64,000 nt of DNA, from the UHGV virus genome UHGV-1364441; one strand, written 5' to 3'. How positions within the stretch are numbered: position 1 is the first letter of the stretch; each line of letters starts with the position of its first letter. The position numbers were made by a program, and so were the translations under genes. A model generated the notes under the pieces. The model did not search any database, was not told the origin of the DNA, and saw nothing but the letters and a program-made list of their open reading frames with translations. Shown piece after piece: positions 1-64,000 of the stretch. The DNA comes from a virus.

Positions 1-185
1 GGTGAACCATGGAACGGTTTCAGCTACCAGTCGCGGCGGAAATCCTCCGTGACCGGAACAAAGTGTGTCGCTGGTGGCTATTGCGCTCATTCTTCATCTC
101 CTGGTTATTCGCCTATTGTCATCACTTTGTTATTTCGTCACTCAAAGAGAGAGTGAAATCACGGAACATTTACAATTCCCGTTTT

Positions 186-344
186 GTTCTCAAATTGTTC
201 TCAAATTGTTCTCACTTCTATCCAAGTGCCCAGCAGGCGATTAAAGATATTCTCAAAACAACCTCAATTATGACTCTTATTTATCTCTAATTATGTGGAT
301 TTTCGATGCCTTCTCTTTTAAAATCATGATTTGATTCTCAAATG
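186..344. repeat. parC-like centromere candidate: direct repeats GTTCTCAAATT x3 (186-215) plus related copies near 249-258 and 333-344, upstream of parM
   Basis: Tandem and dispersed TTCTCAAA repeats read directly; position upstream of the ParM/ParR operon is where type II parC sites lie. Confidence 0.45.
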
Positions 345-367
345 TGTCTCAGAAGTGGAGCAAGAAG

Positions 368-1324
368 ATGCGCATTTTTATCGACGATGGTTCAACAAAT
401 ATCAAAATGCTGTGGGAACACGACGGGGAAACTCGCACGCACATCAGCCCTAACAGCTTTAAGCGCGGATGGTCAGCAACATTTGGTGCTGGCAAGACAT
501 TTAACTATGTCATTGACGACGAAAAGTATTCGTATGATTTGATCTCGCCAGATGTTCTGCCGACGAATAACGTTGAATGGCAATACAGCCCGCTTAACGT
601 CCTGGCTGTTCACCACGCCCTGCTGACAAGTGGCATTGAGCCGCAGGAAGTAGAAATTGTGGTTACGCTGCCACTGGCGGAGTTTTACGACGACGACGCG
701 CAATACAATCTCGATAACATCGAGCGCAAGAAAGCCAGCCTTATGCGCCCCGTCACGCTGAATAAAGGCAATGTATTCACGATTAAGAAAGTCACGGTAC
801 GCCCGGAGTCTATTCCGGCAGGAATTGGCCTGTGCGACAATCTGACCCCTGCCCACTCTGTTCTTATCGTCGATTTGGGTGGAACTACCCTTGATGTTTC
901 AATGGTCGCCGGGCAAATGACGGCAGTTTCCCGTGTTTTTGGCGATTCGAATCTTGGCGTCTCTCTGGTTACCAGGGAAGTAAGGCAAGCACTTGCCAGA
1001 GCCAATACCGAAACGTCAAATTACAATGTCGATCAGCTCATTATTAACCGCCACGATGAAGATTATCTGAACGACAATATCAATGACCCATCAGCTATTG
1101 GTGATGTGAAAAAGGCCATTGCTGCAAGTATTGACCGTCTGCGTACCCGCGTTCTTGATGTGATTGGCGATTTTAAAGGATATACGCATGTCATGGTGAT
1201 CGGTGGCGGCGCACCGCTGGTGGCTGATGCAATTCGCGAGCAAGTTAATATTCGCGATGACCGTTTCTTCGTGGCGGATGACCCGCAACTTGCTCTTGTT
1301 CATGGCCTGAAAGCAATCGGTTAA
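368..1324 (+). CDS. parM: ParM/StbA-like actin-type plasmid segregation ATPase
   Basis: N-terminus MRIFIDDGSTNIK and overall similarity to R1 ParM/StbA; start moved from track 344 to ATG 368 (GGAG about 8 nt upstream). Confidence 0.8.
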   Translation: MRIFIDDGSTNIKMLWEHDGETRTHISPNSFKRGWSATFGAGKTFNYVIDDEKYSYDLISPDVLPTNNVEWQYSPLNVLAVHHALLTSGIEPQEVEIVVTLPLAEFYDDDAQYNLDNIERKKASLMRPVTLNKGNVFTIKKVTVRPESIPAGIGLCDNLTPAHSVLIVDLGGTTLDVSMVAGQMTAVSRVFGDSNLGVSLVTREVRQALARANTETSNYNVDQLIINRHDEDYLNDNINDPSAIGDVKKAIAASIDRLRTRVLDVIGDFKGYTHVMVIGGGAPLVADAIREQVNIRDDRFFVADDPQLALVHGLKAIG

Positions 1325-1336
1325 CGAGGTATGTCC

Positions 1337-1675
1337 ATGTCTCAGGAACGTAAGAAAGTGATGATTTATCTTCGCCCAGGGGCTTATGCCAATGAAAAGG
1401 CGGCGAGCGAGAAGATAAAAAAACATAGCGATATGGCAAGAACTGCATTGTTGGCAGGGCTTGCGCTGGGAGAAGTCGATAGCAGGCTTCCTGGATTACT
1501 GGCTTCCCTGCTGACCGAAGTCAATAACCCGGAGCAGATCCGAAAAATGCTGGCATCCTTCCTGGAATTACCTGCTGCTGTTGAGGAGCACCCTGCCGCC
1601 ATTGAGCCAGCGAAGGAGCAAGTTGTTGCCAAAAGCGCGTCGGCGCGTAATCTTGCTGATTCTCTACCTGATTGA
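1337..1675 (+). CDS. parR: ParR/StbB-like centromere-binding partner of ParM
   Basis: Small protein directly after parM with TALLAGLAL segment resembling ParR; ATG 1337 has better SD spacing than 1331. Confidence 0.55.
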   Translation: MSQERKKVMIYLRPGAYANEKAASEKIKKHSDMARTALLAGLALGEVDSRLPGLLASLLTEVNNPEQIRKMLASFLELPAAVEEHPAAIEPAKEQVVAKSASARNLADSLPD

Positions 1676-1695
1676 TGGTCAAAACTCTATTTTAA

Positions 1696-1718
1696 GGCTG
1701 CAAATTGCAGCCTTTTTT
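1696..1718 (+). terminator. Rho-independent terminator after parMR
   Basis: GGCTGCA-AATT-TGCAGCC hairpin followed by TTTTTT. Confidence 0.6.
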
Positions 1719-1734
1719 GTTCCTTTTTGGTGTT

Positions 1735-1935
1735 AAAATGGCATCAAAGCGACACCAAATGGGAGTCGTTAATGTACTGGTGCATACTTGGTGCTAATTT
1801 AGTGCTATTCAGGCGCAAAACGTGTACCAGTATCCATCGGATTTGATGTTATAGTTCCGGCATTAAGAATGGTGCTATTGCTGTACCGTTGATGTGTAAA
1901 TGTGGTGCCGTTTTAGTGTAAAAATAGAGCCAAAA
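1735..1935. repeat. Iteron-like short repeats (GGTGCTA / GTGTACC / AGTGCTAT / GTGTAAA family) upstream of parA; parC1-like centromere candidate
   Basis: Many closely spaced copies of related 6-8 bp words in both orientations, seen directly. Confidence 0.45.
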
Positions 1936-1953
1936 TAAAGCCGAGGTATGGAC

Positions 1954-2595
1954 ATGATTATCCTGGTAGCAAGTCAAAAGGGAGGCTGTGGCAAGTCAAC
2001 CACCAGCGTCAATATTTGTGCCGAGCTGGCCCGAAAAAACAAAGATGTCGTCTTGATTGATGCTGATAAGCAGGGAACGGCAGCTCGATGGGCGTCAGAC
2101 CGTAATTCGTCCGAAGTGACACCAGTTATTCATTGCGTCCAGAAGTTTGGAAATATTCGAGAAACTCTGCTCGATCTTAACAATCGATATGAATACGTGG
2201 TTGTTGATACCGCAGGTCGTGATAGTAAAGAGATGCGCACAGGTATAACGGCGGCGGATATTCTATTGGTTCCATTCAGGCCGTCTCAGCCAGATTTGGA
2301 CACGCTGGCACACTTTGTTGAGGTGTTTGAAGAGGCTTTGGATCTGATGCCTAATCCCAATATTAAGGCGTGCGCAGTCTTAACGATGGCCCCGTCAAAT
2401 CCGGTTGTGAATGAAGCAAATGAGGCCAAAGAGTATCTGGCAGAATATCCGCAACTGAAATTGCTGAAAACCATTATTCGCGATCGCAAGGTTTACCGCG
2501 ACTGCATGGCTGAAGGAAAGGGTGTTGTTGAGATGGATAACGGTAAGGCGAAAGGTGAAATTCAGATGTTAGTTAAGGAGTTGCTAAGTGATTAA
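1954..2595 (+). CDS. parA: ParA-family partition ATPase (small, type Ib)
   Basis: Deviant Walker A KGGCGKST near N-terminus, ~213 aa; ATG 1954 has 7-nt SD spacing. Confidence 0.85.
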   Translation: MIILVASQKGGCGKSTTSVNICAELARKNKDVVLIDADKQGTAARWASDRNSSEVTPVIHCVQKFGNIRETLLDLNNRYEYVVVDTAGRDSKEMRTGITAADILLVPFRPSQPDLDTLAHFVEVFEEALDLMPNPNIKACAVLTMAPSNPVVNEANEAKEYLAEYPQLKLLKTIIRDRKVYRDCMAEGKGVVEMDNGKAKGEIQMLVKELLSD

Positions 2596-2872
2596 ACGTC
2601 GAGAACCAGCTAAAGCGCCTAAGGCTACTGATCCGGAACTTGAGCGAAGAATTGAAGAGTTCGCCAGCAAAGCGGATTTAATCCCGGATGAAATTACAAC
2701 GGGGAAGGTGCTTGATAAAGATGCGCCGCGCGACTTTAAATCCATACGCGTGAGCTTTAATGAATATGAGTACGGCGTACTCGATGATTTAAGCAAAAAA
2801 CTGAACCGCAGCAAATTGAACTTGATTCGGCATGCAATCCTCATGTTAGCGGAGTCTGAGGAAGCAAAATAA
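2588..2872 (+). CDS. Ribbon-helix-helix centromere-binding protein (ParG/ParB-like partner of ParA)
   Basis: Overlaps parA 3' end (GTG start); C-terminal RHH-like segment IRVSFNEYEYGVLDDLSKKLNRSKLNLIRHAILML after a basic disordered N-terminus. Confidence 0.5.
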   Translation: MIKRREPAKAPKATDPELERRIEEFASKADLIPDEITTGKVLDKDAPRDFKSIRVSFNEYEYGVLDDLSKKLNRSKLNLIRHAILMLAESEEAK

Positions 2873-2894
2873 TGTCTTTCAGGTTGGTTTTAGA

Positions 2895-3000
2895 ACTTAA
2901 AAATTCTTGAATCAAAGGTGTACCAATGTAGCACCGATTTGGTGCACCTTTACATCCTTTTTGGTGCCAATTGTGTACCATATAGCACTGGTTTACTTAT
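2895..3000. repeat. Second iteron-like array downstream of the ParA/RHH operon (parC2-like)
   Basis: GGTGTACC, TGTAGCACC, TGGTGCACC, TGGTGCCA, TGTGTACCA, AGTGCTATA words of the same family as 1735-1935. Confidence 0.4.
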
Positions 3001-3140
3001 GAGCAGAAGTGGGCTTGATGAAAAAGCTCATTATTGAAATAACGATAGAAAGCAATTTCTAATCAACTAGTGGTTGTCAGCCTATTCGGCTTATAAGATC
3101 ATACGCTGTTATACGTTTTTTACGCTTTGAGGAATCCACA

Positions 3141-4802
3141 ATGAGTGAGGCAGAAGCCCGCCCGACTAACTTTATTCGTCAGATCATCGATGAAGATCTG
3201 GCAAGTGGTAAGCACACCACAGTACATACCCGTTTCCCGCCGGAACCGAATGGCTATCTGCATATTGGTCATGCGAAATCTATCTGCCTGAACTTCGGGA
3301 TCGCCCAGGACTATAAAGGCCAGTGCAACCTGCGTTTCGACGACACTAACCCGGTAAAAGAAGATATCGAGTACGTCGAGTCGATTAAAAACGACGTTGA
3401 ATGGTTAGGTTTTCACTGGTCTGGTAACGTCCGTTACTCCTCCGATTATTTTGATCAGCTCCACGCCTATGCTGTTGAACTGATCAACAAAGGCCTGGCG
3501 TATGTTGACGAACTGACGCCGGAACAGATCCGCGAATACCGCGGCACCCTGACGCAGCCGGGTAAAAACAGCCCGTACCGCGATCGCAGCGTTGAAGAGA
3601 ACCTGGCGCTGTTCGAAAAAATGCGTGCCGGTGGTTTTGAAGAAGGTAAAGCCTGCCTGCGTGCGAAAATCGACATGGCGTCGCCGTTTATCGTGATGCG
3701 CGATCCGGTGCTGTACCGCATTAAGTTTGCTGAACACCACCAGACTGGCAACAAGTGGTGCATCTACCCGATGTACGACTTCACCCACTGCATCAGCGAT
3801 GCGCTGGAAGGTATTACGCACTCTCTGTGTACGCTTGAGTTCCAGGACAACCGTCGCCTGTACGACTGGGTGCTGGACAACATCACCATTCCTGTTCACC
3901 CGCGCCAGTACGAATTCTCGCGCCTGAATCTGGAATACACTGTGATGTCCAAGCGTAAGCTGAACCTGCTGGTGACCGACAAGCACGTTGAAGGCTGGGA
4001 TGACCCGCGTATGCCGACCATTTCCGGTCTGCGTCGTCGTGGTTACACTGCGGCTTCTATTCGTGAGTTCTGCAAACGCATCGGCGTGACCAAGCAGGAC
4101 AACACCATTGAGATGGCGTCGCTGGAATCCTGCATCCGTGAAGATCTCAACGAAAATGCGCCGCGCGCAATGGCGGTTATCGATCCGGTGAAACTGGTCA
4201 TCGAAAACTATCAGGGAGAAGGCGAAATGGTCACCATGCCGAACCATCCAAACAAACCGGAAATGGGTAGCCGTCAGGTGCCGTTTAGCGGTGAGATTTG
4301 GATCGACCGCGCCGATTTCCGAGAAGAAGCTAACAAGCAGTACAAACGTCTGGTGCTGGGTAAAGAAGTGCGTCTGCGTAATGCTTACGTCATTAAGGCT
4401 GAACGCGTGGAGAAAGATGCCGAAGGCAATATCACCACCATCTTCTGTACTTATGACGCCGACACCTTAAGCAAAGATCCGGCAGATGGTCGTAAAGTGA
4501 AAGGCGTTATTCACTGGGTGAGCGCGGCACATGCGCTGCCGGTTGAAATCCGCCTGTACGATCGTCTGTTCAGCGTGCCGAACCCAGGTGCTGCTGATGA
4601 TTTCCTGTCGGTGATTAACCCGGAATCGCTGGTGATCAAACAGGGTTTTGCTGAACCGTCGCTGAAAGAAGCGGTAGCGGGTAAAGCATTCCAGTTTGAG
4701 CGTGAAGGTTATTTCTGCCTCGACAGCCGCCATTCTACGGCGGAAAAACCGGTATTTAACCGCACCGTTGGGCTGCGTGATACCTGGGCGAAGTTAGGTT
4801 AA
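3141..4802 (+). CDS. glnS: Glutaminyl-tRNA synthetase (class I aaRS), full length 553 aa
   Basis: HIGH motif (HIGHAKS), KMSKS-type motif (VMSKR), and end-to-end resemblance to enterobacterial GlnRS as I recall it. Confidence 0.95.
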
Positions 4803-4819
4803 TAGGTATTTCGCCACAT

Positions 4820-4853
4820 AAAAAAGTAAACGCCGCTACTGCGGCGTTTTTTA
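4820..4853. terminator. Bidirectional rho-independent terminator between glnS and the convergent Dam-like gene
   Basis: CGCCGC-TACT-GCGGCG hairpin flanked by an A-run upstream and T-run downstream. Confidence 0.7.
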
Positions 4854-5756
4854 CTTCATTATTGCAATTATATCGTTAGCAACTACACGTGTTGACGCCT
4901 TGCAGGACACCGACCGTCTGGCTGCCATATGATGTACTTTAAACCCGTTTCCTTCATATAGTTCACGGATGTTTGGCGCACCACTATTTGTTATCACTAC
5001 CTTAGCGCCGCGCTGGTGGGCTTCCACCAATAGAGATACCAGCCGTTTCTGTTCGTCGAAACGGAAGCTATTTCCTGAATAACTGGTAAACCCTTCTGTA
5101 TCCGGCAGCGGTTCATACGGCGGATCGCAAAAAATCACATCGCCTTCACCAGCCGCCTCGATGACGCCAGCAAAGTCACCTGATACAAAGGACGTGTTTT
5201 TGAGTACGTCATCAGCCAAAAATGCCTCCATCTCTGCATGTGGGAAGTAGGGCGCTTTGTATTTGCCATACCCCACGTTGAACTCGCCATTTTGGTTGTA
5301 CCGCGTTACGCCATTAAAACAGTGCCGATTAAGGTACAAAAAGGCGGCAGCATGATGTAGCTGGTCATACTTTCCTCTGTTAAATGCCTCACGCACTTCG
5401 AGGTAAGCGTCAGCGTTGTTGTAATTTTTGAAAAAACTATATGACAGCGTGACGAGCGAATGTCCTTCTCGCTGCAATGTCTGATAGAAGTTAATCAGGT
5501 CACCGTTAATATCATTAAGCAGGTTGTGGCGAAATCCTGCATTCGTAAATACGGAACCGCCACCAACGAATGGTTCTATTAACCGCTTACCGTGTGGTAG
5601 ATGCTCAAGCACTGTAGGCAATTCTGAGAATTTACCACCTACCCATTTGAATATCGGACGCTCATATTCATCCGGAGTCCGAATGGTGCGCATATAGCTA
5701 ATTTCAGCCATCGTATCCTGTTTTTCTATGGCTATGCGTGCTATAGATTTACTCAT
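4851..5756 (-). CDS. DNA N6-adenine methyltransferase (Dam/T4 Dam-like)
   Basis: FKWVGGK, EPFVGGGSV and DPPY motifs; ATG 5756 preceded by AAGGGGG RBS; overlaps the upstream gene stop by 8 nt. Confidence 0.8.
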   Translation of the reverse strand: MSKSIARIAIEKQDTMAEISYMRTIRTPDEYERPIFKWVGGKFSELPTVLEHLPHGKRLIEPFVGGGSVFTNAGFRHNLLNDINGDLINFYQTLQREGHSLVTLSYSFFKNYNNADAYLEVREAFNRGKYDQLHHAAAFLYLNRHCFNGVTRYNQNGEFNVGYGKYKAPYFPHAEMEAFLADDVLKNTSFVSGDFAGVIEAAGEGDVIFCDPPYEPLPDTEGFTSYSGNSFRFDEQKRLVSLLVEAHQRGAKVVITNSGAPNIRELYEGNGFKVHHMAARRSVSCKASTRVVANDIIAIMK

Positions 5757-6501
5757 AGAGCACCCCCTTATTCGCTTCGAAAACTGCCTTTGCGAATCCA
5801 TGTGGAGTAGCACTTCGAAAATTAGCCCTGTCAGGCCCTGGTGGCGCGGCATGGATTCTGTTATCTGGCTTGCCTAATGATTCGTCCATTAGGGCATCAG
5901 GCATGACAAAGCCCTGGCCGCTCCAGAGGCATGTTTTTTTGGTGTAGTTATCTTCCTGACAATATGCAGTGAAGAAGTAAGGGTGAAAGATGTGATCTGG
6001 CTTACGCCAGAATGTCGATATTTTGCTGACCGGATTTTCAATCATGTACGGACAACCGATCATCTTTGCAATGTCATAACACTGCCAGACAACCTGCATT
6101 GCTTTGAACTGGAAAACCGGATCTTTATTAGCCTTGTCCGAAAACCAGCGCGCGCCGGAAACAGCCAGGTCAGTACACGGTGGGAACCCGGCCAGAAACA
6201 CGATGCGCTGCAAATTCTTACGGAGAAAAGCGTATACTTCATCGCTATCGATGATCGCACTAATACGCGTCAGAACGGCACCTGATTGCATCCGCTCGTC
6301 ACTGGTCGATAAGTGCTGTGGATCGACGATAGCGGCATCGACACCGTATTCCAGCCAGGGGGCAACCATTGCCCCCGTAAAATCACAAAGACTCACAACA
6401 AGCGGTCGGTTATTATCGTTCTGCTTCACCGCCAATGGCCTCCACCAGCGCGTTAAACAGTGCAGATAATTCGCCCGTAAAGAGCACGAAATCAGCATCA
6501 A
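5749..6501 (-). CDS. DNA cytosine-C5 methyltransferase-like protein (compact, ~250 aa)
   Basis: AGFPPC (PCQ-like catalytic Cys motif) and ENP (ENV-like) motifs; much shorter than canonical Dcm, so function uncertain; 5' end overlaps the rdgC 3' end. Confidence 0.5.
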
Positions 6502-7318
6502 ATCGTTGTGCTACATCCTCCCGGTCGATATCGTCGTTCTGGTCATAGAGATCATCACAGAATGTCAGGGCTTTGATACTCATATCATCGTTGACTCTGA
6601 ACGACGCACGGTCCATCCAGTTAATTGCAACGGTCGTAGCTACTTTCCCCGCCTCAATGTGAGACATAATCTCGTCGGACTGTAGATCAACTTTGTTGCA
6701 GCGAACGGCACCACCATTATCGAGCAGACCCTTTAATGTGGCGTCTTCACCTGCTGTAAATCCGGCAGGGAAGCCGCTTTTAAACCACTCGGTCATTGTA
6801 ATCTCCAGCGGTTCGCGTGGTGTGAATGGAATGACAGGCAGGCTGCCGAGCGACTTTCGCAATAAAGCCAGCTGGTCCTCTGCCTTTTTGGCGCTGCTTG
6901 CCTCAACGAATACCAGATGGTTGCTGCGGTCGATCAGGATTTTGGCGAGTGATTTTCTCGTGAACGCGCGAGGCAAAAGTGAATGCAGGACTTCATCTTT
7001 AAGACTGTCTCTTTCCGTTTTCTTCAGCTTGCGGGCTTGCTCTTCTTCGAGTTTCAGGACTTTTTTCTGCAACTCTTCCTTGAGCACCTGCGAGGGGAGA
7101 ATTTTTTCTTCTCGCTTATGCTGTATTAGCAGAAAACCCTGGTATTCATGGGTGAGGTTGTCACCAAGAACAGGTGTCCAACCGACTTTAGCTGTGTCCT
7201 GAGAACCGCAAGGAGTAAACACGAATTTGCTAAGAGCATCGGATACTTCTGCGGCACTCCAGTTAACTTCACGTGAAAGACGATAGATGAAGATGTTTTT
7301 GAAAGCGACTGATCTCAT
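6413..7318 (-). CDS. rdgC: Recombination-associated protein RdgC homolog
   Basis: 301 aa with RdgC-like blocks along its length ([32 protein letters not shown]). Confidence 0.85.
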
Positions 7319-7324
7319 GTTTCA

Positions 7325-7368
7325 CCAATTATGTTAGAAAATTCTATTCAATTATCTAACATAATTGG
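7325..7368. promoter_or_regulatory. Palindromic operator-like site: perfect 14-bp inverted repeat CCAATTATGTTAGA (16-bp spacer), upstream of the rdgC operon
   Basis: Read directly; carries the TGTTAGA core that recurs across the window. Confidence 0.55.
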
Positions 7369-7377
7369 ATGTATTTT

Positions 7378-8031
7378 CTATCCCTTCTTGAAATCAAAGT
7401 TGCTTGCGATAGCCTGGAAGGTGCCTCCAGCCTTGAAATCAATATTTTCGTCGGCTGTCACAGTAATGTTTTTGCCATTAACGCTGATGTTATCGGCTGA
7501 TTTGACGTTAACACTCCCTCCCGCATTCACTACTACATCAGCCGGACCAATGATGTATATCTGCCCTGATTCATTCATTCCAATCCTTGAGCCTGCTGCC
7601 GTATTCGCTATTTCATATCCACCGCCAGCCGTTCGCACTTCGAGCACATTGTTGCGGTGAATCACGAAATCTTTTGTCGCCGAAAATTGCGGGCGGGGAG
7701 GCGCTCCGTCTACTTCTGGTGGCGTCCAGCCGCTACCATTGCCTGACGCCTCCGGCGCGACGTTTGGTACTCCGCCAGGCGCATCCTGAGCTGCGCCAAC
7801 TATCATTGGGCGTCTGGTATCAATTCGACCATTAACATCCAGATAAGGAAACTCTACCCATACCAGGTCGCCTTTTACTGTAGGTACAAACGCGTTACCT
7901 ATGGGTAACAGGTATTCTGCCCAGGGTAGATCGTCATCAGGAACGCCATTCCAGTCTGGTAAAACACGGACCTGAGCACGCATAAGCCCTGCCGGGTGCA
8001 CAGTTCCAACAATTTGCGCTCTACGCTTCAT
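7378..8031 (-). CDS. Baseplate central spike-like protein (gpV/gp5 OB-fold plus beta-helix type)
   Basis: N-terminal OB-fold-like region and C-terminal V-x-V-N-G/K repeats (SVNVKSADNISVNGKNITV); ATGA-coupled to upstream gene. Confidence 0.4.
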   Translation of the reverse strand: MKRRAQIVGTVHPAGLMRAQVRVLPDWNGVPDDDLPWAEYLLPIGNAFVPTVKGDLVWVEFPYLDVNGRIDTRRPMIVGAAQDAPGGVPNVAPEASGNGSGWTPPEVDGAPPRPQFSATKDFVIHRNNVLEVRTAGGGYEIANTAAGSRIGMNESGQIYIIGPADVVVNAGGSVNVKSADNISVNGKNITVTADENIDFKAGGTFQAIASNFDFKKG

Positions 8032-9008
8032 TTGTTCGGCACTCCTAATATCATTCGTGTTGTGTAGCCTACGCGGTCTTCAAAGTGCGCAACATTTTTT
8101 ACTATCAGCTTGCGGGGCATTGATTCATCAATGCGGTTTTCCTGGTCATAGCGGTATACGATAATCTCTATTACCATTCCCGGTTTTATATCCGGATTGC
8201 CTGCGACTTCTATATCCATTTTGGGGACGAGAGACAGCTGCATATTGCGAAGAGTTTCCATATCAGAGTCGGATATATAACGCACTGGGAGTGAGCTATC
8301 GCCATATTCGACGTAGCCATCGGTCATGGAATACCCAACAAAACGATATTGATTCTTTGCTGTTGTCGCATGTTCCTGTTGGAGTAGGCGCATTTTGGAC
8401 AAAGTGTATTCTGCTTTAGGGTTATTCCCCTCGTAGGTAAATGATGGCGTTTGCTTCATCAGATCAGCCAGGGTGTAAAAGTTAAATTCCCCCCGGCATA
8501 CCCAACATAATGCACCTTTGTCTCGCGCTATCTGCGAGAGCATTTTTGACGGTTTGTCGCCTGCGTTCAGGTGATATGTAACCGCACGCTTTAAGACACT
8601 GCTGGAAATTTTAAGATTGCCGCTATACGCCTTGAATATGGTGTCCGGCGTTTTGTTCGTGTGTAGATTGGTGCGAGGGGAGGGGATCTTAAACCGATGC
8701 ACGTCTTCACTGACCGCAATAACGGTAACTACATCCCCAGCCAGCATTGCTGACGTAACAAAAAAAGTTGTTTTAAAAGTGCCTGCATTACCGTTTGGAT
8801 CGCCCATTTCAGCCACCAGCGATGCACCGTATTTAGCTTTCCAGTCATCAATTATGGTGCCTGTCATGTCATGAATTTCCAGCTTCAATAACGGCGCTTT
8901 AAGGCTGCTCTTTTCCACGTACACTGCGGTAAAAATCCAGTCTCGTGGCACTTTGTTATCGTTAATTGTGACTGACTGGAGGAAGTATTGTTGTAACTCC
9001 TGGGACAT
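8028..9008 (-). CDS. Hypothetical protein (in operon with spike-like gene)
   Basis: 326-aa ORF, translationally coupled both sides. Confidence 0.5.
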   Translation of the reverse strand: MSQELQQYFLQSVTINDNKVPRDWIFTAVYVEKSSLKAPLLKLEIHDMTGTIIDDWKAKYGASLVAEMGDPNGNAGTFKTTFFVTSAMLAGDVVTVIAVSEDVHRFKIPSPRTNLHTNKTPDTIFKAYSGNLKISSSVLKRAVTYHLNAGDKPSKMLSQIARDKGALCWVCRGEFNFYTLADLMKQTPSFTYEGNNPKAEYTLSKMRLLQQEHATTAKNQYRFVGYSMTDGYVEYGDSSLPVRYISDSDMETLRNMQLSLVPKMDIEVAGNPDIKPGMVIEIIVYRYDQENRIDESMPRKLIVKNVAHFEDRVGYTTRMILGVPNK

Positions 9009-9011
9009 TGA

Positions 9012-9779
9012 TTACCCCATAGCCAGCGAGGTTTCAGTAACAACGCGTTTCGCGTCCAATTCCCAGGCTGTGATTACATCCGCAATGACGCTTACAGGTG
9101 CCTGAGTAGCATAAATCCTCTCTTCTCCCACTGGTGCCGAAACATCCGTAAATCCAACGTCTTTAGCATCCTGAATGGAGCAAATCAGAGGAACAGGAAC
9201 ACGCACCAGGTTAGTGTTTGCCTCAAATTGTGTTCCGGTCATCAGGCGGAGCCGCGCGCCCAGCGAATTACACATCAGACTCATGGTTGCTTTATCAGTA
9301 GCCATTAACGTAACGTCATAAGTCAGGATAGCCTGGGTGTATTCCAGAGTCGCTAAAGGCATTCCAGTATCCGGGTTGCAAAAACTGGCAGTTTGCCTGC
9401 GGTCTATCTGCTGATCATCATTGATATAGCTGATATCCATAGACCGGGAGATGTTGATCAACGGCAAGGCATCGCGATTAATGTTCTGGTTTTCCGGTTT
9501 TCTTCCTTGCCCAGCATTTGCGCGACGAACTGCTTTAAGAAACTCGATCGCATTGTCGAAACGGGCCACATAGACACGCTCTGCTGGTGGACGATTCAGG
9601 AATGACGCAAAGCGTTTTTCTTCCGGCGCGGGGGCCACCAGTAAGATATCAGAAAAGATATTGCTGATTAGCGTAGCAAACGCGTTATCCACGTTTTCAA
9701 AGCCCGTGGTCTGGAATTTCCCTGTGCGTGAGGTTTGCCATTCACCTGTTCGCGCCAGGAGGGTTTTATTTGAAGTCAT
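9012..9779 (-). CDS. Hypothetical protein
   Basis: 255-aa ORF, start overlaps the upstream stop. Confidence 0.5.
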   Translation of the reverse strand: MTSNKTLLARTGEWQTSRTGKFQTTGFENVDNAFATLISNIFSDILLVAPAPEEKRFASFLNRPPAERVYVARFDNAIEFLKAVRRANAGQGRKPENQNINRDALPLINISRSMDISYINDDQQIDRRQTASFCNPDTGMPLATLEYTQAILTYDVTLMATDKATMSLMCNSLGARLRLMTGTQFEANTNLVRVPVPLICSIQDAKDVGFTDVSAPVGEERIYATQAPVSVIADVITAWELDAKRVVTETSLAMG

Positions 9780-10567
9780 TCGATCACTCCGTTTTGAGTC
9801 GTATCAAAATTCCTGGCAGGTATGCAGTAGTAAAGCGAACCAACATGCTGTGTGCCGTAGCTAAAAATACGGTGCACGTACCACCAGCGGCGGGCTACGC
9901 CGTTTACCATCTCTTCATTCCATTCAAGAATTGACCCGACGGGGACGTTATTTGCTGCAATACGCAGAATCAGAACATCATCGGTTAAGCCATCCTGCTC
10001 ACCGTCTGCGTCAATCGCATGGAAAGAGTCACGCCCGTCCGGGTTATCCAGCACATAAACGATTTCAGGTTCCTGGTAAGTCAGTTCGCGCTGGTTGTTA
10101 TCCAGTTCAGTGAATGACTCTTCTCCTGTTTCGTCGCTGACTACCCCATATGTGCCAACATCTGGTCGATATAAGAGAGCCTGAAACGCGTCTGGGCTGG
10201 ATTCAATAATCAGCATCCAGTCTGCGCGGATTTGGTCGTTAAAGGCTTTATGCCCGTTATAGCGCGCTTTTAGCTGTGGAGTTGGTTCTCTGCCTGCCAG
10301 GGAAGGTGGAAGTATGGCTATATCTGATTCGCCAGCATCTGGAGTAAGGCCACCGTTGCTATCAGCAAAATTATCATGGCTATCAGCTTTGGCGGCGGGT
10401 TGCTCTTCCAGAATGCTGAATGAATCCGAACTGGTATTGCCATGTTCCGGCGCGCCTCCTGCATTCGCTTCAATCGGCGCTGGCGTTTCTCTCTGCGTGC
10501 TGTCATGTTCTGACCCCTTACTTGCCAGGTTTGCATCGTCAGAAAACCATTCGTCAAAACGGCCCAT
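9776..10567 (-). CDS. Hypothetical acidic protein
   Basis: Start set at MGRFDEWF (GAGGA 6 nt upstream) rather than track start 10690. Confidence 0.45.
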   Translation of the reverse strand: MGRFDEWFSDDANLASKGSEHDSTQRETPAPIEANAGGAPEHGNTSSDSFSILEEQPAAKADSHDNFADSNGGLTPDAGESDIAILPPSLAGREPTPQLKARYNGHKAFNDQIRADWMLIIESSPDAFQALLYRPDVGTYGVVSDETGEESFTELDNNQRELTYQEPEIVYVLDNPDGRDSFHAIDADGEQDGLTDDVLILRIAANNVPVGSILEWNEEMVNGVARRWWYVHRIFSYGTQHVGSLYYCIPARNFDTTQNGVIE

Positions 10568-10873
10568 AAGCATCCTCAAAGGTCGATTTATCAGGTATCG
10601 AGGGGCATTGTCTGGAGATTGTGATTTCACATGAACAAGCTCAAGTTGCACTTGCACTTGCGCATGGTGAATTGGGTTACAATTCATCACAAAGCCATCT
10701 TTTATGCTACATTTGCATTTTTTTATTGTTATTATATCATTATTCGTGTCTTAGGCTGATTGTTGTACTATTGCTTGTTGCGAAGTGAATTTGTGCATAA
10801 GTAACCAGTTGAGTAGAGAGACACGTCGCTCAGAGCGTGGAAAGTATTGAGTGCAATAGAGAGATAATACAAA

Positions 10874-11074
10874 ATGAGGAAGATTCTTTTGACATCAGAG
10901 GTCAAGACCTTGCTACGCATCAAGTCTGATCGGACCCTGACGAAGATGATTAATAGAGGCGAGTTCCCCAAAGGATTCCGTATCGGGCTGCGTCGCATTG
11001 GCTGGTATGAAGACGAGGTGCTAGCTTGGTTGAAAGAGCGTGAGGAAGAAGCTCGTGGCGGAGAGATGTCATAA
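10874..11074 (+). CDS. AlpA-family small HTH regulator / excisionase-like protein
   Basis: 66 aa, EVKTLLRIKSDRTLTKMINRGEFPKGFRIGLRRIGWYEDEVLAWL matches the AlpA pattern. Confidence 0.7.
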   Translation: MRKILLTSEVKTLLRIKSDRTLTKMINRGEFPKGFRIGLRRIGWYEDEVLAWLKEREEEARGGEMS

Positions 11075-11131
11075 TCTCCAACCAGAAGAACTGGAATGAG
11101 TTCATCCCCGCCCAGAAGGGCGGGGATGACG

Positions 11132-12334
11132 TTAAGTTTTAGCATTGTTCTTCACATATTCCACAAACATCTTTTCTGCTTGTGCTGGTGGCGTGCCCGT
11201 CATGATAAGAGCATCAATAAACGCCTGCTTCTTCAGTGCGAACTGATCAGCAAGGCGTTGCTGAAGTTCCTTGTTTTTCTGTTTCTCTCGTTGCAAAGCT
11301 GCTTCTTTTGCCTCCGCCCGTTTTTTCTGTGCGTCTGACAACTTTCTGGCCCTGGTCAGTTGGTCACGTAGCTTGTCGATCTTGCCGTTGTCCTTTGCCA
11401 GTTTTGTACTTAAAGCGGTCTGGCGCTTCTGATAGAGCCTCCATTCGCGCTTGGCGGCGTCAACGTTCGTTTTACTGCTACGATTGCGATTAAACTCCTT
11501 CTCGTCTTCTTTTGAGAAGTGTTTGGTTGTACGGCGCCGATCGTCACCAAATGCAATTTGCGTTGCGGCCTTTTGTAACGCACGAGCAATACTCATTTGC
11601 CAACTGGCGGACTGTAACCGCGTCATTGAGTGGATCACGTGTTTACAGGCGACGCCTTGTAGCTTAGGGTTACGAACTTTTGGATAGGCGTATTCTTTTG
11701 GCGGGGCCAGGGCAAAGTTACCCGCAGTAGCAATGTAACGATACCAGTATTGATGACGACCACAGTCACAATCGAAAGACACTCGCCCGGCGCACAGTGA
11801 TTTAGTGATTTTGAGAGCTGATTTATCGTCTTCTGCGATGTCATCAACCATCTGATCCCATTCTTCAAAGCGTATACGGACGATATGGTGCTGGTGGACG
11901 GATATATCCGATGCTTCTACGCGGATATTAATCACATTGTGGCGAAGAGATACGGGTGTAGCTCTTTTGATACCAGATCCGTCATCCACGGCGTTATTTG
12001 CACGCTTAATATCGATTGCCTGGCTGGATGCCACCAGCTGGGCGTATGTGATGCCAGCCGTCTTGCTGTCATATTTTTCGCGCGTTTTACTCCGTAGCTT
12101 TTCGAAACCTTTCAGGTCGTCTCGCGTGAAGAACGTGCCGCCTTTTTTCTTCCCTAACTTGAGAATATCTTCGGCGGATTTGTTCCTCAGTCTACCTGGC
12201 GTCAGCGTCCGGTGAGCTTGTCGGCGCTTACGGGTTTGTTCTTTCCTGATAAGCTCGAATAAACGCGTGAAGTCCTTAGAGGACAGGCCGTCAGTGATAT
12301 AGCGCCCGTCCTGGTTTTTCAGGAAATCAGGCAT
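11132..12334 (-). CDS. SWIM zinc-finger protein with basic coiled-coil C-terminus
   Basis: CDCGRH...CKH (CxCx(n)CxH) motif; K/R/E/Q-rich tail. Confidence 0.55.
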   Translation of the reverse strand: MPDFLKNQDGRYITDGLSSKDFTRLFELIRKEQTRKRRQAHRTLTPGRLRNKSAEDILKLGKKKGGTFFTRDDLKGFEKLRSKTREKYDSKTAGITYAQLVASSQAIDIKRANNAVDDGSGIKRATPVSLRHNVINIRVEASDISVHQHHIVRIRFEEWDQMVDDIAEDDKSALKITKSLCAGRVSFDCDCGRHQYWYRYIATAGNFALAPPKEYAYPKVRNPKLQGVACKHVIHSMTRLQSASWQMSIARALQKAATQIAFGDDRRRTTKHFSKEDEKEFNRNRSSKTNVDAAKREWRLYQKRQTALSTKLAKDNGKIDKLRDQLTRARKLSDAQKKRAEAKEAALQREKQKNKELQQRLADQFALKKQAFIDALIMTGTPPAQAEKMFVEYVKNNAKT

Positions 12335-12656
12335 TTTCTATCTCCGGTTCCGCGCTCGCGTAATCACGGATCTTGTTCCTCAGCCATGCGACATCAGGAA
12401 GAGTTAACGTGGTCCCGGCGGGCATTTCTTCCATTTCTGACTCATGGCCCACCAGCACCCGGAATACCCAGCGCAAATCTGCATTGCCATACGCCCTGTA
12501 GGCTGCAAGGTCTGAACGATATACTTCATCAATCTTTATCGTGTACTGGAAATTATCAGAGTGATACTCCGATACCCGCTTAATCATTTCCTGGTGAAAC
12601 AGCGCACGAAAAATATCGTCTTCAATGTACCTATCGTCGAGTCTGCTATAGCCCAT
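12327..12656 (-). CDS. Hypothetical protein (coupled upstream partner of the SWIM gene)
   Basis: 109-aa ORF overlapping the SWIM gene start by 8 nt. Confidence 0.45.
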   Translation of the reverse strand: MGYSRLDDRYIEDDIFRALFHQEMIKRVSEYHSDNFQYTIKIDEVYRSDLAAYRAYGNADLRWVFRVLVGHESEMEEMPAGTTLTLPDVAWLRNKIRDYASAEPEIENA

Positions 12657-12747
12657 AACAAAGCTCCTCAGTCATAACCTGGGGAAACTTTATGGAGGAT
12701 GTGAAATGCGAGAAAGCAGCGTCACCAGGGCGGGTGACGCTGTGAAA

Positions 12748-13041
12748 TTAAGCGTGGAAAAATAACGGGCGGATATTTGGGCGAGCGGTTTGTGAAGCGA
12801 CCCAAAGCTCATACTGGGATTGCATACCAGTCCACATCTCGGCACTGGTTCCCAGAGCAGATTCCAGACGAAGCGCCATATCAGCAGAAATCCCTGCTTT
12901 CTCGTTCAGAATCCGAGAAAGCGCCGTGCGAGTAATGCCTAATGCGGCAGCTGCATCTGTGACTGATATGTCTCCCAGATACTCACGAAGAACCGCGCCA
13001 GGATGCGCGGGATTATGCATACGACTCATAGTGTTCCTCAA
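12748..13041 (-). CDS. higA: HigA-like HTH antitoxin
   Basis: XRE-type HTH ([22 protein letters not shown]); ATGA overlap with the toxin gene stop. Confidence 0.75.
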
Positions 13042-13319
13042 TGATAATCCTGATAGTCAACAAGAATTGCGTCTTCGCCTTCAAATCGGAAGGTAAGTCG
13101 CCAGTTACCGTTTACTGATATTGCCCAGTGACCTTTAAGGTCTGCCCCCTTTAGTGGGTGCAATTCCCATCCCGGCGCAGACATATCGTCCGGGCGTTTA
13201 GCTGCATTAAGAGCAGTCAATTGAATGCGTAGCTTAATCGCATGTTTAGCTTGAATGCCTGCTGTTGATCCTGTCTTGAAAAATCGTTCAAGCCCTTTAT
13301 GGCGAAATGACTTAATCAA
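13038..13319 (-). CDS. higB: HigB-like toxin (RelE/ParE superfamily)
   Basis: (M)[13 protein letters not shown] ... HPLKGD ... YQDYH; start proposed at in-frame TTG 13319 giving 93 aa. Confidence 0.7.
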
Positions 13320-13655
13320 AATAACTTCATCCGTGCCTGTATCCTGTGTATACACAGTACACACGGAGAGGGCAAAGTGCAAGCACTATTCGGATGAACA
13401 GAGTTAGTTCGTTGTTCTGGAATTTATTGATTGTCAACAAGTGACTTTCATTAAACTTAAGGCATGGACCAGCTCGATAGTGAGCTGGTTGTTATCTACA
13501 GATCGAAGGGATTCGACAAGATGAATACTTTTAATAAGCTGATTGATTTATTGAATAAATTCATTAGCGCCTCTTTAACTAAGCAGGTGTCCACGTCAGT
13601 GTTTTTGTTACTCTTCTACCTGGTATTGCGGGAGTTAACAAAGCTACTGATGTGA

Positions 13656-14309
13656 TCAAAGTATCACTGTATCTTCATCAACTTCTTTCCCAGCCAGTGA
13701 ATTTGGCTGGGGACTGCCTGCTTTAACCTTTTCATGCCCAATAATGGACAGGAACGAAGCGAGGATGCCTGTTTTGTGCTCTTTCTCGACTGTACCTGTC
13801 ATCTGTTCCACGTAATCCGCACTGGCAACGTTGTGGTATACGGTCGCGTAGCAACACAGGATCATAAGAATATGTTCCGGCCTGATGTCCTGCCAGTTCA
13901 CCCGGTAGACTTCTTCTCCGTTACCGTTGTATTCGGTGTCAACGATGGAGTCGGGGATTTCGAAAGCACCTTTGTTATTTTGCGGCAGGGATAATAGCTT
14001 CTGGAGTTTTAGCTCTCTGTATCTTTCCATCCCGACGATGATCGCAGCTCTGCCGTCGGCATGACGTGTCTTGAGTGTTACCTGGCTTGCTCCGGTGCCA
14101 GCGGAGATCGTTGGCGTAATTTCGTCTACCAGCACCTTAAATTTGCTTTTCCGCAGGGCTGCTATAGCTGGAGGAATTTTTTGCTTTTGTTCCAATGCTG
14201 ACGCGGGAAGGGGTTTTACTTCGTTAATCACGAGAGCGCCGTCTTTCAGTATTGCAGTGAGCATTTGCGGTTTGCTGGTGGTCAGGCTGAATATTGCGAT
14301 CTTTTCCAT
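13656..14309 (-). CDS. Hypothetical protein
   Basis: Start at MEKIAIFSL with strong GGAGGAAGG RBS. Confidence 0.55.
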   Translation of the reverse strand: MEKIAIFSLTTSKPQMLTAILKDGALVINEVKPLPASALEQKQKIPPAIAALRKSKFKVLVDEITPTISAGTGASQVTLKTRHADGRAAIIVGMERYRELKLQKLLSLPQNNKGAFEIPDSIVDTEYNGNGEEVYRVNWQDIRPEHILMILCCYATVYHNVASADYVEQMTGTVEKEHKTGILASFLSIIGHEKVKAGSPQPNSLAGKEVDEDTVIL

Positions 14310-14334
14310 TGTCCTTCCTCCACGGATGACGGAT

Positions 14335-14360
14335 ACAAAAAAAGGCCGCACATGGCGGCC
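14335..14360 (-). terminator. Terminator-like hairpin plus T-run about 30 nt upstream of the 13656-14309 start
   Basis: GGCCGC-ACATG-GCGGCC followed on the minus strand by TTTTTT. Confidence 0.45.
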
Positions 14361-14577
14361 TGCTTTGGCGTTATGACTCCCTACCGCGCTTCGGCTGAAA
14401 GTTAATCGTCAAAAGAACCTTCAACGGGAGCCGTTAGCGCGATGGATTATGTGCAGTTTGTGATTTCCAGAATAGTGTCAACTACTTTTTTGTGGATTTT
14501 TTATTTGCCTGAAATTTGGCCTAAATCATGTTGATGTAGCTTGTTGTTTTTATAACATAAAACTTCATTTTGTTTAC

Positions 14578-15201
14578 ATGAAGGACGGTGTAGTGAAGTT
14601 AAGGGTTTTGGGGGCCGCGCTCGCGGCTATGCTGGGATGTGTATCTGTAAATACAGCCACTGCAACTGCGTTACCCGCACAATTCAGGGCAGGGAAGCAG
14701 GTTATGAATAATGCTGGCGGGGATCGTTCGCAGGCGGCGATATTGGACTTTTGCAAGAGGGAGGGCATCCCATTGCGGCCTGTTGGCACTCAGTTTGTTG
14801 GCAATTCTGACTTTTGCGTTTTTGCATATACAGCGTATCTGACTGATAAAGCTATAACAAAAACAGGTTATTCAACTAAAGATACTCTTGCCAGATTAAG
14901 TCAGGGATGGCAGCAATTCGAAGTGTATCGCCAGCAAGGATTAGGTGAGCTATTGCAGCCACTTTTTATGCTTGCCTTGGTGCCAGAAGGGCAGCAATTT
15001 TTGGTTAAAAAGAGAATGCTTCGCCAAAGCGATGTTGCCGGGTTCGATAGCATGATGGCTTATGAGCGCCAACTAACTGAGCAGCGCAATAAAAAACCAT
15101 CTGCATCATGTGTGCAAAGTAAAACAGCAGAATACAGTGCAGTGGCTGGTCCTTTAGCCAAACAAATGGCAGAGCAATGGTGTAAAAAGTACGGGCAATA
15201 A
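14578..15201 (+). CDS. Secreted or lipoprotein-like hypothetical protein
   Basis: N-terminal signal peptide (LRVLGAALAAMLGC...); true start may be the GTG near 14593. Confidence 0.5.
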   Translation: MKDGVVKLRVLGAALAAMLGCVSVNTATATALPAQFRAGKQVMNNAGGDRSQAAILDFCKREGIPLRPVGTQFVGNSDFCVFAYTAYLTDKAITKTGYSTKDTLARLSQGWQQFEVYRQQGLGELLQPLFMLALVPEGQQFLVKKRMLRQSDVAGFDSMMAYERQLTEQRNKKPSASCVQSKTAEYSAVAGPLAKQMAEQWCKKYGQ

Positions 15202-15221
15202 GTTACGTAGCGGAGGCAAAA

Positions 15222-15614
15222 TTGAAAAAATTAGCTATTGCTTTATTGGCTGCTTTTCCTTTGCTGGCAGACGCTGGGAATCTGCAAGTGAAATGCGGTC
15301 AGTTTGATATAAAAATCTATCCAAACGCTATATTTCTGAACGGGAATAAGGTCGATAACGCACATCGTAAAACTGAATCTGACGTAATGAGTTATGTGTT
15401 CCAGGAATATGCAGAGATGGGAGGCACTTATACGCTGTACTCGCTTGATGTTCCTTCTCGCGGTGATATGACATTATCCCATCAATGGCAGAATGCCGAT
15501 GGCGAAGCTCTGCGCGAGGTGAAGACAGAAAAATGTGGCACTTTCCATTCTTTTGAGGGTAAAGCGCCAAATGTTAAATCTGTGCTTGAAAAACAGCGTG
15601 CAGGTGAGTTTTAA
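15222..15614 (+). CDS. Secreted hypothetical protein
   Basis: Signal peptide MKKLAIALLAAFPLLADA; GGAGG RBS; TTG start. Confidence 0.6.
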   Translation: MKKLAIALLAAFPLLADAGNLQVKCGQFDIKIYPNAIFLNGNKVDNAHRKTESDVMSYVFQEYAEMGGTYTLYSLDVPSRGDMTLSHQWQNADGEALREVKTEKCGTFHSFEGKAPNVKSVLEKQRAGEF

Positions 15615-15671
15615 CCAGTATTAATTATGCCGCCCCACCTTATAGCGGAGTGGGGCGGATTGTTCCCATTG

Positions 15672-15839
15672 TTATTTTTTTCTTTTCATTTTCATGGATT
15701 GTTTACAGGCATAAGCCAACGCCTTAGCTTTCACTTCATCCAGTTTCCCTGTAATCACTTCTTTTCCGAGAGTGACAAACCAGTCATAGCAACCGCCAGT
15801 GATGTTCTGGATTTGATAATTCAGGTAGCGAACGGTCAT
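15672..15839 (-). CDS. Small protein, 55 aa (MTVRYLNYQIQNITGG...KRKK), not in ORF track
   Basis: Own translation; ATGA-coupled to an upstream 31-aa ORF. Confidence 0.4.
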   Translation of the reverse strand: MTVRYLNYQIQNITGGCYDWFVTLGKEVITGKLDEVKAKALAYACKQSMKMKRKK

Positions 15840-15931
15840 TTTGATACTCCCTCCAGTTTTGATGGGAGCAAAGAACGCAGGTTATTGCGTGAGTAGACGG
15901 TGAGTGATGGGAAAAGTTTGTAATTGTTCAT
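15836..15931 (-). CDS. Tiny ORF, 31 aa (MNNYKLFPSLTVYSRNNLRSLLPSKLEGVSK)
   Basis: Canonical AAGGAG 6 nt upstream; stop overlaps the next ATG. Confidence 0.3.
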   Translation of the reverse strand: MNNYKLFPSLTVYSRNNLRSLLPSKLEGVSK

Positions 15932-15979
15932 AGTGACTCCTTGCTTTCGAAGCCGTCACAGACTGTTCCACGGTCTGGT

Positions 15980-16046
15980 GGCGGCGCAATACAGGTTGGA
16001 ACACCGTGAGTCAACGGGGGCTTTTAGCCACCTGTATTGCGCTGCC
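15980..16046. repeat. 17-bp inverted repeat (GGCGGCGCAATACAGGT / ACCTGTATTGCGCTGCC, 1 mismatch) with 33-nt spacer
   Basis: Read directly; lies between the Ref-like gene and the small ORF pair. Confidence 0.4.
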
Positions 16047-16156
16047 ATAACTATGACATTGGCAATCATACGAAATCCTTGAGGATTTGTCTCGTTGCGT
16101 CGAGCGGTGAACCAATCTAATCAAAATGTACAATCAGTAAATTTCAAACTCAACAT

Positions 16157-16177
16157 AAAATGTTAGAAAATTAATTC
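16157..16177 (+). promoter_or_regulatory. Operator-like motif AAAATGTTAGAAAATTAATT overlapping the Ref-like gene stop
   Basis: Instance of the recurrent TGTTAGAAA motif. Confidence 0.5.
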
Positions 16178-16749
16178 ACCATTTCTTGCACCGTCTGATA
16201 GAGCGTCATCTCTTCGGCATTGTGCCGTATAAAATCTGCTTTCCCGCCTATTTTTCCATCAGCATGAACAGGAACCAACCAGGGATATTGTTCGCGGATC
16301 TCTGCTGGCGCTGCGTGCTGGTGGTGCCATTTACACAAAGGGAGAACGTATTTATGGGCATCTTTAGCCGTTCTGCCAAATATGTGGTGGAGAGATACGA
16401 CAGGGCTATGCTTCCCGTGAAGATGGCAGGCAATACAGGGGAGTTTGCCTATAGCGTCCTGTATCCGGCGCTCTTCTGCTGTGAGTGATCTCCCTTTTAA
16501 TCCGCGTGACGGGCGCGTTTTTTTGGGGAGGGCTGACGCCGCCCTCTCTCTTCTGCGCTGTTCACTTTGCCTCACTTTTTCAAGTTTCTTTTGACGATAT
16601 TCAGGCGATGCGGCTTTTTCCCTTGCGCGTTGCTGCTGGCGTTGAGCCTGCTGAAGACGTTTTGCCCTTTGCTCTTCCCGCCATTCCGGATCAGCCAGTT
16701 TTTGCATGGCTTTTTGTCTCTGTTTCTCCCAATAACTCTGTCTCTGCAT
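16171..16749 (-). CDS. Ref-like HNH endonuclease (P1 recombination enhancement function type)
   Basis: Highly basic, K/R/E/Q-rich N-terminal half; C-terminal Cys/His cluster (CIACHLHG ... HHIFGR ... LPLCKWHH). Confidence 0.6.
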   Translation of the reverse strand: MQRQSYWEKQRQKAMQKLADPEWREEQRAKRLQQAQRQQQRAREKAASPEYRQKKLEKVRQSEQRRRERAASALPKKTRPSRGLKGRSLTAEERRIQDAIGKLPCIACHLHGKHSPVVSLHHIFGRTAKDAHKYVLPLCKWHHQHAAPAEIREQYPWLVPVHADGKIGGKADFIRHNAEEMTLYQTVQEMVN

Positions 16750-16795
16750 GTTGGCTGCCTCTTACTTATCAGCGATTTTTTTATGATTGATCATC

Positions 16796-16830
16796 TTTGT
16801 TAGATATTCAAAATTGATTTTCTAACATAA
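16796..16830. promoter_or_regulatory. Operator-like inverted pair TTGTTAGA-N15-TCTAACA upstream of the Ref-like gene
   Basis: Read directly, 45-80 bp upstream of start 16749. Confidence 0.5.
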
Positions 16831-17022
16831 AACATTAATATCAGTCGCTGTTTACTGTTTGGAGGACATGATGCTTATAGCCTTAAGTGCGATCCACCAG
16901 CCACCTGTGAATGAGATCGGCCTGTTTTATGTGCTGTTTTTCGGCGCGTTGGCGCTACTTGAGCTTGGTATTGAGCTTTTTGCAGTGCTTATGTTTTGCG
17001 TCACGATGCTGGGGAAATTTTG

Positions 17023-17646
17023 ATGGTGAAACGTGTTTTGAAAATTTACATCGCGGGTCCGATGACTGGTTATCCAGATTACAACCGCGCGGCGTTTAAT
17101 GCGAAGGCGAGTGAGCTGACGGCTGAAGGGCATATCGTTCTGAATCCAGCGGTGTTACCTGGTGGCCTTTGTCAGAGTGAATACATGGATATTTGCCTGG
17201 CAATGGTGCGTTCTGCTGATGCTATCTATCTGCTTAAGGGCTGGGAAGCGTCCGCAGGAGCACGAGCAGAACACGCCCTGGCTGAAAAACTGGAGCTGAC
17301 GGTAATTTATGAAGCGCCATCTGACACAGATTGCAGAATGGCAGCGCATATTTACCGCGAACTGGTCGATGCGTTACGTGATGTTGCTATTGAATGTCAC
17401 GGCACGGATCAGCTTCGCGCTCGCTTAAGCAATACCCTTTCCAGTTACCTGTCTTTAGCCGAAGGATACAACCTCCGACAGCGGAGAATGGTCAAATTAA
17501 TCACGCGTTTATCTCAATCCCTGGCAAATGCCGAACCAACTAATCCGCTACCTAATGACGCAATGAATTATCTGAAGTCATGCGGCGTTGTTTCTGAAGA
17601 TGCAGTTCGTTTTGTGGAGTTTATGTCTCAGAGGATGTCGGCGTGA
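17023..17646 (+). CDS. DUF4406 / nucleoside 2-deoxyribosyltransferase-like protein
   Basis: KIYIAGPMTGYPDYNRAAF ... NPA ... AIYLLKGWEASAGARAEHALA pattern; ATG 17023 preferred over track TTG 16996. Confidence 0.65.
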   Translation: MVKRVLKIYIAGPMTGYPDYNRAAFNAKASELTAEGHIVLNPAVLPGGLCQSEYMDICLAMVRSADAIYLLKGWEASAGARAEHALAEKLELTVIYEAPSDTDCRMAAHIYRELVDALRDVAIECHGTDQLRARLSNTLSSYLSLAEGYNLRQRRMVKLITRLSQSLANAEPTNPLPNDAMNYLKSCGVVSEDAVRFVEFMSQRMSA

Positions 17647-17960
17647 GCTGGCGGGGATGGGGAAGGGCGGAAATCATGATACTCCGCCAGTGCGCCGGAA
17701 CTATGACAGTCGAGACTATTGGGAGACTGATCGGACGTACCGGTGGCGCAGTCAGGACTAAAGCGCGGCAACTGCGGATCAGCATGATTCTGAAAGGAGA
17801 CTTTCACCAGTCAGCCAAATACCGGCAGAGCGATATAGAACTGGCGCGGCAGCTTCATCAGTGTGGTGTTCCCCGCCGTGAGATCGCAGAAAAACTCGAA
17901 ATGCCCCTGGGAATGATTAATCAGTACGTTTATTTCGAAAGGAGAGTGCATGAAGTCTGA
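17643..17960 (+). CDS. Small HTH DNA-binding protein
   Basis: Two HTH-like segments; GTG start overlapping the upstream stop. Confidence 0.45.
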
Positions 17961-18312
17961 AGGTTTAACGCCCGCACAACTGGCAGAGCGTAACGCTGAA
18001 TTACCCAGGATTACCCAGGAAAAAGCCTTCCACATACTCGAACGATTAGAAACGCTCGCTACGGAGGAGAAGATATCCCCGGAGATGCTGGTCGAGTGCA
18101 GCCGTGTGATATTGCGTCGCAAGAACGACATCGCGCGGCTGACATCTGGCGCACCATCCGTATCAGCCAGTCCAACGCTTTATTGCAGCTTCTGCAACAA
18201 ATCCCAGCACACCGTTAAAAAGTTAATTGCCGGGGACAACGTTTTCATCTGCAACGAGTGCGTGAAAGATTGCAACAACATTATCCAGGAAGAGCAAAGG
18301 GAATCAGCATGA
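17950..18312 (+). CDS. Protein with C-terminal ClpX-type C4 zinc-finger domain
   Basis: [39 protein letters not shown] closely parallels the ClpX N-terminal zinc-binding domain; no AAA+ module follows. Confidence 0.65.
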
Positions 18313-19025
18313 AATTTTCCAAATTTTCTGAGTTGGTGAATCGTATTTTGTCCAACAACCACAGCCATCGTCGCGATATGGATGTAACGATCGTTGTTCA
18401 TTCGCCTGGCAGCATTGGTTCAACACCTTCAGTTGAGGTTCAGTCAATTCACGCTGGTTTTGATTGGGATTCCGGGAAAGTGCTGATTTTCCCAGCACAG
18501 CCACTGACCACGCTAACACCAGAACAGATTACTGATATCACGGATAGTGTGCGCAAAGGTCAGTCTTGGCACGCATATCAGGAATACAAGAAGCATAAAG
18601 AGCAGTTGGAAAAATTATCGATTGAACTTGATGCCGCAAAACAGCGCATTGCAGAACTGGAGAGCGAACGCGTGGTGCTGGCGGCGGAGAATGTGGAGCT
18701 GAAGTCTGTGCACCCTCAACCATTCGGAGCTGAGATGATGAAGGCTCTTGATGCGTATGAGAAGCATCAGGATGAAGTGCCAGAGACAGGAATGCTCAAT
18801 GCATTTTTCATCTTGCGCGACAGCATCCGTGTTGAAACCCCAGCCACCGACGCTTTCCTGGCTGAAGTGCGTGCGCAGGGGGTAGAGATGTACGCAGATA
18901 ACCTCGACAACGCAGCAGACGACGCAGAACGAGGTGGTTTTGATTATGCCGTTAAGTTTCTACGCAGTGAAGCGTCTGGTGTACGTTTGTTCGCCGACCA
19001 GCTTCGCAAAGGAGGCAACCAGTGA
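18309..19025 (+). CDS. Coiled-coil protein sharing a C-terminal [11 protein letters not shown] block with the 22301-22999 product
   Basis: Start at ATG 18309 (ATGA overlap with upstream stop). Confidence 0.5.
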
Positions 19026-19297
19026 ATATCGACACGACAATAACGATCGATACGCTCCTAAATACCGGTCTGGCACTTCTCGGTTGGTTTTACATCATGT
19101 TCAGTGCGGGGAAGTGGGCGGCCTCTGTTTTTCTAAAGCAGTGGGGAAAGCGCCGCAAACAGGAAAAACGCCAGAAAGCGTTGGAGGCGTTCTATGACGC
19201 ATTTGAACTTAGCCGCATTGAACCAGGCACAACAGCGAGGATAGCGACAAAAGGCGACCTGATGATAGTGATGTTCAGACAGGAGAAAACCAAATGA
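19022..19297 (+). CDS. Small membrane protein
   Basis: One predicted TM helix; GTG start. Confidence 0.4.
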   Translation: MNIDTTITIDTLLNTGLALLGWFYIMFSAGKWAASVFLKQWGKRRKQEKRQKALEAFYDAFELSRIEPGTTARIATKGDLMIVMFRQEKTK

Positions 19298-19518
19298 CAG
19301 AACAGACGATGACAAATCGCGAACTTGTTGATGCCGCGATTGAACTTGCTGGCGATTTTTATTCCATGATGGGTTACGAGCATCGACCTGGTTTTAAGTA
19401 TTGGGAGTCACCGCATCCGCAAGAACAACAGGTGTTTGAAATGGCCTGCCGTGCTTTTGAGGTTATTCGCGGTTCTGATGTGATGGATGCCGTTGCCGAC
19501 TTGGAGGATGAAGAGTGA
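19294..19518 (+). CDS. Hypothetical protein (74 aa)
   Basis: Coupled ORF in same operon. Confidence 0.45.
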   Translation: MTEQTMTNRELVDAAIELAGDFYSMMGYEHRPGFKYWESPHPQEQQVFEMACRAFEVIRGSDVMDAVADLEDEE

Positions 19519-19826
19519 GCATCATTAAAGAAATGCCGGTAGAACGTGATGAATATGGCTGCTGGACACATCCGGAGTATGAAAAGTTTTGCGCAGGTCG
19601 TGAATATATATCCACTGAGGAATTTGACGCCTGGATGAAGGAAAATAATCTTCAGTGGACTATTCGCAGTATGGATGAAGATGATTTTGATCTGGACGCA
19701 GCTGGTCCCGATATTGCCGCCTGGGAACCGGAGCGACCAGAGGGTGAAGGCTGGTTTGTTGGCTCTATTCATGACACTGAAGATGGTCCAGTTTGTATCT
19801 GGCTGCGGGAGAAGGTTGCCGCATGA
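19515..19826 (+). CDS. Hypothetical acidic protein (103 aa)
   Basis: Coupled ORF in same operon. Confidence 0.45.
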
Positions 19827-20515
19827 TCCAGGCTCTGCATGAAGTGAATTTATATAGCCGTATTGATGGTTCAGGCTACAGAAACATATGGGTTGTTGGT
19901 GATTTGCACGGTTGCTACACCCTACTTATGAATGAACTCCATCGTGTGGATTTTGACCCGACACAGGATTTACTGATATCGGTTGGCGACCTTATCGATC
20001 GCGGCGCCGAAAATGTTGAATGCCTGGAGCTATTGCAGATGCCCTGGTTCAGGGCAGTAGTGGGGAACCATGAGCTGTTGATGCTCGATGCGTTAAGTCC
20101 TGATGGCAACGTGAATAACTGGCTAATGAATGGCGGTCAATGGTTCTTCATGCTGGACGCTGATCAGGAAATATTAGCCAGGGCGCTGGTGGAGTTGGTA
20201 AGACGACTGCCCTATATCATTGAGTTGAACACCGGGCAAGAAACTATCGTTATAGCCCATGCCGACTATCCGGATAATGAATATCAATTCGGTAAGGAGG
20301 TGCCGCTTTTCAACGTTGTCTGGGCGCGCGAGCGTATCAGTGATTCGATAGATGGCATTGGTGGAGAAATCACAGGCGCAGATCGCTTTATCTTTGGGCA
20401 CACACCGGTACGAAGACCAAAAGCATACTGGAATCAGCACTACATAGACACGGGCGCGGTTTTTTGCGGAAATCTGACGCTAATGCAGGTGAAGGGAGGA
20501 CAGCTTAAAGTCTGA
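19823..20515 (+). CDS. Serine/threonine protein phosphatase (lambda PP / PrpA-like metallophosphatase)
   Basis: GDLHG, GDLIDRG, GNHE motifs; ATG 19823 overlaps upstream stop. Confidence 0.85.
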
Positions 20516-20535
20516 TCAAATCATTTACGCACTCA

Positions 20536-20574
20536 AAATGTGTTAGAACATTGATTTTAGTTTTCTAACATATT
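20536..20574. promoter_or_regulatory. Operator-like inverted pair TGTTAGA-N16-TCTAACA between the phosphatase and DUF968-like genes
   Basis: Read directly. Confidence 0.5.
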
Positions 20575-20612
20575 ATTTTACCGCTCGGAACAAAACAGAG
20601 TCGGTATACATT

Positions 20613-21608
20613 ATGAGTGCAATAATCACACCTCATTTCGTAAACGGAGCTGGTGTGGCTGTCTTTCCGGTAGACAAGCCCACCAGTAACTACATTGGCG
20701 TAGGTCGCCGTTTCATTATCTCCCCACTTCCGCGTGAACAGGCTGAAAACACGCCAGATGGCGTAGTGGATCTGAATTATTCGCTGGTTGCCAACCAGTC
20801 TCTGAAACCGTTTTTTCAAAGCGAGCGCGTATTTAACGCGTTGGGCGGTGAAGATTCGCTTGTTCATTGGGTAAGTTCCAATATCCACGATTGCCAGGCG
20901 CACGATAAGCGCGATTGCAGCCACCAGCTAACCACTCATTTCTATAACGGCTCTGCCGTTCGCCTGTGCTGGAAGCATGATGCGGAATACATGATGAAGG
21001 GGTACAGCAAGCTGGACGACCAGTTATCCCTGAATCGTGCCAACTGGGTTATGAACTGGGCTGCGAGCGAGTTAAAACTACCGCCAGAACGCGATCTGAG
21101 CATGGTTGAACTCACTTTTTGGGCCATTCGCCGGAATCTGAAAGATGAGCTGCCAGATGAAGCCGGTCGCATTGCATTTTGTCAGCCAAAAACTGAAATC
21201 CCTACCGGTACGCTGAAAGAATCAGATATCACCTGGGAGCACAGTACCCGCGAGCTGGTGGACATAACCGCAGAGCAGATCGTCAACCTGTCTGTAGATG
21301 AGGATTCCGGCCTGCTTTATATGCGCCGACCAAAAGCGGTCCTCGGTAAAAGCCCGGCTTATCTCCGGTTTGTGGTTTCTCGTCCGTGCATCGGATGCGG
21401 TGGCAAAGTTAACCACCCGTTCATATACCGCGCCCGCTCGTTAAACGAACACGACCGCTGGGCTGTTCCTCTTTGCGATGACTGCGCCAGAAGCGCAGAA
21501 AACGATGTCCGGGCATGGGAAAAAGCACATGGCATACGCCTTTACGTAGCCGCTAACCAGCTTTTTGACTTCGCCATCGAGCGCGGAGTGATCACTTTCA
21601 ATAACTGA
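20613..21608 (+). CDS. DUF968-like prophage protein with C-terminal Cys/His (HNH-like) cluster
   Basis: CIGCGG ... H ... CDDC motif; general resemblance to YdfU-type lambdoid proteins. Confidence 0.5.
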   Translation: MSAIITPHFVNGAGVAVFPVDKPTSNYIGVGRRFIISPLPREQAENTPDGVVDLNYSLVANQSLKPFFQSERVFNALGGEDSLVHWVSSNIHDCQAHDKRDCSHQLTTHFYNGSAVRLCWKHDAEYMMKGYSKLDDQLSLNRANWVMNWAASELKLPPERDLSMVELTFWAIRRNLKDELPDEAGRIAFCQPKTEIPTGTLKESDITWEHSTRELVDITAEQIVNLSVDEDSGLLYMRRPKAVLGKSPAYLRFVVSRPCIGCGGKVNHPFIYRARSLNEHDRWAVPLCDDCARSAENDVRAWEKAHGIRLYVAANQLFDFAIERGVITFNN

Positions 21609-21624
21609 TGAGGTGGATCAAAAA

Positions 21625-22314
21625 ATGAAAGAACGCGGGATGATTTTTAACGATGAGATGGTCAGGGCCATCCTCGAAGGAGGGAAGACGCAGACTCGCC
21701 GACCTGTAAAAAATGTCAGGGCCGATAACTGCCTGGTTATCCGTAAACCGACAAAGAAACGCAATGGTGTCTATACCCACGTTATGGATGCACCTGAACA
21801 TGGTTTATGCCCGTTCGGTAACGTTGGTGATCGCATATGGGTCCGTGAGGCGTGGGCGATATTAGGCAATGAGGATGGTTGCAGTGTGGACTGGAACGAC
21901 AACCTTTGTCGTGGCGATGAGAAGAACGCAGCAAGGATTTATCGGGCCAGTTGTGAGCAAAAGCCGGGTGATTACGGCTTGTGGTCGATACCCGATGATG
22001 CCGACTGGAAACCTCACACTGTGAATGAAAAATTTGATGGCGGGTGGTGTCCATCAATTCACATGCCGCGCTGGGCATCGCGCATTCTTCTGGAAATTAC
22101 CAACGTGCGCGTTGAGCGGTTGAACGATATCAGCGAATGCGATGCAAGGGCTGAGGGCGCACCAACAGAATCGACCCTCATTGGCGATAAGCATTACCCA
22201 AGTTTCCGTAGCCTATGGAAATCAATTTATGGCGAAGATAGTTGGAACGCTAATCCCTGGGTGTGGGTAATCGAGTTTAAGCGTATTCAGGGGGCAACCA
22301 GTGAGCAAAATTAA
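21625..22314 (+). CDS. Conserved prophage hypothetical protein
   Basis: EMVRAILEGGKTQTRR N-terminal pattern; ATG 21625 with GAGGTGGA RBS. Confidence 0.5.
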   Translation: MKERGMIFNDEMVRAILEGGKTQTRRPVKNVRADNCLVIRKPTKKRNGVYTHVMDAPEHGLCPFGNVGDRIWVREAWAILGNEDGCSVDWNDNLCRGDEKNAARIYRASCEQKPGDYGLWSIPDDADWKPHTVNEKFDGGWCPSIHMPRWASRILLEITNVRVERLNDISECDARAEGAPTESTLIGDKHYPSFRSLWKSIYGEDSWNANPWVWVIEFKRIQGATSEQN

Positions 22315-22999
22315 CTATCAAGAACTGCGCGAGGCGGCGGAACAGGCAACGCAAGATGAATGGGTAGCATATATTTTGCCGGGTCATAACGGCATTTATC
22401 CTGCGCGCACGTCTGAGGGTAGGCATTGCGGATACTTTATTGACTGGCCTGGCATTGATGGACAAAGGAATGCTGGTGCTAATGCCCGTTATATCGCGGC
22501 CATCCCACCAAAAGTTGCGCTGGCACTCCTGGGCGAAATTAAGCGCCTGGAGGACACAAATATTGATGCTATGTGCCGAATAGCACCGCTTGAGACTAAG
22601 CTCGCGGCTCTGGTGGCAGAGAACGCCGGGCTGAAACTCGCAATGGCTGTAACTCTTGATCATGTGTCGGTCACGGATGCAGGGCAGGCCGGAGTTGCTG
22701 CAATGATTATCAACGATGCTCTGCACCACAGCGAAACCCCAGCCACCGATGCTTTTCTGGCTGAAGGGAAGACTGAAGCACGCAAGGAAGGCGCTTATTT
22801 TGTGGCGAACAGAATGTTGGCAGCCTGGAAAGCTGGTTTTATTGATGATACTGCGAAGAACGCTGCGGATATTGCCCGGATGATCCTTACCTCTACTGAG
22901 TTTATGACTAATGCGCCGGAAAGCCATTTTGATCGCTCATTCTCTGATGGCGTTCTCGAAGATATCGCCGAACAGCTTCGTAAAGGAGTCATCCAATGA
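22301..22999 (+). CDS. Ea22-like prophage protein (paralog 1)
   Basis: N-terminus MSKINYQELREAAEQATQDEW; coiled-coil middle. Confidence 0.5.
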   Translation: MSKINYQELREAAEQATQDEWVAYILPGHNGIYPARTSEGRHCGYFIDWPGIDGQRNAGANARYIAAIPPKVALALLGEIKRLEDTNIDAMCRIAPLETKLAALVAENAGLKLAMAVTLDHVSVTDAGQAGVAAMIINDALHHSETPATDAFLAEGKTEARKEGAYFVANRMLAAWKAGFIDDTAKNAADIARMILTSTEFMTNAPESHFDRSFSDGVLEDIAEQLRKGVIQ

Positions 23000-23499
23000 G
23001 CAAGATTGACTATCAGGCACTGCGTGAGGCGGCAGAGAAAGCAACGTGGGGAGACTGGGACTCATATAAACCACACCGTGGCGCACGTGGTTATGAGGTC
23101 CGACTAAGTAGTCAGGCCATCGCGCAACACGTTCTGAAAAACAACGCTGAATTTATTGCTGCCTTTAATCCAAAGATTGCATTGGCACTACTGGATGAAC
23201 GGGAAAGGAACCAGCAATACATCAAATCCCGCGACCAGGAGAACGAGGATATTGCGCTAACGGTAGGGAAGCTGCGCGAGAAGCTGGAAGCCGCAGAGAA
23301 GCGCATTGCAGAGTTAGAAAGTGGTTCTCAGGCACAAAAGTTAGTTGAAGCAATCATTGTTGCGATAGAAAACGAACAGGAAAGGCTTTTTGATGAAGAT
23401 TACCTAATGGATTCGAAAGAATGCATTGACGTAATTCGTGAAGAAGTAAAGCGATGGAATGATTCCCGTGCCGCTGGCATTCGCATCAAAGGAGAGTGA
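22996..23499 (+). CDS. Ea22-like prophage protein (paralog 2)
   Basis: N-terminus MSKIDYQALREAAEKATWGDW, nearly identical to paralog 1. Confidence 0.5.
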   Translation: MSKIDYQALREAAEKATWGDWDSYKPHRGARGYEVRLSSQAIAQHVLKNNAEFIAAFNPKIALALLDERERNQQYIKSRDQENEDIALTVGKLREKLEAAEKRIAELESGSQAQKLVEAIIVAIENEQERLFDEDYLMDSKECIDVIREEVKRWNDSRAAGIRIKGE

Positions 23500-23500
23500 T

Positions 23501-23695
23501 ATGGCAACCAACAACCGTAAAGCAAAGATTCTGTTAGTTCGTAGAAACGCTCCTGGCGTCTGGCAGTGGGTGAGACTCAGCAACCGACGGATGGGGTTGA
23601 TGAAATATTACGGGATGATGGATTGTGGTTTTTGCAAAAAGCCCAGCGCGGCGCAAAACCGCTGGAAAAACCATTTGCGCACTAAAGGAGAGTGA
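23501..23695 (+). CDS. Small hypothetical protein (64 aa)
   Basis: ATG preceded by AAAGGAGAGTGAT RBS block that is duplicated at 23697. Confidence 0.35.
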   Translation: MATNNRKAKILLVRRNAPGVWQWVRLSNRRMGLMKYYGMMDCGFCKKPSAAQNRWKNHLRTKGE

Positions 23696-23696
23696 T

Positions 23697-23906
23697 ATGG
23701 CTATTGCCGCAAGTTACACCATGCATCTCTATTGTGACTGCCGCCAGTGTACGGAAGGTGTATATCCAGTGCCAGACTTCGGTGAATATATCGGTACGTC
23801 ATGGGCTGGCTGTGCAAAAGAGGCACGTAAGGATGGCTGGCGAATAAGCAAAGACAAAACACGTGCTTTTGCGCCCGGGCATAAAGTTTTGAGGATTAAC
23901 AAATGA
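23697..23906 (+). CDS. Small Cys-rich protein (69 aa)
   Basis: CDCRQC ... C motif; same duplicated RBS block upstream. Confidence 0.4.
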   Translation: MAIAASYTMHLYCDCRQCTEGVYPVPDFGEYIGTSWAGCAKEARKDGWRISKDKTRAFAPGHKVLRINK

Positions 23907-24592
23907 CCACTTTAACCGACAAAGAACTGATTAAAGAAATCAAAGAGCGTATCAGCAGCCTGGACGTTCGAGACAATATTGAACGCCGGGCTTATGAAAT
24001 TGCACTGGCATCGCTGGAAGCAGATCCAGTTGCTTATATTTTCAAACATCCGGCCGGGAAATTATTCTGGGCTTTAACGGATGAAAGCAATAAAGAGCAA
24101 CCGGACGTTATTCCTGTTTATGCTGCCGCGCCTGCGTCGGTTGTGCCGGATAATGCATCAGAGCCTCTTGCTTATGCTTACAAAGAGCTTACGCCTGAGA
24201 TTATGCGCAACCAGGCTGCCGAATCCAATCGCGGTAATGAGTGGACCGGCAATCCTGATATTGATAACGCCATCATCATGCTCGACCGCATAGATACGCT
24301 GGAAAATTGCGATGATGACCGTATTGAGGCTGTTAAGGCTGTTTTGCGTAGACTGGCTGGCAACTCTCCGGTAACTCCGGATGGTTGGATAAGCTGTAGT
24401 GAGCGAATGCCGGATAGCAAAACAGCCGTTCTTGTTGCCAGGGAGTTTGACAGGAAAGGTGACTGGCGAATGAAATGGGCGACTTACATCCCGGGGCATC
24501 CTGACGCTAATGATGGGTGGATAATTCCAGGTGCGTCGTGGATACCATCACACTGGATGCCGCTACCAGAACCGCCGCAGGAGGCGAAATGA
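23903..24592 (+). CDS. DUF551-like prophage protein
   Basis: C-terminal W...HWMPLPEPP pattern. Confidence 0.5.
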   Translation: MTTLTDKELIKEIKERISSLDVRDNIERRAYEIALASLEADPVAYIFKHPAGKLFWALTDESNKEQPDVIPVYAAAPASVVPDNASEPLAYAYKELTPEIMRNQAAESNRGNEWTGNPDIDNAIIMLDRIDTLENCDDDRIEAVKAVLRRLAGNSPVTPDGWISCSERMPDSKTAVLVAREFDRKGDWRMKWATYIPGHPDANDGWIIPGASWIPSHWMPLPEPPQEAK

Positions 24593-24849
24593 TGGATGTA
24601 AAAGAGAAGGTTTTGCAGGTGATGCGTTCCCGGGCTGCCCTGCAAGATAAAGCTCTCGGCGGGGAATATCCATTCAGGATGGCAACCTGGAATTTGCGGT
24701 TGGCAATGGAGAAGGAATTTCCTGATGAAGAATGGCGCTCGGCAGATTTGCGCAAAATTCTTATGGAGCTGGCTAAAGACGGAACAGTATCCAAAGATAC
24801 CCATGCCAGCCGGATTGGTCAGGCGGTATGGAGACTGGAGGTGAGGTAA
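24589..24849 (+). CDS. Hypothetical protein (86 aa)
   Basis: ATGA-coupled start. Confidence 0.4.
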   Translation: MMDVKEKVLQVMRSRAALQDKALGGEYPFRMATWNLRLAMEKEFPDEEWRSADLRKILMELAKDGTVSKDTHASRIGQAVWRLEVR

Positions 24850-25130
24850 TGGCTAACCTGCAACTTGCCGTCAAAGGTGAATACTTCGATGACATGATTC
24901 GCGGGGAGAAAACGGAAGAGTATCGCCTGTGTAATGGCTACTGGAATAAGCGAATCATGTTCCGGGAATATGACCGCCTGATTATCACAAAGGGATATCC
25001 GAAGCGCGACGATTCCAGTCGCAGAATAGACGTCCCGTATAACGGATATGAAATCAAGACAATCACACATCCGCACTTCGGTGATAAACCGGTAAAGGTG
25101 TACGCGATAAAGGTGAATATCAATGGCTAA
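24849..25130 (+). CDS. Hypothetical protein (93 aa)
   Basis: TAATG-coupled start at MANLQLAVKGE. Confidence 0.4.
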   Translation: MANLQLAVKGEYFDDMIRGEKTEEYRLCNGYWNKRIMFREYDRLIITKGYPKRDDSSRRIDVPYNGYEIKTITHPHFGDKPVKVYAIKVNING

Positions 25131-25575
25131 ATTTCAAAGAGCTATTATTTTTCTGGCTATGTTATCAGCCAGTCATTTATCCCACGCGTCAGTTATTGCC
25201 GCTGGAGCGGCGGCAACAGCGGCGGCAACAGCGGCGGCAACAGCAGCGGCAACAGCAGCGACCACGGCGGCAGTAAATGCTTCTATCGCCAGCGAGCAAG
25301 CGCGGCGTGCTGCAACCAATGCTTCCGCAAACACCACCACGGTATCAGTCACACAATCAAAACCGAATATAGGCTTTGTTACTTGCGGAAAGAGGAATAG
25401 CGAAATGGTTGGTTCTCTTGGTTGTGTAATGTGGCAAGAGGACGATAGACCTGAAATCCCGTGGAACTCATGGCCTGGTTACATTCTTGGTAAGAAGATA
25501 CCCACCAGCTATGAAGTAAATGCTATTTCATTCGACCAATATAACGGTGTTGCAACGGTGTATTTTCTGTATTAA
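25123..25575 (+). CDS. Secreted protein with Ala/Thr repeat (AAAT)n
   Basis: Signal peptide then AAATAAATAAATAAAT encoded by a 12-bp tandem repeat. Confidence 0.5.
   Translation: MAKFQRAIIFLAMLSASHLSHASVIAAGAAATAAATAAATAAATAATTAAVNASIASEQARRAATNASANTTTVSVTQSKPNIGFVTCGKRNSEMVGSLGCVMWQEDDRPEIPWNSWPGYILGKKIPTSYEVNAISFDQYNGVATVYFLY
25207..25260 (+). repeat. Tandem 12-bp repeat GCGGCGGCAACA x3 plus GCAGCGGCAACA and a partial unit
   Basis: Read directly inside the 25123-25575 CDS. Confidence 0.7.
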
Positions 25576-25587
25576 CACGGAGTAATT

Positions 25588-25881
25588 ATGTGGCGTGGTA
25601 ATAGTCATGGCAGAAGCCAGATGATACTTACCGAATATACGTTAGACCACAAAACCAATAAATCACGCTCAGTATATTTGCTTCGGCACAATAGCCGCGT
25701 AAGGAATACCGTGCTGGAGCAAAATCTGACCGTTGAAATGGATAATTTTGGGAACTTCAAGCCAACAATAGCGCTTGATGATTTTCCGCGTGGTTTAAGC
25801 GAAAGAGAAGCAATGCTTAAATTAGCAGAATGGCTACAGAGATTAAGTATTGCTATTGAAGATAACTGGAGCAATCCGTAA
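25588..25881 (+). CDS. Hypothetical protein (97 aa)
   Basis: ORF with downstream coupled small ORF. Confidence 0.4.
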   Translation: MWRGNSHGRSQMILTEYTLDHKTNKSRSVYLLRHNSRVRNTVLEQNLTVEMDNFGNFKPTIALDDFPRGLSEREAMLKLAEWLQRLSIAIEDNWSNP

Positions 25882-26039
25882 TGAAAAATAAAAAGTTTTG
25901 GTCTACGTTTTTATTTGTCTGTGTTTGTGGCTTTTTTGTTGCTTTAGCTGGTGGCGTAGAATGGGGAACGGAGAACTGCGGCGTAATGGTTGGTGACACC
26001 TTATTACTCGCGGGCATGTTAGCTTTTATTCGTTCATGA
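25881..26039 (+). CDS. Small membrane protein, 52 aa (MKNKKFWSTFLFVCVCGFFVALAGG...), not in ORF track
   Basis: Own translation; TAATG overlap with upstream stop. Confidence 0.35.
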   Translation: MKNKKFWSTFLFVCVCGFFVALAGGVEWGTENCGVMVGDTLLLAGMLAFIRS

Positions 26040-26121
26040 GAAAGATTCAAACCACCAGCAATATTATTACCCCTGTCGTTACGGCAGGGGGCTGCAACAC
26101 TGTGTAATTGAGTAATTTTAT

Positions 26122-26496
26122 ATGATGACATTCAAACATTTTCTTGACCGTCCATTATGGGCGGCAGCCGCAGGCTATGACTTTAATTATATGGATTGCA
26201 TGTCTTATACCGCCAATGCATACGACCATTCCTTCAGTCTGCTGTTTAATTCTTTAAGAATATTGCCGCAAACAGAAGTTGGAGAGCTTCATTTATGGCT
26301 ATTGGGCTTTATCGCGGCTGGAGTTGGTATTGCTGTATGGCCTTTTATTTTCTGGCTGGTGGCTGTTGTAGTGTGGTTTAAGTGCAAGGCATACCGGAAT
26401 AAGTATTTCTTAGGTGATGGAATGACTGATATTGCCAAAAGGAACATTGAAAATTGGACCAAAGAATGCGAAAAGAAATGGAGCAACAAGAAATGA
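26122..26496 (+). CDS. Membrane protein
   Basis: Hydrophobic segment LHLWLLGFIAAGVGIAVWPFIFWLVAVVVWF. Confidence 0.45.
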   Translation: MMTFKHFLDRPLWAAAAGYDFNYMDCMSYTANAYDHSFSLLFNSLRILPQTEVGELHLWLLGFIAAGVGIAVWPFIFWLVAVVVWFKCKAYRNKYFLGDGMTDIAKRNIENWTKECEKKWSNKK

Positions 26497-27209
26497 CCAG
26501 AATCACTAAATTGCGCATATCAGAGATTATTGCACGCATCGAAATGTATGGACACGGTGCTGGATATACGGCAGATGAGGTGTTGGAGCTTGCCAAAATA
26601 GCGTTAGCAACCTGCAAGGATGGTGAAACCATAAAGCTGATTGACTTGTTGGTGCAGGAGCTGCCAAAGCGTGGAGGGTGGCCTGATGATGTGCTCGATT
26701 GTCGCATGGTTAGAGAGGACGAGTATGAACCATCATATGGCCTCTTTGCTTTTGGCTCTGACCCAGCAAAAAGCCTGCGAGGACGCCATTTTTGCCTTGA
26801 GGTCAGACTCCCGATAAGTAACCTTGATCGTGAGGAATACACGGAAATAATTTCGCGCAAACAATACGAAGAGGCTCTAGAAGCATCCAGTAAGTTAAAT
26901 TTTGAGCAATGGCTGGAACAGCAACGCGGGAAAATCGATGTGGACTGTGGTTGTGTGTCCACTGAAACATTCATGCACTGGCTGCGGGTAGCTTACGAGG
27001 CTGGCAACCATCCGGATTTTCCGGATAGTTCCCAACAATCGCCCAAGAAAAGCGTAAAAACCACTCTGGAAAGAGGCTATCTTGAGGCCGCATTAAAGAT
27101 TAAGCCGGGCCATACGCTAGGCGTCATTGATGCCATGTTGGTTCATGAAATGGCGAAGGCTTTATTGCCGCTGGTGGCTGATAAAATTCCGAATAAAGCC
27201 GATATCTGA
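26493..27209 (+). CDS. Hypothetical protein (238 aa)
   Basis: ATGA-coupled start at MTRITKLRI. Confidence 0.5.
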   Translation: MTRITKLRISEIIARIEMYGHGAGYTADEVLELAKIALATCKDGETIKLIDLLVQELPKRGGWPDDVLDCRMVREDEYEPSYGLFAFGSDPAKSLRGRHFCLEVRLPISNLDREEYTEIISRKQYEEALEASSKLNFEQWLEQQRGKIDVDCGCVSTETFMHWLRVAYEAGNHPDFPDSSQQSPKKSVKTTLERGYLEAALKIKPGHTLGVIDAMLVHEMAKALLPLVADKIPNKADI

Positions 27210-27248
27210 TCACCATGCTAAAATCCCCTCAATTCACAGAGGGGATTT

Positions 27249-27521
27249 TTGTATATGTTGCATAGAGTTTTATGGAAAAGCGTTATTGTCGGCGCGATCT
27301 TGGCTATGTCTGGGTGTGCTATGGTGCAATACAATGACGGAGAAAAGGTTAGCATCCAGTCAGATGGTTGGTATGGCCTGGATAGCCTGCAAAAAACAGC
27401 GGATAAAGCCTGCCAGCAATACGGAAAGTCTAAAGCCGTATATCAGCATAGTGCTAACGCTAATCCTCATCTTGCGCCCGGAACAGGCGTTCAGAATACC
27501 ATCTGGAAATGTGAGCCTTAA
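27249..27521 (+). CDS. Small lipoprotein
   Basis: Signal peptide with lipobox-like LAMSGC. Confidence 0.5.
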
Positions 27522-27523
27522 AT

Positions 27524-27775
27524 ATGAGCGACTGGAATATTGCAGCTAAAAGTCAGGAAGAACGGGATAAGGTTAACGTTGATCTGGCTGCCAGCGGTGT
27601 GGCGTACAAAGAGCGATTGAACATACCTGTCATAGCTGAACAGGTAGCCCGCGAGCAACCAGAGAATCTGCGCACCTATTTCATGGAACGGCTACGGCAC
27701 TACCGGCAGTTAAGCCTCCAGTTGCCAAAAGGGAGCGATCCGGTGTATCAGAACGAGGATGCACCAAAAAAATAA
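27524..27775 (+). CDS. Hypothetical protein (83 aa)
   Basis: ORF directly after the lipoprotein gene. Confidence 0.4.
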
Positions 27776-27860
27776 CGGCAAGATGGGGGAGAAATGTGAT
27801 TAGCCCCCAGCGTGGCGCGCCTACAAACCCAGCTTTCACAAACTATGCCTTTTCAATGTA

Positions 27861-27880
27861 TACTGTATGAATAAACAGTA
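27861..27880. promoter_or_regulatory. LexA (SOS) box TACTGTATGAATAAACAGTA
   Basis: Perfect CTGT-N8-ACAG palindrome about 20 bp upstream of the HumD-like start. Confidence 0.7.
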
Positions 27881-27898
27881 TCATTAAGGTAAAACGCT

Positions 27899-28288
27899 AT
27901 GGGCTTCCCTTCTCCTGCGGCGGATTATGCAGAGAGCCGCATTTCTCTTGATCAGCAACTAATCAGACATCCTTCCGCGACCTACTTCATGCGGGCGGCA
28001 GACAGCCATCACCGTGAGGGAATATTGCAAGGTGCTTTGCTGGTGGTTGATTCCTCACTTACTCCGGTTGATGGTTCACTGCTTATATGCGCTATGGAGG
28101 GTGAATATCGCATAAAGAGATACAGGAAATATCCGCGCCAGCACCTGGAGGATTTAAGCACCGGGAAGAAAGAGGCGTTACCAGTAGATGACGATGGATG
28201 CACGGGCAGTAATGCTGTTTTTGGTGTGATCACTTATGTCATTAATGATGCCAGAAGTGGGGAGTTTGATTATAGACCTGTGATTTAA
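27899..28288 (+). CDS. humD: UmuD'-like protein (P1 HumD type, S24 LexA/UmuD fold)
   Basis: FPSPAADY ... SATYF ... LLVVDS ... EYRIKR pattern parallel to UmuD without the N-terminal cleaved tail. Confidence 0.7.
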   Translation: MGFPSPAADYAESRISLDQQLIRHPSATYFMRAADSHHREGILQGALLVVDSSLTPVDGSLLICAMEGEYRIKRYRKYPRQHLEDLSTGKKEALPVDDDGCTGSNAVFGVITYVINDARSGEFDYRPVI

Positions 28289-28333
28289 GGCGCATAAAGA
28301 AGCCCGCCAGACCAGGCGGGCTTTTTGTTGATA

Positions 28334-29428
28334 TCATTCAATGATTTTTTCGGCTGTCAGCCAGCTAATTTCATGCCTGTCTTTCGGCGGTTTTAGCATG
28401 TGAGCATATTCAGCGACATGCTCCCACGGAATTGTTTTTGCCCACTCAACGATAGCATTGTGATCTGCAGTGAAGAGTGGAATAGTGTGCGATTTCAACC
28501 ATTCTAATGTCGTGACGCCATGTTTTTTGGCGTGGTGCTGCGCATGATGCCGGGCTATCACTCGTAATGGCATTGTCCATTCACTACCATCAGGCATCGA
28601 AAAGCGCATTGTCTTCGGCATATCTGATTCAAGAACAGCCTCCCTAATACCAGGGAACTCACCAAGAATCATACGACGATAGTCATCACTATTTCGCCCG
28701 CCATACCTTTCGGCAAAATGATCAAGATATTCTTGGGTAATAAATGGTGAATCCTCCGCACTCAGCTTAATGGCTTTATATACACCACTCGTATTATCTT
28801 CAGCTAAAGCACGTCCATGATGTGAATCATAAAAAAAGCCTATTTCCTCTGGTGACGGAATTGAAGTGAGCAATATGCGTGAATCACCACTAGTCATGCT
28901 TGCCCACACAATGCTGTATGCCCGATCGCTGATATGTGCGGAATCCACAATAATGAATAAAAGATGGTCGGCGTAGTGACCTGCAATGCTATCTTCATAG
29001 TTAAGGCGGTAGTTACAAAAGCACATTCCCCAAAATTCATTGAACATCAGACCGCTATCACCGACCTTAAAATACTCAATGATAAAAGGTTGTTTTTTCA
29101 GCAATGCCTCCCAACATTGCCACACATATGCAACAATTCCTCTTTTGCAAGCATTTGATTTTGGATAAACAATTACTGTCCGGGAATCAGGATACATAAT
29201 CGTATAAAGGGTACTAATAACAGCAAGCACTTGCGGTCGTCCGATCCCATACGGAGTGGTGACAGTAGCTTTTGCATTATTGGGCTGTATAGCTTCAACA
29301 ATTTGTTGTTGCTGGTGGCTTAAATCAATATCAAACAATTCTTTTGCTGCCAGTACCCAATTGTCTTTATATTTCTCCACCAGCGACAGCCAGCGCGGAT
29401 CTTTATAAATATTGCTCTTAGTCGCCAT
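28334..29428 (-). CDS. Terminase-large-subunit paralog with degenerate ATPase motifs
   Basis: Resembles the PacB-like protein at 34728-36236 (shared FYDSHH block), but Walker A is TTPYGIGRPQV (no GKS/T) and Walker B is IIVDSAH. Confidence 0.55.
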   Translation of the reverse strand: MATKSNIYKDPRWLSLVEKYKDNWVLAAKELFDIDLSHQQQQIVEAIQPNNAKATVTTPYGIGRPQVLAVISTLYTIMYPDSRTVIVYPKSNACKRGIVAYVWQCWEALLKKQPFIIEYFKVGDSGLMFNEFWGMCFCNYRLNYEDSIAGHYADHLLFIIVDSAHISDRAYSIVWASMTSGDSRILLTSIPSPEEIGFFYDSHHGRALAEDNTSGVYKAIKLSAEDSPFITQEYLDHFAERYGGRNSDDYRRMILGEFPGIREAVLESDMPKTMRFSMPDGSEWTMPLRVIARHHAQHHAKKHGVTTLEWLKSHTIPLFTADHNAIVEWAKTIPWEHVAEYAHMLKPPKDRHEISWLTAEKIIE

Positions 29429-30185
29429 CTGCCACTTCCTTAACTTCTTCTTTGGCCTGTTCTGCAATCGCCGCACGGCATTTCGCCCTGGCTGTAGCGA
29501 TTGCTTCAGCTCGCACATCGTCTGGAATCGTTGACGTGATATACATATCCAGTTCTTCGGCACGGAATACTGTTTGGTCCAGATATTCGCGTAGCATCCA
29601 GGTAAATTCGAAATCACACGCGATAATCTCTGCGCTACCTTCTGCACCATTTGGGAAATGAATAAATGCCTGTTTAGCCAAACCGATAACACGACATGCG
29701 GTTGCCAAAACAGCGACAACCAGGTTTACATTTTCACACGCTACGGGCTGATTAACGCCGGAGATTACTCCATTTAACTGTCGGTTATATGGAAGGTAGT
29801 TTGAGATGCGTTCTACGCGCCATGTGCCAGTCAGGCTGCCATTTTTAAATATAATTGGTGTAACGGATAGCCCAAGCTCGCGTATAAGTCGTTGCGCTAT
29901 AGCAGGATCATTAAACAGGTCTAATGCTACACATTCGAAAGACTGCGCAAGGGCAAACAGTTCTTCCAGAGAGTAGTCTTTGCCCCTGGCGGTGATGTAA
30001 CGACGAACGCCGCTGTCTGCATCACTCCATATAGCTACGCCATGCTCTTCATTCAGCTCTTCATTAAAGCCGAGATACGTCATGATAGTGCGTTCAATCG
30101 TGTCAAACGGCAGTGACATGTCGGCGTTAACAGCCACCAGCAGGCCATTACGCAAGCGGTATTGAATTGTTTTAGTGCTTTCCAT
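29418..30185 (-). CDS. Hypothetical protein (255 aa)
   Basis: Stop overlaps the start of the terminase paralog. Confidence 0.5.
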   Translation of the reverse strand: MESTKTIQYRLRNGLLVAVNADMSLPFDTIERTIMTYLGFNEELNEEHGVAIWSDADSGVRRYITARGKDYSLEELFALAQSFECVALDLFNDPAIAQRLIRELGLSVTPIIFKNGSLTGTWRVERISNYLPYNRQLNGVISGVNQPVACENVNLVVAVLATACRVIGLAKQAFIHFPNGAEGSAEIIACDFEFTWMLREYLDQTVFRAEELDMYITSTIPDDVRAEAIATARAKCRAAIAEQAKEEVKEVADGD

Positions 30186-30191
30186 GTCAAA

Positions 30192-30854
30192 TCACTCCAC
30201 AACAAACCAGTCACAGGCCAGCAGGTCGCCAACTGAAGGCACCCACGGAACAACTACACCTTGTGCATTTTTTAAGGCGAAATAAGCACCATACGGAACG
30301 AGGTCGCCGGGGAAATATCCCTTAATGGCTTCCATTCGTGCCGGGTACTGTCCTTCGGGAACCAGCCAGCAGAATTGGTTTTCGCCGTTCCACCCGCGTC
30401 GAGCAACTTTCTTGCCATCCTTCAACCACATCAGCGCGTCAGAAAAGTCGGCTGCTTCAAGGTCGATTTCTTCTTGTAGAGTAGCGATACCGCCAGCAGA
30501 AATAGTTACGTCCCTGGCTGTAATGAATGTCACCCCATTGTGACCTTCAATGCTGAGCGATACCCCATTTTCGGAGGCGTCGTTAACCCGGCTATAGCAT
30601 TTTTCAAATGCTTTCTCTGGCACATAGACCAGATAACCATTTTCAGCAGTGACGAGATATCCTCCTATTTGCGGTCGGAACTTTTCCAAGAACACACCAT
30701 CAACACGAAGCGTCATTCCTTTTGGCTCCACGACTTCGATGCTGCCAAAAATGGGCGCATAAGCTTTGCCGACAATAACAATATCTTTGATTTTCGATGC
30801 CCGAATGATGCTGTGGCATTTGTATTTGGGGAACACCTGAAAAGTGCTGGCCAT
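30192..30854 (-). CDS. Protein with C-terminal DUF2829-like domain
   Basis: ALMWLKDGKKVARRGWNG ... PWVPSVGDLLACDWFVVE pattern. Confidence 0.5.
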   Translation of the reverse strand: MASTFQVFPKYKCHSIIRASKIKDIVIVGKAYAPIFGSIEVVEPKGMTLRVDGVFLEKFRPQIGGYLVTAENGYLVYVPEKAFEKCYSRVNDASENGVSLSIEGHNGVTFITARDVTISAGGIATLQEEIDLEAADFSDALMWLKDGKKVARRGWNGENQFCWLVPEGQYPARMEAIKGYFPGDLVPYGAYFALKNAQGVVVPWVPSVGDLLACDWFVVE

Positions 30855-30868
30855 AATCCTTCCTCTAC

Positions 30869-31363
30869 TTAAAACTTTGCGTACTGAAGCGGTGTACGCT
30901 TGATTTCAACGCGGCCTTCCGATGTGCTACCAAAGCCACCAGCACCACGCTCCGTTTCGTTGAGTTCCTCAACCTCGACTAGTGAGACTTGTTCAACACG
31001 CTCAAAAATTCCTTGCATGACAGCCATTCCAGGCTTGAGACAAACGCCTTCCCCGCCTGGATCAGTAATCAGTTTTGCCATGATTTCGCCGCGATAATCG
31101 GAGTCGATAATTCCTACGCAGTTAGCCAGGCGAGTATGTTTTTTGCAGCCCAATCCTGATCGCGGATAGAGTTTCAGACACCAGCCGGGCGGGATCTCCA
31201 TAGCCAGTCCGGTATACACCCACCAGCTTGAGGAAATTGCACCATTGCTATCGACGCATGGTTTTATTTCAACAGCCTCAAAATCCATCGCCGCCGATCC
31301 GGAGGTGGCATAAGCTGGAAGTTTTGCTGCCGGATGTAGGCGTTTCACTTTTACGTAAATCAT
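30869..31363 (-). CDS. dut: dUTP diphosphatase
   Basis: dUTPase motifs RSGLG, GIIDSDYRGE, GFGSTS. Confidence 0.85.
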   Translation of the reverse strand: MIYVKVKRLHPAAKLPAYATSGSAAMDFEAVEIKPCVDSNGAISSSWWVYTGLAMEIPPGWCLKLYPRSGLGCKKHTRLANCVGIIDSDYRGEIMAKLITDPGGEGVCLKPGMAVMQGIFERVEQVSLVEVEELNETERGAGGFGSTSEGRVEIKRTPLQYAKF

Positions 31364-31836
31364 TGTTTTTTAGCTCTCTGCGTGAAGGTGTAAACCCGAC
31401 GTTTGATATGTGGAACGGTAGGAACAGGAAGACAGGAACTTTCAATAACTCCTTGCTCCTCCAGCGATCGCACCGCCCGCAAGAACTGCGACGTGTCGCC
31501 GCCAAACTGGCGGGCATAGGTGCTGCCGTTATGAAGTATTTGAGCTATTACCCGAGCTTTTGTCTGGCTGTCACGATATGCGAATAGCCGCACGGCCTCT
31601 TCTGGCGCAATCGCTAACTGATAGCCTTTCCCGGCACGGTGTCGAATGAATCCATGCGCCAGTAGGTTTTTGAGTTCGTTACGAGTGCGAACAGATCCGT
31701 AATCCAGGAAGTGTGGATTGATAACGACTGGCTTAAACCATTCCGTAGGTGCTTTAGCTAATAGAGCTAACAGCTTCCCGGACAATTCTGGATAGGAAGA
31801 CGGGTAACAATTCAGAGATGGGTAATAAGTTTTCAC
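31360..31836 (-). CDS. Hypothetical protein, possible winged-helix DNA-binding
   Basis: 158-aa ORF coupled to dut. Confidence 0.45.
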   Translation of the reverse strand: MKTYYPSLNCYPSSYPELSGKLLALLAKAPTEWFKPVVINPHFLDYGSVRTRNELKNLLAHGFIRHRAGKGYQLAIAPEEAVRLFAYRDSQTKARVIAQILHNGSTYARQFGGDTSQFLRAVRSLEEQGVIESSCLPVPTVPHIKRRVYTFTQRAKKQ

Positions 31837-32177
31837 CGACGCCCCCTTGCCGGATATCGACCTGCATTAGTATCCGGTGCAATAAAGCCGGTAGTGGGGC
31901 GAGTGAAAGCGAGATTAATCTTCTCGACCATAGTGCGATAATTTTCCTGATAGTGGGCCAGGAGTTTTTCGGCGGCAATGATGGTTACTTTCCGGACGTA
32001 GCTTTCTGCTTCCTCCAGATTTCGCCAGTTTTTTTCGAGGGTAAACACAGGGACGGCCTCAAGCCCGGTCATGATGCCGAACACAACGACAGCATGACTG
32101 TTCTTAACACCAGCGGCGAAGGTTACGGTGTAACCATCCACCTTGAAGCGTCTTGATTCCGTGATTTGACTCTGCAA
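31833..32177 (-). CDS. Hypothetical protein (114 aa)
   Basis: First gene after the operator-like site at 32233-32252. Confidence 0.45.
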   Translation of the reverse strand: MQSQITESRRFKVDGYTVTFAAGVKNSHAVVVFGIMTGLEAVPVFTLEKNWRNLEEAESYVRKVTIIAAEKLLAHYQENYRTMVEKINLAFTRPTTGFIAPDTNAGRYPARGRR

Positions 32178-32232
32178 AGCACCCTCCTAAATAGGCGAGG
32201 GTACTTTACAGCAAAGGCGTTAATCTAAAAAG

Positions 32233-32252
32233 ATGTGTTAGAAATTTAATTT
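32233..32252 (+). promoter_or_regulatory. Operator-like motif ATGTGTTAGAAATTTAATTT at the 3' end of the recombinase gene
   Basis: Instance of the recurrent motif. Confidence 0.45.
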
Positions 32253-33279
32253 ACGAATCCATCAGGCGGCTATTAGCCCCCACAGACACGCCACCACGGC
32301 GAAGATACCGCATAAGTGTTTCCGGTTTCTTCCAGGTTCCTTCCTGCATGATCTCCACCATAGACACCTGCTTTTCAGCCATATCAATAGCGGCCCCGAC
32401 GCGTGCACTATGCCCGGTCCACGTCCGGTATCTTCCTTTGTTTGGCGTAGCATCTCTTTTATTCAGCAACACCCAGGCGTCGCTGAATATTTTCTCCATT
32501 GCAGGTGCAGTAAGGGGCGTTGTCGTGATCCTGGCCTTATTGCTACGGTGTATCGGCGGGAACAGCACTGCGTCAGGATGTTCGCGAAGCCCGGAAACAT
32601 CCAGCCAGTCATTCAGCACAGCGGTAGTGCGACGGGAAAGCACCTTATCAAGCCCGGCGGCGGTCGTTATTGTCTTCGTGTGTGAAATATGTAGCGTGAC
32701 AGTGTCACCTGTTTGGTCCAGATCTCCTACACGAATACGCGAGATTTCCGACATACGCATCAGCGTATTGTATGCAACAAAGAGAAAAGCCCGGTTGCGC
32801 AGATCCACCAGCCGTTCTGACCTGGACAACAGGACGTCGAGCAGTTTCAGATCGTCCCACCGCAGCGGTATAGCCTGGCCTGTTCGTTCGCCTTTTTCAG
32901 TTGCCGCTTCGCGCCGGATGCGCCGCATAGCCAGAGAAACACTTTTATCATCCGAAAGTGGCGGAAGGCCACAATGCGAAAGCAGCATGTTCAGCATGGC
33001 GTAGTGCTTATCAATGGTGGTCGAAGCCAGATCGGCATCATGCAGCTGAAGAAAATACTCGCGGGCCATTTCTGGTGAGATCGGAAACCAGGCAAGCTGG
33101 CGAGCGTGACACCAGCGCGCCCAGGAATGAAACACCAAACGGAGGTCGCGCAGAGTATTCGGCGCATAAGCTCCCTGGTCATTCATGAACCGCATAAAGT
33201 TTTCTGCGGCTTCCTGGTACTCTTTGCCAATGTTGCGCAGAAAACCACCGGAACTGCCAGAGATAATTAATTCACTCAT
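32251..33279 (-). CDS. dre: Cre-family tyrosine recombinase, Dre-like
   Basis: 342 aa, colinear with P1 Cre (WFP, LSxxGLP, VSLxMRRIR, YNTL, WxGHSARVGAA, EIMQ blocks); adjacent rox-like site. Confidence 0.85.
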   Translation of the reverse strand: MSELIISGSSGGFLRNIGKEYQEAAENFMRFMNDQGAYAPNTLRDLRLVFHSWARWCHARQLAWFPISPEMAREYFLQLHDADLASTTIDKHYAMLNMLLSHCGLPPLSDDKSVSLAMRRIRREAATEKGERTGQAIPLRWDDLKLLDVLLSRSERLVDLRNRAFLFVAYNTLMRMSEISRIRVGDLDQTGDTVTLHISHTKTITTAAGLDKVLSRRTTAVLNDWLDVSGLREHPDAVLFPPIHRSNKARITTTPLTAPAMEKIFSDAWVLLNKRDATPNKGRYRTWTGHSARVGAAIDMAEKQVSMVEIMQEGTWKKPETLMRYLRRGGVSVGANSRLMDS

Positions 33280-33431
33280 GAAACTATTTAACCTCTATAT
33301 ACAGATGACGCTACGCGAAAAATATAAAAATGACAGGGTAGCTATAAGTTAATTTTCAAGATTCAAGCCTTTGATTCGAGGCACGTATTTTCAGTGATGT
33401 CAATACTGATCATCTACCCATGATTATAGCC

Positions 33432-33463
33432 TAACTTTAAATAATGCCAATTATCTAAAGTTA
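33432..33463. other. rox-like recombination site TAACTTTAAATAAT-GCCA-ATTATCTAAAGTTA
   Basis: 14-bp inverted arms (1 mismatch) around a 4-bp spacer, about 150 bp upstream of the recombinase start; 31/32 identical to the rox site as I recall it. Confidence 0.75.
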
Positions 33464-33634
33464 GAAATTTAGGAATTTTTTTTCTTTCCGCGCAGATGGG
33501 CAATGCATTGCTGGTGTGGGCTTTAAGTTATGCCTGGCAGTTTTTAAGCAGAATTTTCTAAATTGGATGATAAAAAAATGCATCTTGATCCTTTACTCAC
33601 CCTGTTATTCGGCATAGATTTGTCATAGTAATTT

Positions 33635-33652
33635 TATGTTAGAAAACTAAAT
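33635..33652 (+). promoter_or_regulatory. Operator-like motif TATGTTAGAAAACTAAAT about 15 bp upstream of the 33665 start
   Basis: Instance of the recurrent motif. Confidence 0.45.
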
Positions 33653-33664
33653 CGAGTAGGAATA

Positions 33665-34702
33665 ATGAGTAAGAAGTCGATCGAGAAAGAGTACAAACGG
33701 TTCCTGCAAACCGCTGAACGGTGGAAAGAGCTGGTGGTCGCAAACTCTGTTTTCCATGATACCAGTTATTCCGGCGAGGAATTCCGCCATGTTGCACTAA
33801 CACATGATCAGAATGTGCTAGAAGAAGCTGAAAAGTGCCTCACAGAATGGAAAGCCTTTGTTGACTTGTGCCGTAACGCTGACGGCAAAGCGTCTAACAT
33901 TGTTGAGTCTGTATATTCTCCGATCCCATTCATTATCGAGGACACAAATCAAAGCACGCATATTGTTGTGCAAAGCGCGACCACCACCCGCTCATTTACG
34001 CGCGAAAATCTGCTCAAAAAATATGATGCAATTATAAAGAAAAGCCTGAAAAACAAGATATTTTCGCAGATTGTTGGTGCACTTGAAGAAGAGCGCCGTT
34101 TTTTCGCATCAGAACCTGAAGGGGAAGTTTACCGGGCGCGCAAAGATGGATACACAGATGTAGTGCTTACAACAAACATTGAAGGCAGCAATGCTCTGTC
34201 ACGATTCAGGGTAGGCGCACACGGAGCCTTAGTGTTCGCAAAACTTCCGAACACCACAGTGCCCGTTGTTAATAATGTCGGCGAACGTCGCAGCATTACT
34301 ATTTATTCTGGGGTTGAGTCGATACCTTGCGGCCTGCTTGGTGACTTTAGTCTCTATCGCGTTCGCGATCTGGAGAAACACCAACCAAGCTATGTTGCGA
34401 AGTCATACATCTTGCGAAACATCGACATCCGCAATGAGAGCTTAAAGAACAAATCAGCCAAAATGCTTGAGGAAGCCGATCCGGCTATTCGCCATATCAT
34501 TGAGCGTAAAATACAGACAGCACGCGAAGCGATGGCGCGACTGAATAAAATGGATCTGGAGTTGTTAGACGTAATGATGACATCCGGAGATGACCTGACA
34601 GGCATAAAACTGACAGACGCGCGGAAAAGATACGGTAAAACCATAGAAGAACGTTACGGGTTCACTTTCTCCCAAACACAGCACGCCGCTAAACTCTGGT
34701 AA
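33665..34702 (+). CDS. Hypothetical protein; candidate C1-like master repressor (by position only)
   Basis: Sits between the rox site and pacB, convergent with pacB, as c1 does in P1; operator-like motif just upstream; no sequence-level assignment made. Confidence 0.4.
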   Translation: MSKKSIEKEYKRFLQTAERWKELVVANSVFHDTSYSGEEFRHVALTHDQNVLEEAEKCLTEWKAFVDLCRNADGKASNIVESVYSPIPFIIEDTNQSTHIVVQSATTTRSFTRENLLKKYDAIIKKSLKNKIFSQIVGALEEERRFFASEPEGEVYRARKDGYTDVVLTTNIEGSNALSRFRVGAHGALVFAKLPNTTVPVVNNVGERRSITIYSGVESIPCGLLGDFSLYRVRDLEKHQPSYVAKSYILRNIDIRNESLKNKSAKMLEEADPAIRHIIERKIQTAREAMARLNKMDLELLDVMMTSGDDLTGIKLTDARKRYGKTIEERYGFTFSQTQHAAKLW

Positions 34703-34727
34703 TCATAAGCCCCGCATTGCCGGGGCT

Positions 34728-36236
34728 TTATATATCCAGATCTGGCATTTCCACATCTGCAAGAACCTGATCGCGGAAGGTAGCCATTTCAGCGCCGATA
34801 TCTTCATTAGCAGGAACATAGTCCACCAGCATTGTAAAGCAGTAGGTATCCCATCGGTCAGGTGATTTGATGTTCAGCTTTTGCCGCATGTGCTCCTTGC
34901 GCATCATCGCCATCTTCCCTTCTTCATTAAGTAAAAAGGGGATTTTTGACGCTTGCTCTGCCGTTTTAGGGTCACTGTCTATTCGCATACGACCTGACTT
35001 TATGGCATCACGAGCCATAATATTTGCGTAGGCACGCTGGTTAACAAAACGCTCCTTGTCTTTGTTCGAAAACATGGGTTTCCCCCACCGAATCCGTACC
35101 GGATTAGCCCCACGGCGCACCAGCTGCGCACAGGTATCTGAACCAAAACCGTCTGCGTCAACCGCGATTGTAATATTCGGGTATTTATCCGGCGTGCATT
35201 CGTTGTATATAAAGTCAGCAAAAGCCAGCGGGTCCATAGTCCCTGGCATTTCCATTACCTTAAAGTTAACAACACGCCGCTTTTCCCGGTGACCAGACAC
35301 TTTACAGATATTAAGAACTGACTTGTCTCGCCCGTTACCAACGTCAGCAGTAGCCACCCATCCCCAGTTTTTCTCCAACAACACCTTGCGCCGCGCAGCG
35401 CGATCGCATTCATCACGACCAAGCAAATAGCCGTTAATCTCCCGAGGAAACTGACCAAGAACCTTGACCATGTACTCAATAGAATCGCGCCCGCCATATT
35501 CCAGGAGTTTCTGCCTGATGAATTGTGGTGTGACGAACGGTGATTCTTCTGAGTTAAGAACAATTGCTGTCCAGATCCCTTTCGGGTTGTCTGGGGTTTT
35601 AGCTTGAGAATGGTGCGAATCGTAGAAATAACCACTTGGCCTTGTTGGCTGGGATAGCATCAACATTCGGTTATCTTCTTCAGTCAGAGCGCCAGTCATT
35701 ACGCCGATCGCTTTATCAGATATACCTGATGCTTCATCCAGAATTAGAAGCAAATGTGCCGCGTGCTCCCCCGCCAGAGCTTCTTCGTTACCGAGTCGAT
35801 AGCCTTTGCAGAGAACTTCCCAGATCCCCTTTCGAGAGCGTTCATAAAACATGGTGTCAGACAGGACAAAATAGGTCTGTAACCACCCATGACGCTTAAC
35901 GGCATTCGCCCAATACTGTTTAACGTATTTAAATACACCTGTCTTAACCTGACCTATTTTGTTAGCAACAATGATGACACGGGCATCGGGGAACAGAATC
36001 AAATAAATCAGCAACAACATAGCCGTTAGCGACGATTTCCCTGTACCGTGACCAGAGGTAACAGTGGTTCTGCTCCCTTTTTGCTGTACGGACTGGATAA
36101 TCTCCTGCTGCTGGTGGGAGGGAAACATCCCGAATATATCAACAACAGCCTGGGTAAAGTTGTAGCGGTATTTGATTACCATATCGCGCCAGCGTGGATC
36201 GCTGGTGACGCATTTAATCTTGCGCCCACCAGCCAT
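34728..36236 (-). CDS. pacB: Terminase large subunit (PacB-like)
   Basis: Walker A TSGHGTGKSS and Walker B LLILDEASGI; 502 aa; coupled to upstream small-subunit-like gene. Confidence 0.7.
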   Translation of the reverse strand: MAGGRKIKCVTSDPRWRDMVIKYRYNFTQAVVDIFGMFPSHQQQEIIQSVQQKGSRTTVTSGHGTGKSSLTAMLLLIYLILFPDARVIIVANKIGQVKTGVFKYVKQYWANAVKRHGWLQTYFVLSDTMFYERSRKGIWEVLCKGYRLGNEEALAGEHAAHLLLILDEASGISDKAIGVMTGALTEEDNRMLMLSQPTRPSGYFYDSHHSQAKTPDNPKGIWTAIVLNSEESPFVTPQFIRQKLLEYGGRDSIEYMVKVLGQFPREINGYLLGRDECDRAARRKVLLEKNWGWVATADVGNGRDKSVLNICKVSGHREKRRVVNFKVMEMPGTMDPLAFADFIYNECTPDKYPNITIAVDADGFGSDTCAQLVRRGANPVRIRWGKPMFSNKDKERFVNQRAYANIMARDAIKSGRMRIDSDPKTAEQASKIPFLLNEEGKMAMMRKEHMRQKLNIKSPDRWDTYCFTMLVDYVPANEDIGAEMATFRDQVLADVEMPDLDI

Positions 36237-37600
36237 TAGTCATCCTCCGGCGGTTCTATCGCAATATCATCATCTCCGGCGTCATACCCTGCATCTGATG
36301 CATCATAATCACCGTAAATTTCAGCCGTTGCCGAAGGGTCAATGTCCAACTCTTCATCGTTGGCCTCGAATTCCCCAGCCTTACGCTCGCCATTGTGGTC
36401 GTAATCTCCGCACCCCAGATCTTCAACAATGGTTGCCACATCCGCCCGGCGCTCTGCCAGCCATTGCGGATGGTTAGCCTGAAGCGATGCAAACTCCTTC
36501 GCTTCTTTGTCCAGCTGTTCATCATCAACATCATTGATGTCAGAAACTGGAGGTTCGAGAAGAGTGATAGCTTTCGCCGCGCGCGCCGCGAGGATAGCCG
36601 GGACACTGACACCCTGACGCTCGATGTATTCAGCAACACCGATATCGTCCAGCTCCTCGCGCTCACGCATACGTATAGCGGCGGCGATAACTCTGGCTGC
36701 GCGTGCGTCAGCGCCAATGCGATATTCAATCTCTTTGCCACGCTGTTCGGCCTGTAGGCGTGCTAATTCGAGTTTTTCTCTGGCCTCGGCCTCTCTGAAT
36801 GCTTGCTGGCGAGCACCCTGACGAAGTTTTTCATCACCCTGTCGCAGCTTTTGTTCGGACTGATATATCGCTGCCAACCTACTGATAAAATCGTTCATGT
36901 AGTAGGCCGCGTCACTGATTAGACCGAGAAGTCGCTGCCCAGGGTGCATTCCTTCTGGCTGTTCATCACCCAGGGCGTCTATCTCCGCCTGTAGGCGTTC
37001 GGCCTCCTGATCAACAATGCTTTGGTACTGAAGTGCGCGTTCTTGCGCCATTTGAATTGCTAACCGCAGGTGCTCTTCTGCGCCGTTCTTCATCATGTCG
37101 CGAGCCACACTCGTAGTGGGCAACGTGGCACGCTGCACAGCACCGCCAGGGATCATTGCTGAAGATCCCTCGATTTTTGAGGCGCATTTATCTTCGGTGG
37201 GGATCATTTTCGCCATTTTTTCGCGCAATGATCTCCTGACAGATTCTTTTATCTCATTGTTATTATTTGCATTATTTTCATGATCCGAAGTTTTCTTTCT
37301 CGGCATACTTCGGAAAGAACCTGTGCCCTGTGAATTGTCAATTTCTGTAAATTTTGTTGTTTCTGTACCCTCTTCTGGTCTTTTTTTTGCTCTTCCTGCC
37401 CGTTTTTTTTGAGGTGATTTGGTGCTTTTTTTTGTAGTCTTCACCTGCGACCGCACCTCATTTTTTTTCATATTGAGATGCTTTCTGGCGGTATTGAAGC
37501 TAAGGTCGTGTTGCTCGCAGTATTCCTTTACGGTGATCCCTTTTTCTTCACGCAACGCTATAAATTTGGCGCGGTGCTCTTCCCAATTAACCAGACTCAT
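36236..37600 (-). CDS. pacA: Terminase small subunit / pac-recognition protein (PacA-like)
   Basis: N-terminal HTH (ITVKEYCEQHDLSFNTARKHL), acidic C-terminus, immediately upstream of pacB-like gene. Confidence 0.55.
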   Translation of the reverse strand: MSLVNWEEHRAKFIALREEKGITVKEYCEQHDLSFNTARKHLNMKKNEVRSQVKTTKKSTKSPQKKRAGRAKKRPEEGTETTKFTEIDNSQGTGSFRSMPRKKTSDHENNANNNNEIKESVRRSLREKMAKMIPTEDKCASKIEGSSAMIPGGAVQRATLPTTSVARDMMKNGAEEHLRLAIQMAQERALQYQSIVDQEAERLQAEIDALGDEQPEGMHPGQRLLGLISDAAYYMNDFISRLAAIYQSEQKLRQGDEKLRQGARQQAFREAEAREKLELARLQAEQRGKEIEYRIGADARAARVIAAAIRMREREELDDIGVAEYIERQGVSVPAILAARAAKAITLLEPPVSDINDVDDEQLDKEAKEFASLQANHPQWLAERRADVATIVEDLGCGDYDHNGERKAGEFEANDEELDIDPSATAEIYGDYDASDAGYDAGDDDIAIEPPEDD

Positions 37601-37989
37601 AAAGCAACACCACGCTTTTTAACGGCGGCATTCCACAGCTTATTCGCCATGTCCACCAGCTCTCGTTGCTCTTTTCGCGCCTGTTCGACTGATTTCCTGC
37701 TACAGTTTTTAACCAGTAAGCTACCGTATTCAGGGGTGCGCCCGCGCACCTTGAACTGATATCCGTTCAGGCCATGCAACCAGTATTTCCGTGGGTAAAC
37801 ACGATCATCAAGCTCACAAATAGCTCGGCTTGACCGCACAAAATGCCGAATGATGTTGGTTACACTTACTCGTGAAACATGAAGGTGAGGATATTTTTCT
37901 TTAGCTAGAGTGGTGATTTCGGTGACTGTCAGATAGCAGTCAGCCCTAATCATGATATCCGCAATTTCTGCGCTGCTGATATGCTCCAT
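37597..37989 (-). CDS. Hypothetical protein (130 aa)
   Basis: ATGA-coupled to the pacA-like gene. Confidence 0.45.
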   Translation of the reverse strand: MEHISSAEIADIMIRADCYLTVTEITTLAKEKYPHLHVSRVSVTNIIRHFVRSSRAICELDDRVYPRKYWLHGLNGYQFKVRGRTPEYGSLLVKNCSRKSVEQARKEQRELVDMANKLWNAAVKKRGVAL

Positions 37990-38065
37990 TAATCCCCCAG
38001 GCAGGAAATGACCGAGGGGATGATAATGAGAATGTTATTTCTGTATAGACTGGCAAAAAGTTGGT

Positions 38066-38097
38066 TATATTAGAAAATTAATTCCATTCATCTAACG
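38066..38097. promoter_or_regulatory. Operator-like pair TATTAGAAAATTAATT ... TCTAACG (degenerate)
   Basis: Variant of the recurrent motif between two minus-strand genes. Confidence 0.4.
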
Positions 38098-38490
38098 CTA
38101 CCAGCGAGATAAGCGAACGACGTGTTTTACCTTAGCGATCCACTTACCACGTGAGTTATTAATTACGGCCTGCGCCACCTTTAAGCTGACTTCAAAATCA
38201 GCCTTACGACCATCAGAATCCACCAGCGTTGCACCGTCTATTTCCGGCAGGCTTAAATAATCCTGTTCTACCTCTAATGGCATTGACGGCTCTCTGAATG
38301 GTGTCAATTGCCGAGCTTTCCAGATAAAGCGAACTCTCAATCCCCTATAAGCCATTACCATGTAGCCTGTTATCGTGCTCTTATGGCCTGCATCAGTACG
38401 CGCAGCATTACACGATACAATCTTACAGGTGACGATATTCCACTCCACGTTGGAGACTTCGTGAATGCTTAATTTTGTTGTCTCGTACAT
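38098..38490 (-). CDS. Hypothetical protein (130 aa)
   Basis: ORF coupled to the upstream gene. Confidence 0.45.
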   Translation of the reverse strand: MYETTKLSIHEVSNVEWNIVTCKIVSCNAARTDAGHKSTITGYMVMAYRGLRVRFIWKARQLTPFREPSMPLEVEQDYLSLPEIDGATLVDSDGRKADFEVSLKVAQAVINNSRGKWIAKVKHVVRLSRW

Positions 38491-39065
38491 CAGAATGCCT
38501 CCCAGTCAGTTGCGATAATATCCACGCCAGTTGCGAACCAGTCTGTCTGCGCCTGTAAATCCCCATTCATCATTACCAGGCGAGGCATAACCATCACATC
38601 GCACCCTTCCACAATATCGAATGCCTCTTCCGGCAAGAATTCGAAGAGCTTTTCTTTGCTGCCAATGCTGCCACGGAACATCGATAAATAGCTCCCTTTA
38701 GGCCATGATGCCCGGCGGGCATCCAGCCCCTTCATCATCCAGAACATGGCGGCAGAAAAATTGATGTTCTTTTTGGCGATGAAAACATTATTGGCTTCTG
38801 TTTGCTTCAGAAACTTAATTAGCCTTGCCATCGACTCGGATAACGCTACGTATGGCTCATGATTGGCTGCGGACACGCTCACACCATGTAATCCAACACT
38901 GACTACCGTCATATCGCCGCTTTGAGCGGTTTCAATGTTGACACCTTTGCGAACTAACGAGGCATAAAGTTCCTCTCGCTTTTGTGTCCAGCGTTCCCGC
39001 TGACCGATGAAGTCACTCAATATGAGGTCTGCTTCTGCATACGCGTTATCGTTCGCCGTTAACAT
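38490..39065 (-). CDS. Hypothetical protein with DUF2829-like segment
   Basis: AAMFWMMKGLDARRASWPKGSYL resembles the DUF2829 pattern of 30192-30854. Confidence 0.4.
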   Translation of the reverse strand: MLTANDNAYAEADLILSDFIGQRERWTQKREELYASLVRKGVNIETAQSGDMTVVSVGLHGVSVSAANHEPYVALSESMARLIKFLKQTEANNVFIAKKNINFSAAMFWMMKGLDARRASWPKGSYLSMFRGSIGSKEKLFEFLPEEAFDIVEGCDVMVMPRLVMMNGDLQAQTDWFATGVDIIATDWEAF

Positions 39066-39519
39066 AACGTCTCCTTTTTACACGCGCGACCATCCCTCGG
39101 TTAAACCGATAGAGATGTCGAAACTTCGTATTAATTAAGGGTTACAGCCTGAGCGGCTATATGATGAATTGAAAGGAGTTGTGGCGGTGGTGCCTCCACC
39201 TGCCAGGTCAGCCACGCCCGGCGACGACACTTATCAGAACCGCAATTAATGAAAATGGCTTCGTCACGAGCGCATAGCCGCAATTACCACAACGGAAACG
39301 GTGCTCACGCTAATTAAACGCCTTTTCCTGTTGTGCGCCGTGCTCTTCCGGCTGTCACACCGAATCGCCAGGGTGGTGAGTCCTCGGTCCGACGATATGA
39401 ACGGGGCTTGCACATTCCGGCTACCTGGTTTGTTGCCTGAGCTAGGGGAAAAGGTAACCCCTTTAACGTCACCAGACCGCTAACGACGCATGTGCCATAC
39501 GCCGTGTTACAACCAAATA

Positions 39520-39595
39520 TGGTGGCCCCTACCGGACTTGAACCGGTGACCGTGCGATTATGAGTCGCCAGCTCTAACCACTGAGCTAAAGGGCC
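39520..39595 (-). tRNA. tRNA-Ile2 (anticodon CAU, lysidine type) or tRNA-Met-like
   Basis: Manual fold: 7-bp acceptor stem, CCA encoded, anticodon loop CUCAUAA; close to E. coli ileX; one mismatch at the base of the anticodon stem. Confidence 0.75.
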
Positions 39596-39604
39596 AGATT
39601 ACTG

Positions 39605-39733
39605 TTAATTCCGCTTACGCTTTTTGCCAGAACCGCGTAAGGCTTTTGCCGCTTGCTCGATCCCATATGCAACCACCAGCAGAAATAAAAATGTCCAACC
39701 AGGGTTCTTATCGGCAAAGGCCCAAAAATCCAT
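39605..39733 (-). CDS. Possible 42-aa membrane peptide (MDFWAFADKNPGWTFLFLLVVAYGIEQAAKALRGSGKKRKRN)
   Basis: Own translation; one TM helix plus basic tail; weak RBS. Confidence 0.25.
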   Translation of the reverse strand: MDFWAFADKNPGWTFLFLLVVAYGIEQAAKALRGSGKKRKRN

Positions 39734-40007
39734 CACTTGCAGCTACCTTTTAAGACAAAACGCCATTGCTGTTAGATTGCGGTGCCTGGTGCCTCCAGGT
39801 GACGTTAACCAGTTAACAATTAACGCCGGGATGTTTGACTTCACTATTGAGGAAAATTGTTTTAACTGTTCCGCGTGCGCTTAGCCGCATTCACCGCAAT
39901 GGTAAGAGCACTTGGCTGGCTGGGCGGCGATGACGCCTGTACGCATTTGGTGATCCGGTTCTGCTTCCGGCATTCGCTTAATTAGCCAAATACTCTTAAC
40001 GTTGCGC

Positions 40008-40094
40008 TGGCGGAGAGTAATGGAATCGAACCATCATCGCTTGCGCAATGGGACGGTTTTCAAGACCGCTTGAGCACCATGCTCCCTACTCTCC
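40008..40094 (-). tRNA. tRNA-Ser (anticodon UGA), type II with long variable arm
   Basis: Manual fold: 7-bp acceptor, 3-bp D-stem, anticodon loop CUUGAAA, variable-arm hairpin with GCAA loop, T-loop TTCGATT, CCA encoded. Confidence 0.65.
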
Positions 40095-40478
40095 GGCCGT
40101 TGTGGTGGCCGGTACTGAATCTCCGGCATACGGTGCAGCCAATTAGGACTACGGACGATCACCGCTCGCGAAAGGGAAGGTTTGCGGCCGCATTTCCCTA
40201 ACATCCAAGAAAGCTATCGCATCAGTCTGCGAATCCACCACAACGTTGAGAACACTGGTTGTCACGCTGCAACGCAACATTTATTCGTAGATTGGGATAT
40301 GACCCCGTTACGTCAGTGTTCTCAACGTTGTAGTACCGGTTACGGTTCCGGCCAGGCCTCTTCCTCAACGGGGTATTCTCCATACGGACTACCGTTTATT
40401 GGTCGTTCCTGCGGTTTATGTTGTGAAGCCAGATGCTTATCTTCTGGTTGCTTCAAAGAGCTGCACTTCATCACAACG

Positions 40479-40552
40479 GTAAGGGTACTTCGTAGGGATT
40501 CGAACCCTCTGCCAAGCACGGCGATCTCCGACGTCGCAAAATACCCTTACCT
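40479..40552 (-). other. tRNA-like fragment or structured element (T-arm-like GGGTTCGAATCCC inside a 10-bp closing stem)
   Basis: Does not fold as a canonical cloverleaf (no D or anticodon arm in register, no CCA). Confidence 0.3.
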
Positions 40553-40559
40553 GTTGTGT

Positions 40560-40635
40560 TGGTGCCGATTAACGGACTCGAACCGCTGACATCCTGCTTA
40601 CAAGGCAGGCGCTCTACCAACTGAGCTAAACCGGC
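40560..40635 (-). tRNA. tRNA-Thr (anticodon UGU)
   Basis: Manual fold: canonical cloverleaf, anticodon loop CUUGUAA, CCA encoded. Confidence 0.85.
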
Positions 40636-40637
40636 AT

Positions 40638-40714
40638 TGGCGATGGTGGGTGGATTCGAACCACCGACCGACAGCTTAGAAGGCTGCTGCTCTATCCTAC
40701 TGAGCTACACCATC
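40638..40714 (-). tRNA. tRNA-Arg (anticodon UCU)
   Basis: Manual fold: canonical cloverleaf, anticodon loop CUUCUAA, CCA encoded; 2 nt from tRNA-Thr. Confidence 0.85.
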
Positions 40715-41220
40715 ACTTGCCGGGTACGTCTCCGGCGAGGGCTTCCACCTCCGTATGCTTTTCGGCGCACCGCGCCCTGGCTGCAATTCAGTAACAGGGG
40801 ATGCATAACCCTGGCTTCCAGCGTGATAAGCGCCTTCAGCATGACGGGATATACCCGTAACCAACAAACTTTCCCATATACCATCAAACAATGGCTGTTA
40901 CGCGGGAGGGACGTAACAGGTAAGGGCGCTGACCAGAAAGACCTGACCCTTCTCATTCATCTGGTTAATCACACCAGCGCCCTTGCCTGTTATGCCTCCC
41001 CGTTCCCTAATACACAGACGGGGTCACTCTGCGGTCGATTTTTTGACGGGGGACGACTCATACCCCGTGGCGTCTGGCTTCTTAGGCCGCTACCATCATC
41101 AGATCATCGTTTGCATTTACTTTAATGGTCGGTTTCTAAACCGCCGCAAAGCCGCTAACCATGACGAAAACCCTAAAAAAGCCCACCCGAAGATGGGCAA
41201 ATACGCTACATCTCACACAA

Positions 41221-41293
41221 GAAAGAAGCCGACTGCCTGAGCTGGATTCACTTTCAAATGCCCGCAGAAAGGGAACACAAGTCGGCTTCTTTC
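41221..41293. repeat. Perfect 14-bp inverted repeat GAAAGAAGCCGACT / AGTCGGCTTCTTTC with 45-nt spacer
   Basis: Read directly in the non-coding stretch. Confidence 0.5.
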
Positions 41294-41512
41294 TTGATGC
41301 GGCACTCTCTCCGCCCGTCACCGCTCTGTCTCGGTTGTCGCGTTTGCCACGCCAGCCATAACGAGGTTTAAAGTCTTTGCACGTTTCCATCACTCGACTG
41401 CCGTCTGTGGCTGTTCGTTGCAGCGGGGGTGCCTCCCCCTGGGGATATCCCCGGCCTTACCCCATTCTTTCAAGACACAATGCAAGGCCGCATCCGCATA
41501 GGTGCATTACCG

Positions 41513-41579
41513 CAACATTAAGGAGACTTAGGGCAAAAGGTAATCGCCACAAAAAAATCCCTATGCCTCCTTAATGTTG
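41513..41579. repeat. Perfect 13-bp inverted repeat CAACATTAAGGAG / CTCCTTAATGTTG with 41-nt spacer
   Basis: Read directly; spacer contains a nested TAGGG/CCCTA pair. Confidence 0.5.
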
Positions 41580-41783
41580 AGGATGTGCATTGATGATGAT
41601 TCGATGCGGCGAGTCCCGTTACTCTCTGCCGGACCATCATCAATGAACATCTTAAAAAGACCTTCCGTGGCTCAACATGTCTTGTCGTTTACTCCGTAAA
41701 GTGCTCTCTCTGAAACCACTTTACGCACTAAACCTGCTGAACTTTGGCTTGCTCGGTGCCAAAGCAAATCCCTGTATGCATGT

Positions 41784-41805
41784 AATTTTCTAACACTTTA
41801 ATTTG
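41784..41805 (-). promoter_or_regulatory. Operator-like motif (minus strand GTGTTAGAAAATTAC)
   Basis: Instance of the recurrent motif. Confidence 0.45.
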
Positions 41806-41937
41806 TTATTTGCTGGTGGGCGAACAACAACCAATAAGTGACTATCAAGCCCAGCAAGCGAAATGTGGCAACGCTCCACCAGCAAGGAAAATTCTAAGTT
41901 AAGTTACTCTCACAATCAATATGTTCGTTTGGTGAAA

Positions 41938-41960
41938 TTAGATTTCTAACACATTATTTC
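41938..41960 (-). promoter_or_regulatory. Operator-like motif (minus strand GTGTTAGAAATCTAA) overlapping the 41954 stop
   Basis: Instance of the recurrent motif. Confidence 0.45.
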
Positions 41961-43174
41961 CCATAAAGATCTTCTACGCCCCCATTCTTCTTGTCCCATT
42001 CGTTAGCCCACACCCGGCAGGCATCAATAATTTCTTGACGACGGTCGCCCTGCATAAAGGGGATGCTTTCATGAAAACTACTTGGGATACAGGCCACGCT
42101 GAATACGGTATCAAACGCAGTCTGTTTGATAGCTTCCAACGTCTCTGGGCGCATTTTCAATTCATCGATCGGCGCATCCTTAGAGTCCATAATCCGGCGA
42201 TGCAGGCGCGGGAAATCAGTCTCCAGGTACGCCATAATTTTATCTGCCAGGCATTCGTCTATATCGGTATTCCAGTCCGTTTCGAAGCCGGGCAGGCGAT
42301 AGTAAAGCGGCGTTCCCCATACTGATGGGATCACATCCATCGTCAGCAGGCGGTTGGTTCTAATTTGTTGATGGTAATTAGCCGTCAACAGAGCTTCACC
42401 ACGCTGACCAGTCTCCGCAACCAGACCATGCGGGTACTCATGGATATAGGCAATAGCATCCACCCCGTCATACATGAGCGGGAATGTCTCTGGCCTTTGT
42501 CCCATACCACAAGCGCGGTTCAGATCATGACCAAGCTGTGAGCACTCTCGTTTCAGCGTTTCAATAATGTTCTGCGCTGCTGCTAACTTTTTACGCAGTG
42601 TGACGCCTTCGCCTTGATACTTAATGCATTGCTGATTCAGCTCTGTTAAACGCTCTTTTAGTTCCCGACGCTCTCTTTTCAGCGCACGGTTATCCTTCTC
42701 CGCAACATCCAGTCGTTTTGACAGACTGGCTGGATAGTCTTTTTTGTAACGACTCAAATCGGCTTCTGCGGATTTGCGCAGTGTGTTTGCCTGTTCAAGA
42801 CGCGCTTCCAGATTGCCGATCTCACTACGCATATTCGCGGCAAATTGATTAACAGCATTGCCAAGACTTTCAACTGTCGCTGATACGCCTGTGACTTGTG
42901 AAAAACGGATCAAGCCATCATTAACGGCTTGTTGATATTCCTCAAACTGATCCACCAGCTTGTTGTAATCAACCGTCCCTTCCTCAAGTAGCTGGTTGAT
43001 CTCCGCGACCAGGTTATCAGTAGTGGCAATGACGCTCTCATGTAGCCGTCTAGACAGGTCATCCCCCGGATTCCGCTTTTGAATAAGGGCGATCTGTGTC
43101 CGCAGCGTTTCAATCGCGGCTGAGATGATTTCCAGATTAGAAGTATCAGTTTGTTGACTCATTGCAGTTCCCAT
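41954..43174 (-). CDS. Coiled-coil hypothetical protein (406 aa)
   Basis: N-terminal coiled coil, C-terminal globular region; start could be ATG 43162. Confidence 0.5.
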   Translation of the reverse strand: MGTAMSQQTDTSNLEIISAAIETLRTQIALIQKRNPGDDLSRRLHESVIATTDNLVAEINQLLEEGTVDYNKLVDQFEEYQQAVNDGLIRFSQVTGVSATVESLGNAVNQFAANMRSEIGNLEARLEQANTLRKSAEADLSRYKKDYPASLSKRLDVAEKDNRALKRERRELKERLTELNQQCIKYQGEGVTLRKKLAAAQNIIETLKRECSQLGHDLNRACGMGQRPETFPLMYDGVDAIAYIHEYPHGLVAETGQRGEALLTANYHQQIRTNRLLTMDVIPSVWGTPLYYRLPGFETDWNTDIDECLADKIMAYLETDFPRLHRRIMDSKDAPIDELKMRPETLEAIKQTAFDTVFSVACIPSSFHESIPFMQGDRRQEIIDACRVWANEWDKKNGGVEDLYGK

Positions 43175-43183
43175 TGTTTTTGC

Positions 43184-43207
43184 AAAATTAGTTTTCTAAC
43201 ATATTTT
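43184..43207 (-). promoter_or_regulatory. Operator-like motif (minus strand ATATGTTAGAAAACTAATTT), 10-25 bp upstream of the 43174 start
   Basis: Instance of the recurrent motif. Confidence 0.5.
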
Positions 43208-43276
43208 ATTAGTATGAGAACAAGATCGAAAGATGTGATAAACAAAAAACCCGCTAATCGGCGGGTTTTTGAGCGG

Positions 43277-43591
43277 TTATTGTGTCATTGCCTGGTAGAT
43301 AAAATACACGATGCATACCGGTACGATAGCCCATTGCAGCAATGAAAGCAGCCTCATGGCTGTCATTGGAGTAACTCCGTCTACGTATTCCTTCTCTGAC
43401 ATTTTCCCTAACCAACTAACCGACAAAAGGGTCGAGTTCTCCCCCATTTCCAGCTCCCTGAGGGCTTCCCGGATTAAAGGCGCTGTTACCACCTTGCGGG
43501 CAGTGTTGAGCGTAATGCTCCGCGTCCTCCCGGCGTCATCGGCAAACGCCAGGTTCACATGATATTTTTTGCTCAATGTACAAACTCCCAA
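43277..43591 (-). CDS. Small membrane protein (104 aa)
   Basis: Hydrophobic C-terminal segment. Confidence 0.4.
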   Translation of the reverse strand: MGVCTLSKKYHVNLAFADDAGRTRSITLNTARKVVTAPLIREALRELEMGENSTLLSVSWLGKMSEKEYVDGVTPMTAMRLLSLLQWAIVPVCIVYFIYQAMTQ

Positions 43592-43773
43592 TCATCAGCG
43601 CCTGTACTTTCCGGGGTAATGTGAACCTTATCACCAGTGACAATATTCCGAGCCTCTATTGTTCCATTGCTGTGTTTCAACAACTCAACACACAATGGTT
43701 GCTGCCAGGAACGACGGCGAGCAACAACGTTAGCACCAGCAGGGATAAGTTCAGCCACGTTAAGTAAACGCAA
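43573..43773 (-). CDS. Hypothetical protein (66 aa)
   Basis: Overlaps downstream gene start. Confidence 0.35.
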   Translation of the reverse strand: MRLLNVAELIPAGANVVARRRSWQQPLCVELLKHSNGTIEARNIVTGDKVHITPESTGADDWEFVH

Positions 43774-43787
43774 AACGATTTCTCCGT

Positions 43788-44252
43788 TTAATCAAGACAA
43801 ACATATTCCGTGATAGCTTTTATGGCTTCAGCGGCACTGCGCGCCTCAAAGCAGTAGTAACCCGCTTCGGTGAGGCGAGTCATCCAGACGAGTTGTTCGG
43901 GAGTCAGGCGATTTCTCCCATGTTTCATCTCAATGCGCATTCCGTGGTATCCACCGCAAGCAAGGTCTATAGAAAGATCGGGATATCCCTTCTTTTGCCC
44001 TTCTGCCACCATCTTTATTGCCGTCCTTATGCCTCGCAGACCGCCGTTTGGAGTGGCGTGTGTATGCTCATACACATAGCGCATATTGCGATACAACCAA
44101 TCCAGGACGCGTACCTGCTCGTAATGCTCATGGTTCCTTTTTATTAGATCTGGGTTTTTCTCCAGTTCTCTGAGAGCTGCGGCATGTGGGGATGTTTCAG
44201 AATATTCACTGCGACGCCTTCTTTTTCGCGCTATTTTTTCTAACACACCCAT
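43788..44252 (-). CDS. VRR-NUC domain nuclease
   Basis: Q..V..WL ... NGG ... GYPDL ... E.K pattern. Confidence 0.6.
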   Translation of the reverse strand: MGVLEKIARKRRRRSEYSETSPHAAALRELEKNPDLIKRNHEHYEQVRVLDWLYRNMRYVYEHTHATPNGGLRGIRTAIKMVAEGQKKGYPDLSIDLACGGYHGMRIEMKHGRNRLTPEQLVWMTRLTEAGYYCFEARSAAEAIKAITEYVCLD

Positions 44253-44420
44253 TGATAGTAAATAAGCGAAATAATAACAACTGCGTTAGATTTGTAAAAC
44301 AAGAGAAATACTACTCAAGGCTGGGCTATATGCAACAGGTCGGATTTGCTTTTAGAGTAAAGAGTGACCTTAATCAACAAGGAGGGTAAATCGCATGGTA
44401 TTTACCCAACTTGTTATTTT

Positions 44421-44681
44421 TTAAATGTTTATTTTATCCGGTTCGGATATTTCTGTGATTGTCTTGTCGATTGCGATCAACCACCCTTCATAGGTTAAAT
44501 CGTCAACAAGCTCTACCAGTTTGTCTTCTGTATGAGGGAAGTATACCCAGCTCCAGCTCGCCGGGTTTTCTGCTTTTCGCAGCGTAAAAACCTTCTTGTA
44601 ACGGTGGAACTCAAGGACATACCCCTTCGATATGGAATATTCCTTTAGGTCTTCGAGCGTAAACCGACGGTTCTTTCGCAT
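44421..44681 (-). CDS. Hypothetical protein (86 aa)
   Basis: ORF adjacent to the next gene. Confidence 0.4.
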   Translation of the reverse strand: MRKNRRFTLEDLKEYSISKGYVLEFHRYKKVFTLRKAENPASWSWVYFPHTEDKLVELVDDLTYEGWLIAIDKTITEISEPDKINI

Positions 44682-44683
44682 GA

Positions 44684-45118
44684 CTACCCCATAATTCGAT
44701 ATTTCTCTATAGACTCATCGTAGCTTGTGTATACATATGGCTCTGTATCATCGGCATAAGCCGCGACTTCCAGAGCATGAACGGGATTGTATACCGCGTC
44801 ATTTTCCAGGCGATCGCTCGAATACAGATGTCCAGCTAAAACCGTAAGCGCCGGGCGACTCATTCTGTAGATCTCTGCCACATCGCTATCTACAACCTGT
44901 CCAAATGATGTGTCGCCGCGCTCCAGCAATATCGTTTTAAGCGCAGGCCACCACGGACCATAAAGGTGATAAAGCTGTGGATCTTTCTTTAGTCTTTCAA
45001 CCATCCCAGCGAGATATACTGTCAGGAACTCGTCTTCACTCCTGCCATTGAGCGCCTGCGGCAAAATTTCTTCAAGGTAAGATTCTGTCGGTTTAACTGT
45101 ATCAATTAATGTCGTCAT
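44684..45118 (-). CDS. Hypothetical protein (144 aa)
   Basis: ORF immediately downstream of the DarB-like gene. Confidence 0.45.
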   Translation of the reverse strand: MTTLIDTVKPTESYLEEILPQALNGRSEDEFLTVYLAGMVERLKKDPQLYHLYGPWWPALKTILLERGDTSFGQVVDSDVAEIYRMSRPALTVLAGHLYSSDRLENDAVYNPVHALEVAAYADDTEPYVYTSYDESIEKYRIMG

Positions 45119-45154
45119 TCAAATTCGGCCCCGGCTGGGGCCGCTCCTTATCTG

Positions 45155-48100
45155 TTAAGCCGCATCGGCGATTATTTTACGTAGTTCATCTACCGAGTAA
45201 CGAGTAGATACCATCCATGCCGGACGGTCAAAGTTCACATCAGCAACCGGGTTTGCTTCAAAATTCCAGAAACGCCCGCCAATCTTCTTAATCGCGTCCT
45301 TGGCGTTCCGTATTGTCGAGGAACCTGGCTGATCGGCAATGAGATAAACGGCACCCACATCTTCACTGACACTCCACCAGCGCCCGCGAACACGGGCTTT
45401 AGCGCGAATCGGCTTATCATTAACCACAATGATATAATCATCGTTCGCAGCTTCTTCAGCTCTGGCTTCAGCCACTGCCGCCTGCTCTTCTCTTTTGCTT
45501 TCAGCCTGCTCAAGTCTTTCTGCGATCTCTGATTCGGTGGCTCCGCCGTTTTTCAGCGATACATAGTCTTGCCACGTTGCCGATTTGAGCGCATCTGGTA
45601 ACTCATTCACATAGTCCCCGTCTTTCAAAGCTCGAGCACGGCGGACAGCCATTTCGACCAGGCGGTTAACAGAAACAGCATCAGCAAAATCGTCCTTACT
45701 AATGTGTTTTTCATCAAATGCATTGATGACAGCCCCCACCTTAATCCACTGTGCTGCTGGCGAATCCAGAGGATTATCGGCCTGAACAATGGCTAATTTC
45801 GCTCCATCGACACCATTATTAGCCAGCTGCTCCAATGCCGACCAGCCATCGGCATCGCTGAGTGATTTATATTGCTCAAACAATGCATCGCGCCAGGCCA
45901 CCAGCGCAGCTCGTGTTTTCTCAATTTTCGCCGTAATTTTCGCGGCCTTCACCTGATTAAACATCCGTTCAATGTCATCAGTGTTGCTAAAGGCTTTCAT
46001 CCTGCCCTGGAATAAACGGTATGCCACCACGGTCTTCCAGAAAGATTCCAGCCCTTCTCCGGACGGTTTACGGAACAGGCTAAGAATATCTTCAGAAGTA
46101 ACTTTATTAAGTGAGCGACCGGACAAACCACGCCCTGCCATCCAGTTTTCAAACTCCTGGGAAACATCATCCATCGTGGCCTGTGACCCCCATGCCTGCA
46201 TTCCCTGGATGTAATCATATCCATACAATGCCTGGAGGAATCCCTCGCCGTCCACGACATTCAGCGGGTTATCACTGGCTTGTATTTTTGCCACTTCACG
46301 CTTCAGCGCCTCATCGTTGCCATCAGGGTAAATCCACCGCTCAGGCGCTATATCCGATGCTCGCCCGATTTTTTGACCTATTACGCCATCATAAGCCGAT
46401 GACAGTGCAATCTGACCATCATCGGTGCGATAAGCCCAGTATTTAATAGCTGAACCACCGCCCCATACTCTACCAGGCTTCCCGGCAGTGACATTCATTA
46501 CCCCATTGCGAATAGCATCATAGAACTGATCGCGCGTAAGTGTTGTTGATAGCTGGTGGCATTGAACACCACGTGCAGCTGTTTCACGCGATTCTGCAAC
46601 TCCCTCTTCAAAGGTTACCGATTCAATTATCAGGTTAAAGGGCAAAAATAATGCCGTCCCCGGAGAACGAGAGTAACGACTAGCCACATCCAGCCAGGAT
46701 ATGCGGCACGTACACCCGCCCCTTTCCGCATCAATGGCGGTAACACGAACAATTGCTGTCGTATTGTGATTCTCATCGATGATCGCGCGATAATGGCTGC
46801 CCTTGTGCAACAAGATATTTTTCTCAGTGCGTACATACTCCTGTGGGTTCTGCAATACATCGGCATCAAGCTCCAGAACCCCGGCTTTAATCGCACGTTC
46901 CAGATCACCACGAGAACGTTTCATAACGGTGTCAGCGTCTTTAGCTCTGGTGATCGCAAAGCGTAGCTCCCGCACACGTTTTCTGTAGTCTCGCAACTGT
47001 TCCAGAACATATTTCTGCCCGTTCCTGTTCGTCCCCGCTTTAATCAGGTCGTCAAGATTGCGCTGGTAATGCTCTACCTGCTCCATCGCGCTTTTCAGTT
47101 CTGTCTCCATCATGCCGATATCTTTCCCGGCAGCATTCGCCGCTTTCAGGTAGTTATCGAGAGCATTATTGGCTTCGCGTAGGGCTTTCAGTTTCAGACG
47201 TTCTTCACGCTCTTGCGCCTGACGACTCATGATTGCACGGCGTTCTTCCGGATTTGCCGCCAGCATAATGGCGCGTTCATCTGCGTCATCCGCATCACCA
47301 TTGGCGATCTCTGACATGTCGGAGGTCATCACCATATTGATCCAGTCCTTCTTACGTTTCAGCGTATCCAGACGGAAGTCATCAAATGTGCCTTTGCCAC
47401 AATAGTAGTGAACATTGACCTTTTCTTGTGGTGAGCCTACCCGAGCGCCGCGCCCATTACGTTGGTCGATACTGGCAGGAGTCCAGGGTAGTGTCAGATG
47501 GTGGATATCGGTTGTCCCGATGTGCAAGTTAATACCTACTTCAGCCTTCTTGTTACAGATTATGATGCGCGTGCGACCTTCGTTATAGTCGGCGGCAATA
47601 CCTTCCATGCCCTCAAGGCCAGCATCATTTTTAGCTGAGAGATAATCCTCATATTGGGCAAGTTTGCTGTAGTAGGTTTCCCATGCACCTTCTTTGTATT
47701 CACCGTTTTTATTTGGCGTAGGTTCAGTCGGCTTATTCACCTTCTTCAGCTTGACGCCGCCAGCCTGGCTAACTGTCGTCGCATTGATAATGCCTATCTC
47801 CTGCTCCGGCATTTGCAGTGCACTGGCAATAATACGGCGCAGCTTCTGGTGCTGGGCTTTTTCATCAATGAAGACGATTTGTTTACCGTTCTTCAGACCT
47901 TCACGAAGGTTTTCGATCAGCGCGGCATACTTCGGCGGGATGGGGTGTGATACCTGCTGCATATCAATACCGGCAGCCGCAATGGCCTTCAGTATTTCAG
48001 CTTCCAGTTCAATGCCAGCACGTATTTCAACATGCGACGGATGTTCGCTAAAGGTGGTCTTCACTACCTTGCTGGTACGCGTACTGACCAGCCCACCAGC

Positions 48101-51100
48101 GCCATCTTCTTCGGCCTCGTCTACATCATCTGCCACTTTACCGCCAGCTACTTTTGGCAGGGCATCAGCAATAGCTTTTACCTTGTCTGCAAGCTCAACG
48201 GGGAACTGGAATGTAATCGCACTGGCATACAGATCAGGATCTATAGCAACCTTATCCATGTCGCGGATGATGGAGAAGATGAAATCATCCGGTTTTTCGT
48301 TTGTGATATGCCCGTTTTCATCGACCGTCAGCGCATCTTTACTACTTAACTCCTGTGCACGCTTACGAAGTTCTTCGTAAATGGCCTCTTGCTCTCCTGT
48401 CATCGGGATCTGCAAGGTATTCTCGACAATATCAGGGATTTTTACCGTCGCCCCGACGTCCGCAGCAGTCTTCAGAGTAGTCCAGCGATGGAAAATACCA
48501 CGCAGACCATCCAGGTTCTGGAAGCCCACCAGTCCCTGCTTCTCTTCCACCTCACCGGAAATTTTCTGAACCTGAACTGTGGCTGTTTTACCGAACACGC
48601 GAACGAAATCATCCGGCGTAACAATACCCATGCGCATCCACTCTTCCTGCGGAATGACAGTAGACAGCATGTTGAAAGCATCAATCGGGCTGTTCACCAG
48701 CGGTGTTGCCGTCAGCATAACCACACCACGCCCGTTGTTGCGTTTCATCATGTACGCAGCTTTTACAGCCATGTCGCGGGCCATTTTGGATACTGCCGGG
48801 TTAGGCAAATATGCCAGTTGCCCCGCTTCGCGCCCGGCGCTAAAGGAGTTGCGGTAGTTATGCCCTTCGTCGGCAATTACGCTATCGAAGTTCATATCCT
48901 CAAAGTACGGGATATTCTGCTTCTTCGTTGTACCGGTATTTGCGGCCTGGTCCTTAATCTTGTTCTTCTTCTGCGCGTCACGGTGTTTGCCAGATGCCAG
49001 GTCAAGACGCCCCATTTCCACAGCATTAAAGACCGCTTGCTGTGAGTTTTCCTCAATGGTTTCTTCTCGTAGCGGGATAGACGCGAATTGCTCTTTTGTC
49101 ATGATGACCGTTCGCCAATTTGACGACGGGATCATGTTCATGCGCTGAACGATAACGGCGCTGGCGGACTCTTTCACAACATTTCTGGTAAGAGCCTGCC
49201 CGTTACTGTCGAGGCGTGGTTCGCCATTTTCATCAAGCACCGGCGCGGTCAGAATATTTCCGCTGTCATCACGAACTTCATCCAAACCGATAAACATCAT
49301 ATTGGCGAAGGCATCAGCACTGTAGAAACTCTGTGCCTCGTGATACCAGTTCTGATAAACCGCCTTCGGAACAACAATACACGTGCGTTTAGTGCGACCT
49401 GTTTCGAAGTTATACGCCTCAAGCGCAAGCGCGGTCGTGGTTTTACCCAGCCCGGTGCCAAATCCCATGATGCCGCGCCCATCTTCTGATAAGCGACGAA
49501 CTTCTTCATTCTGATAAGTCAGAGGAATGCGCTTCCCACTAATCCCCTCCAGGCCAAGCGGTGCGTCAGAATGCGTAAACGGGATGAAGCCATTAAATGC
49601 GTCGTTATAGTCGCGGGCTATCTGATCAGCCTGCGGGTGAGTGCGTAACCAGTCGTTGAAGCTAATTTCCAGTTGAGCAATCTTATCCAGGTACTCGTTA
49701 GCGTTCTGCCCACGCGGTTTAATGCCGTTCAGGTAGTTTTCTAACTGGTTCAGGAAGCCGTCTTTATTGTTGGCCTTCTTGAACTCATTCCCGTTTTTGC
49801 CGTTTACGGTTCGTAGTTGATAGCCAGTAAATACCCCGTCCTTACCTTCGTAATCGTCCGGAGATACCAGAATGCCGTCCTCAACCTTAAGGTCGGGTTC
49901 TGTATACTTAAACTCGTCATAGCCTTGCTCTGCCAGGAACTCTTTTATCAAGCGGCGATCCAGCCAGCGGGCGTTCAGATTAACGGTGACTTTATTTAGT
50001 GGCGTGAAAATGCGTTTCTCTTCGATTTTCGCCAACTGACGCTCAAAGTTCGCTTTCTGCTCACCTGTTGACGCATCACGCCAGCCCACCAGCAATGCTG
50101 TTTTGGTTGCAATATCGCCGCTGGTGGCGCGGTCCATAGGCAGCAGGCAGCCATACCCATCAATAGCGATATCATCAAATTTCGCCAGGTATTCCAGAGC
50201 AGCATCGTCGTCTCCTGGCAGTTCGCCAGCAAACGCCTCACGAAAATAGTCCAGTGTGATTGGATTAAGTGCCACGTCACTGAAAAGGTGGGTTACAACT
50301 TGTTCCGGGCGTGTAAAGTCAATACCGGCAGCACCATCCGTTACATCAAGTCGTCCAGCAAGGAGGTCAGAAGCAGAGCCGTCCTGTTTCACGTTGCCAG
50401 TGAAAGTCATCCAGTTTTTAGCGCCAGCTTCAGCAATCCCATTCAGCTTAATCGCGTGCGGCGGACCATACTTCGCAATTTCGGCTTCCGCCAGGCGCGC
50501 GGCATCAGCAAGTTCATCATCAACATTTTCCCCCAGATTACGCTTATCAAGCGCCTTGTTGATCAACTGCCCTATCAGTGCGCCGCGCATAACGCGTTCT
50601 CTGTCTTTTTCTCTCTGCTTGCCAGCAAAGCGAATCATTGCCGCTACTTCATCACTGATAACCGACGGATAGTCGGACGCGATCGCCGATATCTGGTCCC
50701 ATGACAACGCCAGAATGCCATTTGTTGACTGAAACGCGATCTGCAGATCACCAAACGTCGTAACACCATATCGATTTACATCAAGCGCGGAGGATTTGGT
50801 TGTCGCGTCCTTGACCCATTTCAGACCATCAAACTCATGCCAGATGCCGCCTACAAGGCGTTTATCGCCCACTTTCGCGCCCTGCCATGCCTGAGTAGTT
50901 ACGCCAAGCAAATCCCAATTAATGCGGCTTTCAAAGCGGCGCGATAGAGCGGTTTTCATCGACTCATTGGATACACGACCGTCCTTTTTCACCACCAGGG
51001 TATTGCGGAAGCTGGTACGCTCCATATCGCCGTAAACAAATCGCTTCCCTTCGGTTGTAAACCATTTCCCTTTGAGGAAGGTATCCCAAAGGACGTTTGC

Positions 51101-51994
51101 CGACTTGAGCGTTGCATCATCCGTGTCGGGGATCATCTCCAGGAAGGTTTCCGGGTGTTTACGCAATACCCATACGTCCACCACTGTATCTGTACCGGAT
51201 TCGCTGAACGTACCAGAAGGCATACGATGTGCGCCCAAAAATTCCGCTTTACGGCTGACTTTATCGCGCAATTTTTTGTATTTCGTACCATCGGTCATGC
51301 CATTCGGCACCACCAATACAATTAGTCCACCAGGCTTAACCTTGTCGATCGTGCGCAGCACAAAATAATTGCCAACGTTCTTCTCGTTTGCATATGCCGG
51401 ATCAAGCCCGGCGACACCGGAACGCCCTTCGCCAAACGGTACGTTACCAACAGCATGGTCATACATTGCGTCTTTCGCCGCCAGAGCTTCAAACGCCCCG
51501 ATATTCACATCGTCTTCCGGGTGCAAAAGCTGGTTTATTCGACCGGAAATCGGAGACAGTTCGGCGCTGGTCATTATCATGCCCTGCCGTTTTGTCTCCT
51601 GGAAAATACCTGTGCCCGCTGATGGTTCCAGTACGTGCCCACCATCAATACCGTAGTCAGCAAACAGATCCCATATACCTTCAGCCATAAACTGTGGCGT
51701 GTAGTATTCGTATTGGCTGCCCTCACCATCTGTCAGGCCACCTTCACCGGTATACCCGGCAAGAATCTGACGTTGTTCGTCAGTTAATTTCGCCCCATCG
51801 AAGCCGGGCGGAAGGGAATTAAGAAGATTTACTGCGGCATTGTTTGCTGCCCGGCGTGTTTTCTGAATACTGACGCCATCGGCTTTCCTGACGCCAAAGG
51901 TCGCAACAGCACGTAATTTATGCAACCGACTAACAATTTCAATCAGTTCGCCTAAGCTGGAGGCTTCACTGATTGAATGAAGTAGTTTGTCCAA
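45155..51994 (-). CDS. darB: DarB-like giant anti-restriction protein: N6-adenine methyltransferase plus SF2 (DEGH/SNF2-like) helicase, 2279 aa
   Basis: SAM-binding LEPSAGTG, NVPFG motif, helicase Walker A GTGLGKT, DEGH box, LTATP, QRNGRGAR; size matches P1 DarB. Confidence 0.8.
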   Translation of the reverse strand: MDKLLHSISEASSLGELIEIVSRLHKLRAVATFGVRKADGVSIQKTRRAANNAAVNLLNSLPPGFDGAKLTDEQRQILAGYTGEGGLTDGEGSQYEYYTPQFMAEGIWDLFADYGIDGGHVLEPSAGTGIFQETKRQGMIMTSAELSPISGRINQLLHPEDDVNIGAFEALAAKDAMYDHAVGNVPFGEGRSGVAGLDPAYANEKNVGNYFVLRTIDKVKPGGLIVLVVPNGMTDGTKYKKLRDKVSRKAEFLGAHRMPSGTFSESGTDTVVDVWVLRKHPETFLEMIPDTDDATLKSANVLWDTFLKGKWFTTEGKRFVYGDMERTSFRNTLVVKKDGRVSNESMKTALSRRFESRINWDLLGVTTQAWQGAKVGDKRLVGGIWHEFDGLKWVKDATTKSSALDVNRYGVTTFGDLQIAFQSTNGILALSWDQISAIASDYPSVISDEVAAMIRFAGKQREKDRERVMRGALIGQLINKALDKRNLGENVDDELADAARLAEAEIAKYGPPHAIKLNGIAEAGAKNWMTFTGNVKQDGSASDLLAGRLDVTDGAAGIDFTRPEQVVTHLFSDVALNPITLDYFREAFAGELPGDDDAALEYLAKFDDIAIDGYGCLLPMDRATSGDIATKTALLVGWRDASTGEQKANFERQLAKIEEKRIFTPLNKVTVNLNARWLDRRLIKEFLAEQGYDEFKYTEPDLKVEDGILVSPDDYEGKDGVFTGYQLRTVNGKNGNEFKKANNKDGFLNQLENYLNGIKPRGQNANEYLDKIAQLEISFNDWLRTHPQADQIARDYNDAFNGFIPFTHSDAPLGLEGISGKRIPLTYQNEEVRRLSEDGRGIMGFGTGLGKTTTALALEAYNFETGRTKRTCIVVPKAVYQNWYHEAQSFYSADAFANMMFIGLDEVRDDSGNILTAPVLDENGEPRLDSNGQALTRNVVKESASAVIVQRMNMIPSSNWRTVIMTKEQFASIPLREETIEENSQQAVFNAVEMGRLDLASGKHRDAQKKNKIKDQAANTGTTKKQNIPYFEDMNFDSVIADEGHNYRNSFSAGREAGQLAYLPNPAVSKMARDMAVKAAYMMKRNNGRGVVMLTATPLVNSPIDAFNMLSTVIPQEEWMRMGIVTPDDFVRVFGKTATVQVQKISGEVEEKQGLVGFQNLDGLRGIFHRWTTLKTAADVGATVKIPDIVENTLQIPMTGEQEAIYEELRKRAQELSSKDALTVDENGHITNEKPDDFIFSIIRDMDKVAIDPDLYASAITFQFPVELADKVKAIADALPKVAGGKVADDVDEAEEDGAGGLVSTRTSKVVKTTFSEHPSHVEIRAGIELEAEILKAIAAAGIDMQQVSHPIPPKYAALIENLREGLKNGKQIVFIDEKAQHQKLRRIIASALQMPEQEIGIINATTVSQAGGVKLKKVNKPTEPTPNKNGEYKEGAWETYYSKLAQYEDYLSAKNDAGLEGMEGIAADYNEGRTRIIICNKKAEVGINLHIGTTDIHHLTLPWTPASIDQRNGRGARVGSPQEKVNVHYYCGKGTFDDFRLDTLKRKKDWINMVMTSDMSEIANGDADDADERAIMLAANPEERRAIMSRQAQEREERLKLKALREANNALDNYLKAANAAGKDIGMMETELKSAMEQVEHYQRNLDDLIKAGTNRNGQKYVLEQLRDYRKRVRELRFAITRAKDADTVMKRSRGDLERAIKAGVLELDADVLQNPQEYVRTEKNILLHKGSHYRAIIDENHNTTAIVRVTAIDAERGGCTCRISWLDVASRYSRSPGTALFLPFNLIIESVTFEEGVAESRETAARGVQCHQLSTTLTRDQFYDAIRNGVMNVTAGKPGRVWGGGSAIKYWAYRTDDGQIALSSAYDGVIGQKIGRASDIAPERWIYPDGNDEALKREVAKIQASDNPLNVVDGEGFLQALYGYDYIQGMQAWGSQATMDDVSQEFENWMAGRGLSGRSLNKVTSEDILSLFRKPSGEGLESFWKTVVAYRLFQGRMKAFSNTDDIERMFNQVKAAKITAKIEKTRAALVAWRDALFEQYKSLSDADGWSALEQLANNGVDGAKLAIVQADNPLDSPAAQWIKVGAVINAFDEKHISKDDFADAVSVNRLVEMAVRRARALKDGDYVNELPDALKSATWQDYVSLKNGGATESEIAERLEQAESKREEQAAVAEARAEEAANDDYIIVVNDKPIRAKARVRGRWWSVSEDVGAVYLIADQPGSSTIRNAKDAIKKIGGRFWNFEANPVADVNFDRPAWMVSTRYSVDELRKIIADAA

Positions 51995-52145
51995 AGGATT
52001 TCCCCCTCTAAACCGTAAAAATTTCCGCTATGCGGTACGGTTGAGAGGGTATGGAGAATGTTATTTTCATGGGGACGATACTACCGTCAAAATCACATAC
52101 TCCCCATAGTTTGCCTACTTATTAACCCATGACCGGGAGAAAAAT

Positions 52146-52631
52146 ATGGCAAATATTGAACCTCGCTGGCTAATTGAAGCCCGTAAGCACATTGGCCTGA
52201 CTGAAATAAAAGGCGCTAAACACAACCCTGAAATCGTTCAGTTCTGGCGCGACATCAAGCGCGGCGGAATTAAAGACGATGAAACGCCGTGGTGCGCAGC
52301 ATTTGTCGGTGCAATGCTGGAACGTGTAGGCATCCGCTCAACAAGATTTGAGTCGGCAAAATCCTATCTGGATTGGGGCGAGAAATTAGATACACCGGCA
52401 TACGGATGTATCGTTGTATTTACCCGCGTAGGCGGTGGGCACGTAGGCTTCGTTGTCGGACGCCGTGCCAATGGCGATCTGCTTGTCCTGGGTGGGAACC
52501 AGGGGGATGCGGTTAATATTCGCGCATTCCCAACATCAAGAGTGTCTGGCTATCGCTGGCCTGCTGGCGAACCACGCAATACCGCTCTGTTACCAGTCGG
52601 AGACGCAGCAACCTCAACTAATGAGGCATGA
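52146..52631 (+). CDS. CHAP/NlpC-P60-like cysteine peptidase (putative cell-wall hydrolase)
   Basis: Conserved Cys (TPWCAAFV) and His (GGGHVGFVV) arrangement; divergent from DarB-like gene. Confidence 0.55.
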   Translation: MANIEPRWLIEARKHIGLTEIKGAKHNPEIVQFWRDIKRGGIKDDETPWCAAFVGAMLERVGIRSTRFESAKSYLDWGEKLDTPAYGCIVVFTRVGGGHVGFVVGRRANGDLLVLGGNQGDAVNIRAFPTSRVSGYRWPAGEPRNTALLPVGDAATSTNEA

Positions 52632-52663
52632 AAAAAGCCCCGGCTTGGCCGGGGCATCACGCT

Positions 52664-52864
52664 TCAAGTCACGATCCAATCATTACCGACTATATCAGCC
52701 GTCGATAAATCAACTTCCCGGATCTGGAGTCCATTAATACAAAACCATCCGGTAGTAGAGTAATTATCAGGCCAGGCCCATACACCAACACTCCATGCTT
52801 TACGGCGGCACACTTCAGCCTGTTCTTCCCTGATTTTTTTTACCGCCTGCATGATGTCCATCAC
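52664..52864 (-). CDS. Hypothetical protein (66 aa)
   Basis: ORF coupled downstream of the Rha-like gene. Confidence 0.35.
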   Translation of the reverse strand: MMDIMQAVKKIREEQAEVCRRKAWSVGVWAWPDNYSTTGWFCINGLQIREVDLSTADIVGNDWIVT

Positions 52865-53553
52865 TCACCTCCCCAACCGATCACCTGGAATTGCCCCATT
52901 TTTGGGTGATACCAGCGTTTTCCTCGGTGTTCAGCCTCCGACATCATCCGGTTAAAAGCATTCATGAAGGGAGATAAGGCCACGATGGATCGACGCGACA
53001 ATACCCCCTCTGGAGTTAAAAACTCATGTGTATCGGTGGGAATCCGGTAAGCGTTGACCAGGTTGCGACATTTGGCTTTGGTCAGGCCGCATTTTGCCGC
53101 CAGCTGGCGGTAGCCAATGTAGCCTTCCGGCATATTGCCTTTCTTGATTTGCTCAACGGTTTCAGCGACCTGGCTAACCTTTGACTCAACAGCATGAAGC
53201 CGCTTTTGCTGCTGAACTGCATTTGCAGCCATTGCGGCGATCTTCTCTATTTCGGTCAACGGCTGGCGTACTTGTTCTTCCAGTTCGCGCCAGCGGTCCA
53301 CCAGCCGGGCGGTGAATTCCGGAGAGAGCTGCGCAACGACAATAATGCTGTCTCGTTTGCCTTGCTCGCCTTCGAAGACGTAATAGCTCGCCGGGCGGCC
53401 TGCGGTGGGCTTTTCCTCAATTTGAGGAAAAGATATTACGCCCCGTTCCGCTAGGTGTTCAATGGTGCGTTTAACGTTATCAGGGCGCTTACCTACCAGT
53501 TCCGCGATCTCAATGCTGGTCATTGATGGCTTTTCAAGAATGCAGATATCCAT
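52861..53553 (-). CDS. Rha-family phage regulatory protein (antirepressor-like)
   Basis: N-terminal Rha/Bro-N-like HTH region; ATG 53553 with GGAGG RBS, ATGA overlap with upstream ORF. Confidence 0.65.
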   Translation of the reverse strand: MDICILEKPSMTSIEIAELVGKRPDNVKRTIEHLAERGVISFPQIEEKPTAGRPASYYVFEGEQGKRDSIIVVAQLSPEFTARLVDRWRELEEQVRQPLTEIEKIAAMAANAVQQQKRLHAVESKVSQVAETVEQIKKGNMPEGYIGYRQLAAKCGLTKAKCRNLVNAYRIPTDTHEFLTPEGVLSRRSIVALSPFMNAFNRMMSEAEHRGKRWYHPKMGQFQVIGWGGE

Positions 53554-53975
53554 CAGTGTGCCTCCGCAATTCCGGAATTGGTAATATTGCGATACCAAGG
53601 ATTAGTGTTTGGTTGTGATGAAGAAGAGAAACGGCCAGTAAGGACGCCATGTTGATCAGGGATCAGAGAACGGGCTTCTTTTTCAGTTGCGGCAATTGCG
53701 AAGTGATCACAGTGTTTTTGCAGGGAGTGGAAACGCCAGATAAATTCCGGGCGCGAGCAAGGATTGGCATTAACCATAGTTACGGCCTCATTCGTAGGTT
53801 TAACAACCTGCGCCCCGCTGCTAAACGGGTGGCAGGACGTGACGGGGTTAGCAGACTGGCACGAATGAAACCAGCAGGCCGAAGCCTCCCCATCACGCCC
53901 CACCATAATTCGGGCGTAACGTGGTTTTACGGACACAAAAATACCGCAATATCGGATATCTGCGGTTGTCCGCAT
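53553..53975 (-). CDS. Hypothetical protein upstream of the Rha-like gene
   Basis: Coupled ORF; an antisense ORF 53649-53993 competes, so the coding frame is uncertain. Confidence 0.3.
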   Translation of the reverse strand: MRTTADIRYCGIFVSVKPRYARIMVGRDGEASACWFHSCQSANPVTSCHPFSSGAQVVKPTNEAVTMVNANPCSRPEFIWRFHSLQKHCDHFAIAATEKEARSLIPDQHGVLTGRFSSSSQPNTNPWYRNITNSGIAEAH

Positions 53976-54120
53976 TCGTATTCAGGCTGCTAAACCCGGT
54001 CGCAGAATTTGCTACGACGACATGAATATAAGCCTGAAAACATGGAAGATCAACTAAAAATTTCAGCAATGGATGACTTCAGTCGATGATGCAGATCATA
54101 CATTCCGATTTAGAAACGGC

Positions 54121-54144
54121 AAATTAATTTTCTAACACAAAATG
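54121..54144 (-). promoter_or_regulatory. Operator-like motif (minus strand TTTTGTGTTAGAAAATTAATTT), ~150 bp upstream of the 53975 start
   Basis: Instance of the recurrent motif. Confidence 0.5.
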
Positions 54145-54191
54145 TCGAGCGAGCATTTTCCGATCATTGGGATGTTTTGTAGACGCACAGG

Positions 54192-55154
54192 TCATCCCCT
54201 AAAGCCAGCCGGGATTGACCAATCCTCACGGTCAAATTCAGACCGATAGCCACGCTGTTTCATCAGGTCAAAGGCTTCACCAATGGTTGCACACCCCTGG
54301 GAGCCAGAATAATCCATTGAGAAATCCAGGGCACTGGATTGTTTAGGCTTATTCACTGCGGTAGCGGCACTACGTATCCATGCAAATTTTTTTGCCAGCT
54401 TTTCAGCGGTACGATACAGAGCCTGCCGTTTTGTGTGCCCCTCGTCTGAACGACGCTTTGCAGCTCTCGCTTTTGCCGCCGCCAGGCAGTGGTTGGTCTG
54501 TTCTTCCCTGATTACTGTTTTTTTATCCAGTACCCCGTTATCCGTTTGAGAACTATCTGCTGGTGAAGCCTTTGGCTGAACCGCGCATGATCTTTCTCTT
54601 CTTTTGGCTATAGAGTGACTCTTATTTTCTATTGGCTGTTCATTTTGAACATGGGGGGACTTGTTCAATTTGAACAGGGGGTTCCCAGTTTCAAAAAAAT
54701 AACGAACCTTTGAAATCAACTGCTTAACCAGTTTTGTGGCGTTGGCAAATTTGATGCCCTGCTTACCCCCTATCTCCATTGCTACATGAATGAAGTGGAG
54801 AAATTGTGTCGTAAACCGATATACGTTACACACCTGGGCATTGTTATTCGCTACCTGATGTTGCTTAACAAGCATTCCGCACTTCGTCGCTTCAGCAAAT
54901 GCCCGGCGTACAGTAGAAATACTGCGTCCTGTAATCTCGGACATATCAGCATATGAGCGACGGATCATGTATTCATCGGTAGACCCTGCCAGGTTGGCGA
55001 ACTCGGCAATAATGGCGCTATGTGAAGGGGAAAGAAGACCGCTATGACGAGCAAAAAAACTCAACTGATGACCTTTGATTTTTTTGTGGTATTCAGTGTT
55101 GTTTTTATACTCAGAAGTGTTGAAAGTTACTGAAACTGAATTTAAAATATTCAT
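54192..55154 (-). CDS. Hypothetical DNA-binding protein, possibly replication-associated
   Basis: N-terminal HTH-like segment ITGRSISTVRRAFAEATKCGMLV; 320 aa. Confidence 0.45.
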   Translation of the reverse strand: MNILNSVSVTFNTSEYKNNTEYHKKIKGHQLSFFARHSGLLSPSHSAIIAEFANLAGSTDEYMIRRSYADMSEITGRSISTVRRAFAEATKCGMLVKQHQVANNNAQVCNVYRFTTQFLHFIHVAMEIGGKQGIKFANATKLVKQLISKVRYFFETGNPLFKLNKSPHVQNEQPIENKSHSIAKRRERSCAVQPKASPADSSQTDNGVLDKKTVIREEQTNHCLAAAKARAAKRRSDEGHTKRQALYRTAEKLAKKFAWIRSAATAVNKPKQSSALDFSMDYSGSQGCATIGEAFDLMKQRGYRSEFDREDWSIPAGFRG

Positions 55155-55214
55155 CAGATAGTTCCGTGCAAAAATCTATCTACCGTATAAATCTATGCCA
55201 GTGGATTTATACAC

Positions 55215-55249
55215 CAAAAAGCCGCTTCTCAGCGGCTTTTGCTTTTTTT
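55215..55249. terminator. Bidirectional rho-independent terminator
   Basis: GCCGC-TTCTCA-GCGGC hairpin with T-runs on both strands. Confidence 0.65.
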
Positions 55250-55324
55250 GGCAGTCGCTACCGGAGCAGTGACCGCGATCCTACTCGATCACATCGGACA
55301 GGATCAACAGTGTATATAAATACA

Positions 55325-55345
55325 CTATGTTAGAAATTTAATTTC
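55325..55345 (+). promoter_or_regulatory. Operator-like motif CTATGTTAGAAATTTAATTTC
   Basis: Instance of the recurrent motif between the late-operon end and the terminator. Confidence 0.5.
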
Positions 55346-55354
55346 ATGCAGCGG

Positions 55355-56353
55355 TTATCCCCGTCGCGAAACGAAGAGTAATGGGGTAGTATTTTTGCTC
55401 TCCTTCGGCGATAACTCCGGCTCTTTCTTGCCTGATATCGGCAAGCCATAAGTCGCATTTGCCCCCAGAGATTCAAGCATCGCAGCCACTATGCGAGCAT
55501 CATCTTCAGACTGCATACGGCAGAGCGCCCGACGCTGTTCTGCGCTGATAAAAACAGGCAGCTCCTGGATAGCATCACGCAAAATCCTACGGCATTTCTT
55601 CGCATCTTCGCCCTGGCTTTCCATCATTGCGGCCTGGTTGCGTAATTTGTCGCGAAGTTGCATATTTTCCACTTCAAGGAGCATCAATTCTGACTCAAGG
55701 GCTTCACGCTGTGCTGACTCGAAAATAGCCTGCTGATTCTTCATTGCTGAAAAGTGGTGAACAAGATCCGTAGCCGCGTTATCGGTAAAACCTTGTTCGA
55801 TAAGTGCCGCATGAATAGCCGCGTCGCGCTCTTCTGCTGATTCAAGCATCAGGCTTTTCTTGTCGAGGCTGATATAGTTAGGAACAGTTACGTAATCAAA
55901 GCCGTGGAAAGACTTTACCAGGGATACCGATGAATCTGGACCAGATGTAGCCCACGACCAACCACCAGCACCAGAGTTAATCATGCCCTGAACAATACGC
56001 CCGGTGTCTGTATCCAGTATTTCCTGCGTATGAGTAACAATGCCGTTGTCGTCAATCGAAATGTCGATAGTCCTGTTTGACGGCACGTTCTCCAATACAA
56101 CAGGCTTCCCATCTACCATCACAACAGAGACTTCCGGCAAGTTCAGGCTTTTCGTTTTGTTATAGTGCATCGCCCGGCGACCATGACCGTAATAACCATA
56201 CATCTCACCCAGCGCGATACGCTCTTTTGTTTCTGGCGAGTTGAATGTGTCTCGTACCGACTGAATGACGTAATTTCGGTTGTTCTGCGGTGTGTGTTTG
56301 CGGATTTTCTCTACCAGGGAGAAGCGATCCGTAACAGTATTCAGTGATTGCAT
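55355..56353 (-). CDS. Hypothetical protein (332 aa), last gene of a long minus-strand operon
   Basis: Coiled-coil C-terminal half; possible head-assembly role is inference only. Confidence 0.45.
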   Translation of the reverse strand: MQSLNTVTDRFSLVEKIRKHTPQNNRNYVIQSVRDTFNSPETKERIALGEMYGYYGHGRRAMHYNKTKSLNLPEVSVVMVDGKPVVLENVPSNRTIDISIDDNGIVTHTQEILDTDTGRIVQGMINSGAGGWSWATSGPDSSVSLVKSFHGFDYVTVPNYISLDKKSLMLESAEERDAAIHAALIEQGFTDNAATDLVHHFSAMKNQQAIFESAQREALESELMLLEVENMQLRDKLRNQAAMMESQGEDAKKCRRILRDAIQELPVFISAEQRRALCRMQSEDDARIVAAMLESLGANATYGLPISGKKEPELSPKESKNTTPLLFVSRRG

Positions 56354-56366
56354 TATTTCCCTCCGG

Positions 56367-58049
56367 TTAATTGCTCATCACAAATTTTGCAAAGTTTATT
56401 AACTGTTCTGGCGTCCAGTTTTCCGGATCGTCACCGGACGACAACGGCGCGGATTCGTACATACCATGCTCGTTGTTTTGCTCTGATTCATTCGCCTTAA
56501 ACTCTTTGATCATGGTGTTGAGAGTGTCATCGTCGATGTGCAACTGCTCAGTGAACAGATAACGCATAAACGCGTCGCTACCAGCCAGTTTCGGGTTGTT
56601 CTGGATCTGGTCCATAATTTGGGAGATGACAGCAACAAAGTTGGCGCGTGCATCCAGTTCTCGGTTTTCCTCTTCCTGGATAGCAGTGTTCATTGAGTTG
56701 AATTGCACGTCATAAGGGCGGTTTGTTTCGGTGTAAACCTTGCCGTATTTATAAGCGAGGTGAATGTCCAGAAGCCGATAAATAGTTCGCTGGGCGGCCT
56801 GTCTGATCCAGTTCGCACGCAATGCAGCCTGGATAGCAGTTTGCTGCCAGCCGCCTTCTCCAAGCCCTCCGCTCATCTGATCAGCCCAGCCAAGCATTGT
56901 TGCGTCAATGCCGAGGCTTGCAGCAAGCTGCCGGAGGTGAAACATAACGTCTTCGATACCACTGATATCTGCGGGTATGGATTGCGTATCAATGGTGATG
57001 CCGTTCTTCCCGTCTCCCATAACAGGTATCAGATGGTTAAGCACAGTCGGAATAGCGTTGGCATTAATCGACCTTTGCGCCACCAGGTCACTATGACGCT
57101 TCAATGCCTGGCTGACGCCACGCGTATAGTTCGCCGCATTAACCGGGTCCAGTGTGTTCGTCGTAAGAGCAATCAGGCGGTCAATTTTGGCTGCATTATT
57201 TCGCGTTGATTTCAGCGCGGCGAGCGAAGCACATAAATTAAGGTAAGGTTCATAGCTGTATTCCAGGAATGAAGTTCCGTAATTCTGCGTCTCCATTAAC
57301 GGCTTATCAGCCTGATCACTTAACAGTGAGTACCCTTTTGTGCCGTAGCTAACCGGAATAACTTTATGCTGTGGCGTCCAATAGGGATTTTTCATGGAAA
57401 CCAGATTCCACGGTTCGGTTATTACTCTGCGCAAACTATGCGTATCCAGAATGTAATCACCACTGAAACCTACCAGCTGGCTACCACGATAAAACTCCTG
57501 GACGAAGTGTGGCAGAGTGTAATAACTGGACTCAATGCCTGTTATCCCCCTGCCCTGTTCAGCATAAGGTCGGACATAAGACACCCCAAAGATAGCCATA
57601 ATCATGGCCCATGAAGGAAGTCCGTCATTAATCATCGCCCCCAAATCAGCGGTTAACTCTTCACATCTACTTACTGCCTCAGCATCGGAACCATCCTTTG
57701 GCGAAAGGATGAATGCTTGTCCGGTTTTTTTTGAAGGCGCAAGCGCATGTGCAATGTGAATGTTTAAAGCCGTCGAGATAGTCGGGCTTTTAGCCATCGT
57801 TTCCAGGATGTTGTACTTTTGCAGGCGCTCGCCGGGCAGTTCAGCGGATAAAGAAATTGAATCTGCTGCACTCGTCATGCCATCGCTGTTGCTCCCCAGT
57901 ATACCTGGACGTAAAGCAGACAGGCCGGAACGAGCAACGACACTATGCCCGCTCGTAAAAACGACCGGATCGGCGGGCGTAACATCACCACCGTTGAAGG
58001 CTTTCTTCAATGCTGACAGAAAGCCTTTGTTTTTGTCTTTCGTTGCCAT
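56367..58049 (-). CDS. Hypothetical protein (560 aa), possible virion or portal-class protein
   Basis: Size and operon position only. Confidence 0.45.
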   Translation of the reverse strand: MATKDKNKGFLSALKKAFNGGDVTPADPVVFTSGHSVVARSGLSALRPGILGSNSDGMTSAADSISLSAELPGERLQKYNILETMAKSPTISTALNIHIAHALAPSKKTGQAFILSPKDGSDAEAVSRCEELTADLGAMINDGLPSWAMIMAIFGVSYVRPYAEQGRGITGIESSYYTLPHFVQEFYRGSQLVGFSGDYILDTHSLRRVITEPWNLVSMKNPYWTPQHKVIPVSYGTKGYSLLSDQADKPLMETQNYGTSFLEYSYEPYLNLCASLAALKSTRNNAAKIDRLIALTTNTLDPVNAANYTRGVSQALKRHSDLVAQRSINANAIPTVLNHLIPVMGDGKNGITIDTQSIPADISGIEDVMFHLRQLAASLGIDATMLGWADQMSGGLGEGGWQQTAIQAALRANWIRQAAQRTIYRLLDIHLAYKYGKVYTETNRPYDVQFNSMNTAIQEEENRELDARANFVAVISQIMDQIQNNPKLAGSDAFMRYLFTEQLHIDDDTLNTMIKEFKANESEQNNEHGMYESAPLSSGDDPENWTPEQLINFAKFVMSN

Positions 58050-58113
58050 GAATCACCGCAAATTGTTTCCAGTTTTGCGGCAGCATAATCAGTATGTGAT
58101 TTCAGCGGTTGGC

Positions 58114-59511
58114 TTAGTTTTCCATACTGCAATTATTTAGAACTGTAGAATTTTCAAACATAGCAAAGTTCAGACCTTTCCCTTCGCCAAATTCACCCTC
58201 AATTTCATCAGAAACGGCAGATAAAATGCTACGCAGATCGACATCTCCGCCGCCGAACATATCGCCTAACGCTTGTTGTTGGTGAATAAGTTCATCGTTA
58301 ATTTTTTGCGCCAGTTTCTTGAAAGCGGCCCCCATTCGCTTAGCGCTTCGGTTGTTGGCAACAATAAACAGAGCAAGCGCTTCTGCTTCCGGAGTGCTAT
58401 CTCCAAACAATCCACGCTGTGCGATCACCTCTTCTACTGCCTGACCGTTATCTTTTGCTTCACGAACAAGGTTAATTGCTTCCTGTAGCGCTGCAATAGC
58501 CTGTTTATCCAGGCCATTAACCTGCTCTATACCGTCCACTAAGCCTGTTACTGCGTCATGGTGAGCGTCGCCAGACAGCGACTGCATTTGCGCAAAATCG
58601 CTGGCTGCCGTATTTAATGCGGTCAGGATATTACGCATTTCCGGATCTGGCTCTTCCGACACTAGCCGAACAAGCCTTTCATCCTTGTACGCTTTGGCAA
58701 AAATTGCATTCTGGATGCGATCGATAAGCTGTTTCGTGGGACGCCCATCGGCAGTAAGCAAGCCTGCCGTCGCTGTATCGCCAATTTCGCGCAAAAACGC
58801 ACGAATAAACGCATCATTGGACCGCGCCAGCAGATTTCCATCATCTGAAGGATTAAATAGCGCCATGACGCTCTCAGTGAGAAATTGCGCATCCGCATAC
58901 GCTTTTTCACTTGCTGCCATCTCTTGCAGATCGCTAATGTTTGAATCGCGGGCAAATTGAGCGCGGTCTACATCTGTGAGTCTTTCTCGCACTAGTACGG
59001 GCATAGACATTTGCGAAATTTCGTCAGGATTCAGACCAAACTCTTTCGCATGGTCGATCAGGTACTGGCGATACTCATCCGCCTGTCCTTGCTCATAGGC
59101 ACGCCAGATACCCATACTCCTTCCGTTGCCGGATTCAACAACGTTGTCCGGACCAACTATCGGCGCTCCGTGGCTGCTCATACCGGAATCCGTTAATTGT
59201 GCCGGGCGTAAATTGGAGGCAATACGGTTAACCTGGAGTTTGCTGGATAGCCGGGTACGATCTCGTGGTTGGAGTTCTTCCGGGAAGGCCGGGTTAATCA
59301 TACCGTCAAGGTTGTTCGAAATGATCAGACTGCTGGCATCAACGACCTTAAAAGCCGTCTTTACCTCTGCACCTTTGCTGGTGACTACGTAGCTACTTCG
59401 CCCCAGGCGTGTTTCTTTCCTCTCTAATGAAGAAACCAGAGCAATGACGCTGTTAATATCTGCGGCCTCGGAAAGCGCAGAAGTAACTGATTTGTTCAAA
59501 ATACACTCCAA
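58114..59511 (-). CDS. Hypothetical protein (465 aa) with possible ParB/Srx-like N-terminal motif
   Basis: ELQPRDRTR segment resembles the ParB-like nuclease-domain QPR motif; weak. Confidence 0.4.
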   Translation of the reverse strand: MECILNKSVTSALSEAADINSVIALVSSLERKETRLGRSSYVVTSKGAEVKTAFKVVDASSLIISNNLDGMINPAFPEELQPRDRTRLSSKLQVNRIASNLRPAQLTDSGMSSHGAPIVGPDNVVESGNGRSMGIWRAYEQGQADEYRQYLIDHAKEFGLNPDEISQMSMPVLVRERLTDVDRAQFARDSNISDLQEMAASEKAYADAQFLTESVMALFNPSDDGNLLARSNDAFIRAFLREIGDTATAGLLTADGRPTKQLIDRIQNAIFAKAYKDERLVRLVSEEPDPEMRNILTALNTAASDFAQMQSLSGDAHHDAVTGLVDGIEQVNGLDKQAIAALQEAINLVREAKDNGQAVEEVIAQRGLFGDSTPEAEALALFIVANNRSAKRMGAAFKKLAQKINDELIHQQQALGDMFGGGDVDLRSILSAVSDEIEGEFGEGKGLNFAMFENSTVLNNCSMEN

Positions 59512-59593
59512 CTATAGAGAAAGCTGTGAGTGTAAAAAGAGTGTGATTTATGTGAGAACAGAGAAGTGAAAGGGGCATTTCGCCCCCTTTTGA

Positions 59594-59968
59594 TTACCCG
59601 GCATAACCGTTGGCTTTCACCCAGCTTATGGTCTGTTCTTTAGCCTGCTCCAACGTAAGGAACTCGCCAACATAGTTTGAGATCCCACGCAGCGCATCAA
59701 TAAATTCCATTTGTGTGGACTTTGTGAACACGCCGCCCAGGAAGTCAGTCACTATCTTAGGAACTTCATCTGCAACAGGATCAGACTGTGGTTGTGGTTG
59801 CGGTTCCGACATCGGTTGAGCGGCAGTACCCAACCCCAGTTTAAGCATCAGATCAACAATCTGCTTACCAATGGCGACGCGTTGTAATACTGGCGCGGTT
59901 TTCTGCGCCTGCATTAAATCTGATAGCTCTTTACCCAATTTCAGACGGTCTAAAACAGAGATAGTCAT
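59594..59968 (-). CDS. Hypothetical protein (124 aa)
   Basis: Coupled ORF in same operon. Confidence 0.45.
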   Translation of the reverse strand: MTISVLDRLKLGKELSDLMQAQKTAPVLQRVAIGKQIVDLMLKLGLGTAAQPMSEPQPQPQSDPVADEVPKIVTDFLGGVFTKSTQMEFIDALRGISNYVGEFLTLEQAKEQTISWVKANGYAG

Positions 59969-61905
59969 TAAGCACCTCCCTGCTGAATTTCAGCCAGAAT
60001 GTTGATCAGGTAGTCAACTGCTGCGCCAACCGTTGATTCGTTCTCGTCGTATCGACCAGCACTGATAAGAGCGTTTGCAGCTTCCTGCACATGGTCAAGT
60101 TCGGCACTGATTACCGTCAGATCGCGAGATGTAAACTGCACCGGGACGGATTTAAGGTACTCCAACGCTTTATCTGCTTCCTGATCAGCTTCAGTTGCCG
60201 CTTCTTCAGCGTCTTCCGGCGTTGGCTGTTGCTCTGGTGCTGTTTGTGGGTGTGATTCTGGCTCAACTACAGGTGCTAATTCAGGCTCTGGCGTTACTTC
60301 GTTTGAATGATTTTGAAGGGCGTTATATACGTCCATAATGAAAAGGTTCTCCCCATCACCAAGTGGATACGCCACGTTTGGAAACGCTTTGCGGAAAAGA
60401 ATTTTCACTTGCGCCTTGAATGTTTTCAGGTCACTGCCAAACAGGTCTACATAGCCATCAATATGTTTCGACATGCTGGACACAACCAATTGGCCTGCAA
60501 AATCTTTCAGCTCATCTTCATCAGGAAGATAGAGCAACTCGTACTGGCTGACTTCTTCATCTGTCAGTTTACGGTCATACGTAATGATACCGTGACGAGC
60601 ATATTCGTAATACTGATCAGCCTGGTCAGGACGATCAAGCACGGCTTTATTTCCATCCGGCACAGCACCAACACCAGCCGGGCGAGATTGAAGTGCATAG
60701 TGGTATTTACCTACATCTTGGCTCTCTGGTTGTGATACTGGGTTCGTCTCGGGGTCTGTCTGTGGTGGTTCGGAGTCTTCCTGCTGGCCTGGTAACACAT
60801 CAACTTTATATTTATCTGCGTTATGCTCTCGGTAGGCTTTAAGTAATTTGGTTGCAGCATCTGCCAAACTGCCTCCTTTGACAGCACTGACATCAATACT
60901 GAATTTACCTTCAGGTGCTACTATCGTAACGAAATTGTCACTGCCGGACGTGACATAATTAACTTCAGCGCCATTATCCAGCACTGTTTTTCCGTCAATG
61001 GCAAGATTATGTTTTACATGTCGCAGCTGGTCACTAAACGCTCGTTCCTTCGTTTTTTTACCTTTAGCAGACAACAATTTATCGCGTTTTTCTTGTAATT
61101 CCTCGTTGATGGCTTTCTGGGCATCAAGTTTTTTTTGCATCTCCGTAAGAGCAGCACGCTTTTCAGTCAGCCCACGTTGCGCAACGTCCACCTGATCAAT
61201 CATTATTGACCGTTCTTCTGCCAGTTTATCTGCTTCATTGAGATAACTCTCAATATCTGCCTTCATTTTGTCCTGGCGCTCTTTTGCTTTCTTAAATTTT
61301 TCGCTGTTACGCTCAATCAAATTAGATAGCGCCTGGCATACCTGGCTTAAAGAAACATCTCTCCCACCAATCGGGGCGACAACGTGAGTTACGTTACGCT
61401 TATTAAGTAAAAACTGAAATGCAACAAGCTCGTCGTTACTCTTTATTTTTGCCCCGTCAGCTGTTGGAGAGTGGAAAATTATGCTTGTACTCTGCCCGTC
61501 AGTAAGCGGTATCTGCGCGGTCAAAACAGGGATATTAGCTACCCGACGTACACGACCGATAATCGCACCACCAATACAATTACGTCCATTTTCATCGGTC
61601 CCGGCTTCATCAGTCCCTGCCATAATATTCGTACCATTCAGGCCACGATTCAGCGCACGGACGAAAGCTCGCATTGTTTGAGCTAACCGAATTCTGGTTG
61701 TAGTTATGGACTCAAACATAGCTTCGTCAGACACAACCAGAATTTCATTGCCCATATAGGCAAGCTCAATATCTTCTAAGGTCGCCGCCTCAAAAATCAG
61801 GTCATCTTCGCTTAATTCTTCTGAAGACCAGCGACTTGGCATATAGCCGGGGATCGTATCAGCAAAAGTAGACTGAATATTAATTCGTAAAGGATTGTTA
61901 ATCAT
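59968..61905 (-). CDS. Large hypothetical protein, possible DarA-like internal head protein
   Basis: Size close to P1 DarA and position after LydA/LydB-like genes; start set at ATG 61905 (GGAGG 6 nt upstream). Confidence 0.4.
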   Translation of the reverse strand: MINNPLRINIQSTFADTIPGYMPSRWSSEELSEDDLIFEAATLEDIELAYMGNEILVVSDEAMFESITTTRIRLAQTMRAFVRALNRGLNGTNIMAGTDEAGTDENGRNCIGGAIIGRVRRVANIPVLTAQIPLTDGQSTSIIFHSPTADGAKIKSNDELVAFQFLLNKRNVTHVVAPIGGRDVSLSQVCQALSNLIERNSEKFKKAKERQDKMKADIESYLNEADKLAEERSIMIDQVDVAQRGLTEKRAALTEMQKKLDAQKAINEELQEKRDKLLSAKGKKTKERAFSDQLRHVKHNLAIDGKTVLDNGAEVNYVTSGSDNFVTIVAPEGKFSIDVSAVKGGSLADAATKLLKAYREHNADKYKVDVLPGQQEDSEPPQTDPETNPVSQPESQDVGKYHYALQSRPAGVGAVPDGNKAVLDRPDQADQYYEYARHGIITYDRKLTDEEVSQYELLYLPDEDELKDFAGQLVVSSMSKHIDGYVDLFGSDLKTFKAQVKILFRKAFPNVAYPLGDGENLFIMDVYNALQNHSNEVTPEPELAPVVEPESHPQTAPEQQPTPEDAEEAATEADQEADKALEYLKSVPVQFTSRDLTVISAELDHVQEAANALISAGRYDENESTVGAAVDYLINILAEIQQGGA

Positions 61906-62518
61906 GCTCATCCTCCAGGCGCGCGATTTCTTCTTTAAGAGCACGTGTCTTAGCTACTTCCTGAGACAAGGCAGCTTTAACATTACCCGTATCTTGCATT
62001 ACTTTGTCTGACTTGCTCTGGAGTTTAGACAGTTTGTCGTTAGCATTAGCGATATCTTCACGGAGTGCATCACGTGATTCTTTCGCTTCAGCTAATTTCT
62101 GAGCGTTAGATTTAACTCCCTGCCGCTTCTTATTTCCGTCATCAATATTTTTTGCTGCACGAGCAAGTTTTCGAGCTAATGACTTCTGGAAAGAAGTTGC
62201 TCCACGATTAAATAAAGCCGCAAGAGATTGCCCCAAAGCCGACATTGTTTTTACTGGCTTGAACGGTACTGTTTTACCATTCAGTTTGATCCCAGATATA
62301 TCACCGGTATCGTTAACCTGAACTTCCATTGTCTGTTCATCAATACCAATAAGGGTAAACGTGCGCGTCATGATCCCATCTTTCTTCCTGCCATTACTTG
62401 CAGGGATCACCCTCGCTATCTTGTAACCACCTTTGCTGATTTCTTTGACGAGTTTTGACAGCCCCTTTTCGTTTAACTCATCATAATTAAGAAGAACATA
62501 ATTATTCTTATTTGACAT
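61898..62518 (-). CDS. Coiled-coil hypothetical protein (206 aa)
   Basis: Start at ATG 62518 with AAGGAG RBS. Confidence 0.45.
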   Translation of the reverse strand: MSNKNNYVLLNYDELNEKGLSKLVKEISKGGYKIARVIPASNGRKKDGIMTRTFTLIGIDEQTMEVQVNDTGDISGIKLNGKTVPFKPVKTMSALGQSLAALFNRGATSFQKSLARKLARAAKNIDDGNKKRQGVKSNAQKLAEAKESRDALREDIANANDKLSKLQSKSDKVMQDTGNVKAALSQEVAKTRALKEEIARLEDEHD

Positions 62519-62954
62519 CCCAGTCTCCTTCACGCTTTTCGATCGTAAACTGGCGCTCTATGCAGTCATTGATAGGGAAAATGCGATAAAGCGGATTCAG
62601 TCGACAGTTACCGTTAGTCAATGTGACTTTCAGATCCCACTTCGTTGGTTCAAGATATTTCGTATCGATGAGCAAATACTCTTCTCTCTCACCGCGTTTT
62701 GAGGCGTCAACTGGTCGCGTTTTCCCTGAAATAACCACAGATGGATTTTTCAGGTCTTGCAACCAATATTCGATTTGAGCATTGCTGACCCAGCTTCGCT
62801 TAACACGTAGCGAAACAGGAAATGCTATAGCGGATTCTTTCACTACAGCGTCACCAATACTCAAAATCTCAACACTCTTGCGACGAAAAATGAAACGGTC
62901 AATGATGGCAACAAATGCCATGATAAAAATGAAATAATTTCCAAAGTTACCCAT
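62508..62954 (-). CDS. Membrane-anchored protein, possible LydB-like antiholin
   Basis: N-terminal TM helix; 148 aa; follows a holin-like gene as lydB does in P1. Confidence 0.35.
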   Translation of the reverse strand: MGNFGNYFIFIMAFVAIIDRFIFRRKSVEILSIGDAVVKESAIAFPVSLRVKRSWVSNAQIEYWLQDLKNPSVVISGKTRPVDASKRGEREEYLLIDTKYLEPTKWDLKVTLTNGNCRLNPLYRIFPINDCIERQFTIEKREGDWDVK

Positions 62955-63280
62955 TATTTCTCTCCACCTTTTCCCCCATTCGCTATTACGCTTAAGAGAT
63001 TCAAGACGTTACTAGCTCTGGACTTCAAGCCCTGTAAAATTTCACTACCGTTGTTACTGGCAATCAGAACAACGCAGAAAATGATACCTTCAGGCCATTC
63101 TTGGCTAACCGCCACCCCATACCCCGCAAGCCCGGCTGTTACCGCAGTAAACAATTCACTCGCAAGATTGAGCAGGGACGCAGAAATGCGCCCGTCTCTA
63201 ACTCCGAGAAGGAATACGCCGGTTCCACTTAGTAGGGATGTTATGACTACTACAGCCAGATTTTCATAATCTGCAAACAT
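62954..63280 (-). CDS. Holin-like small membrane protein, possible LydA-like
   Basis: 108 aa with about three hydrophobic helices; first gene of the operon. Confidence 0.4.
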   Translation of the reverse strand: MFADYENLAVVVITSLLSGTGVFLLGVRDGRISASLLNLASELFTAVTAGLAGYGVAVSQEWPEGIIFCVVLIASNNGSEILQGLKSRASNVLNLLSVIANGGKGGEK

Positions 63281-63384
63281 ACCCCTCCAGAAATAACATC
63301 TAATGCGCCACTAACTTAGCCAGTTTGTTATTTCCTTACAGGACATCTTCTAGAATCTCCTTCCTTAACATACAAGGGGGACAT

Positions 63385-63945
63385 ATGCTTATTGGATACA
63401 TTCGCGTATCAACTAATGACCAAAACACTGCTTTACAACGAAACGCTCTTGAAAGCGCAGGATGTGAGCTAATTTTTGAGGACAAGGCGAGCGGCAAAAA
63501 GGCTGAGCGCCCTGGGTTAAAAAAGGTACTCCGTATGCTTTCCAGAGGTGATACCCTGGTCGTATGGAAGTTAGACCGTCTTGGGCGCAGCATGCGTCAC
63601 TTAGTTGTGCTGGTGGAAGAGCTGCGTGACAGAGGCATTAACTTCCGGAGTCTCACTGACTCCATCGACACCAGTACACCAATGGGGCGCTTTTTCTTTC
63701 ACGTAATGGGGGCGCTGGCAGAAATGGAACGTGAGCTTATCGTTGAACGTACACGCGCTGGACTTGATGCAGCTCGCGCAGAAGGTCGTATAGGTGGGCG
63801 TCGACCTAAATACCAAGAAGAAACATGGCAGCAAATGCGGCGATTGCTGGAGAAGGGCATCCCCCGTAAGCAGGTTGCAATCATCTATGATGTGGCTGTT
63901 TCCACGCTTTATAAGAAGTTTCCGGCGTCATCCTTTCAATCCTAA
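63385..63945 (+). CDS. cin: Cin/Hin/Gin-family serine DNA invertase
   Basis: MLIGYIRVSTNDQN ... LVVWKLDRLGRS ... GRRPK, near-colinear with P1 Cin; 186 aa from ATG 63385. Confidence 0.85.
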   Translation: MLIGYIRVSTNDQNTALQRNALESAGCELIFEDKASGKKAERPGLKKVLRMLSRGDTLVVWKLDRLGRSMRHLVVLVEELRDRGINFRSLTDSIDTSTPMGRFFFHVMGALAEMERELIVERTRAGLDAARAEGRIGGRRPKYQEETWQQMRRLLEKGIPRKQVAIIYDVAVSTLYKKFPASSFQS

Positions 63946-64000
63946 ACCTTGGTTTAAGAGAACTCGGTACCAGCGGTGAAAAGATCCCCCTGTTGAGTAC

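What the first reader, a model, noticed from the sequence alone, without database searches (positions are those of the whole stretch)
186..3000. Double partition locus with three repeat arrays
A type II system (ParM, ParR) and a type Ib system (small ParA plus RHH protein) are co-directional and adjacent. TTCTCAAA direct repeats lie upstream of parM, and two arrays of a different short-repeat family flank the ParA/RHH operon upstream and downstream. Dual centromere sites flanking a small ParA operon, next to a ParMR locus, recall the double par locus of plasmid pB171.
Basis: partly seen in the sequence, partly recalled or inferred. Interest (0 to 1): 0.5.

Follow-up and report, generated by a model that had tools for sequence, protein, structure and literature searches.

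The report
Tandem double partition locus, D6-like phage-plasmid
This stretch of a D6-like plasmid prophage of E. coli carries two different plasmid-segregation machines side by side, each with its own arrays of 11-bp-spaced protein-binding repeats. The layout is a known kind, but the small DNA-binding protein of the second machine belongs to a family that nobody has named.

Summary
The window is a D6-like (P1-related) phage-plasmid, 100% identical over bases 1-3140 to an E. coli plasmid and 88% to phage D6.

It holds two co-directional operons separated by a strong terminator:
- parM-parR (type II). ParM is 54% identical to R1 ParM.
- A 213-aa ParA plus a 94-aa ribbon-helix-helix (RHH) protein (type Ib).

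There are three repeat arrays, all with an 11-bp register:
- TTCTCA iterons around the parM promoter.
- GGTRC-type units on both sides of the parA promoter.
- About 7 more GGTRC-type units just after the RHH gene.

All four genes are under purifying selection.

The RHH protein has no Pfam or NCBIfam match and is called 'hypothetical' in every source. Its distant relatives in many proteobacteria always follow a small ParA. Unbiased k-mer counts show the same GGTAC/GCACC motif enriched 5-7-fold just upstream and just downstream of those operons.

The likeness to pB171 is one of composition only. pB171 has divergent operons sharing one centromere region; here the operons are in tandem, no sites are shared, and the centromere-binding proteins are not detectably related.

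Verdict: an ordinary, gene-level-annotated double par locus and a new member of a known kind. The modest added value is a predicted centromere motif for an unnamed protein family. No DNA binding or plasmid stabilisation was tested.

The parts
184..353 (+). parC-like iteron array for ParR. The 11-bp units are at 184, 195 and 206 (TTGTTCTCAAA twice, then TTGTTCTCACT), 247 and 258, degenerate units at 280 and 307, and 332 and 343 (TGATTCTCAAA, TGTGTCTCAGA).
   Evidence: lag 11, z 6.2. TCTCA cores are 96% conserved against 70% for spacers across D6-like relatives.
295..324 (+). Inferred parM promoter: a weak -35 (GTGGAT/TGGATT) and a -10 TAAAAT at 319-324, lying between upstream and downstream iterons.
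   Evidence: Read from the sequence. The blocks TGTGGAT and CTTCTCTTTTAAAAT are conserved in the alignment. The consensus scan did not call it, so it is an inference.
368..1324 (+). parM, actin-like segregation ATPase (318 aa).
   Evidence: Pfam StbA_N 4e-69 and ParM C-terminal domain 5.5e-55. R1 ParM in the PDB at E 1e-111, 54% identity. dN/dS 0.02-0.05.
1337..1675 (+). parR, the adaptor that binds parC (112 aa).
   Evidence: Pfam Plasmid_stab_B, 42.7 bits against a cutoff of 25. pB171 ParR/StbB 2JD3 at E 6e-6 over residues 3-75. dN/dS 0.10-0.27.
1694..1720 (+). Intrinsic terminator that ends the parMR operon.
   Evidence: 9-pair stem with 5 GC pairs, followed by TTTTTT. Invariant in all five aligned relatives.
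1727..1831 (+). Upstream centromere/operator block A for the type Ib system: about 10 units of 11 bp with one 6-bp phase slip, cores (T/A)(G/T)GT(G/A)(C/T), for example TTGGTGCTAAT and TTAGTGCTATT.
   Evidence: Lags 11, 22 and 33 give z 4.3, 2.4 and 2.2. Cores TGGTGT and TGGT.C are invariant in relatives.
1847..1855 (+). Inferred parA promoter: extended -10 element TGtTATAGT.
   Evidence: TTGATGTTATA(C/G)T is nearly invariant across five relatives whose flanks diverge. Similar GTATAAA elements sit inside the arrays of distant relatives. It is an inference; the consensus scan did not call it.
1869..1923 (+). Upstream block B: 5 in-phase 11-bp units (ATGGTGCTATT, GCTGTACCGTT, GATGTGTAAAT, GTGGTGCCGTT, TTAGTGTAAAA) between the promoter and the ribosome-binding site.
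   Evidence: Lags 22 and 11 give z 4.0 and 2.6.
1954..2595 (+). parA, small Walker-type partition ATPase (213 aa, deviant Walker A KGGCGKS, no N-terminal DNA-binding domain).
   Evidence: NF041546 ParA_partition 1.3e-47. Pfam AAA_31, MipZ, CbiA and VirC1. ParF 4DZZ at E 1e-17. dN/dS 0.00-0.05.
2588..2872 (+). Gene for the 94-aa centromere-binding protein. GTG start overlaps the end of parA by 8 nt. Basic N-terminus (MIKRR), helix 16-30, flexible linker, RHH domain about 50-93.
   Evidence: No Pfam, NCBIfam or PDB sequence hit. AF2 pLDDT 82.5. RHH folds top the Foldseek list. Family members hit RHH Pfam models. Always follows a small ParA in distant relatives.
2915..2993 (+). Downstream centromere-like array: about 7 units of 11 bp (AAGGTGTACCA, ATGTAGCACCGAT, TTGGTGCACCT, TTACATCCTTT, TTGGTGCCAAT, TGTGTACCATA, TAGCACTGGTT). 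It includes the palindrome GGTGCACC and an inverted repeat, 2914-2926 with 2939-2951.
   Evidence: GGTRC cluster above all shuffles. Lags 11 and 22 give z 4.0 and 3.6. Relatives with an unrelated downstream sequence carry a similar array. Family-wide enrichment just after the stop codon.

Best explanation
Two independent, intact partition cassettes keep the low-copy plasmid prophage in both daughter cells.

Cassette 1 is an R1-type ParMRC system. ParR dimers coat the 11-bp TTCTCA iterons that surround the parM promoter. This complex both represses the operon and captures the ends of growing ParM filaments, which push sister plasmids apart.

Cassette 2 is a type Ib ParA system. Dimers of the 94-aa RHH protein bind GGTRC-type cores spaced 11 bp apart, so on one face of the helix. 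The sites lie in two blocks that bracket the parA promoter and in a third block just after the operon. The upstream blocks give autorepression. All blocks together load a partition complex whose basic N-terminal tail stimulates nucleoid-bound ParA-ATP, so that plasmids are spaced along the nucleoid.

What is shown here: gene identities, operon structure, existence and periodicity of the arrays, their conservation, and the family-wide link between motif and operon. What is inferred from R1, pB171, TP228 and pESBL: protein-DNA binding, both promoters, ATPase stimulation, and the centromere activity of each array.
For: - Gene assignments.
- A terminator between the operons and a translationally coupled parA/RHH pair.
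- Clustering and 11-bp periodicity of all three arrays.
- TCTCA cores are 96% conserved against 70% for spacers; GGTRY cores 82% against 73% in IG2.
- dN/dS is 0.02-0.27 for all four genes.
- The locus is present in 102 of 5426 complete E. coli genomes, always on plasmids.
- In 23 of 27 loci of distant RHH relatives, a 209-213-aa ParA with KGGxGK[ST] overlaps the start of the RHH gene. In ordinary plasmids the pair sits next to rep genes with no parMR beside it.
- Unbiased k-mer enrichment over 21 such loci: GGTAC 57 observed against 6.3 expected upstream (19 loci); GTACCA 39 against 1.7 upstream and 15 against 1.0 downstream.
- GGTRC density is 4.5 per 100 bp in the last 50 bp before parA and 2.8 in the first 50 bp after the stop, against a background of 0.4.
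- W444-type plasmids replace the DNA after the RHH stop codon with an unrelated sequence, yet that sequence again carries an 11-bp-spaced TGGTGT/GTGTACC/TGACAC array ahead of a terminator.
- Dual flanking arrays bound by a small ParB are documented experimentally for pESBL and cited for pB171 and pSM19035: PMC7602700.
Against: - No binding, stabilisation or incompatibility data exist for this element or for any member of the RHH family.
- The core motif is short and degenerate. For the loose pattern GGTRY the downstream cluster only equals the best shuffle.
- Core-versus-spacer conservation is uninformative for the downstream array (83% against 84%).
- Only 10 of 21 distant loci have 2 or more strict sites downstream.
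- The downstream array overlaps a hairpin, so part of its sequence could serve transcription termination.
- RHH fold hits are individually non-significant.
- Neither promoter was called by the consensus scan.
Confidence: 0.8

Rival explanations
1. Only one cassette segregates the plasmid. The other is redundant cargo retained by linkage, or is used only in particular hosts or conditions.
For: Hierarchy between co-resident partition systems is reported for other replicons: SCP1, R27 and pINV, as summarised in PMC13245405. The type Ib module is mosaic: dS is 1.2-1.5 between the window and D6 against 0.1-0.2 for parM. It therefore moves independently of parMR.
Against: All four genes show dN/dS of 0.27 or less. 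Both cassettes are present together in at least 112 plasmid records covering 80% or more of the region. The repeat cores of both are conserved.
Confidence: 0.25
2. The downstream array (2915-2993) is not a centromere. It is a terminator hairpin plus a few chance or vestigial sites, and only the promoter-proximal blocks are functional, acting as operators and centromere.
For: An inverted repeat, 2914-2926 with 2939-2951, forms a 13-bp stem. No extra conservation of cores in IG3. Only about half of the distant loci have 2 or more strict sites downstream. In several relatives a GGTAC site lies in the loop of, or directly beside, a terminator-like hairpin.
Against: The array extends 40 bp beyond the hairpin with the same 11-bp register. 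The stem is not followed directly by a T-run. A sequence-unrelated replacement in W444-type plasmids still carries an array and has its own separate terminator. The motif is enriched about 7-fold in the first 50 bp after the stop codon across the family.
Confidence: 0.2
3. The ParA/RHH pair is not a partition system. It would be a ParA-like ATPase with a repressor serving another phage or plasmid function, and the repeats would be plain operators.
For: The small protein is 'hypothetical' in every source and has no family assignment. ParA scores below the NCBIfam equivalog cutoff, 162 against 180 bits.
Against: The best ParA matches are partition ATPases: ParF, the NF041546 model over its full length, and 42% identity to the ParA of the pB171-type locus. 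The module sits beside rep genes as the only par candidate nearby in pAsa5 and in the Kacie_13 plasmid. The architecture matches experimentally proven type Ib loci.
Confidence: 0.05

Closest known systems
Double par locus of pB171 (par1 parMR + par2 parAB with parC1 and parC2). Compared here through the pB171-type locus of pEC404/03-2, whose ParR is near-identical to PDB 2JD3.
   Same: A type II cassette directly beside a type Ib cassette. Small ParA (214 against 213 aa) and small centromere-binding protein (91 against 94 aa). [quoted passage not shown]
   Different: pB171-type operons are divergent and share the intervening repeat region; here they are in tandem with a terminator between them. 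No GGTRY core occurs in the parM leader, and the k-mers enriched in the parM leader are not among those enriched in the parA arrays. Identities are ParM 43%, ParR 32% (N-terminal 75 aa) and ParA 42%; the centromere-binding proteins are not detectably related (BLASTP E 0.13; hhalign probability 0.8%). The repeats there are TCATA/ATCACA-like hexamers, not GGTRC on an 11-bp register.
R1/NR1 ParMRC (parC made of 11-bp iterons flanking the promoter).
   Same: ParM is 54% identical over its full length. ParR belongs to the StbB Pfam family. The iterons are 11 bp long and lie on both sides of the inferred promoter.
   Different: The iteron sequence (TTCTCAAA core) and layout (3+2+1+1+2 rather than the 5+5 I recall for R1, from my own knowledge) differ. 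The host replicon is a phage-plasmid.
pESBL (IncI) type Ib ParAB with GATAACAA octamer arrays (PMC7602700).
   Same: A small ParA plus a roughly 100-aa 'hypothetical' ParB with no family assignment. [quoted passage not shown] The ParA of an IncK relative is 44% identical to the window ParA.
   Different: The centromere-binding proteins are unrelated (no BLASTP alignment). The motif is different. pESBL has experimental proof; this locus has none.
TP228 ParF-ParG-parH.
   Same: ParF is the closest solved ParA (E 1e-17). ParG, an RHH protein with a flexible N-terminal tail, appears among the fold matches (rank 5).
   Different: There is no sequence similarity between the 94-aa protein and ParG. 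From my own knowledge, the TP228 sites are upstream only.
P1 parABS (type Ia), the partition system of the reference relative of D6.
   Same: It plays the same role in the same kind of element, a plasmid prophage.
   Different: P1 has a large ParA with a DNA-binding N-terminus and a helix-turn-helix ParB next to repA. In D6 repA lies 11 kb away from this locus, with no par genes beside it. The D6 annotators note similarity only to the C-terminal third of P1 ParA.

Membership tests
Type II (ParMRC) partition system | Actin-like ParM ATPase | tested here: met
   Pfam StbA_N 232 bits and ParM C-terminal domain 186 bits, both far above cutoff. 54% identity to R1 ParM.
Type II (ParMRC) partition system | ParR adaptor gene directly downstream of parM | tested here: met
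   PF10784, 42.7 bits against a cutoff of 25. Homology to pB171 ParR 2JD3 at E 6e-6. The gene starts 12 nt after the parM stop.
Type II (ParMRC) partition system | Upstream parC made of tandem iterons overlapping the promoter | tested here: met
   Nine 11-bp-phased TCTCA-core units at 184-353 with conserved cores. The promoter position is inferred.
Type II (ParMRC) partition system | ParR binds parC, and ParM filaments segregate plasmids | not testable with these tools
   Needs EMSA, stability assays and imaging.
Type Ib (small ParA + small RHH centromere-binding protein) | ParA of about 200-220 aa with a deviant Walker A and no N-terminal DNA-binding domain | tested here: met
   213 aa with KGGCGKS at residues 9-15. 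Matches the 203-position NF041546 model end to end.
Type Ib (small ParA + small RHH centromere-binding protein) | Small centromere-binding protein with a ribbon-helix-helix fold, encoded downstream of parA | tested here: inconclusive
   Position and size fit. AF2 gives a strand-helix-helix C-terminal domain at pLDDT 89-95. RHH proteins fill the top of the Foldseek list but with E 0.5-5. CopG alignment at E 0.2. 13-17 of 61 relatives hit RHH Pfam models weakly. Concordant, but no single significant hit. The dimer was not modelled.
Type Ib (small ParA + small RHH centromere-binding protein) | Arrays of short repeats near the operon that serve as centromere and operator | tested here: met
   Met at the sequence level only: arrays at 1727-1923 and 2915-2993 with an 11-bp period. 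The same motif is enriched on both sides of the operon in 21 distant loci. Binding was not tested.
pB171-type double par locus | Type II and type Ib cassettes adjacent | tested here: met
pB171-type double par locus | Divergent operons with a shared intervening centromere/operator region that allows cross-regulation | tested here: not met
   Both operons are on the + strand, separated by a terminator. No GGTRY core occurs in the parM leader, and all nearby exact TTCTCAAA copies lie in it. The pB171-type layout is shown.
pB171-type double par locus | Centromere-binding protein homologous to pB171 ParB | tested here: not met
   BLASTP E 0.13. hhalign probability 0.8%.

The most novel reading that the evidence does not exclude
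The 94-aa protein is the founding described member of an unnamed family of type Ib centromere-binding proteins. The family has 124 clusters at 50% identity and no Pfam model, and every member is called 'hypothetical'. Its cognate site, (T/A)GGT(A/G)C(C/T)AA on an 11-bp register, is conserved from E. coli phage-plasmids to plasmids of Aeromonas, Marinobacter, Methylococcales and Nitrotoga. It is typically placed on both sides of the operon, sometimes in the loop of, or directly beside, the operon's terminator hairpin. In D6-like phage-plasmids this module, rather than the P1-type parABS, works in tandem with ParMRC, and it is exchanged as an allelic unit that could set partition incompatibility between co-infecting phage-plasmids.
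Probability: 0.55. Interest if true: 0.45.

Novelty: new member of a known kind. Interest (0 to 1): 0.3.

Why it matters
D6-like phage-plasmids occur in about 2% of complete E. coli genomes and in Salmonella and Shigella. How they are kept in the cell determines their persistence and their compatibility with other plasmids and with each other.

This analysis assigns a role to a gene that is 'hypothetical' in every record. It also delimits three candidate centromere/operator arrays to the base and gives a testable binding motif that appears to hold across a whole unnamed protein family.

It does not change the picture of how partition works. Type II plus RHH-type-I combinations are already counted in 971 PLSDB plasmids (PMC13245405).

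Tried and rejected
Sources that could not be obtained:
- The D6 genome paper and the pB171 paper are not held. What they say about these loci could not be checked, so I relied on the GenBank annotation of D6.
- pB171 itself is not in the collections. A pB171-type locus, pEC404/03-2, was used instead.

Searches that gave nothing:
- Single-sequence searches for the 94-aa protein against Pfam, NCBIfam and the PDB.
- The first AF2 run on a shallow alignment gave pLDDT 60.7. It was superseded by the run on the deeper alignment.
It worked with 12 sequences.
- The consensus promoter scan found neither operon promoter.
- Two literature searches found no experimental work on D6 partition.

Ideas considered and rejected:
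- Shared centromere or cross-talk as in pB171: the two repeat families do not mix.
- The arrays as replication iterons: no rep gene is nearby, and D6 repA is 11 kb away.
- A vestigial cassette: purifying selection acts on all four genes.
Full report
**What the window is.** Bases 1-3140 are 100% identical to plasmid NZ_AP035758.1 of E. coli SOI121. They match 102 of 5426 complete E. coli genomes, always on plasmids and never on a chromosome. They are 99% identical to other roughly 90-kb non-mobilizable plasmids and 88% identical to phage D6, the P1-related plasmid prophage.

In the D6 record the four genes are orf58-61. They are annotated 'partition protein (similar to StbA)', 'partition protein', 'ParA-like partition protein' and 'hypothetical protein'. 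A study of the D6-like pYU39_89 likewise lists parA, stbB and parM as its partition genes (PMC6799933). So the presence of two kinds of par genes was already noted at the gene level. I could not read the D6 genome paper.

**The genes.**
- parM (368-1324) matches both Pfam ParM domains far above threshold and is 54% identical to R1 ParM over its full length.
- parR (1337-1675) is a member of Pfam Plasmid_stab_B. Its N-terminal 75 residues align with the solved ParR of pB171, 2JD3.
- A 9-pair GC-rich hairpin with a T-run at 1694-1720 ends this operon and is invariant in relatives.
- parA (1954-2595) encodes 213 residues with the deviant Walker A motif KGGCGKS. It matches the NCBIfam ParA_partition model end to end (162 bits, just under the equivalog cutoff of 180). 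Its closest solved relative is ParF of TP228.
- The last gene (2588-2872) starts at a GTG that overlaps the parA stop by 8 nt, 6 nt after an AAGGAG. It encodes 94 residues with no hit in Pfam, NCBIfam or PDB sequences.

**Is the small protein a ribbon-helix-helix (RHH) protein?** A word-based search found only 14 close homologues, all from D6-like elements. A full HMMER scan of 1.84 billion cluster representatives found 124 clusters.

With a 61-sequence alignment, AlphaFold gave pLDDT 82.5, and 89-95 for residues 41-90. The model has an N-terminal helix (16-30), a low-confidence linker, short strand elements at 51-57 and two helices at 59-72 and 76-93. Foldseek against the PDB returned mostly RHH proteins: CopA antitoxin, PutA, ParG, TacA, ParD, CopG, Arc and NikA. 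TM-scores were 0.65-0.82 relative to the small targets, but E-values were only 0.5-5.

The family profile aligns the whole RHH domain with CopG at E 0.2. Of the 61 members, 17, 13 and 11 weakly match Pfam NikA-like, RHH_1 and DUF6290. No single result is significant, but they agree. I treat the RHH assignment as likely, not proven.

The near-invariant residues across the family are R5, F25, K51, N58, E61, L65, R74 and R81. By analogy with ParG (my own knowledge), the basic N-terminus is the candidate ParA-activating tail. From the CopG alignment, S52, R54 and S56 are the candidate base-contacting strand residues. Both points are inference.

**The repeat arrays.**

*Upstream of parM.* Four of the window's six exact TTCTCAAA copies lie within 156 bp. 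The TTCTCA cluster exceeds every one of 100 dinucleotide shuffles. Read in 11-bp steps, the units are at 184, 195, 206, 247, 258, 280, 307, 332 and 343, and lag 11 stands out at z = 6.2. Across five relatives whose spacers have diverged, the TCTCA cores are 96% conserved against 70% for the rest. The conserved blocks TGTGGAT and CTTCTCTTTTAAAAT between the unit groups fit a promoter with -10 TAAAAT at 319-324. That would leave two iterons just downstream of the start site, as in R1 parC. The consensus scan did not call this promoter, so it is inferred.

*Around the ParA operon.* A second repeat family has cores summarised as GGTRC/GYACC, with fuller units such as TTGGTGCTAAT. It forms the two densest clusters of the whole 64-kb window, at 1727-1923 and 2915-2993. 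For GGTRC the downstream cluster exceeds all shuffles. For the looser GGTRY it only equals the best shuffle, so the raw count alone is modest evidence.

Periodicity is clearer. Lags 11, 22 and 33 are the top three in the upstream array, and lags 11 and 22 are the top two in the downstream array. Neither the rest of that intergenic region nor the parA coding sequence shows this.

The upstream array is really two blocks. About ten units lie at 1727-1831 and five units at 1869-1923. They bracket TTGATGTTATAGT, which is nearly invariant in relatives and reads as an extended -10 element. That is the layout expected for autorepression.

Core-versus-spacer conservation is modest upstream (82% against 73%) and uninformative downstream (83% against 84%), because most sampled relatives are nearly identical there.

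**Independent support for the downstream array.** There are two lines.

First, a group of plasmids (W444 and others) is 98-99% identical up to the stop codon of the small gene and then switches to unrelated DNA that lacks glnS. That DNA begins with about eleven 11-bp-spaced units (GATGCC, TGGCGTC, GTGTACC, TGGTGTC, TGGTGTT, TGACAC and so on), followed by a separate terminator.

Second, I collected distant relatives of the small protein (43-56% identity) from Sodalis, Serratia, Rahnella, Chimaeribacter, Aeromonas, Hahella, Kangiella, Marinobacter, Methylococcales, Nitrotoga and others. In 23 of 27 loci a 209-213-aa ParA with KGGxGK[ST] ends at or overlaps the start of the small gene. In pAsa5 and in the Kacie_13 plasmid the pair sits next to the replication gene, with no parMR nearby.

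An unbiased k-mer comparison over 21 non-redundant loci gave these results:

| Region | k-mer | Observed | Expected | Loci |
|---|---|---|---|---|
| 200 bp before parA | GGTAC | 57 | 6.3 | 19 |
| 200 bp before parA | GTACCA | 39 | 1.7 | 18 |
| 120 bp after the stop | GTACCA | 15 | 1.0 | 12 |
| 120 bp after the stop | ACTAAA | 22 | 0.8 | 13 |
| 120 bp after the stop | GGTAC | 22 | 3.7 | 14 |

GGTRC density is 0.36-0.41 per 100 bp in coding and distal DNA. It is 4.5 in the last 50 bp before parA and 2.8 in the first 50 bp after the stop. So the motif family goes with the protein family, and placement on both sides is common: 14 of 21 loci have 3 or more sites upstream and 10 of 21 have 2 or more downstream. 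It is not universal.

**Are both cassettes alive?** Pairwise dN/dS against four relatives is 0.02-0.05 for parM, 0.10-0.27 for parR, 0.00-0.05 for parA and 0.06-0.21 for the small gene. The region is kept whole in at least 112 plasmid records. This argues against a decayed cassette, but it is not a functional test.

The same comparison shows mosaicism. Between the window and D6, dS is 0.2 for parM but 1.2 for parA and saturated for the small gene. The type Ib module with its arrays therefore exists as divergent alleles within the D6-like population.

**Comparison with pB171 and others.** pB171 is not in the collections. Plasmid pEC404/03-2 carries a ParR that matches the PDB pB171 ParR almost residue for residue, and it has the divergent parR-parM / parA-parB layout. 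Against it, the window proteins are 43% (ParM), 32% (ParR N-terminus) and 42% (ParA) identical. The small proteins show no significant similarity. Its repeats are different hexamers.

The defining peculiarity of pB171 is a shared region between divergent operons. That is absent here. The operons are in tandem, a terminator separates them, and the two repeat families do not intermix.

Dual arrays flanking a type Ib operon are documented for pESBL, with EMSA, and cited for pB171 and pSM19035 (PMC7602700). The combination of an RHH-type type I system with a type II system was counted in 971 PLSDB plasmids (PMC13245405). Unlike P1, D6 has no par genes next to repA, which lies 11 kb away.

**Verdict.** The feature is real, correctly read, and of a known kind. 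What is new is limited. The arrays are delimited to the base and share an 11-bp register. The 'hypothetical' fourth gene is assigned as the centromere-binding protein. A binding motif is predicted that appears to hold for a whole unnamed protein family. All mechanistic steps beyond sequence anatomy rest on analogy with R1, pB171, TP228 and pESBL.

Noticed in passing
window 3141-4802: A full-length glutaminyl-tRNA synthetase gene (glnS) lies directly after the partition locus on this phage-plasmid. It is also annotated in D6 (orf62). In W444-type relatives it is absent: homology stops at the stop codon of the 94-aa gene, and other DNA with an IS91 transposase follows.
   Followed up: partly
window 1954-2872 compared with L001 5952-6873 (phage D6): The parA/RHH module is far more diverged from D6 (dS 1.2 to saturated; proteins 93% and 77% identical) than the adjacent parM (dS 0.2; 99%). 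The type Ib cassette therefore looks like an exchangeable allele, possibly tied to partition incompatibility.
   Followed up: partly
L010 2795-2850; L007 3270-3310; L009 4390-4450; L008 1745-1780: In distant relatives of the operon, a GGTAC(C/T) site sits in the loop of, or directly beside, a GC-rich terminator-like hairpin. Examples are GGAGCC-TTTTTGGTACTAAAAA-GGCTCC after the small gene and GGAACC-TTTTTGGTACCAAAAA-GGTTCC before parA in pAsa5. Whether protein binding and termination interact is unknown.
   Followed up: no
window 2914-2951: An inverted repeat (AAAGGTGTACCAA / TTGGTGCACCTTT, 12-nt loop) lies inside the downstream array. It includes the perfect palindrome GGTGCACC. The RNA fold of 2873-3000 has a z-score of -2.4 against shuffles.
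   Followed up: partly
window 4851-6501, minus strand: Two adjacent DNA methyltransferase-like ORFs (333 and 250 aa) correspond to D6 orf63 and orf64 (dmt-like). They were not examined.
   Followed up: no
window 93-150: The left part of the parM upstream region (TCTTCATCTCC...TCACTTTGTTATTTCGTCA) is almost invariant across relatives. It probably belongs to the leader or promoter of the divergent PAAR/upfC-like gene on the minus strand. The TTCTCA iterons begin only about 90 bp from that gene.
   Followed up: no

Follow-up and report, generated by a model that had tools for sequence, protein, structure and literature searches.

Why should a phage-plasmid carry a complete gene for a synthetase that its bacterial host keeps on its own chromosome? 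The question is raised by a 64,000-nt stretch of the virus genome UHGV-1364441 (hereafter the window), in which an earlier note, made from the letters of the sequence, had noticed a glnS gene beside partition loci and had proposed either recent capture from the host chromosome or an assembly chimera. Our analysis points to another answer: the gene is probably an auxiliary, Dam-repressible glutaminyl-tRNA synthetase (GlnRS) moron of D6-like phage-plasmids, which is old and has been kept by selection.

The identity of the gene is clear. In a profile search, the window ORF matched the NCBIfam equivalog TIGR00440 (glnS) with 1067.6 bits against a cut-off of 425.8 and over the full length of the profile (positions 1–524 of 524), and its product is identical to the crystallised E. 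coli GlnRS (PDB 1o0b) at 550 of 553 residues (99.5%). It is therefore the full-length host-type gene that had been described, and the class I motifs claimed for it were located at residues 41–44 (HIGH; 3261–3272) and 268–272 (VMSKR, the GlnRS version of KMSKS; 3942–3956). Relative to K-12 GlnRS, the protein carries the substitutions I112V (3474–3476), D510E (4668–4670) and V552L (4794–4796) and ends in AKLG* instead of AKVGE*, which makes it one residue shorter; all its other residues are those of 1o0b. To our knowledge, none of the three substituted positions is a known catalytic or tRNA-identity residue. Judged by its sequence, the gene appears to be an intact, working-looking second copy that encodes a fully competent GlnRS.

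The anatomy of the locus is that of a self-contained transcription unit (Table 1). As the earlier note had read it, glnS lies between the ParA/RHH partition genes and a convergent Dam-family gene, and it has its own upstream region and a bidirectional terminator. GC content is 0.37 across 2873–3140. The spacer that follows the RHH stop codon contains a 13-nt inverted repeat (2914–2926/2939–2951) and a ~27-nt direct repeat (2913–2940 and 2968–2994) with GGTGYACC/TGTACCA motifs, and a search for homology between this spacer and the E. coli nagE-glnS intergenic region found none; it probably comprises the partition centromere, or a site resembling an operator, and filler rather than DNA from chromosomal glnS. 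Homology to chromosomal glnS reaches upstream to ~12 nt before the -35 element. A sequence scan placed a sigma-70-like promoter there, with a -35 of TTGTCA (3074–3079), a 17-nt spacer and a -10 of GATCAT (3097–3102), so that a Dam site (GATC at 3097) falls within the -10; the Shine-Dalgarno sequence is GAGGAA. Downstream, the terminator is common to glnS and the Dam gene, whose stop codon occupies 4851–4853. The cassette would be an Escherichia-type chromosomal glnS copied from promoter through to terminator and set between the ParA/RHH operon and the Dam gene.

Table 1 Features of the glnS locus and its surroundings in the window
Feature	Position	Strand	Remarks
ParM-like ORF	344–1324		Upstream of glnS; ORF call, annotation of relatives
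Partner ORF	1331–1675		Upstream of glnS; ORF call, relatives
ParA-type ATPase	1948–2595	+	Left-hand context of glnS; ORF call, relatives
Small RHH-type ParA partner	2588–2872	+	Stop codon is the left edge of the swapped module
AT-rich spacer	2873–3061	+	RHH stop to glnS promoter
Native glnS promoter and 5' UTR	3062–3140	+	Chromosomal homology, promoter scan
glnS CDS	3141–4802	+	553 aa, class I glutaminyl-tRNA synthetase
Bidirectional intrinsic terminator	4828–4849	both	AAACGCCGC-tact-GCGGCGTTT, A-run before, T-run after
Dam-family DNA adenine methyltransferase ORF	4851–5852	-	Convergent; context, outside the cassette

The same ParA/RHH-glnS-Dam arrangement occurs in phage D6, where glnS is orf62. 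Around the locus the window is 96.1% identical to D6 across 2.4 kb, and the order of ~20 genes, among them P1-like capsid, baseplate and tail genes, parM/stbB, parA and higBA, is that of D6; this identifies the element, which the earlier note had called P1-like, as D6-like and so P1-related. The D6-type order around the gene runs ParM/StbB, ParA, small ORF, glnS, convergent Dam, second methylase, RdgC/HrdC, baseplate. The glnS genes of D6 and pYU39_89 resemble that of the window in the gene itself, its position, its promoter, the AKLG* C-terminus and the terminator. The genes themselves differ only as alleles do: nucleotide identity of the window CDS is 97.5% with D6 and 99.9% with pRL465-II and pF719-4, and, unlike D6 and pYU39_89, it has no K-12-type conversion tract and it carries D510E. 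The equivalent locus is also occupied by glnS on pEF-4, a divergent D6-like plasmid of E. fergusonii. Among 5,426 complete E. coli genomes, a par locus of D6-like type was found on 89 plasmids and on 0 chromosomes; D6-like phage-plasmids are maintained extrachromosomally, as observed on relatives of the window rather than on its own replicon. That D6-like genomes carry glnS is already known from the GenBank annotation of D6 and from Silva et al. 2019 (PMC6799933), who report the gene in all D6-like genomes examined there and cite Gilcrease & Casjens 2018; newly worked out here are the purifying selection, the plasmid-chromosome mosaics, the empty sites and the state of the chromosomal locus. 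A synthetase on such an element is unusual, as had been remarked: among 50,697 phage records, GlnRS was found only in D6, two ~640-kb uncultured phages, Acinetobacter-phage contigs and short metagenomic or partial fragments.

Not every member of the family carries the gene. The D6-like plasmids in complete E. coli genomes comprise 89 par loci versus 81 places of plasmid glnS, which leaves ~9% as glnS-less 'empty sites', so glnS is dispensable for the phage-plasmid life cycle. Such relatives provide ready-made natural controls; among them are pPSS-08-1_2, p1_000200 and the S. dysenteriae 96-265 plasmid. Their terminator is another one, and so is their spacer, which measures ~143 bp and contains related motifs of the ACCGAWTTGGTRCC type. 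Because the spacer is replaced rather than interrupted in the empty sites, these yield approximate module edges instead of base-pair insertion boundaries or target duplications: the RHH stop on the left and ~4862 on the right, the latter because the last ~4 codons of the Dam gene differ between glnS-bearing and glnS-less relatives. The ParA/RHH module of the window is itself a minority type, ~82–84% identical to the common one. The cassette appears to be a phage moron: it brings its own promoter and terminator, is present in some and absent from other syntenic relatives, and differs in GC content (0.528) from the flanking genes (0.462 and 0.478). It is self-contained, host-like and variable in the manner of other phage morons and translation cargo, such as the tRNAs of P1-like phages and the synthetases of huge phages, and the element adds four tRNAs; few phages, however, encode a full aminoacyl-tRNA synthetase.

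The four tRNAs that the earlier note had counted were located at 39.5–40.7 kb as Met-CAT, Ser-TGA, Thr-TGT and Arg-TCT. All four decode other amino acids, and no tRNA-Gln was found among the tRNAs of the window, so the plasmid GlnRS would have to charge the tRNA-Gln of the host. Such aminoacylation is indirectly supported by the low dN/dS of the plasmid gene (0.01–0.03). Transcription would start from the unchanged sigma-70 glnS promoter, repressible by Dam methylation and retained beside a phage Dam gene, and a second, low-copy glnS would thereby be added in the lysogen. According to PMC12369378, which refers to Plumbridge & Soll 1987, chromosomal glnS is derepressed in dam mutants and by mutation of the Dam sites in its promoter. 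During rapid lytic replication, the unmethylated or hemimethylated phage DNA may in the same way relieve the plasmid promoter from repression and provide extra charging capacity. Glutamine usage of the window ORFs is ordinary (4.0%) and a raised demand was not found among them, so a special demand for Gln-tRNA is not apparent. Retention of glnS in most members of a widespread E. coli/Shigella/Salmonella phage-plasmid family implies a benefit, which may, as a conjecture, lie in auxiliary or reserve synthetase capacity for the element or its host.

The best-surviving alternative, which we nevertheless regard as unlikely, is addiction through an essential gene: the plasmid glnS would be the main source of GlnRS with the chromosomal copy turned down, so that plasmid loss is penalised. 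In a variant covered by the same estimate, the phage Dam would over-methylate and repress the host glnS promoter, and the plasmid copy would compensate. The idea was raised explicitly by Silva et al. (PMC6799933), and its model is cysS on pBT1 of Salmonella Typhimurium ST313, which is reportedly essential, preferentially expressed and less active, with the chromosomal cysS down-regulated (Canals et al. 2019, PMC6785131). Like the D6-like glnS, pBT1 cysS encodes a complete synthetase, lies on an enterobacterial plasmid of low copy number and is accompanied by an intact chromosomal copy; pBT1, however, is not a phage-plasmid, and the D6-like GlnRS is 99.5% identical to the host enzyme. Also in favour are the completeness of the plasmid-borne gene, its position next to the partition loci and the Dam gene, its Dam-repressed type of promoter, and a Citrobacter conjugative plasmid on which cysS and glnS lie beside higBA. 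Against this, 5420 of 5426 complete E. coli genomes have an intact chromosomal nagE-glnS locus, and a near-full-length glnS was present wherever a genome gave any match; carriers almost certainly retain the chromosomal gene. The promoter of the plasmid copy hardly differs from the chromosomal one, so Dam would repress both copies alike; glnS-less D6-like plasmids keep the Dam gene and persist; and the element already has higBA, its relatives phd-doc.

A related and still less probable proposal, which we offer as speculation, is that glnS and the adjacent phage Dam form a functional pair. Dam would fully methylate the -10 GATC of both glnS promoters and lower host GlnRS, and the plasmid copy would restore it in lysogens and burst on under-methylated, replicating phage DNA, so that element loss or superinfection dynamics would be coupled to Gln-tRNA charging. 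If true, the pair would be an epigenetically wired synthetase addiction or boost module, with ongoing gene conversion as a by-product through which glnS alleles also pass from strain to strain.

The auxiliary-synthetase reading gains from the way in which the gene has evolved. The dN/dS of plasmid glnS is 0.009–0.029, and the protein is under strong purifying selection; the protein comparisons and dN/dS estimates exclude pSa1423-160k (many indels) and pNCYU-25-82-5 (frameshift), whose defects suggest assembly errors. Several alleles are mosaics. D6, pYU39_89 and pNCYU-25-82-5 carry a K-12-type 3' tract, and in D6 nt 1084–1610 of glnS are 99.05% identical to K-12 versus 95.6% to the window, with the pattern reversed in the 5' 800 nt (max-chi-square permutation, p<0.001). 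These mosaics between plasmid and chromosomal glnS show gene conversion, and such exchange matters for glnS typing or phylogeny. Among Salmonella-borne plasmids, no Salmonella-type conversion tracts were found, the best 150-nt segment being 92.7% identical. A 46-nt signature tract of the plasmid alleles occurs on 70 plasmids but on only 2 chromosomes in the 5,426 genomes, in both of which it is a short mosaic stretch within the native nagE-glnS-chiP locus. Integration of D6-like elements at chromosomal glnS as Campbell-type cointegrates was considered and rejected, the par locus never being chromosomal. The conservation of glnS (97–99%, versus 82–92% in the flanks) could reflect recombination with the chromosome as much as selection at the level of the element.

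It might accordingly be argued that glnS serves as a 1.7-kb homology patch for recombination with the chromosome (integration, rescue or marker exchange) and that its enzyme activity is incidental, a view to which the conversion tracts and the plasmid-type tract on two chromosomes lend some weight. We give it little credence: with the D6-like par locus on none of the 5,426 chromosomes, stable integration is not seen, the dN/dS values indicate that the protein itself is selected, and promoter and terminator have been kept intact. On our preferred reading, purifying selection has preserved the synthetase gene, and homologous recombination with the glnS of host chromosomes has patched it time and again.

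The history of the cassette also bears on the claim of recent capture. Chromosomal glnS of E. coli (nagE-glnS-chiP) has in common with the window the enzyme (3 substitutions), the -35 and -10 with GATC, and the 5' UTR; it differs by 2.4–3.5% nucleotide divergence, in the last three codons, by its REP elements and in context. The plasmid allele is set apart from that of K-12 by 58 SNPs. The statement that the two are essentially identical thus holds for the protein but not for the DNA: in a sample of 60 rows spread over the ranking of 5,500 matches, 5,400+ of them E. coli chromosomes, the chromosomal alleles were 96.5–97.6% identical to the window CDS, with no record below 95%. Identity of 99% or higher was reached by only 19 records, of which the single one listed is a plasmid. 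The dS between the window gene and E. coli alleles is 0.11–0.17. Plasmid alleles are 93.9–99.9% identical among themselves (differences of up to 6%) versus 97.4–100% among sampled E. coli chromosomal alleles. All sampled plasmid alleles have I112V, and all except the divergent pEF-4 have the AKLG* end; I112V and five nucleotide sites, which give the signature 87T/246T/334G/336T/348C, are common to the sampled plasmid alleles and absent from seven sampled Escherichia chromosomes. Both the 5' and the 3' ends of glnS are plasmid-specific throughout the family, including the Salmonella-borne copies.

The terminator points the same way. Its stem is also found 3' of chromosomal glnS in Salmonella, Citrobacter, Enterobacter, Kluyvera, Atlantibacter, Cedecea, Buttiauxella and others, at 17 of 21 loci by the pattern used. 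It was absent from E. ruysiae in the pattern scan, where this was the sole Escherichia, and from all seven aligned Escherichia chromosomes, which have REP-like sequence instead. The cassette thus appears to keep an ancestral enterobacterial glnS terminator that E. coli chromosomes have lost. Together with the dS values (0.11–0.31 across the glnS comparisons), this would fit a single acquisition, early in the D6-like family, from a source that had not lost the ancestral terminator. Capture from the current host chromosome is very improbable: the 99.5% protein identity and the long tracts in some plasmid alleles that are near-identical to common chromosomal alleles speak for it, and the divergence of the DNA, the scarcity of close records, the greater diversity of plasmid alleles, the pEF-4 locus, the family-wide ends without Salmonella-type tracts in Salmonella-borne copies, and a terminator unlike that of E. 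coli speak against it. Comparison of the alleles thus indicates an old and selectively maintained gene, not an accident of recent date. An assembly chimera, with chromosomal glnS reads joined to phage-plasmid contigs, has nothing in its favour but the a priori oddity of a phage synthetase gene and is practically discounted, since both junctions, neither of them chromosomal in sequence, recur identically in D6, in 70 complete E. coli genomes and on plasmids of Escherichia, Salmonella and Shigella, of which PLSDB has 98 independent ones.

Plasmid-borne glnS also occurs beyond this family. Citrobacter cronae p.S175-1.4 and an Enterobacter ludwigii CM-TZ4 plasmid carry a complete glnS with promoter and a terminator of the same type, on other backbones: a conjugative MOBP/MPF_I plasmid with the adjacent cysS and higBA, and an integrase-flanked island. 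These genes are ~87% nucleotide-identical to that of the window and closer to those of their own genera (the Citrobacter one is 89.9% identical to C. murliniae); they are independent acquisitions.

Against TIGR00440, the NCBIfam equivalog for glnS (cut-off, 425.8), the glnS ORF reached 1067.6 bits, and its product shared 550 of 553 residues with the E. coli GlnRS of known crystal structure (PDB 1o0b). The class I motifs HIGH and VMSKR were located at residues 41-44 and 268-272, confirming a complete GlnRS gene. The product differed from K-12 GlnRS by I112V, D510E and V552L and ended in AKLG rather than AKVGE. With all testable defining features present, the gene can be assigned from its sequence to the GlnRS family. 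The GC content was 0.528 for glnS versus 0.462 and 0.478 for the flanking genes. As described in the earlier note, glnS lies between the ParA/RHH partition operon and a convergent Dam-like gene, with its own upstream region and a bidirectional terminator.

Coordinates of glnS, its flanking features and the tRNA cluster in the window
Feature	Position	Strand	Remarks
ParM-like gene, partner, ParA ATPase, small RHH-type ORF	RHH end 2872		upstream of glnS
Inverted and direct repeats 5' of parA	1721-1764; 1775-1832; 1780-1804/1894-1918		GGTGYACC/TGTACCA-type
Spacer, RHH stop to promoter	2873-3061		190 bp; not chromosomal; GGTGYACC-type inverted and direct repeats
Repeats 3' of RHH gene	2913-2951; 2968-2994		GGTGYACC/TGTACCA-type; inverted and direct
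glnS promoter (predicted)	-35 TTGTCA 3074-3079; -10 GATCAT 3097-3102		sigma-70-type; 17-nt spacing
glnS CDS	3141-4802	+	ORF, 553 aa
Hairpin terminator (predicted)	4828-4849		bidirectional
Dam-family methylase (Dam-like ORF)	4851-5852	-	stop codon 4851-4853; downstream of and convergent to glnS
Methylase-like ORF	5749-6501	-	~100 nt overlap with Dam-like ORF, different frames
tRNA cluster	39520-40714	-	Met-CAT, Ser-TGA, Thr-TGT, Arg-TCT (ARAGORN)

Alignment with the K-12 nagE-glnS-chiP locus located both junctions: shared sequence begins ~12 nt 5' of the -35 hexamer, near 3062, and the apparent limit of homology to E. coli on the right is three codons before the glnS stop. The plasmid terminator, AAACGCCGC-loop-GCGGCGTTTTTT, recurs 3' of chromosomal glnS in 17 of the 21 species loci scanned by pattern, among them those of Salmonella, Citrobacter, Enterobacter, Kluyvera, Trabulsiella, Atlantibacter, Buttiauxella and Cedecea, and REP-like sequence takes its place in all seven aligned Escherichia chromosomes (six E. 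coli, one E. ruysiae). The captured unit therefore starts with the promoter and includes the native terminator, and the donor had an Escherichia-like coding sequence with the ancestral 3' end still present. The spacer is probably the partition site, and the repeats around 1700-1930 and 2900-3000 probably serve the ParA/RHH system as its centromere or operator. The methylase locus is annotated as two genes in D6 (orf63/orf64), as a single 2076-nt fused Dam-family gene in the FDAARGOS_1059 plasmid, or elsewhere among relatives as a pseudogene with its N-terminus missing; its structure is polymorphic or frameshift-prone.

The glnS region was 96.1% identical to Escherichia phage D6, in which the counterpart, orf62, is annotated "glutaminyl-tRNA synthetase, similar to E. 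coli GlnS"; the order of ~20 genes, including P1-like capsid, baseplate and tail genes, was identical. The closest match was E. coli RL465 plasmid II (99.9%). A 2.5-kb query over both junctions (coverage at least 80%) was matched in 98 PLSDB plasmids from Escherichia, Salmonella and Shigella and in 70 complete E. coli genomes, which excludes the assembly chimera offered as an alternative in the earlier note. The element is a D6-like phage-plasmid, and its glnS cassette qualifies as a moron. The presence of glnS on D6-like elements is already known, having been described by Silva et al. (PMC6799933); a literature search found no functional study of the D6-like plasmid gene. A synthetase on a phage-plasmid is indeed unusual: among 50,697 phage records, GlnRS was confined to D6, a pair of uncultured phages of ~640 kb, contigs of Acinetobacter phages, and short fragments that are metagenomic or partial. 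The element does carry four tRNAs, with no tRNA-Gln among them. Published tRNAs of pYU39_89 are Asn, Thr, Ser and Met; the one differing anticodon call reflects either the tool or the element, and the CAT tRNA of the window could be of the Ile2 type.

Chromosomal identity, dS and a shared plasmid signature argue against recent capture of glnS. In 60 records spread over 5,500 matching ones, chromosomal glnS of E. coli shared 96.5-97.6% identity with the window CDS, so that essential identity to the chromosomal gene holds for the protein but not for the DNA. None of the 5,500 records fell below 95%, and only 19 reached at least 99%, the sole such record among the 60 listed being a plasmid. In a 23-sequence alignment, plasmid alleles were 93.9-99.9% identical among themselves and sampled E. 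coli chromosomal alleles 97.4-100%; the window allele was 95.6% identical to E. ruysiae and 84.9% to Salmonella. The dS of the window allele was 0.166 to K-12, 0.107 to strain E1, 0.218 to pTB423 and 0.221 to pEF-4, and that between pTB423 and pEF-4 was 0.306. Five nucleotide sites and I112V were common to all sampled plasmid alleles, even that of E. fergusonii pEF-4, a divergent plasmid with flanks beyond the reach of megablast; the same five sites were missing from the seven sampled Escherichia chromosomes. A 46-nt signature tract occurred in 70 plasmids versus only 2 chromosomes (5,426 genomes). The dS values, shared sites and signature tract therefore point to one old acquisition; the earlier note was correct in its observation and partly wrong in its interpretation. 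The signature-bearing chromosome inspected, E. coli 2020CK-00188, has a short mosaic tract in its native nagE-glnS-chiP locus, where glnS (3187-4851 in that record) carries otherwise plasmid-specific nucleotides around codon 112; these stem either from plasmid-to-chromosome conversion or from the donor lineage, as a relic.

The dN/dS was 0.009-0.029 for plasmid-plasmid and plasmid-chromosome pairs and 0.006-0.009 for chromosome-chromosome pairs, indicating strong, perhaps slightly relaxed, purifying selection on plasmid GlnRS. Informative sites of plasmid alleles were mosaic (max-chi-square permutation test, p<0.001), and neighbour-joining trees of the two glnS halves were incongruent. The D6 allele was 95.75% identical to K-12 and 98.25% to the window over CDS nt 1-800, versus 99.05% and 95.6% over nt 1084-1610; D6, pYU39_89 and pNCYU-25-82-5 were plasmid-type over the first 800-1080 nt, K-12-type to ~nt 1604 and plasmid-type at the end. 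Plasmid and chromosomal glnS therefore swap sequence through homologous recombination. Salmonella-borne copies contained E. coli-type tracts; Salmonella-type tracts were not found in them. Among the D6-like plasmids compared, recombination together with selection has kept glnS 97-99% identical, while the ParA/RHH module is only 82-84% and the baseplate genes 90-92% identical. Many indels in glnS of Salmonella pSa1423-160k and a frameshift in that of pNCYU-25-82-5, both sparsely annotated records, have the look of errors in long-read assembly and not of genuine pseudogenes.

The D6-type par locus occurred in 89 plasmids and 0 chromosomes of 5,426 complete E. coli genomes, and plasmid-borne glnS in 81 places; therefore about 9% of the D6-like plasmids in these genomes lack glnS. 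In all three glnS-less relatives inspected (pPSS-08-1_2, an S. dysenteriae plasmid and p1_000200, whose par is 98% identical to that of the window), only ~143 bp separate the RHH stop from the Dam gene; this stretch holds related repeat motifs and a different, GC-rich terminator, AAAAAGCCCC-loop-GGGGCTTTTT (AAAAAGCCCCnnnnGGGGCTTTTT). The left edge of the swapped module is the RHH stop (2872), and its right edge falls inside the final four Dam codons, near 4862, in agreement with the coordinates of the earlier note. Repeats of the ACCGAWTTGGTRCC type were seen in the matching spacer of these relatives. Since such plasmids exist naturally, glnS is accessory and dispensable for the phage-plasmid life cycle, which qualifies the published statement that all D6-like genomes carry it.

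These data demonstrate that the cassette is a self-contained, intact and selectively maintained glnS with its native promoter. Promoters of this type are repressed through Dam methylation (PMC12369378): glnS is derepressed when dam is deleted or when the Dam sites in its promoter are mutated (Plumbridge & Soll 1987, as cited there), and RNA-seq of a dam mutant gave a glnS log2FC of +1.08. The GATC in the predicted -10 was kept in all D6-like alleles. In a lysogen, the single-copy plasmid would roughly double glnS dosage, and during lytic replication under-methylated DNA would make the promoter more active. Glutamine usage of the element's ORFs was ordinary (4.0%). An addiction role, proposed for plasmid glnS by analogy with pBT1 cysS (PMC6799933; PMC6785131), is weakened by the intact chromosomal glnS loci, the near-identical promoters of the plasmid and chromosomal copies, and the Dam gene still present in glnS-less relatives. 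As to whether the host keeps its own copy, a chromosomal nagE-glnS-downstream query reached at least 80% coverage in 5420/5426 genomes, and every genome with any glnS match had a near-full-length copy; judged from these counts across all 5,426 genomes, carriers almost certainly retain chromosomal glnS, apart from a few ambiguous cases at most.

Two other plasmids carry glnS genes independent of the D6-like cassette. Conjugative MOBP/MPF_I plasmid p.S175-1.4 of Citrobacter cronae has its own glnS and adjacent cysS just 3' of higB/higA (1510-6742); this glnS shares 89.9% identity with the C. murliniae gene and is therefore an independent acquisition. Plasmid unnamed2 of Enterobacter ludwigii CM-TZ4 (1788-7002) has a glnS ~87% identical to that of the window, lying between a pair of tyrosine-type integrase genes and a dinQ type I toxin; this setting suggests an integrative island.

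Follow-up and report, generated by a model that had tools for sequence, protein, structure and literature searches.

Phage P1 encodes its cytosine and adenine DNA methylases as a single protein, Dmt, in which a C5 domain (PF00145) is fused to a Dam domain (PF02086). In the viral DNA studied here (a stretch of 64,000 nucleotides, called the window below), a C5-like gene and a dam gene lie separately and overlap, downstream of an rdgC gene and an inverted repeat. The locus raises two questions: whether the two genes represent the fused enzyme of P1 taken apart, and whether the repeat is the operator of the group.

Identity and layout of the operon

By its sequence, the window comes from a P1-family, D6-like phage-plasmid. 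Positions 4700-7700 are 95.6% identical in DNA to Escherichia phage D6, and collinearity with D6 extends over the entire 64-kb window. The preliminary description of three minus-strand frames in the same direction was confirmed, with rdgC at 6413-7318 and with the C5-like frame and dam terminating at 5749 and 4851, respectively. This operon is already known, being annotated in the D6 GenBank record as orf65-orf64-orf63 (RdgC family, putative DNA-cytosine methylase and Dam, respectively), and for genome annotation the region is routine. Our best explanation as a whole, which we regard as quite probable, is that 4851-7380 on the minus strand forms one early operon for RdgC, a small C5 methylase and Dam. 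The identities proposed for the three products agree with family-model scores, identity to P1 Dmt and structure comparison.

The rdgC gene, a homologue of P1 hrdC, encodes a protein of 301 aa that matches PF04381 (5e-103, 344.9 bits against a cutoff of 25) over positions 3-298 of the 298 in the profile, and NCBIfam NF001462 with 381 bits against a cutoff of 330. Residues 5-301 match the E. coli RdgC structure 2owl (1.4e-110), and the protein is 51% identical to P1 HrdC. Presumably it binds DNA and modulates RecA-dependent recombination; by similarity, it may form a ring-shaped, DNA-binding dimer that holds RecA in check. The dam gene (4851-5756, minus strand) encodes a Dam-family N6-adenine DNA methyltransferase of 301 aa from the ATG at 5756, within a maximal open-reading frame of 333 aa. 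Its product scores 192 bits with PF02086 (1.6e-56; cutoff 22) and 249 bits with TIGR00571 (cutoff 114.85), and contains the catalytic motif DPPY (as FCDPPYEP) and also FVGGGS. It is 69% identical to residues 478-753 of P1 Dmt, the C-terminal Dam half, and the roughly 35 aa by which it is extended at the N-terminus match the linker that joins the two domains in P1 Dmt. GATC is the annotated methylation target of that Dam half, and the 69% identity suggests the same specificity here.

Each of the three cistrons has a Shine-Dalgarno sequence: GGTGA at 7326-7322 for rdgC, which is weak and overlaps the end of the inverted repeat, GGAGG at 6443-6439 for the C5-like gene and GGGGG at 5767-5763 for dam. 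The first two genes overlap by 17 nt, and the stop of the C5-like gene overlaps the start of dam by 8 nt (ATGAGTAA, 5756-5749), as had been noticed before. Because they overlap and each has its own Shine-Dalgarno sequence, the three cistrons are probably translationally coupled. Beyond dam, a GC-rich hairpin at 4828-4849 with T-runs on both strands is a probable bidirectional terminator, common to dam and the convergent, phage-borne glnS.

A small enzyme with a C5-methyltransferase fold

The middle gene (5749-6429, minus strand) encodes a small, orphan C5-cytosine-methyltransferase-like protein. A product of about 250 aa had been proposed, but this corresponds to the maximal frame only (TTG at 6501, first ATG at 6498). 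The start is placed at GTG 6429, giving 226 aa, because this codon lies 9 nt after the GGAGG, is annotated in D6, is conserved in 26 of 26 related loci (including five with a different gene in the slot) and fits the N-termini of the homologues; the overlap with rdgC, formerly put at about 85 nt, shrinks to the 17 nt given above. Both catalytic motifs noticed earlier are present, LAGFPPC (Cys85, codon 6177-6175) and ENP (6039-6031), with Cys85 and Glu131 as the putative catalytic residues. An alignment of 24 close relatives has 60 invariant columns; FPPC (C85, motif IV) and ENP (E131, motif VI) are invariant in it, and PPC, ENP, KK and RSATPxGF are invariant or near-invariant.

No match to the 226-aa protein, PF00145 included, was obtained in Pfam (E <= 0.01) or NCBIfam (E <= 0.1), and a profile of the 24 family sequences searched against all PDB sequences gave only noise (E >= 0.7) and no solved methyltransferase. 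The link to the C5 methyltransferases came through structure comparison alone, not through sequence searches: the protein has their catalytic-domain fold. With the canonical C5 enzymes (PF00145, e.g. M.HhaI and Dcm) and the catalytic domain of DNMT3A/B it shares the Rossmann-type catalytic fold, the Pro-Cys of motif IV, the Glu-Asn-x of motif VI and a C-terminal motif X-like helix. It differs from them in motif I, which is CDFTG and not FxGxG, and in the small domain (the target-recognition domain and motif IX, expected between motifs VIII and X), which is essentially missing. From the motif VIII-like KK to the last motif (K165 to T208) there are only about 40 residues, the yardstick being the canonical size of the motif VIII-X region, and the earlier remark that there is little room for a target-recognition domain was correct.

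The protein belongs to a separate and very large family of phage proteins of about 205-260 aa, with the C5 fold and the PPC and ENP motifs. It matches PHROG 757 (3.4e-78), and the family comprises at least 7924 relatives, 1592 clusters at 50% identity and 1580 phage records. Neither Pfam nor NCBIfam holds a curated model for this small "Dcm-like" family, and a search of the literature on methyltransferases without a target-recognition domain turned up nothing on it. In short, the family is widespread and under-described, and has almost no target-recognition domain.

For one member, the Dcm of phage K42 (Drexlerviridae), 5mC was reported by LC-MS on msDNA, together with triggering of retron Ec86, activity when expressed alone from a plasmid and CCWGG specificity; C82, E128, K175 and K176 were mutated (bioRxiv 10.1101/2023.08.16.553469). 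These residues equal C103, E149, K196 and K197 of the FritzSarasin homologue minus an annotation offset of 21 aa, and through this homologue they align to C85, E131, K164 and K165 of the protein here, Lys164/Lys165 being the counterparts of residues that are predicted to bind the substrate in the K42 enzyme. Our protein and the K42 or KarlJaspers-type "Dcm" fall in the same family of DNMT3-like enzymes of about 230 aa with little or no target-recognition domain. However, our protein is only 37% identical to the FritzSarasin homologue of K42 Dcm, the one enzyme studied by experiment, and the segment from the KK motif to the C-terminal motif, where a target-recognition domain and hence specificity would lie, differs when compared with that homologue. 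Therefore, the CCWGG specificity of K42 Dcm is not transferable to the small protein.

It is possible, and we propose it tentatively, that the 226-aa enzyme is a minimal C5 methyltransferase consisting of the catalytic domain only, in which a loop of about 35 residues provides recognition, the specificity is short, relaxed or otherwise unlike CCWGG, and the gene is a precisely bounded cassette interchangeable with a canonical C5-Dam fusion. If true, the enzyme would counter restriction broadly and would be likely to set off defences that sense methylation, such as retron Ec86. As that retron is activated by one family member, the presence of the small gene may influence how well restriction is evaded and how sensitive the element is to such defences.

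Separate and fused methylases in the same slot

The idea that the fused Dam and Dcm modules of P1 are merely separated here did not survive comparison: the small protein and the C5 half of P1 Dmt gave a BLASTP E-value of 2.9 and, as described above, PF00145 was not matched. A "split Dmt" origin was rejected, since a direct BLASTP to P1 Dmt showed no similarity. Among 26 D6-like loci, 21 have the small gene and a separate dam gene, and five have a P1-type C5-Dam fusion in the same slot, where the canonical C5-Dam gene starts at the same GTG as the small gene. This shared slot and start argue that the small enzyme and the canonical C5 domain are functionally equivalent. The locus represents a cassette polymorphism in which, at identical junctions, either the small C5 enzyme on its own or a canonical C5-Dam fusion is present.

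Three other explanations of the middle gene have to be weighed. A frameshift had been suspected at the junctions, and the frame might be a degenerate remnant of a Dmt-like fusion gene, or that gene disrupted by a frameshift or sequencing error; it is short, lacks a Pfam or NCBIfam match, and in one public contig (P0004) the rdgC and C5-like frames are fused. However, the 21 independent split loci and the D6 reference have identical junctions, all of the catalytic motifs are intact, the invariant columns and the size of the wider family do not fit a remnant, and the protein bears no similarity to the C5 half of P1 Dmt. This explanation is effectively refuted; because of the 21 split loci and the five true fusions in sister loci, the split is not a frameshift artefact and resequencing is unnecessary. 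Alternatively, the small protein might have no DNA recognition of its own and work only as the partner of the adjacent Dam, as one half of a split bifunctional enzyme. The 8-nt gene overlap is kept in all small-type loci, even in a lineage with a different junction sequence, a small C5-like domain and Dam occur naturally as one fused protein of 563 aa (P0121), and the C5-Dam fusions of the sister loci fill the same slot. On the other hand, close homologues stand alone, with no adjacent dam gene, in the nin regions of lambdoid prophages and in Drexlerviridae genomes, by which an obligatory Dam partner was rejected, and the K42 enzyme was reported to be active alone; we consider such a partnership quite improbable.

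The small enzyme might also move a group other than methyl (for instance carboxymethyl from Cx-SAM, like CmoX) or act on a substrate other than double-stranded DNA. This seems very improbable: 5mC was detected for the K42 homologue (bioRxiv 10.1101/2023.08.16.553469), no hypermodification genes lie beside the small gene here, and the remaining best matches by structure are ordinary methyltransferases.

The inverted repeat upstream of rdgC

A perfect 14-bp palindrome had been described at 7325-7368. Perfect arms of 14 nt do exist (7325-7338 and 7355-7368), but they are not continuous; the whole consists of two inverted arms of 19 nt (7325-7343 and 7350-7368) that pair with one mismatch and flank a 6-nt loop. 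No other short-range inverted repeat in the 64-kb window is as strong. Across 15 sequence variants of the region, the inner core is invariant and five outer pairs covary. A consensus scan places a candidate sigma-70-like promoter at 7351-7380 on the minus strand, with -35 TAGAAA at 7380-7375, an 18-nt spacer and -10 GATAAT at 7356-7351. The -10 hexamer is invariant in all 15 variants; the -35 candidate, with its 18-nt spacer, is poor and contains the stop codon of the gene before it, which counts against the promoter reading.

Each arm of the repeat holds a 14-nt site, ATTTTCTAACAYAA. The half-site ATTATCTAACATAA (7351-7364, plus strand; 64135-64148 in D6) has one mismatch to it and overlaps the -10 hexamer, and ATTTTCTAACATAA (7329-7342, minus strand; 64113-64126 in D6) matches it exactly and lies downstream of the -10. 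In the window, the half-site had 24 matches against 12.2 expected, a number reached in none of 100 shuffles, and 16 half-sites are present at two mismatches or fewer. Single half-sites lie, for example, at 16817-16830 and 54127-54140. A second inverted pair, at 20538-20573, has the identical 22-nt offset. In D6, 12 of the 14 half-sites are intergenic, whereas only 10.5% of that genome is intergenic, and they occur upstream of c1, lpa, repL, ref/orf88, cre and rdgC. The 14-mer of the preliminary description, CCAATTATGTTAGA, showed no excess in the window (8 occurrences versus 5.9 by chance), and only a search centred on the conserved core within the repeat revealed the dispersed motif. Because it recurs intergenically upstream of c1, lpa, repL, ref and cre, ATTTTCTAACAYAA is most likely the operator of a D6-type C1 repressor. 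The operator reading of the repeat, which had been suggested before, is plausible, as these are places where P1 has C1 operators, and the repeat would be a bivalent operator.

The P1 C1 operator consensus, ATTGCTCTAATAAATTT, has no match in the window at three mismatches or fewer, and we conclude that P1-type sites are not used by the element. In a hand alignment, the half-site shares 11 of 17 positions with the P1 consensus, the TCTAA core included, which would be consistent with repressors that are related but differ in operator specificity. D6 and P1 are presumably heteroimmune. The protein that acts in trans on the operator is presumably of the C1 type, 345 aa long and encoded at 33665-34702 (plus strand), with a half-site 18 nt upstream (33634-33647). 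Its gene is collinear with D6 orf1, annotated as "prophage repressor, similar to P1 C1", and the similarity to P1 C1 is weak (20% identity over 239 aa, pairwise E = 6e-8). D6-type phage-plasmids are common in E. coli and Salmonella, and for these ATTTTCTAACAYAA provides a candidate operator consensus, with two bivalent sites of fixed geometry. Two other candidates for the region were rejected. On inspection, 7319-7377 contains no 9-bp -22 element like A(A/G)(G/T)T(G/T)ACT(A/T), as in the late (Lpa-dependent) promoters of P1, and the terminator scan did not report the repeat, whose AT-rich stem is followed by TGAAACATG, with no T-run.

The repeat might instead, or additionally, act mainly at the RNA level, as a hairpin in transcripts that read through from the tail genes upstream; it would fold 6 nt before the rdgC start codon, partly cover the Shine-Dalgarno sequence and control translation, processing or stability. 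A 91-nt region is predicted to fold stably at -24.4 kcal/mol (z = -4.5), a value reached in none of 200 shuffles, and the last two stem bases lie in the GGTGA. Compensatory changes are found in six of 18 pairs (22 cells), a level reached in none of 500 shuffles; sliding the partner columns cuts pairing from 92% to about 45%, and the covariation of the outer five pairs is not required by a pure protein-operator model. However, covariation in quasi-palindromes can arise without selection, by template-switch correction. Moreover, the invariant core of the arms is the dispersed operator half-site, found singly at many other promoters, the predicted -10 lies inside the left arm, so that the operon's own transcript would lack that arm, and the AU-rich stem without a T-run is not a terminator. 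Taken together, we regard the hairpin as rather unlikely, and prefer the operator.

Proposed regulation and function

In the mechanism proposed here, a sigma-70-type promoter (-10 GATAAT) would be embedded in a bivalent operator made up of two inverted 14-nt C1-type sites. In a lysogen, repressor bound over the -10 hexamer and the start region would keep the operon off, and upon induction or infection it would be transcribed. The middle product is predicted to be a standalone C5-cytosine methyltransferase of 226 aa that belongs to the K42-Dcm family and has a catalytic domain but almost no target-recognition domain, and the third product a Dam-type GATC adenine methyltransferase. Together, these two methylases would modify the replicating phage DNA and so protect it from restriction. 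Dam may, in addition, license cleavage at the pac site, if the analogy with P1 holds. In this picture, the gene identities, the fold of the small protein, the constancy of the junctions and the scatter of the operator motif are observations, whereas binding by the repressor, use of the promoter, and the activities and specificities of the methylases are inferred.

Comparison with D6 and P1

The closest known system is the orf65-orf64-orf63 cluster of D6 (MF356679.1; Gilcrease & Casjens 2018), in which the genes, their order and their overlaps are all the same, as are the flanks, with the baseplate gene 5 upstream and the convergent glnS downstream. The small methyltransferases are 99.6% identical. 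The arms of the repeat differ from those of D6 at two positions on each side, and these differences are compensatory. No regulatory features are annotated in the D6 record.

In P1, the corresponding region is Odmt(Op68)-Pdmt-uhr-hrdC-dmt. As here, an RdgC homologue is followed by C5 and Dam methyltransferase functions, and the control of uhr-hrdC-dmt by C1 repression at the operator Odmt parallels the operator proposed for this element. The two systems differ in several respects. The P1 operon has an extra first gene, uhr, and its place on the map is after upfC, whereas the operon here follows gene 5. P1 has a single operator over the -35, while an inverted pair lies over the -10 and the start region here, and the geometry of this bivalent site is different from that of the bivalent operators of P1. 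Finally, P1 has as its C5 module a canonical PF00145 domain, fused to Dam, whose sequence shows no relationship to the small protein that stands in this operon.

Gene content and gene boundaries

The region 4700-7700 matches Escherichia phage D6 (MF356679.1), a plasmid prophage of the P1 family, over its full length with 95.6% identity. Collinearity with D6 extends through the whole window, corresponding to D6 positions 56784 to 32199 across the start point of that circular record, and about 82% of the window aligns. The stretches without D6 alignment (10635-11148, 12715-13594, 21610-27803 and 28280-29445) are presumably variable cargo of the element. As in D6, the upstream neighbour of the operon is a gene 5 baseplate homologue and the downstream neighbour a phage-borne glutaminyl-tRNA synthetase gene, convergent with it. 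The latter is full-length (3141-4802, plus strand), converges on dam and is annotated in D6 as orf62; a hairpin with T-runs on both strands (4828-4849), common to the two genes, is probably the terminator of both.

The three minus-strand open reading frames of the preliminary description are present, and its gene assignments were right. The first product (gene at 6413-7318) is a full-length RdgC (PF04381, 5e-103; NCBIfam NF001462, score above cutoff; solved E. coli RdgC structure, 1.4e-110), and the third (4851-5756) belongs to the Dam family (TIGR00571, 249 bits, cutoff 115). The dam gene starts at ATG 5756, 6 nt after GGGGG, encodes 301 aa, and overlaps the preceding gene by 8 nt (ATGAGTAA at 5756-5749), as had been noted. 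The C5-methyltransferase-like frame between them (5749-6429) does encode LAGFPPC and ENP motifs; its reported length of about 250 aa is that of the longest possible frame only. The gene truly starts with GTG 6429 and encodes 226 aa: D6 is so annotated, this GTG and its GGAGG are kept in all 26 related loci, and the N-termini of family members align at the equivalent position. This GTG lies 9 nt after GGAGG (6443-6439) and reduces the overlap with rdgC, put earlier at about 85 nt, to 17 nt.

A family of small C5 methyltransferases

The middle protein had no match in Pfam or NCBIfam, BLASTP gave no similarity with the C5 part of P1 Dmt (E-value = 2.9), and even its family profile matched no PDB sequence. 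It does match PHROG 757, "DNA methyltransferase" (3.4e-78), and has at least 7924 relatives (90%-identity clusters), or 1592 representatives at 50% identity, mostly of 205-260 aa. Matches occur in 1580 phage records, among them Drexlerviridae, Kagunavirus, rV5-like, T4-like, Klebsiella and Campylobacter phages. D36, D61, FPPC(T), a 13-residue stretch and R-x-N-x-RS-x-TP-x-GF are invariant or nearly so in a 24-member alignment.

The trigger of retron Ec86 was identified in a preprint as a "Dcm" gene of 711 bp from K42, a KarlJaspers-like phage; its product, modelled on DNMT3A, was associated with 5mC in msDNA by LC-MS, with CCWGG implicated as its site, and was inactivated by the combined substitutions C82A, E128A, K175A and K176A (bioRxiv 10.1101/2023.08.16.553469). 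The annotated homologue of phage FritzSarasin is 37% identical to the window protein (E-value = 3e-41); its C103, E149, K196 and K197, less the 21-aa difference in annotated start, give the K42 numbering exactly and align with C85, E131, K164 and K165 of the window protein. By this correspondence the window protein falls within a family of small C5 methyltransferases that has experimental support. Beyond the KK motif the FritzSarasin and window proteins differ, so that the CCWGG specificity is not transferable.

Since the KK and C-terminal motifs lie only about 40 residues apart, the earlier remark that little room is left for a target-recognition domain is correct. Some relatives (P0006, P0007 and P0121) carry insertions of at least 27 aa exactly between these motifs, where the canonical target-recognition domain would lie. 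In another protein, P0262 (532 aa), an unrelated N-terminus is followed by just the C-terminal third of the family. P0004 (305 aa), from one 1-kb contig, links the C-terminus of RdgC with the small methyltransferase via the alternative frame, probably through an indel or assembly error.

Split and fused forms of the operon

Among 26 loci encoding close RdgC relatives, 21 have the small gene and a separate dam, whereas in five (L010, L013, L018, L023 and L025) a canonical C5 domain of the P1 type is fused in frame to Dam; these fusions lie at about 3890-6500 in D6-like sister elements. Both versions share one GTG within the 3' end of rdgC, and hence both proteins begin with MKQN; the exchange junctions are the rdgC stop codon on one side and, on the other, Dam residue 5, where Dam homology resumes. 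The slot is thus a sharply bounded cassette that holds one or the other of two C5 modules unrelated to each other. This also accounts for the N-terminal extension of the standalone Dam (about 35 aa), the counterpart of the inter-domain linker of Dmt.

The suggestion that the two genes are a separated Dmt, possibly split by a frameshift, was wrong: the small protein is unlike the C5 half of Dmt in sequence, and the split is kept across loci. The overlapping stop and start persist even in a lineage with a different junction sequence, GTGGCTGA; a sequencing frameshift is excluded. A natural fusion of the small C5-like domain with Dam does exist (P0121, 563 aa). Close homologues also stand alone, both in Drexlerviridae genomes and in lambdoid prophages, where they occupy the nin region, and thus Dam is not an obligatory partner. 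The nin region is a distinct, recurrent niche of the family; in Cronobacter lambdoid prophages (L033-L035, 5001-5690) the small gene lies between ninB and ninE/ninF and overlaps the ninB stop codon.

The inverted repeat upstream of rdgC

Of all short-range inverted repeats in the 64 kb, the one preceding rdgC is the strongest. The perfect 14-nt arms described earlier are present, within arms of 19 nt (7325-7343 and 7350-7368) with one mismatch and a 6-nt loop. The 14-mer as first given had no further copies above chance, but the conserved inner core of the arms, ATTTTCTAACAYAA, recurs in the window, with 24 matches at up to three mismatches (expectation 12.2; no shuffle out of 100 gave as many). 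Of 14 sites with up to two mismatches in the complete D6 genome, 12 are intergenic, although intergenic DNA is only 10.5% of that genome; they lie upstream of c1, lpa, repL, ref/orf88, cre, orf52, simB and pmgS. At two places, before rdgC and between ppp and pdcB, they form inverted pairs, with an offset of 22 nt in both. The latter pair corresponds to 20538-20573 in the window (D6 80706-80741) and lacks extended complementary outer arms. Single 14-nt copies of the putative C1-type operator half-site are found at 16158, 16817, 32233, 33634, 38065, 41785, 43191, 44235, 54127 and 55325, several with TTA directly before them; mapped onto D6, single sites fall upstream of ref/orf88, cre, c1, lpa, pmgS and repL.

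The presumed repressor (345 aa, 33665-34702) is collinear with the "prophage repressor" of D6, and is weakly similar to P1 C1 (20% identity, E-value = 6e-8); a half-site precedes its gene by 18 nt. The repeat also contains a sigma-70-like promoter candidate (TAGAAA, 18 nt, GATAAT), of which GATAAT is invariant in all 15 region variants, including one with a decayed repeat. The most economical reading of these sequences is that the repeat would be a bivalent operator over the -10 hexamer and transcription start region.

Among the 15 variants, the 13 inner pairs are nearly constant and the outer five change jointly on both sides. Compensatory changes affect six of 18 pairs (22 cells), a level reached in none of 500 shuffles; pairing falls from 92% to about 45% once partner columns are slid, and one lineage has wholly different yet complementary outer arms (GCAAAACTG...CAGTTTTGC). 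This covariation may reflect a second role of the repeat as an RNA hairpin, or else the complementarity may be upheld by quasi-palindrome template switching. The 91-nt region is predicted to fold into a stable hairpin (-24.4 kcal/mol, z = -4.5) ending within the GGTGA Shine-Dalgarno sequence of rdgC; only transcripts that read through from the tail genes would contain it, and those of the embedded promoter would not.

Comparison with D6 and P1

The densest GATC cluster of the window (37151-37320, five sites in 170 nt) falls in the 5' part of a pacA homologue and recalls the Dam-methylation-dependent pac site of P1, where the cluster is stronger. In P1, operators for C1 occur at c1, repL and dmt, and also at lpa, ref and cre. 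The P1 C1 operator consensus is absent from the window. In a hand alignment the D6-type site agrees with it at 11 of 17 positions, TCTAA included. Comparative evidence supports the operator proposed in the preliminary description. P1 HrdC is 51% identical to the window RdgC, and residues 478-753 of Dmt, in which a canonical PF00145 C5 domain is followed by a PF02086 Dam domain, are 69% identical to the window Dam. In short, the operon is already annotated: the D6 record names its three genes (orf65, RdgC family; orf64, "putative DNA-cytosine methylase"; and orf63, Dam), and it parallels the classic P1 operon uhr-hrdC-dmt, which is under the C1 operator Odmt (Op68) over Pdmt.
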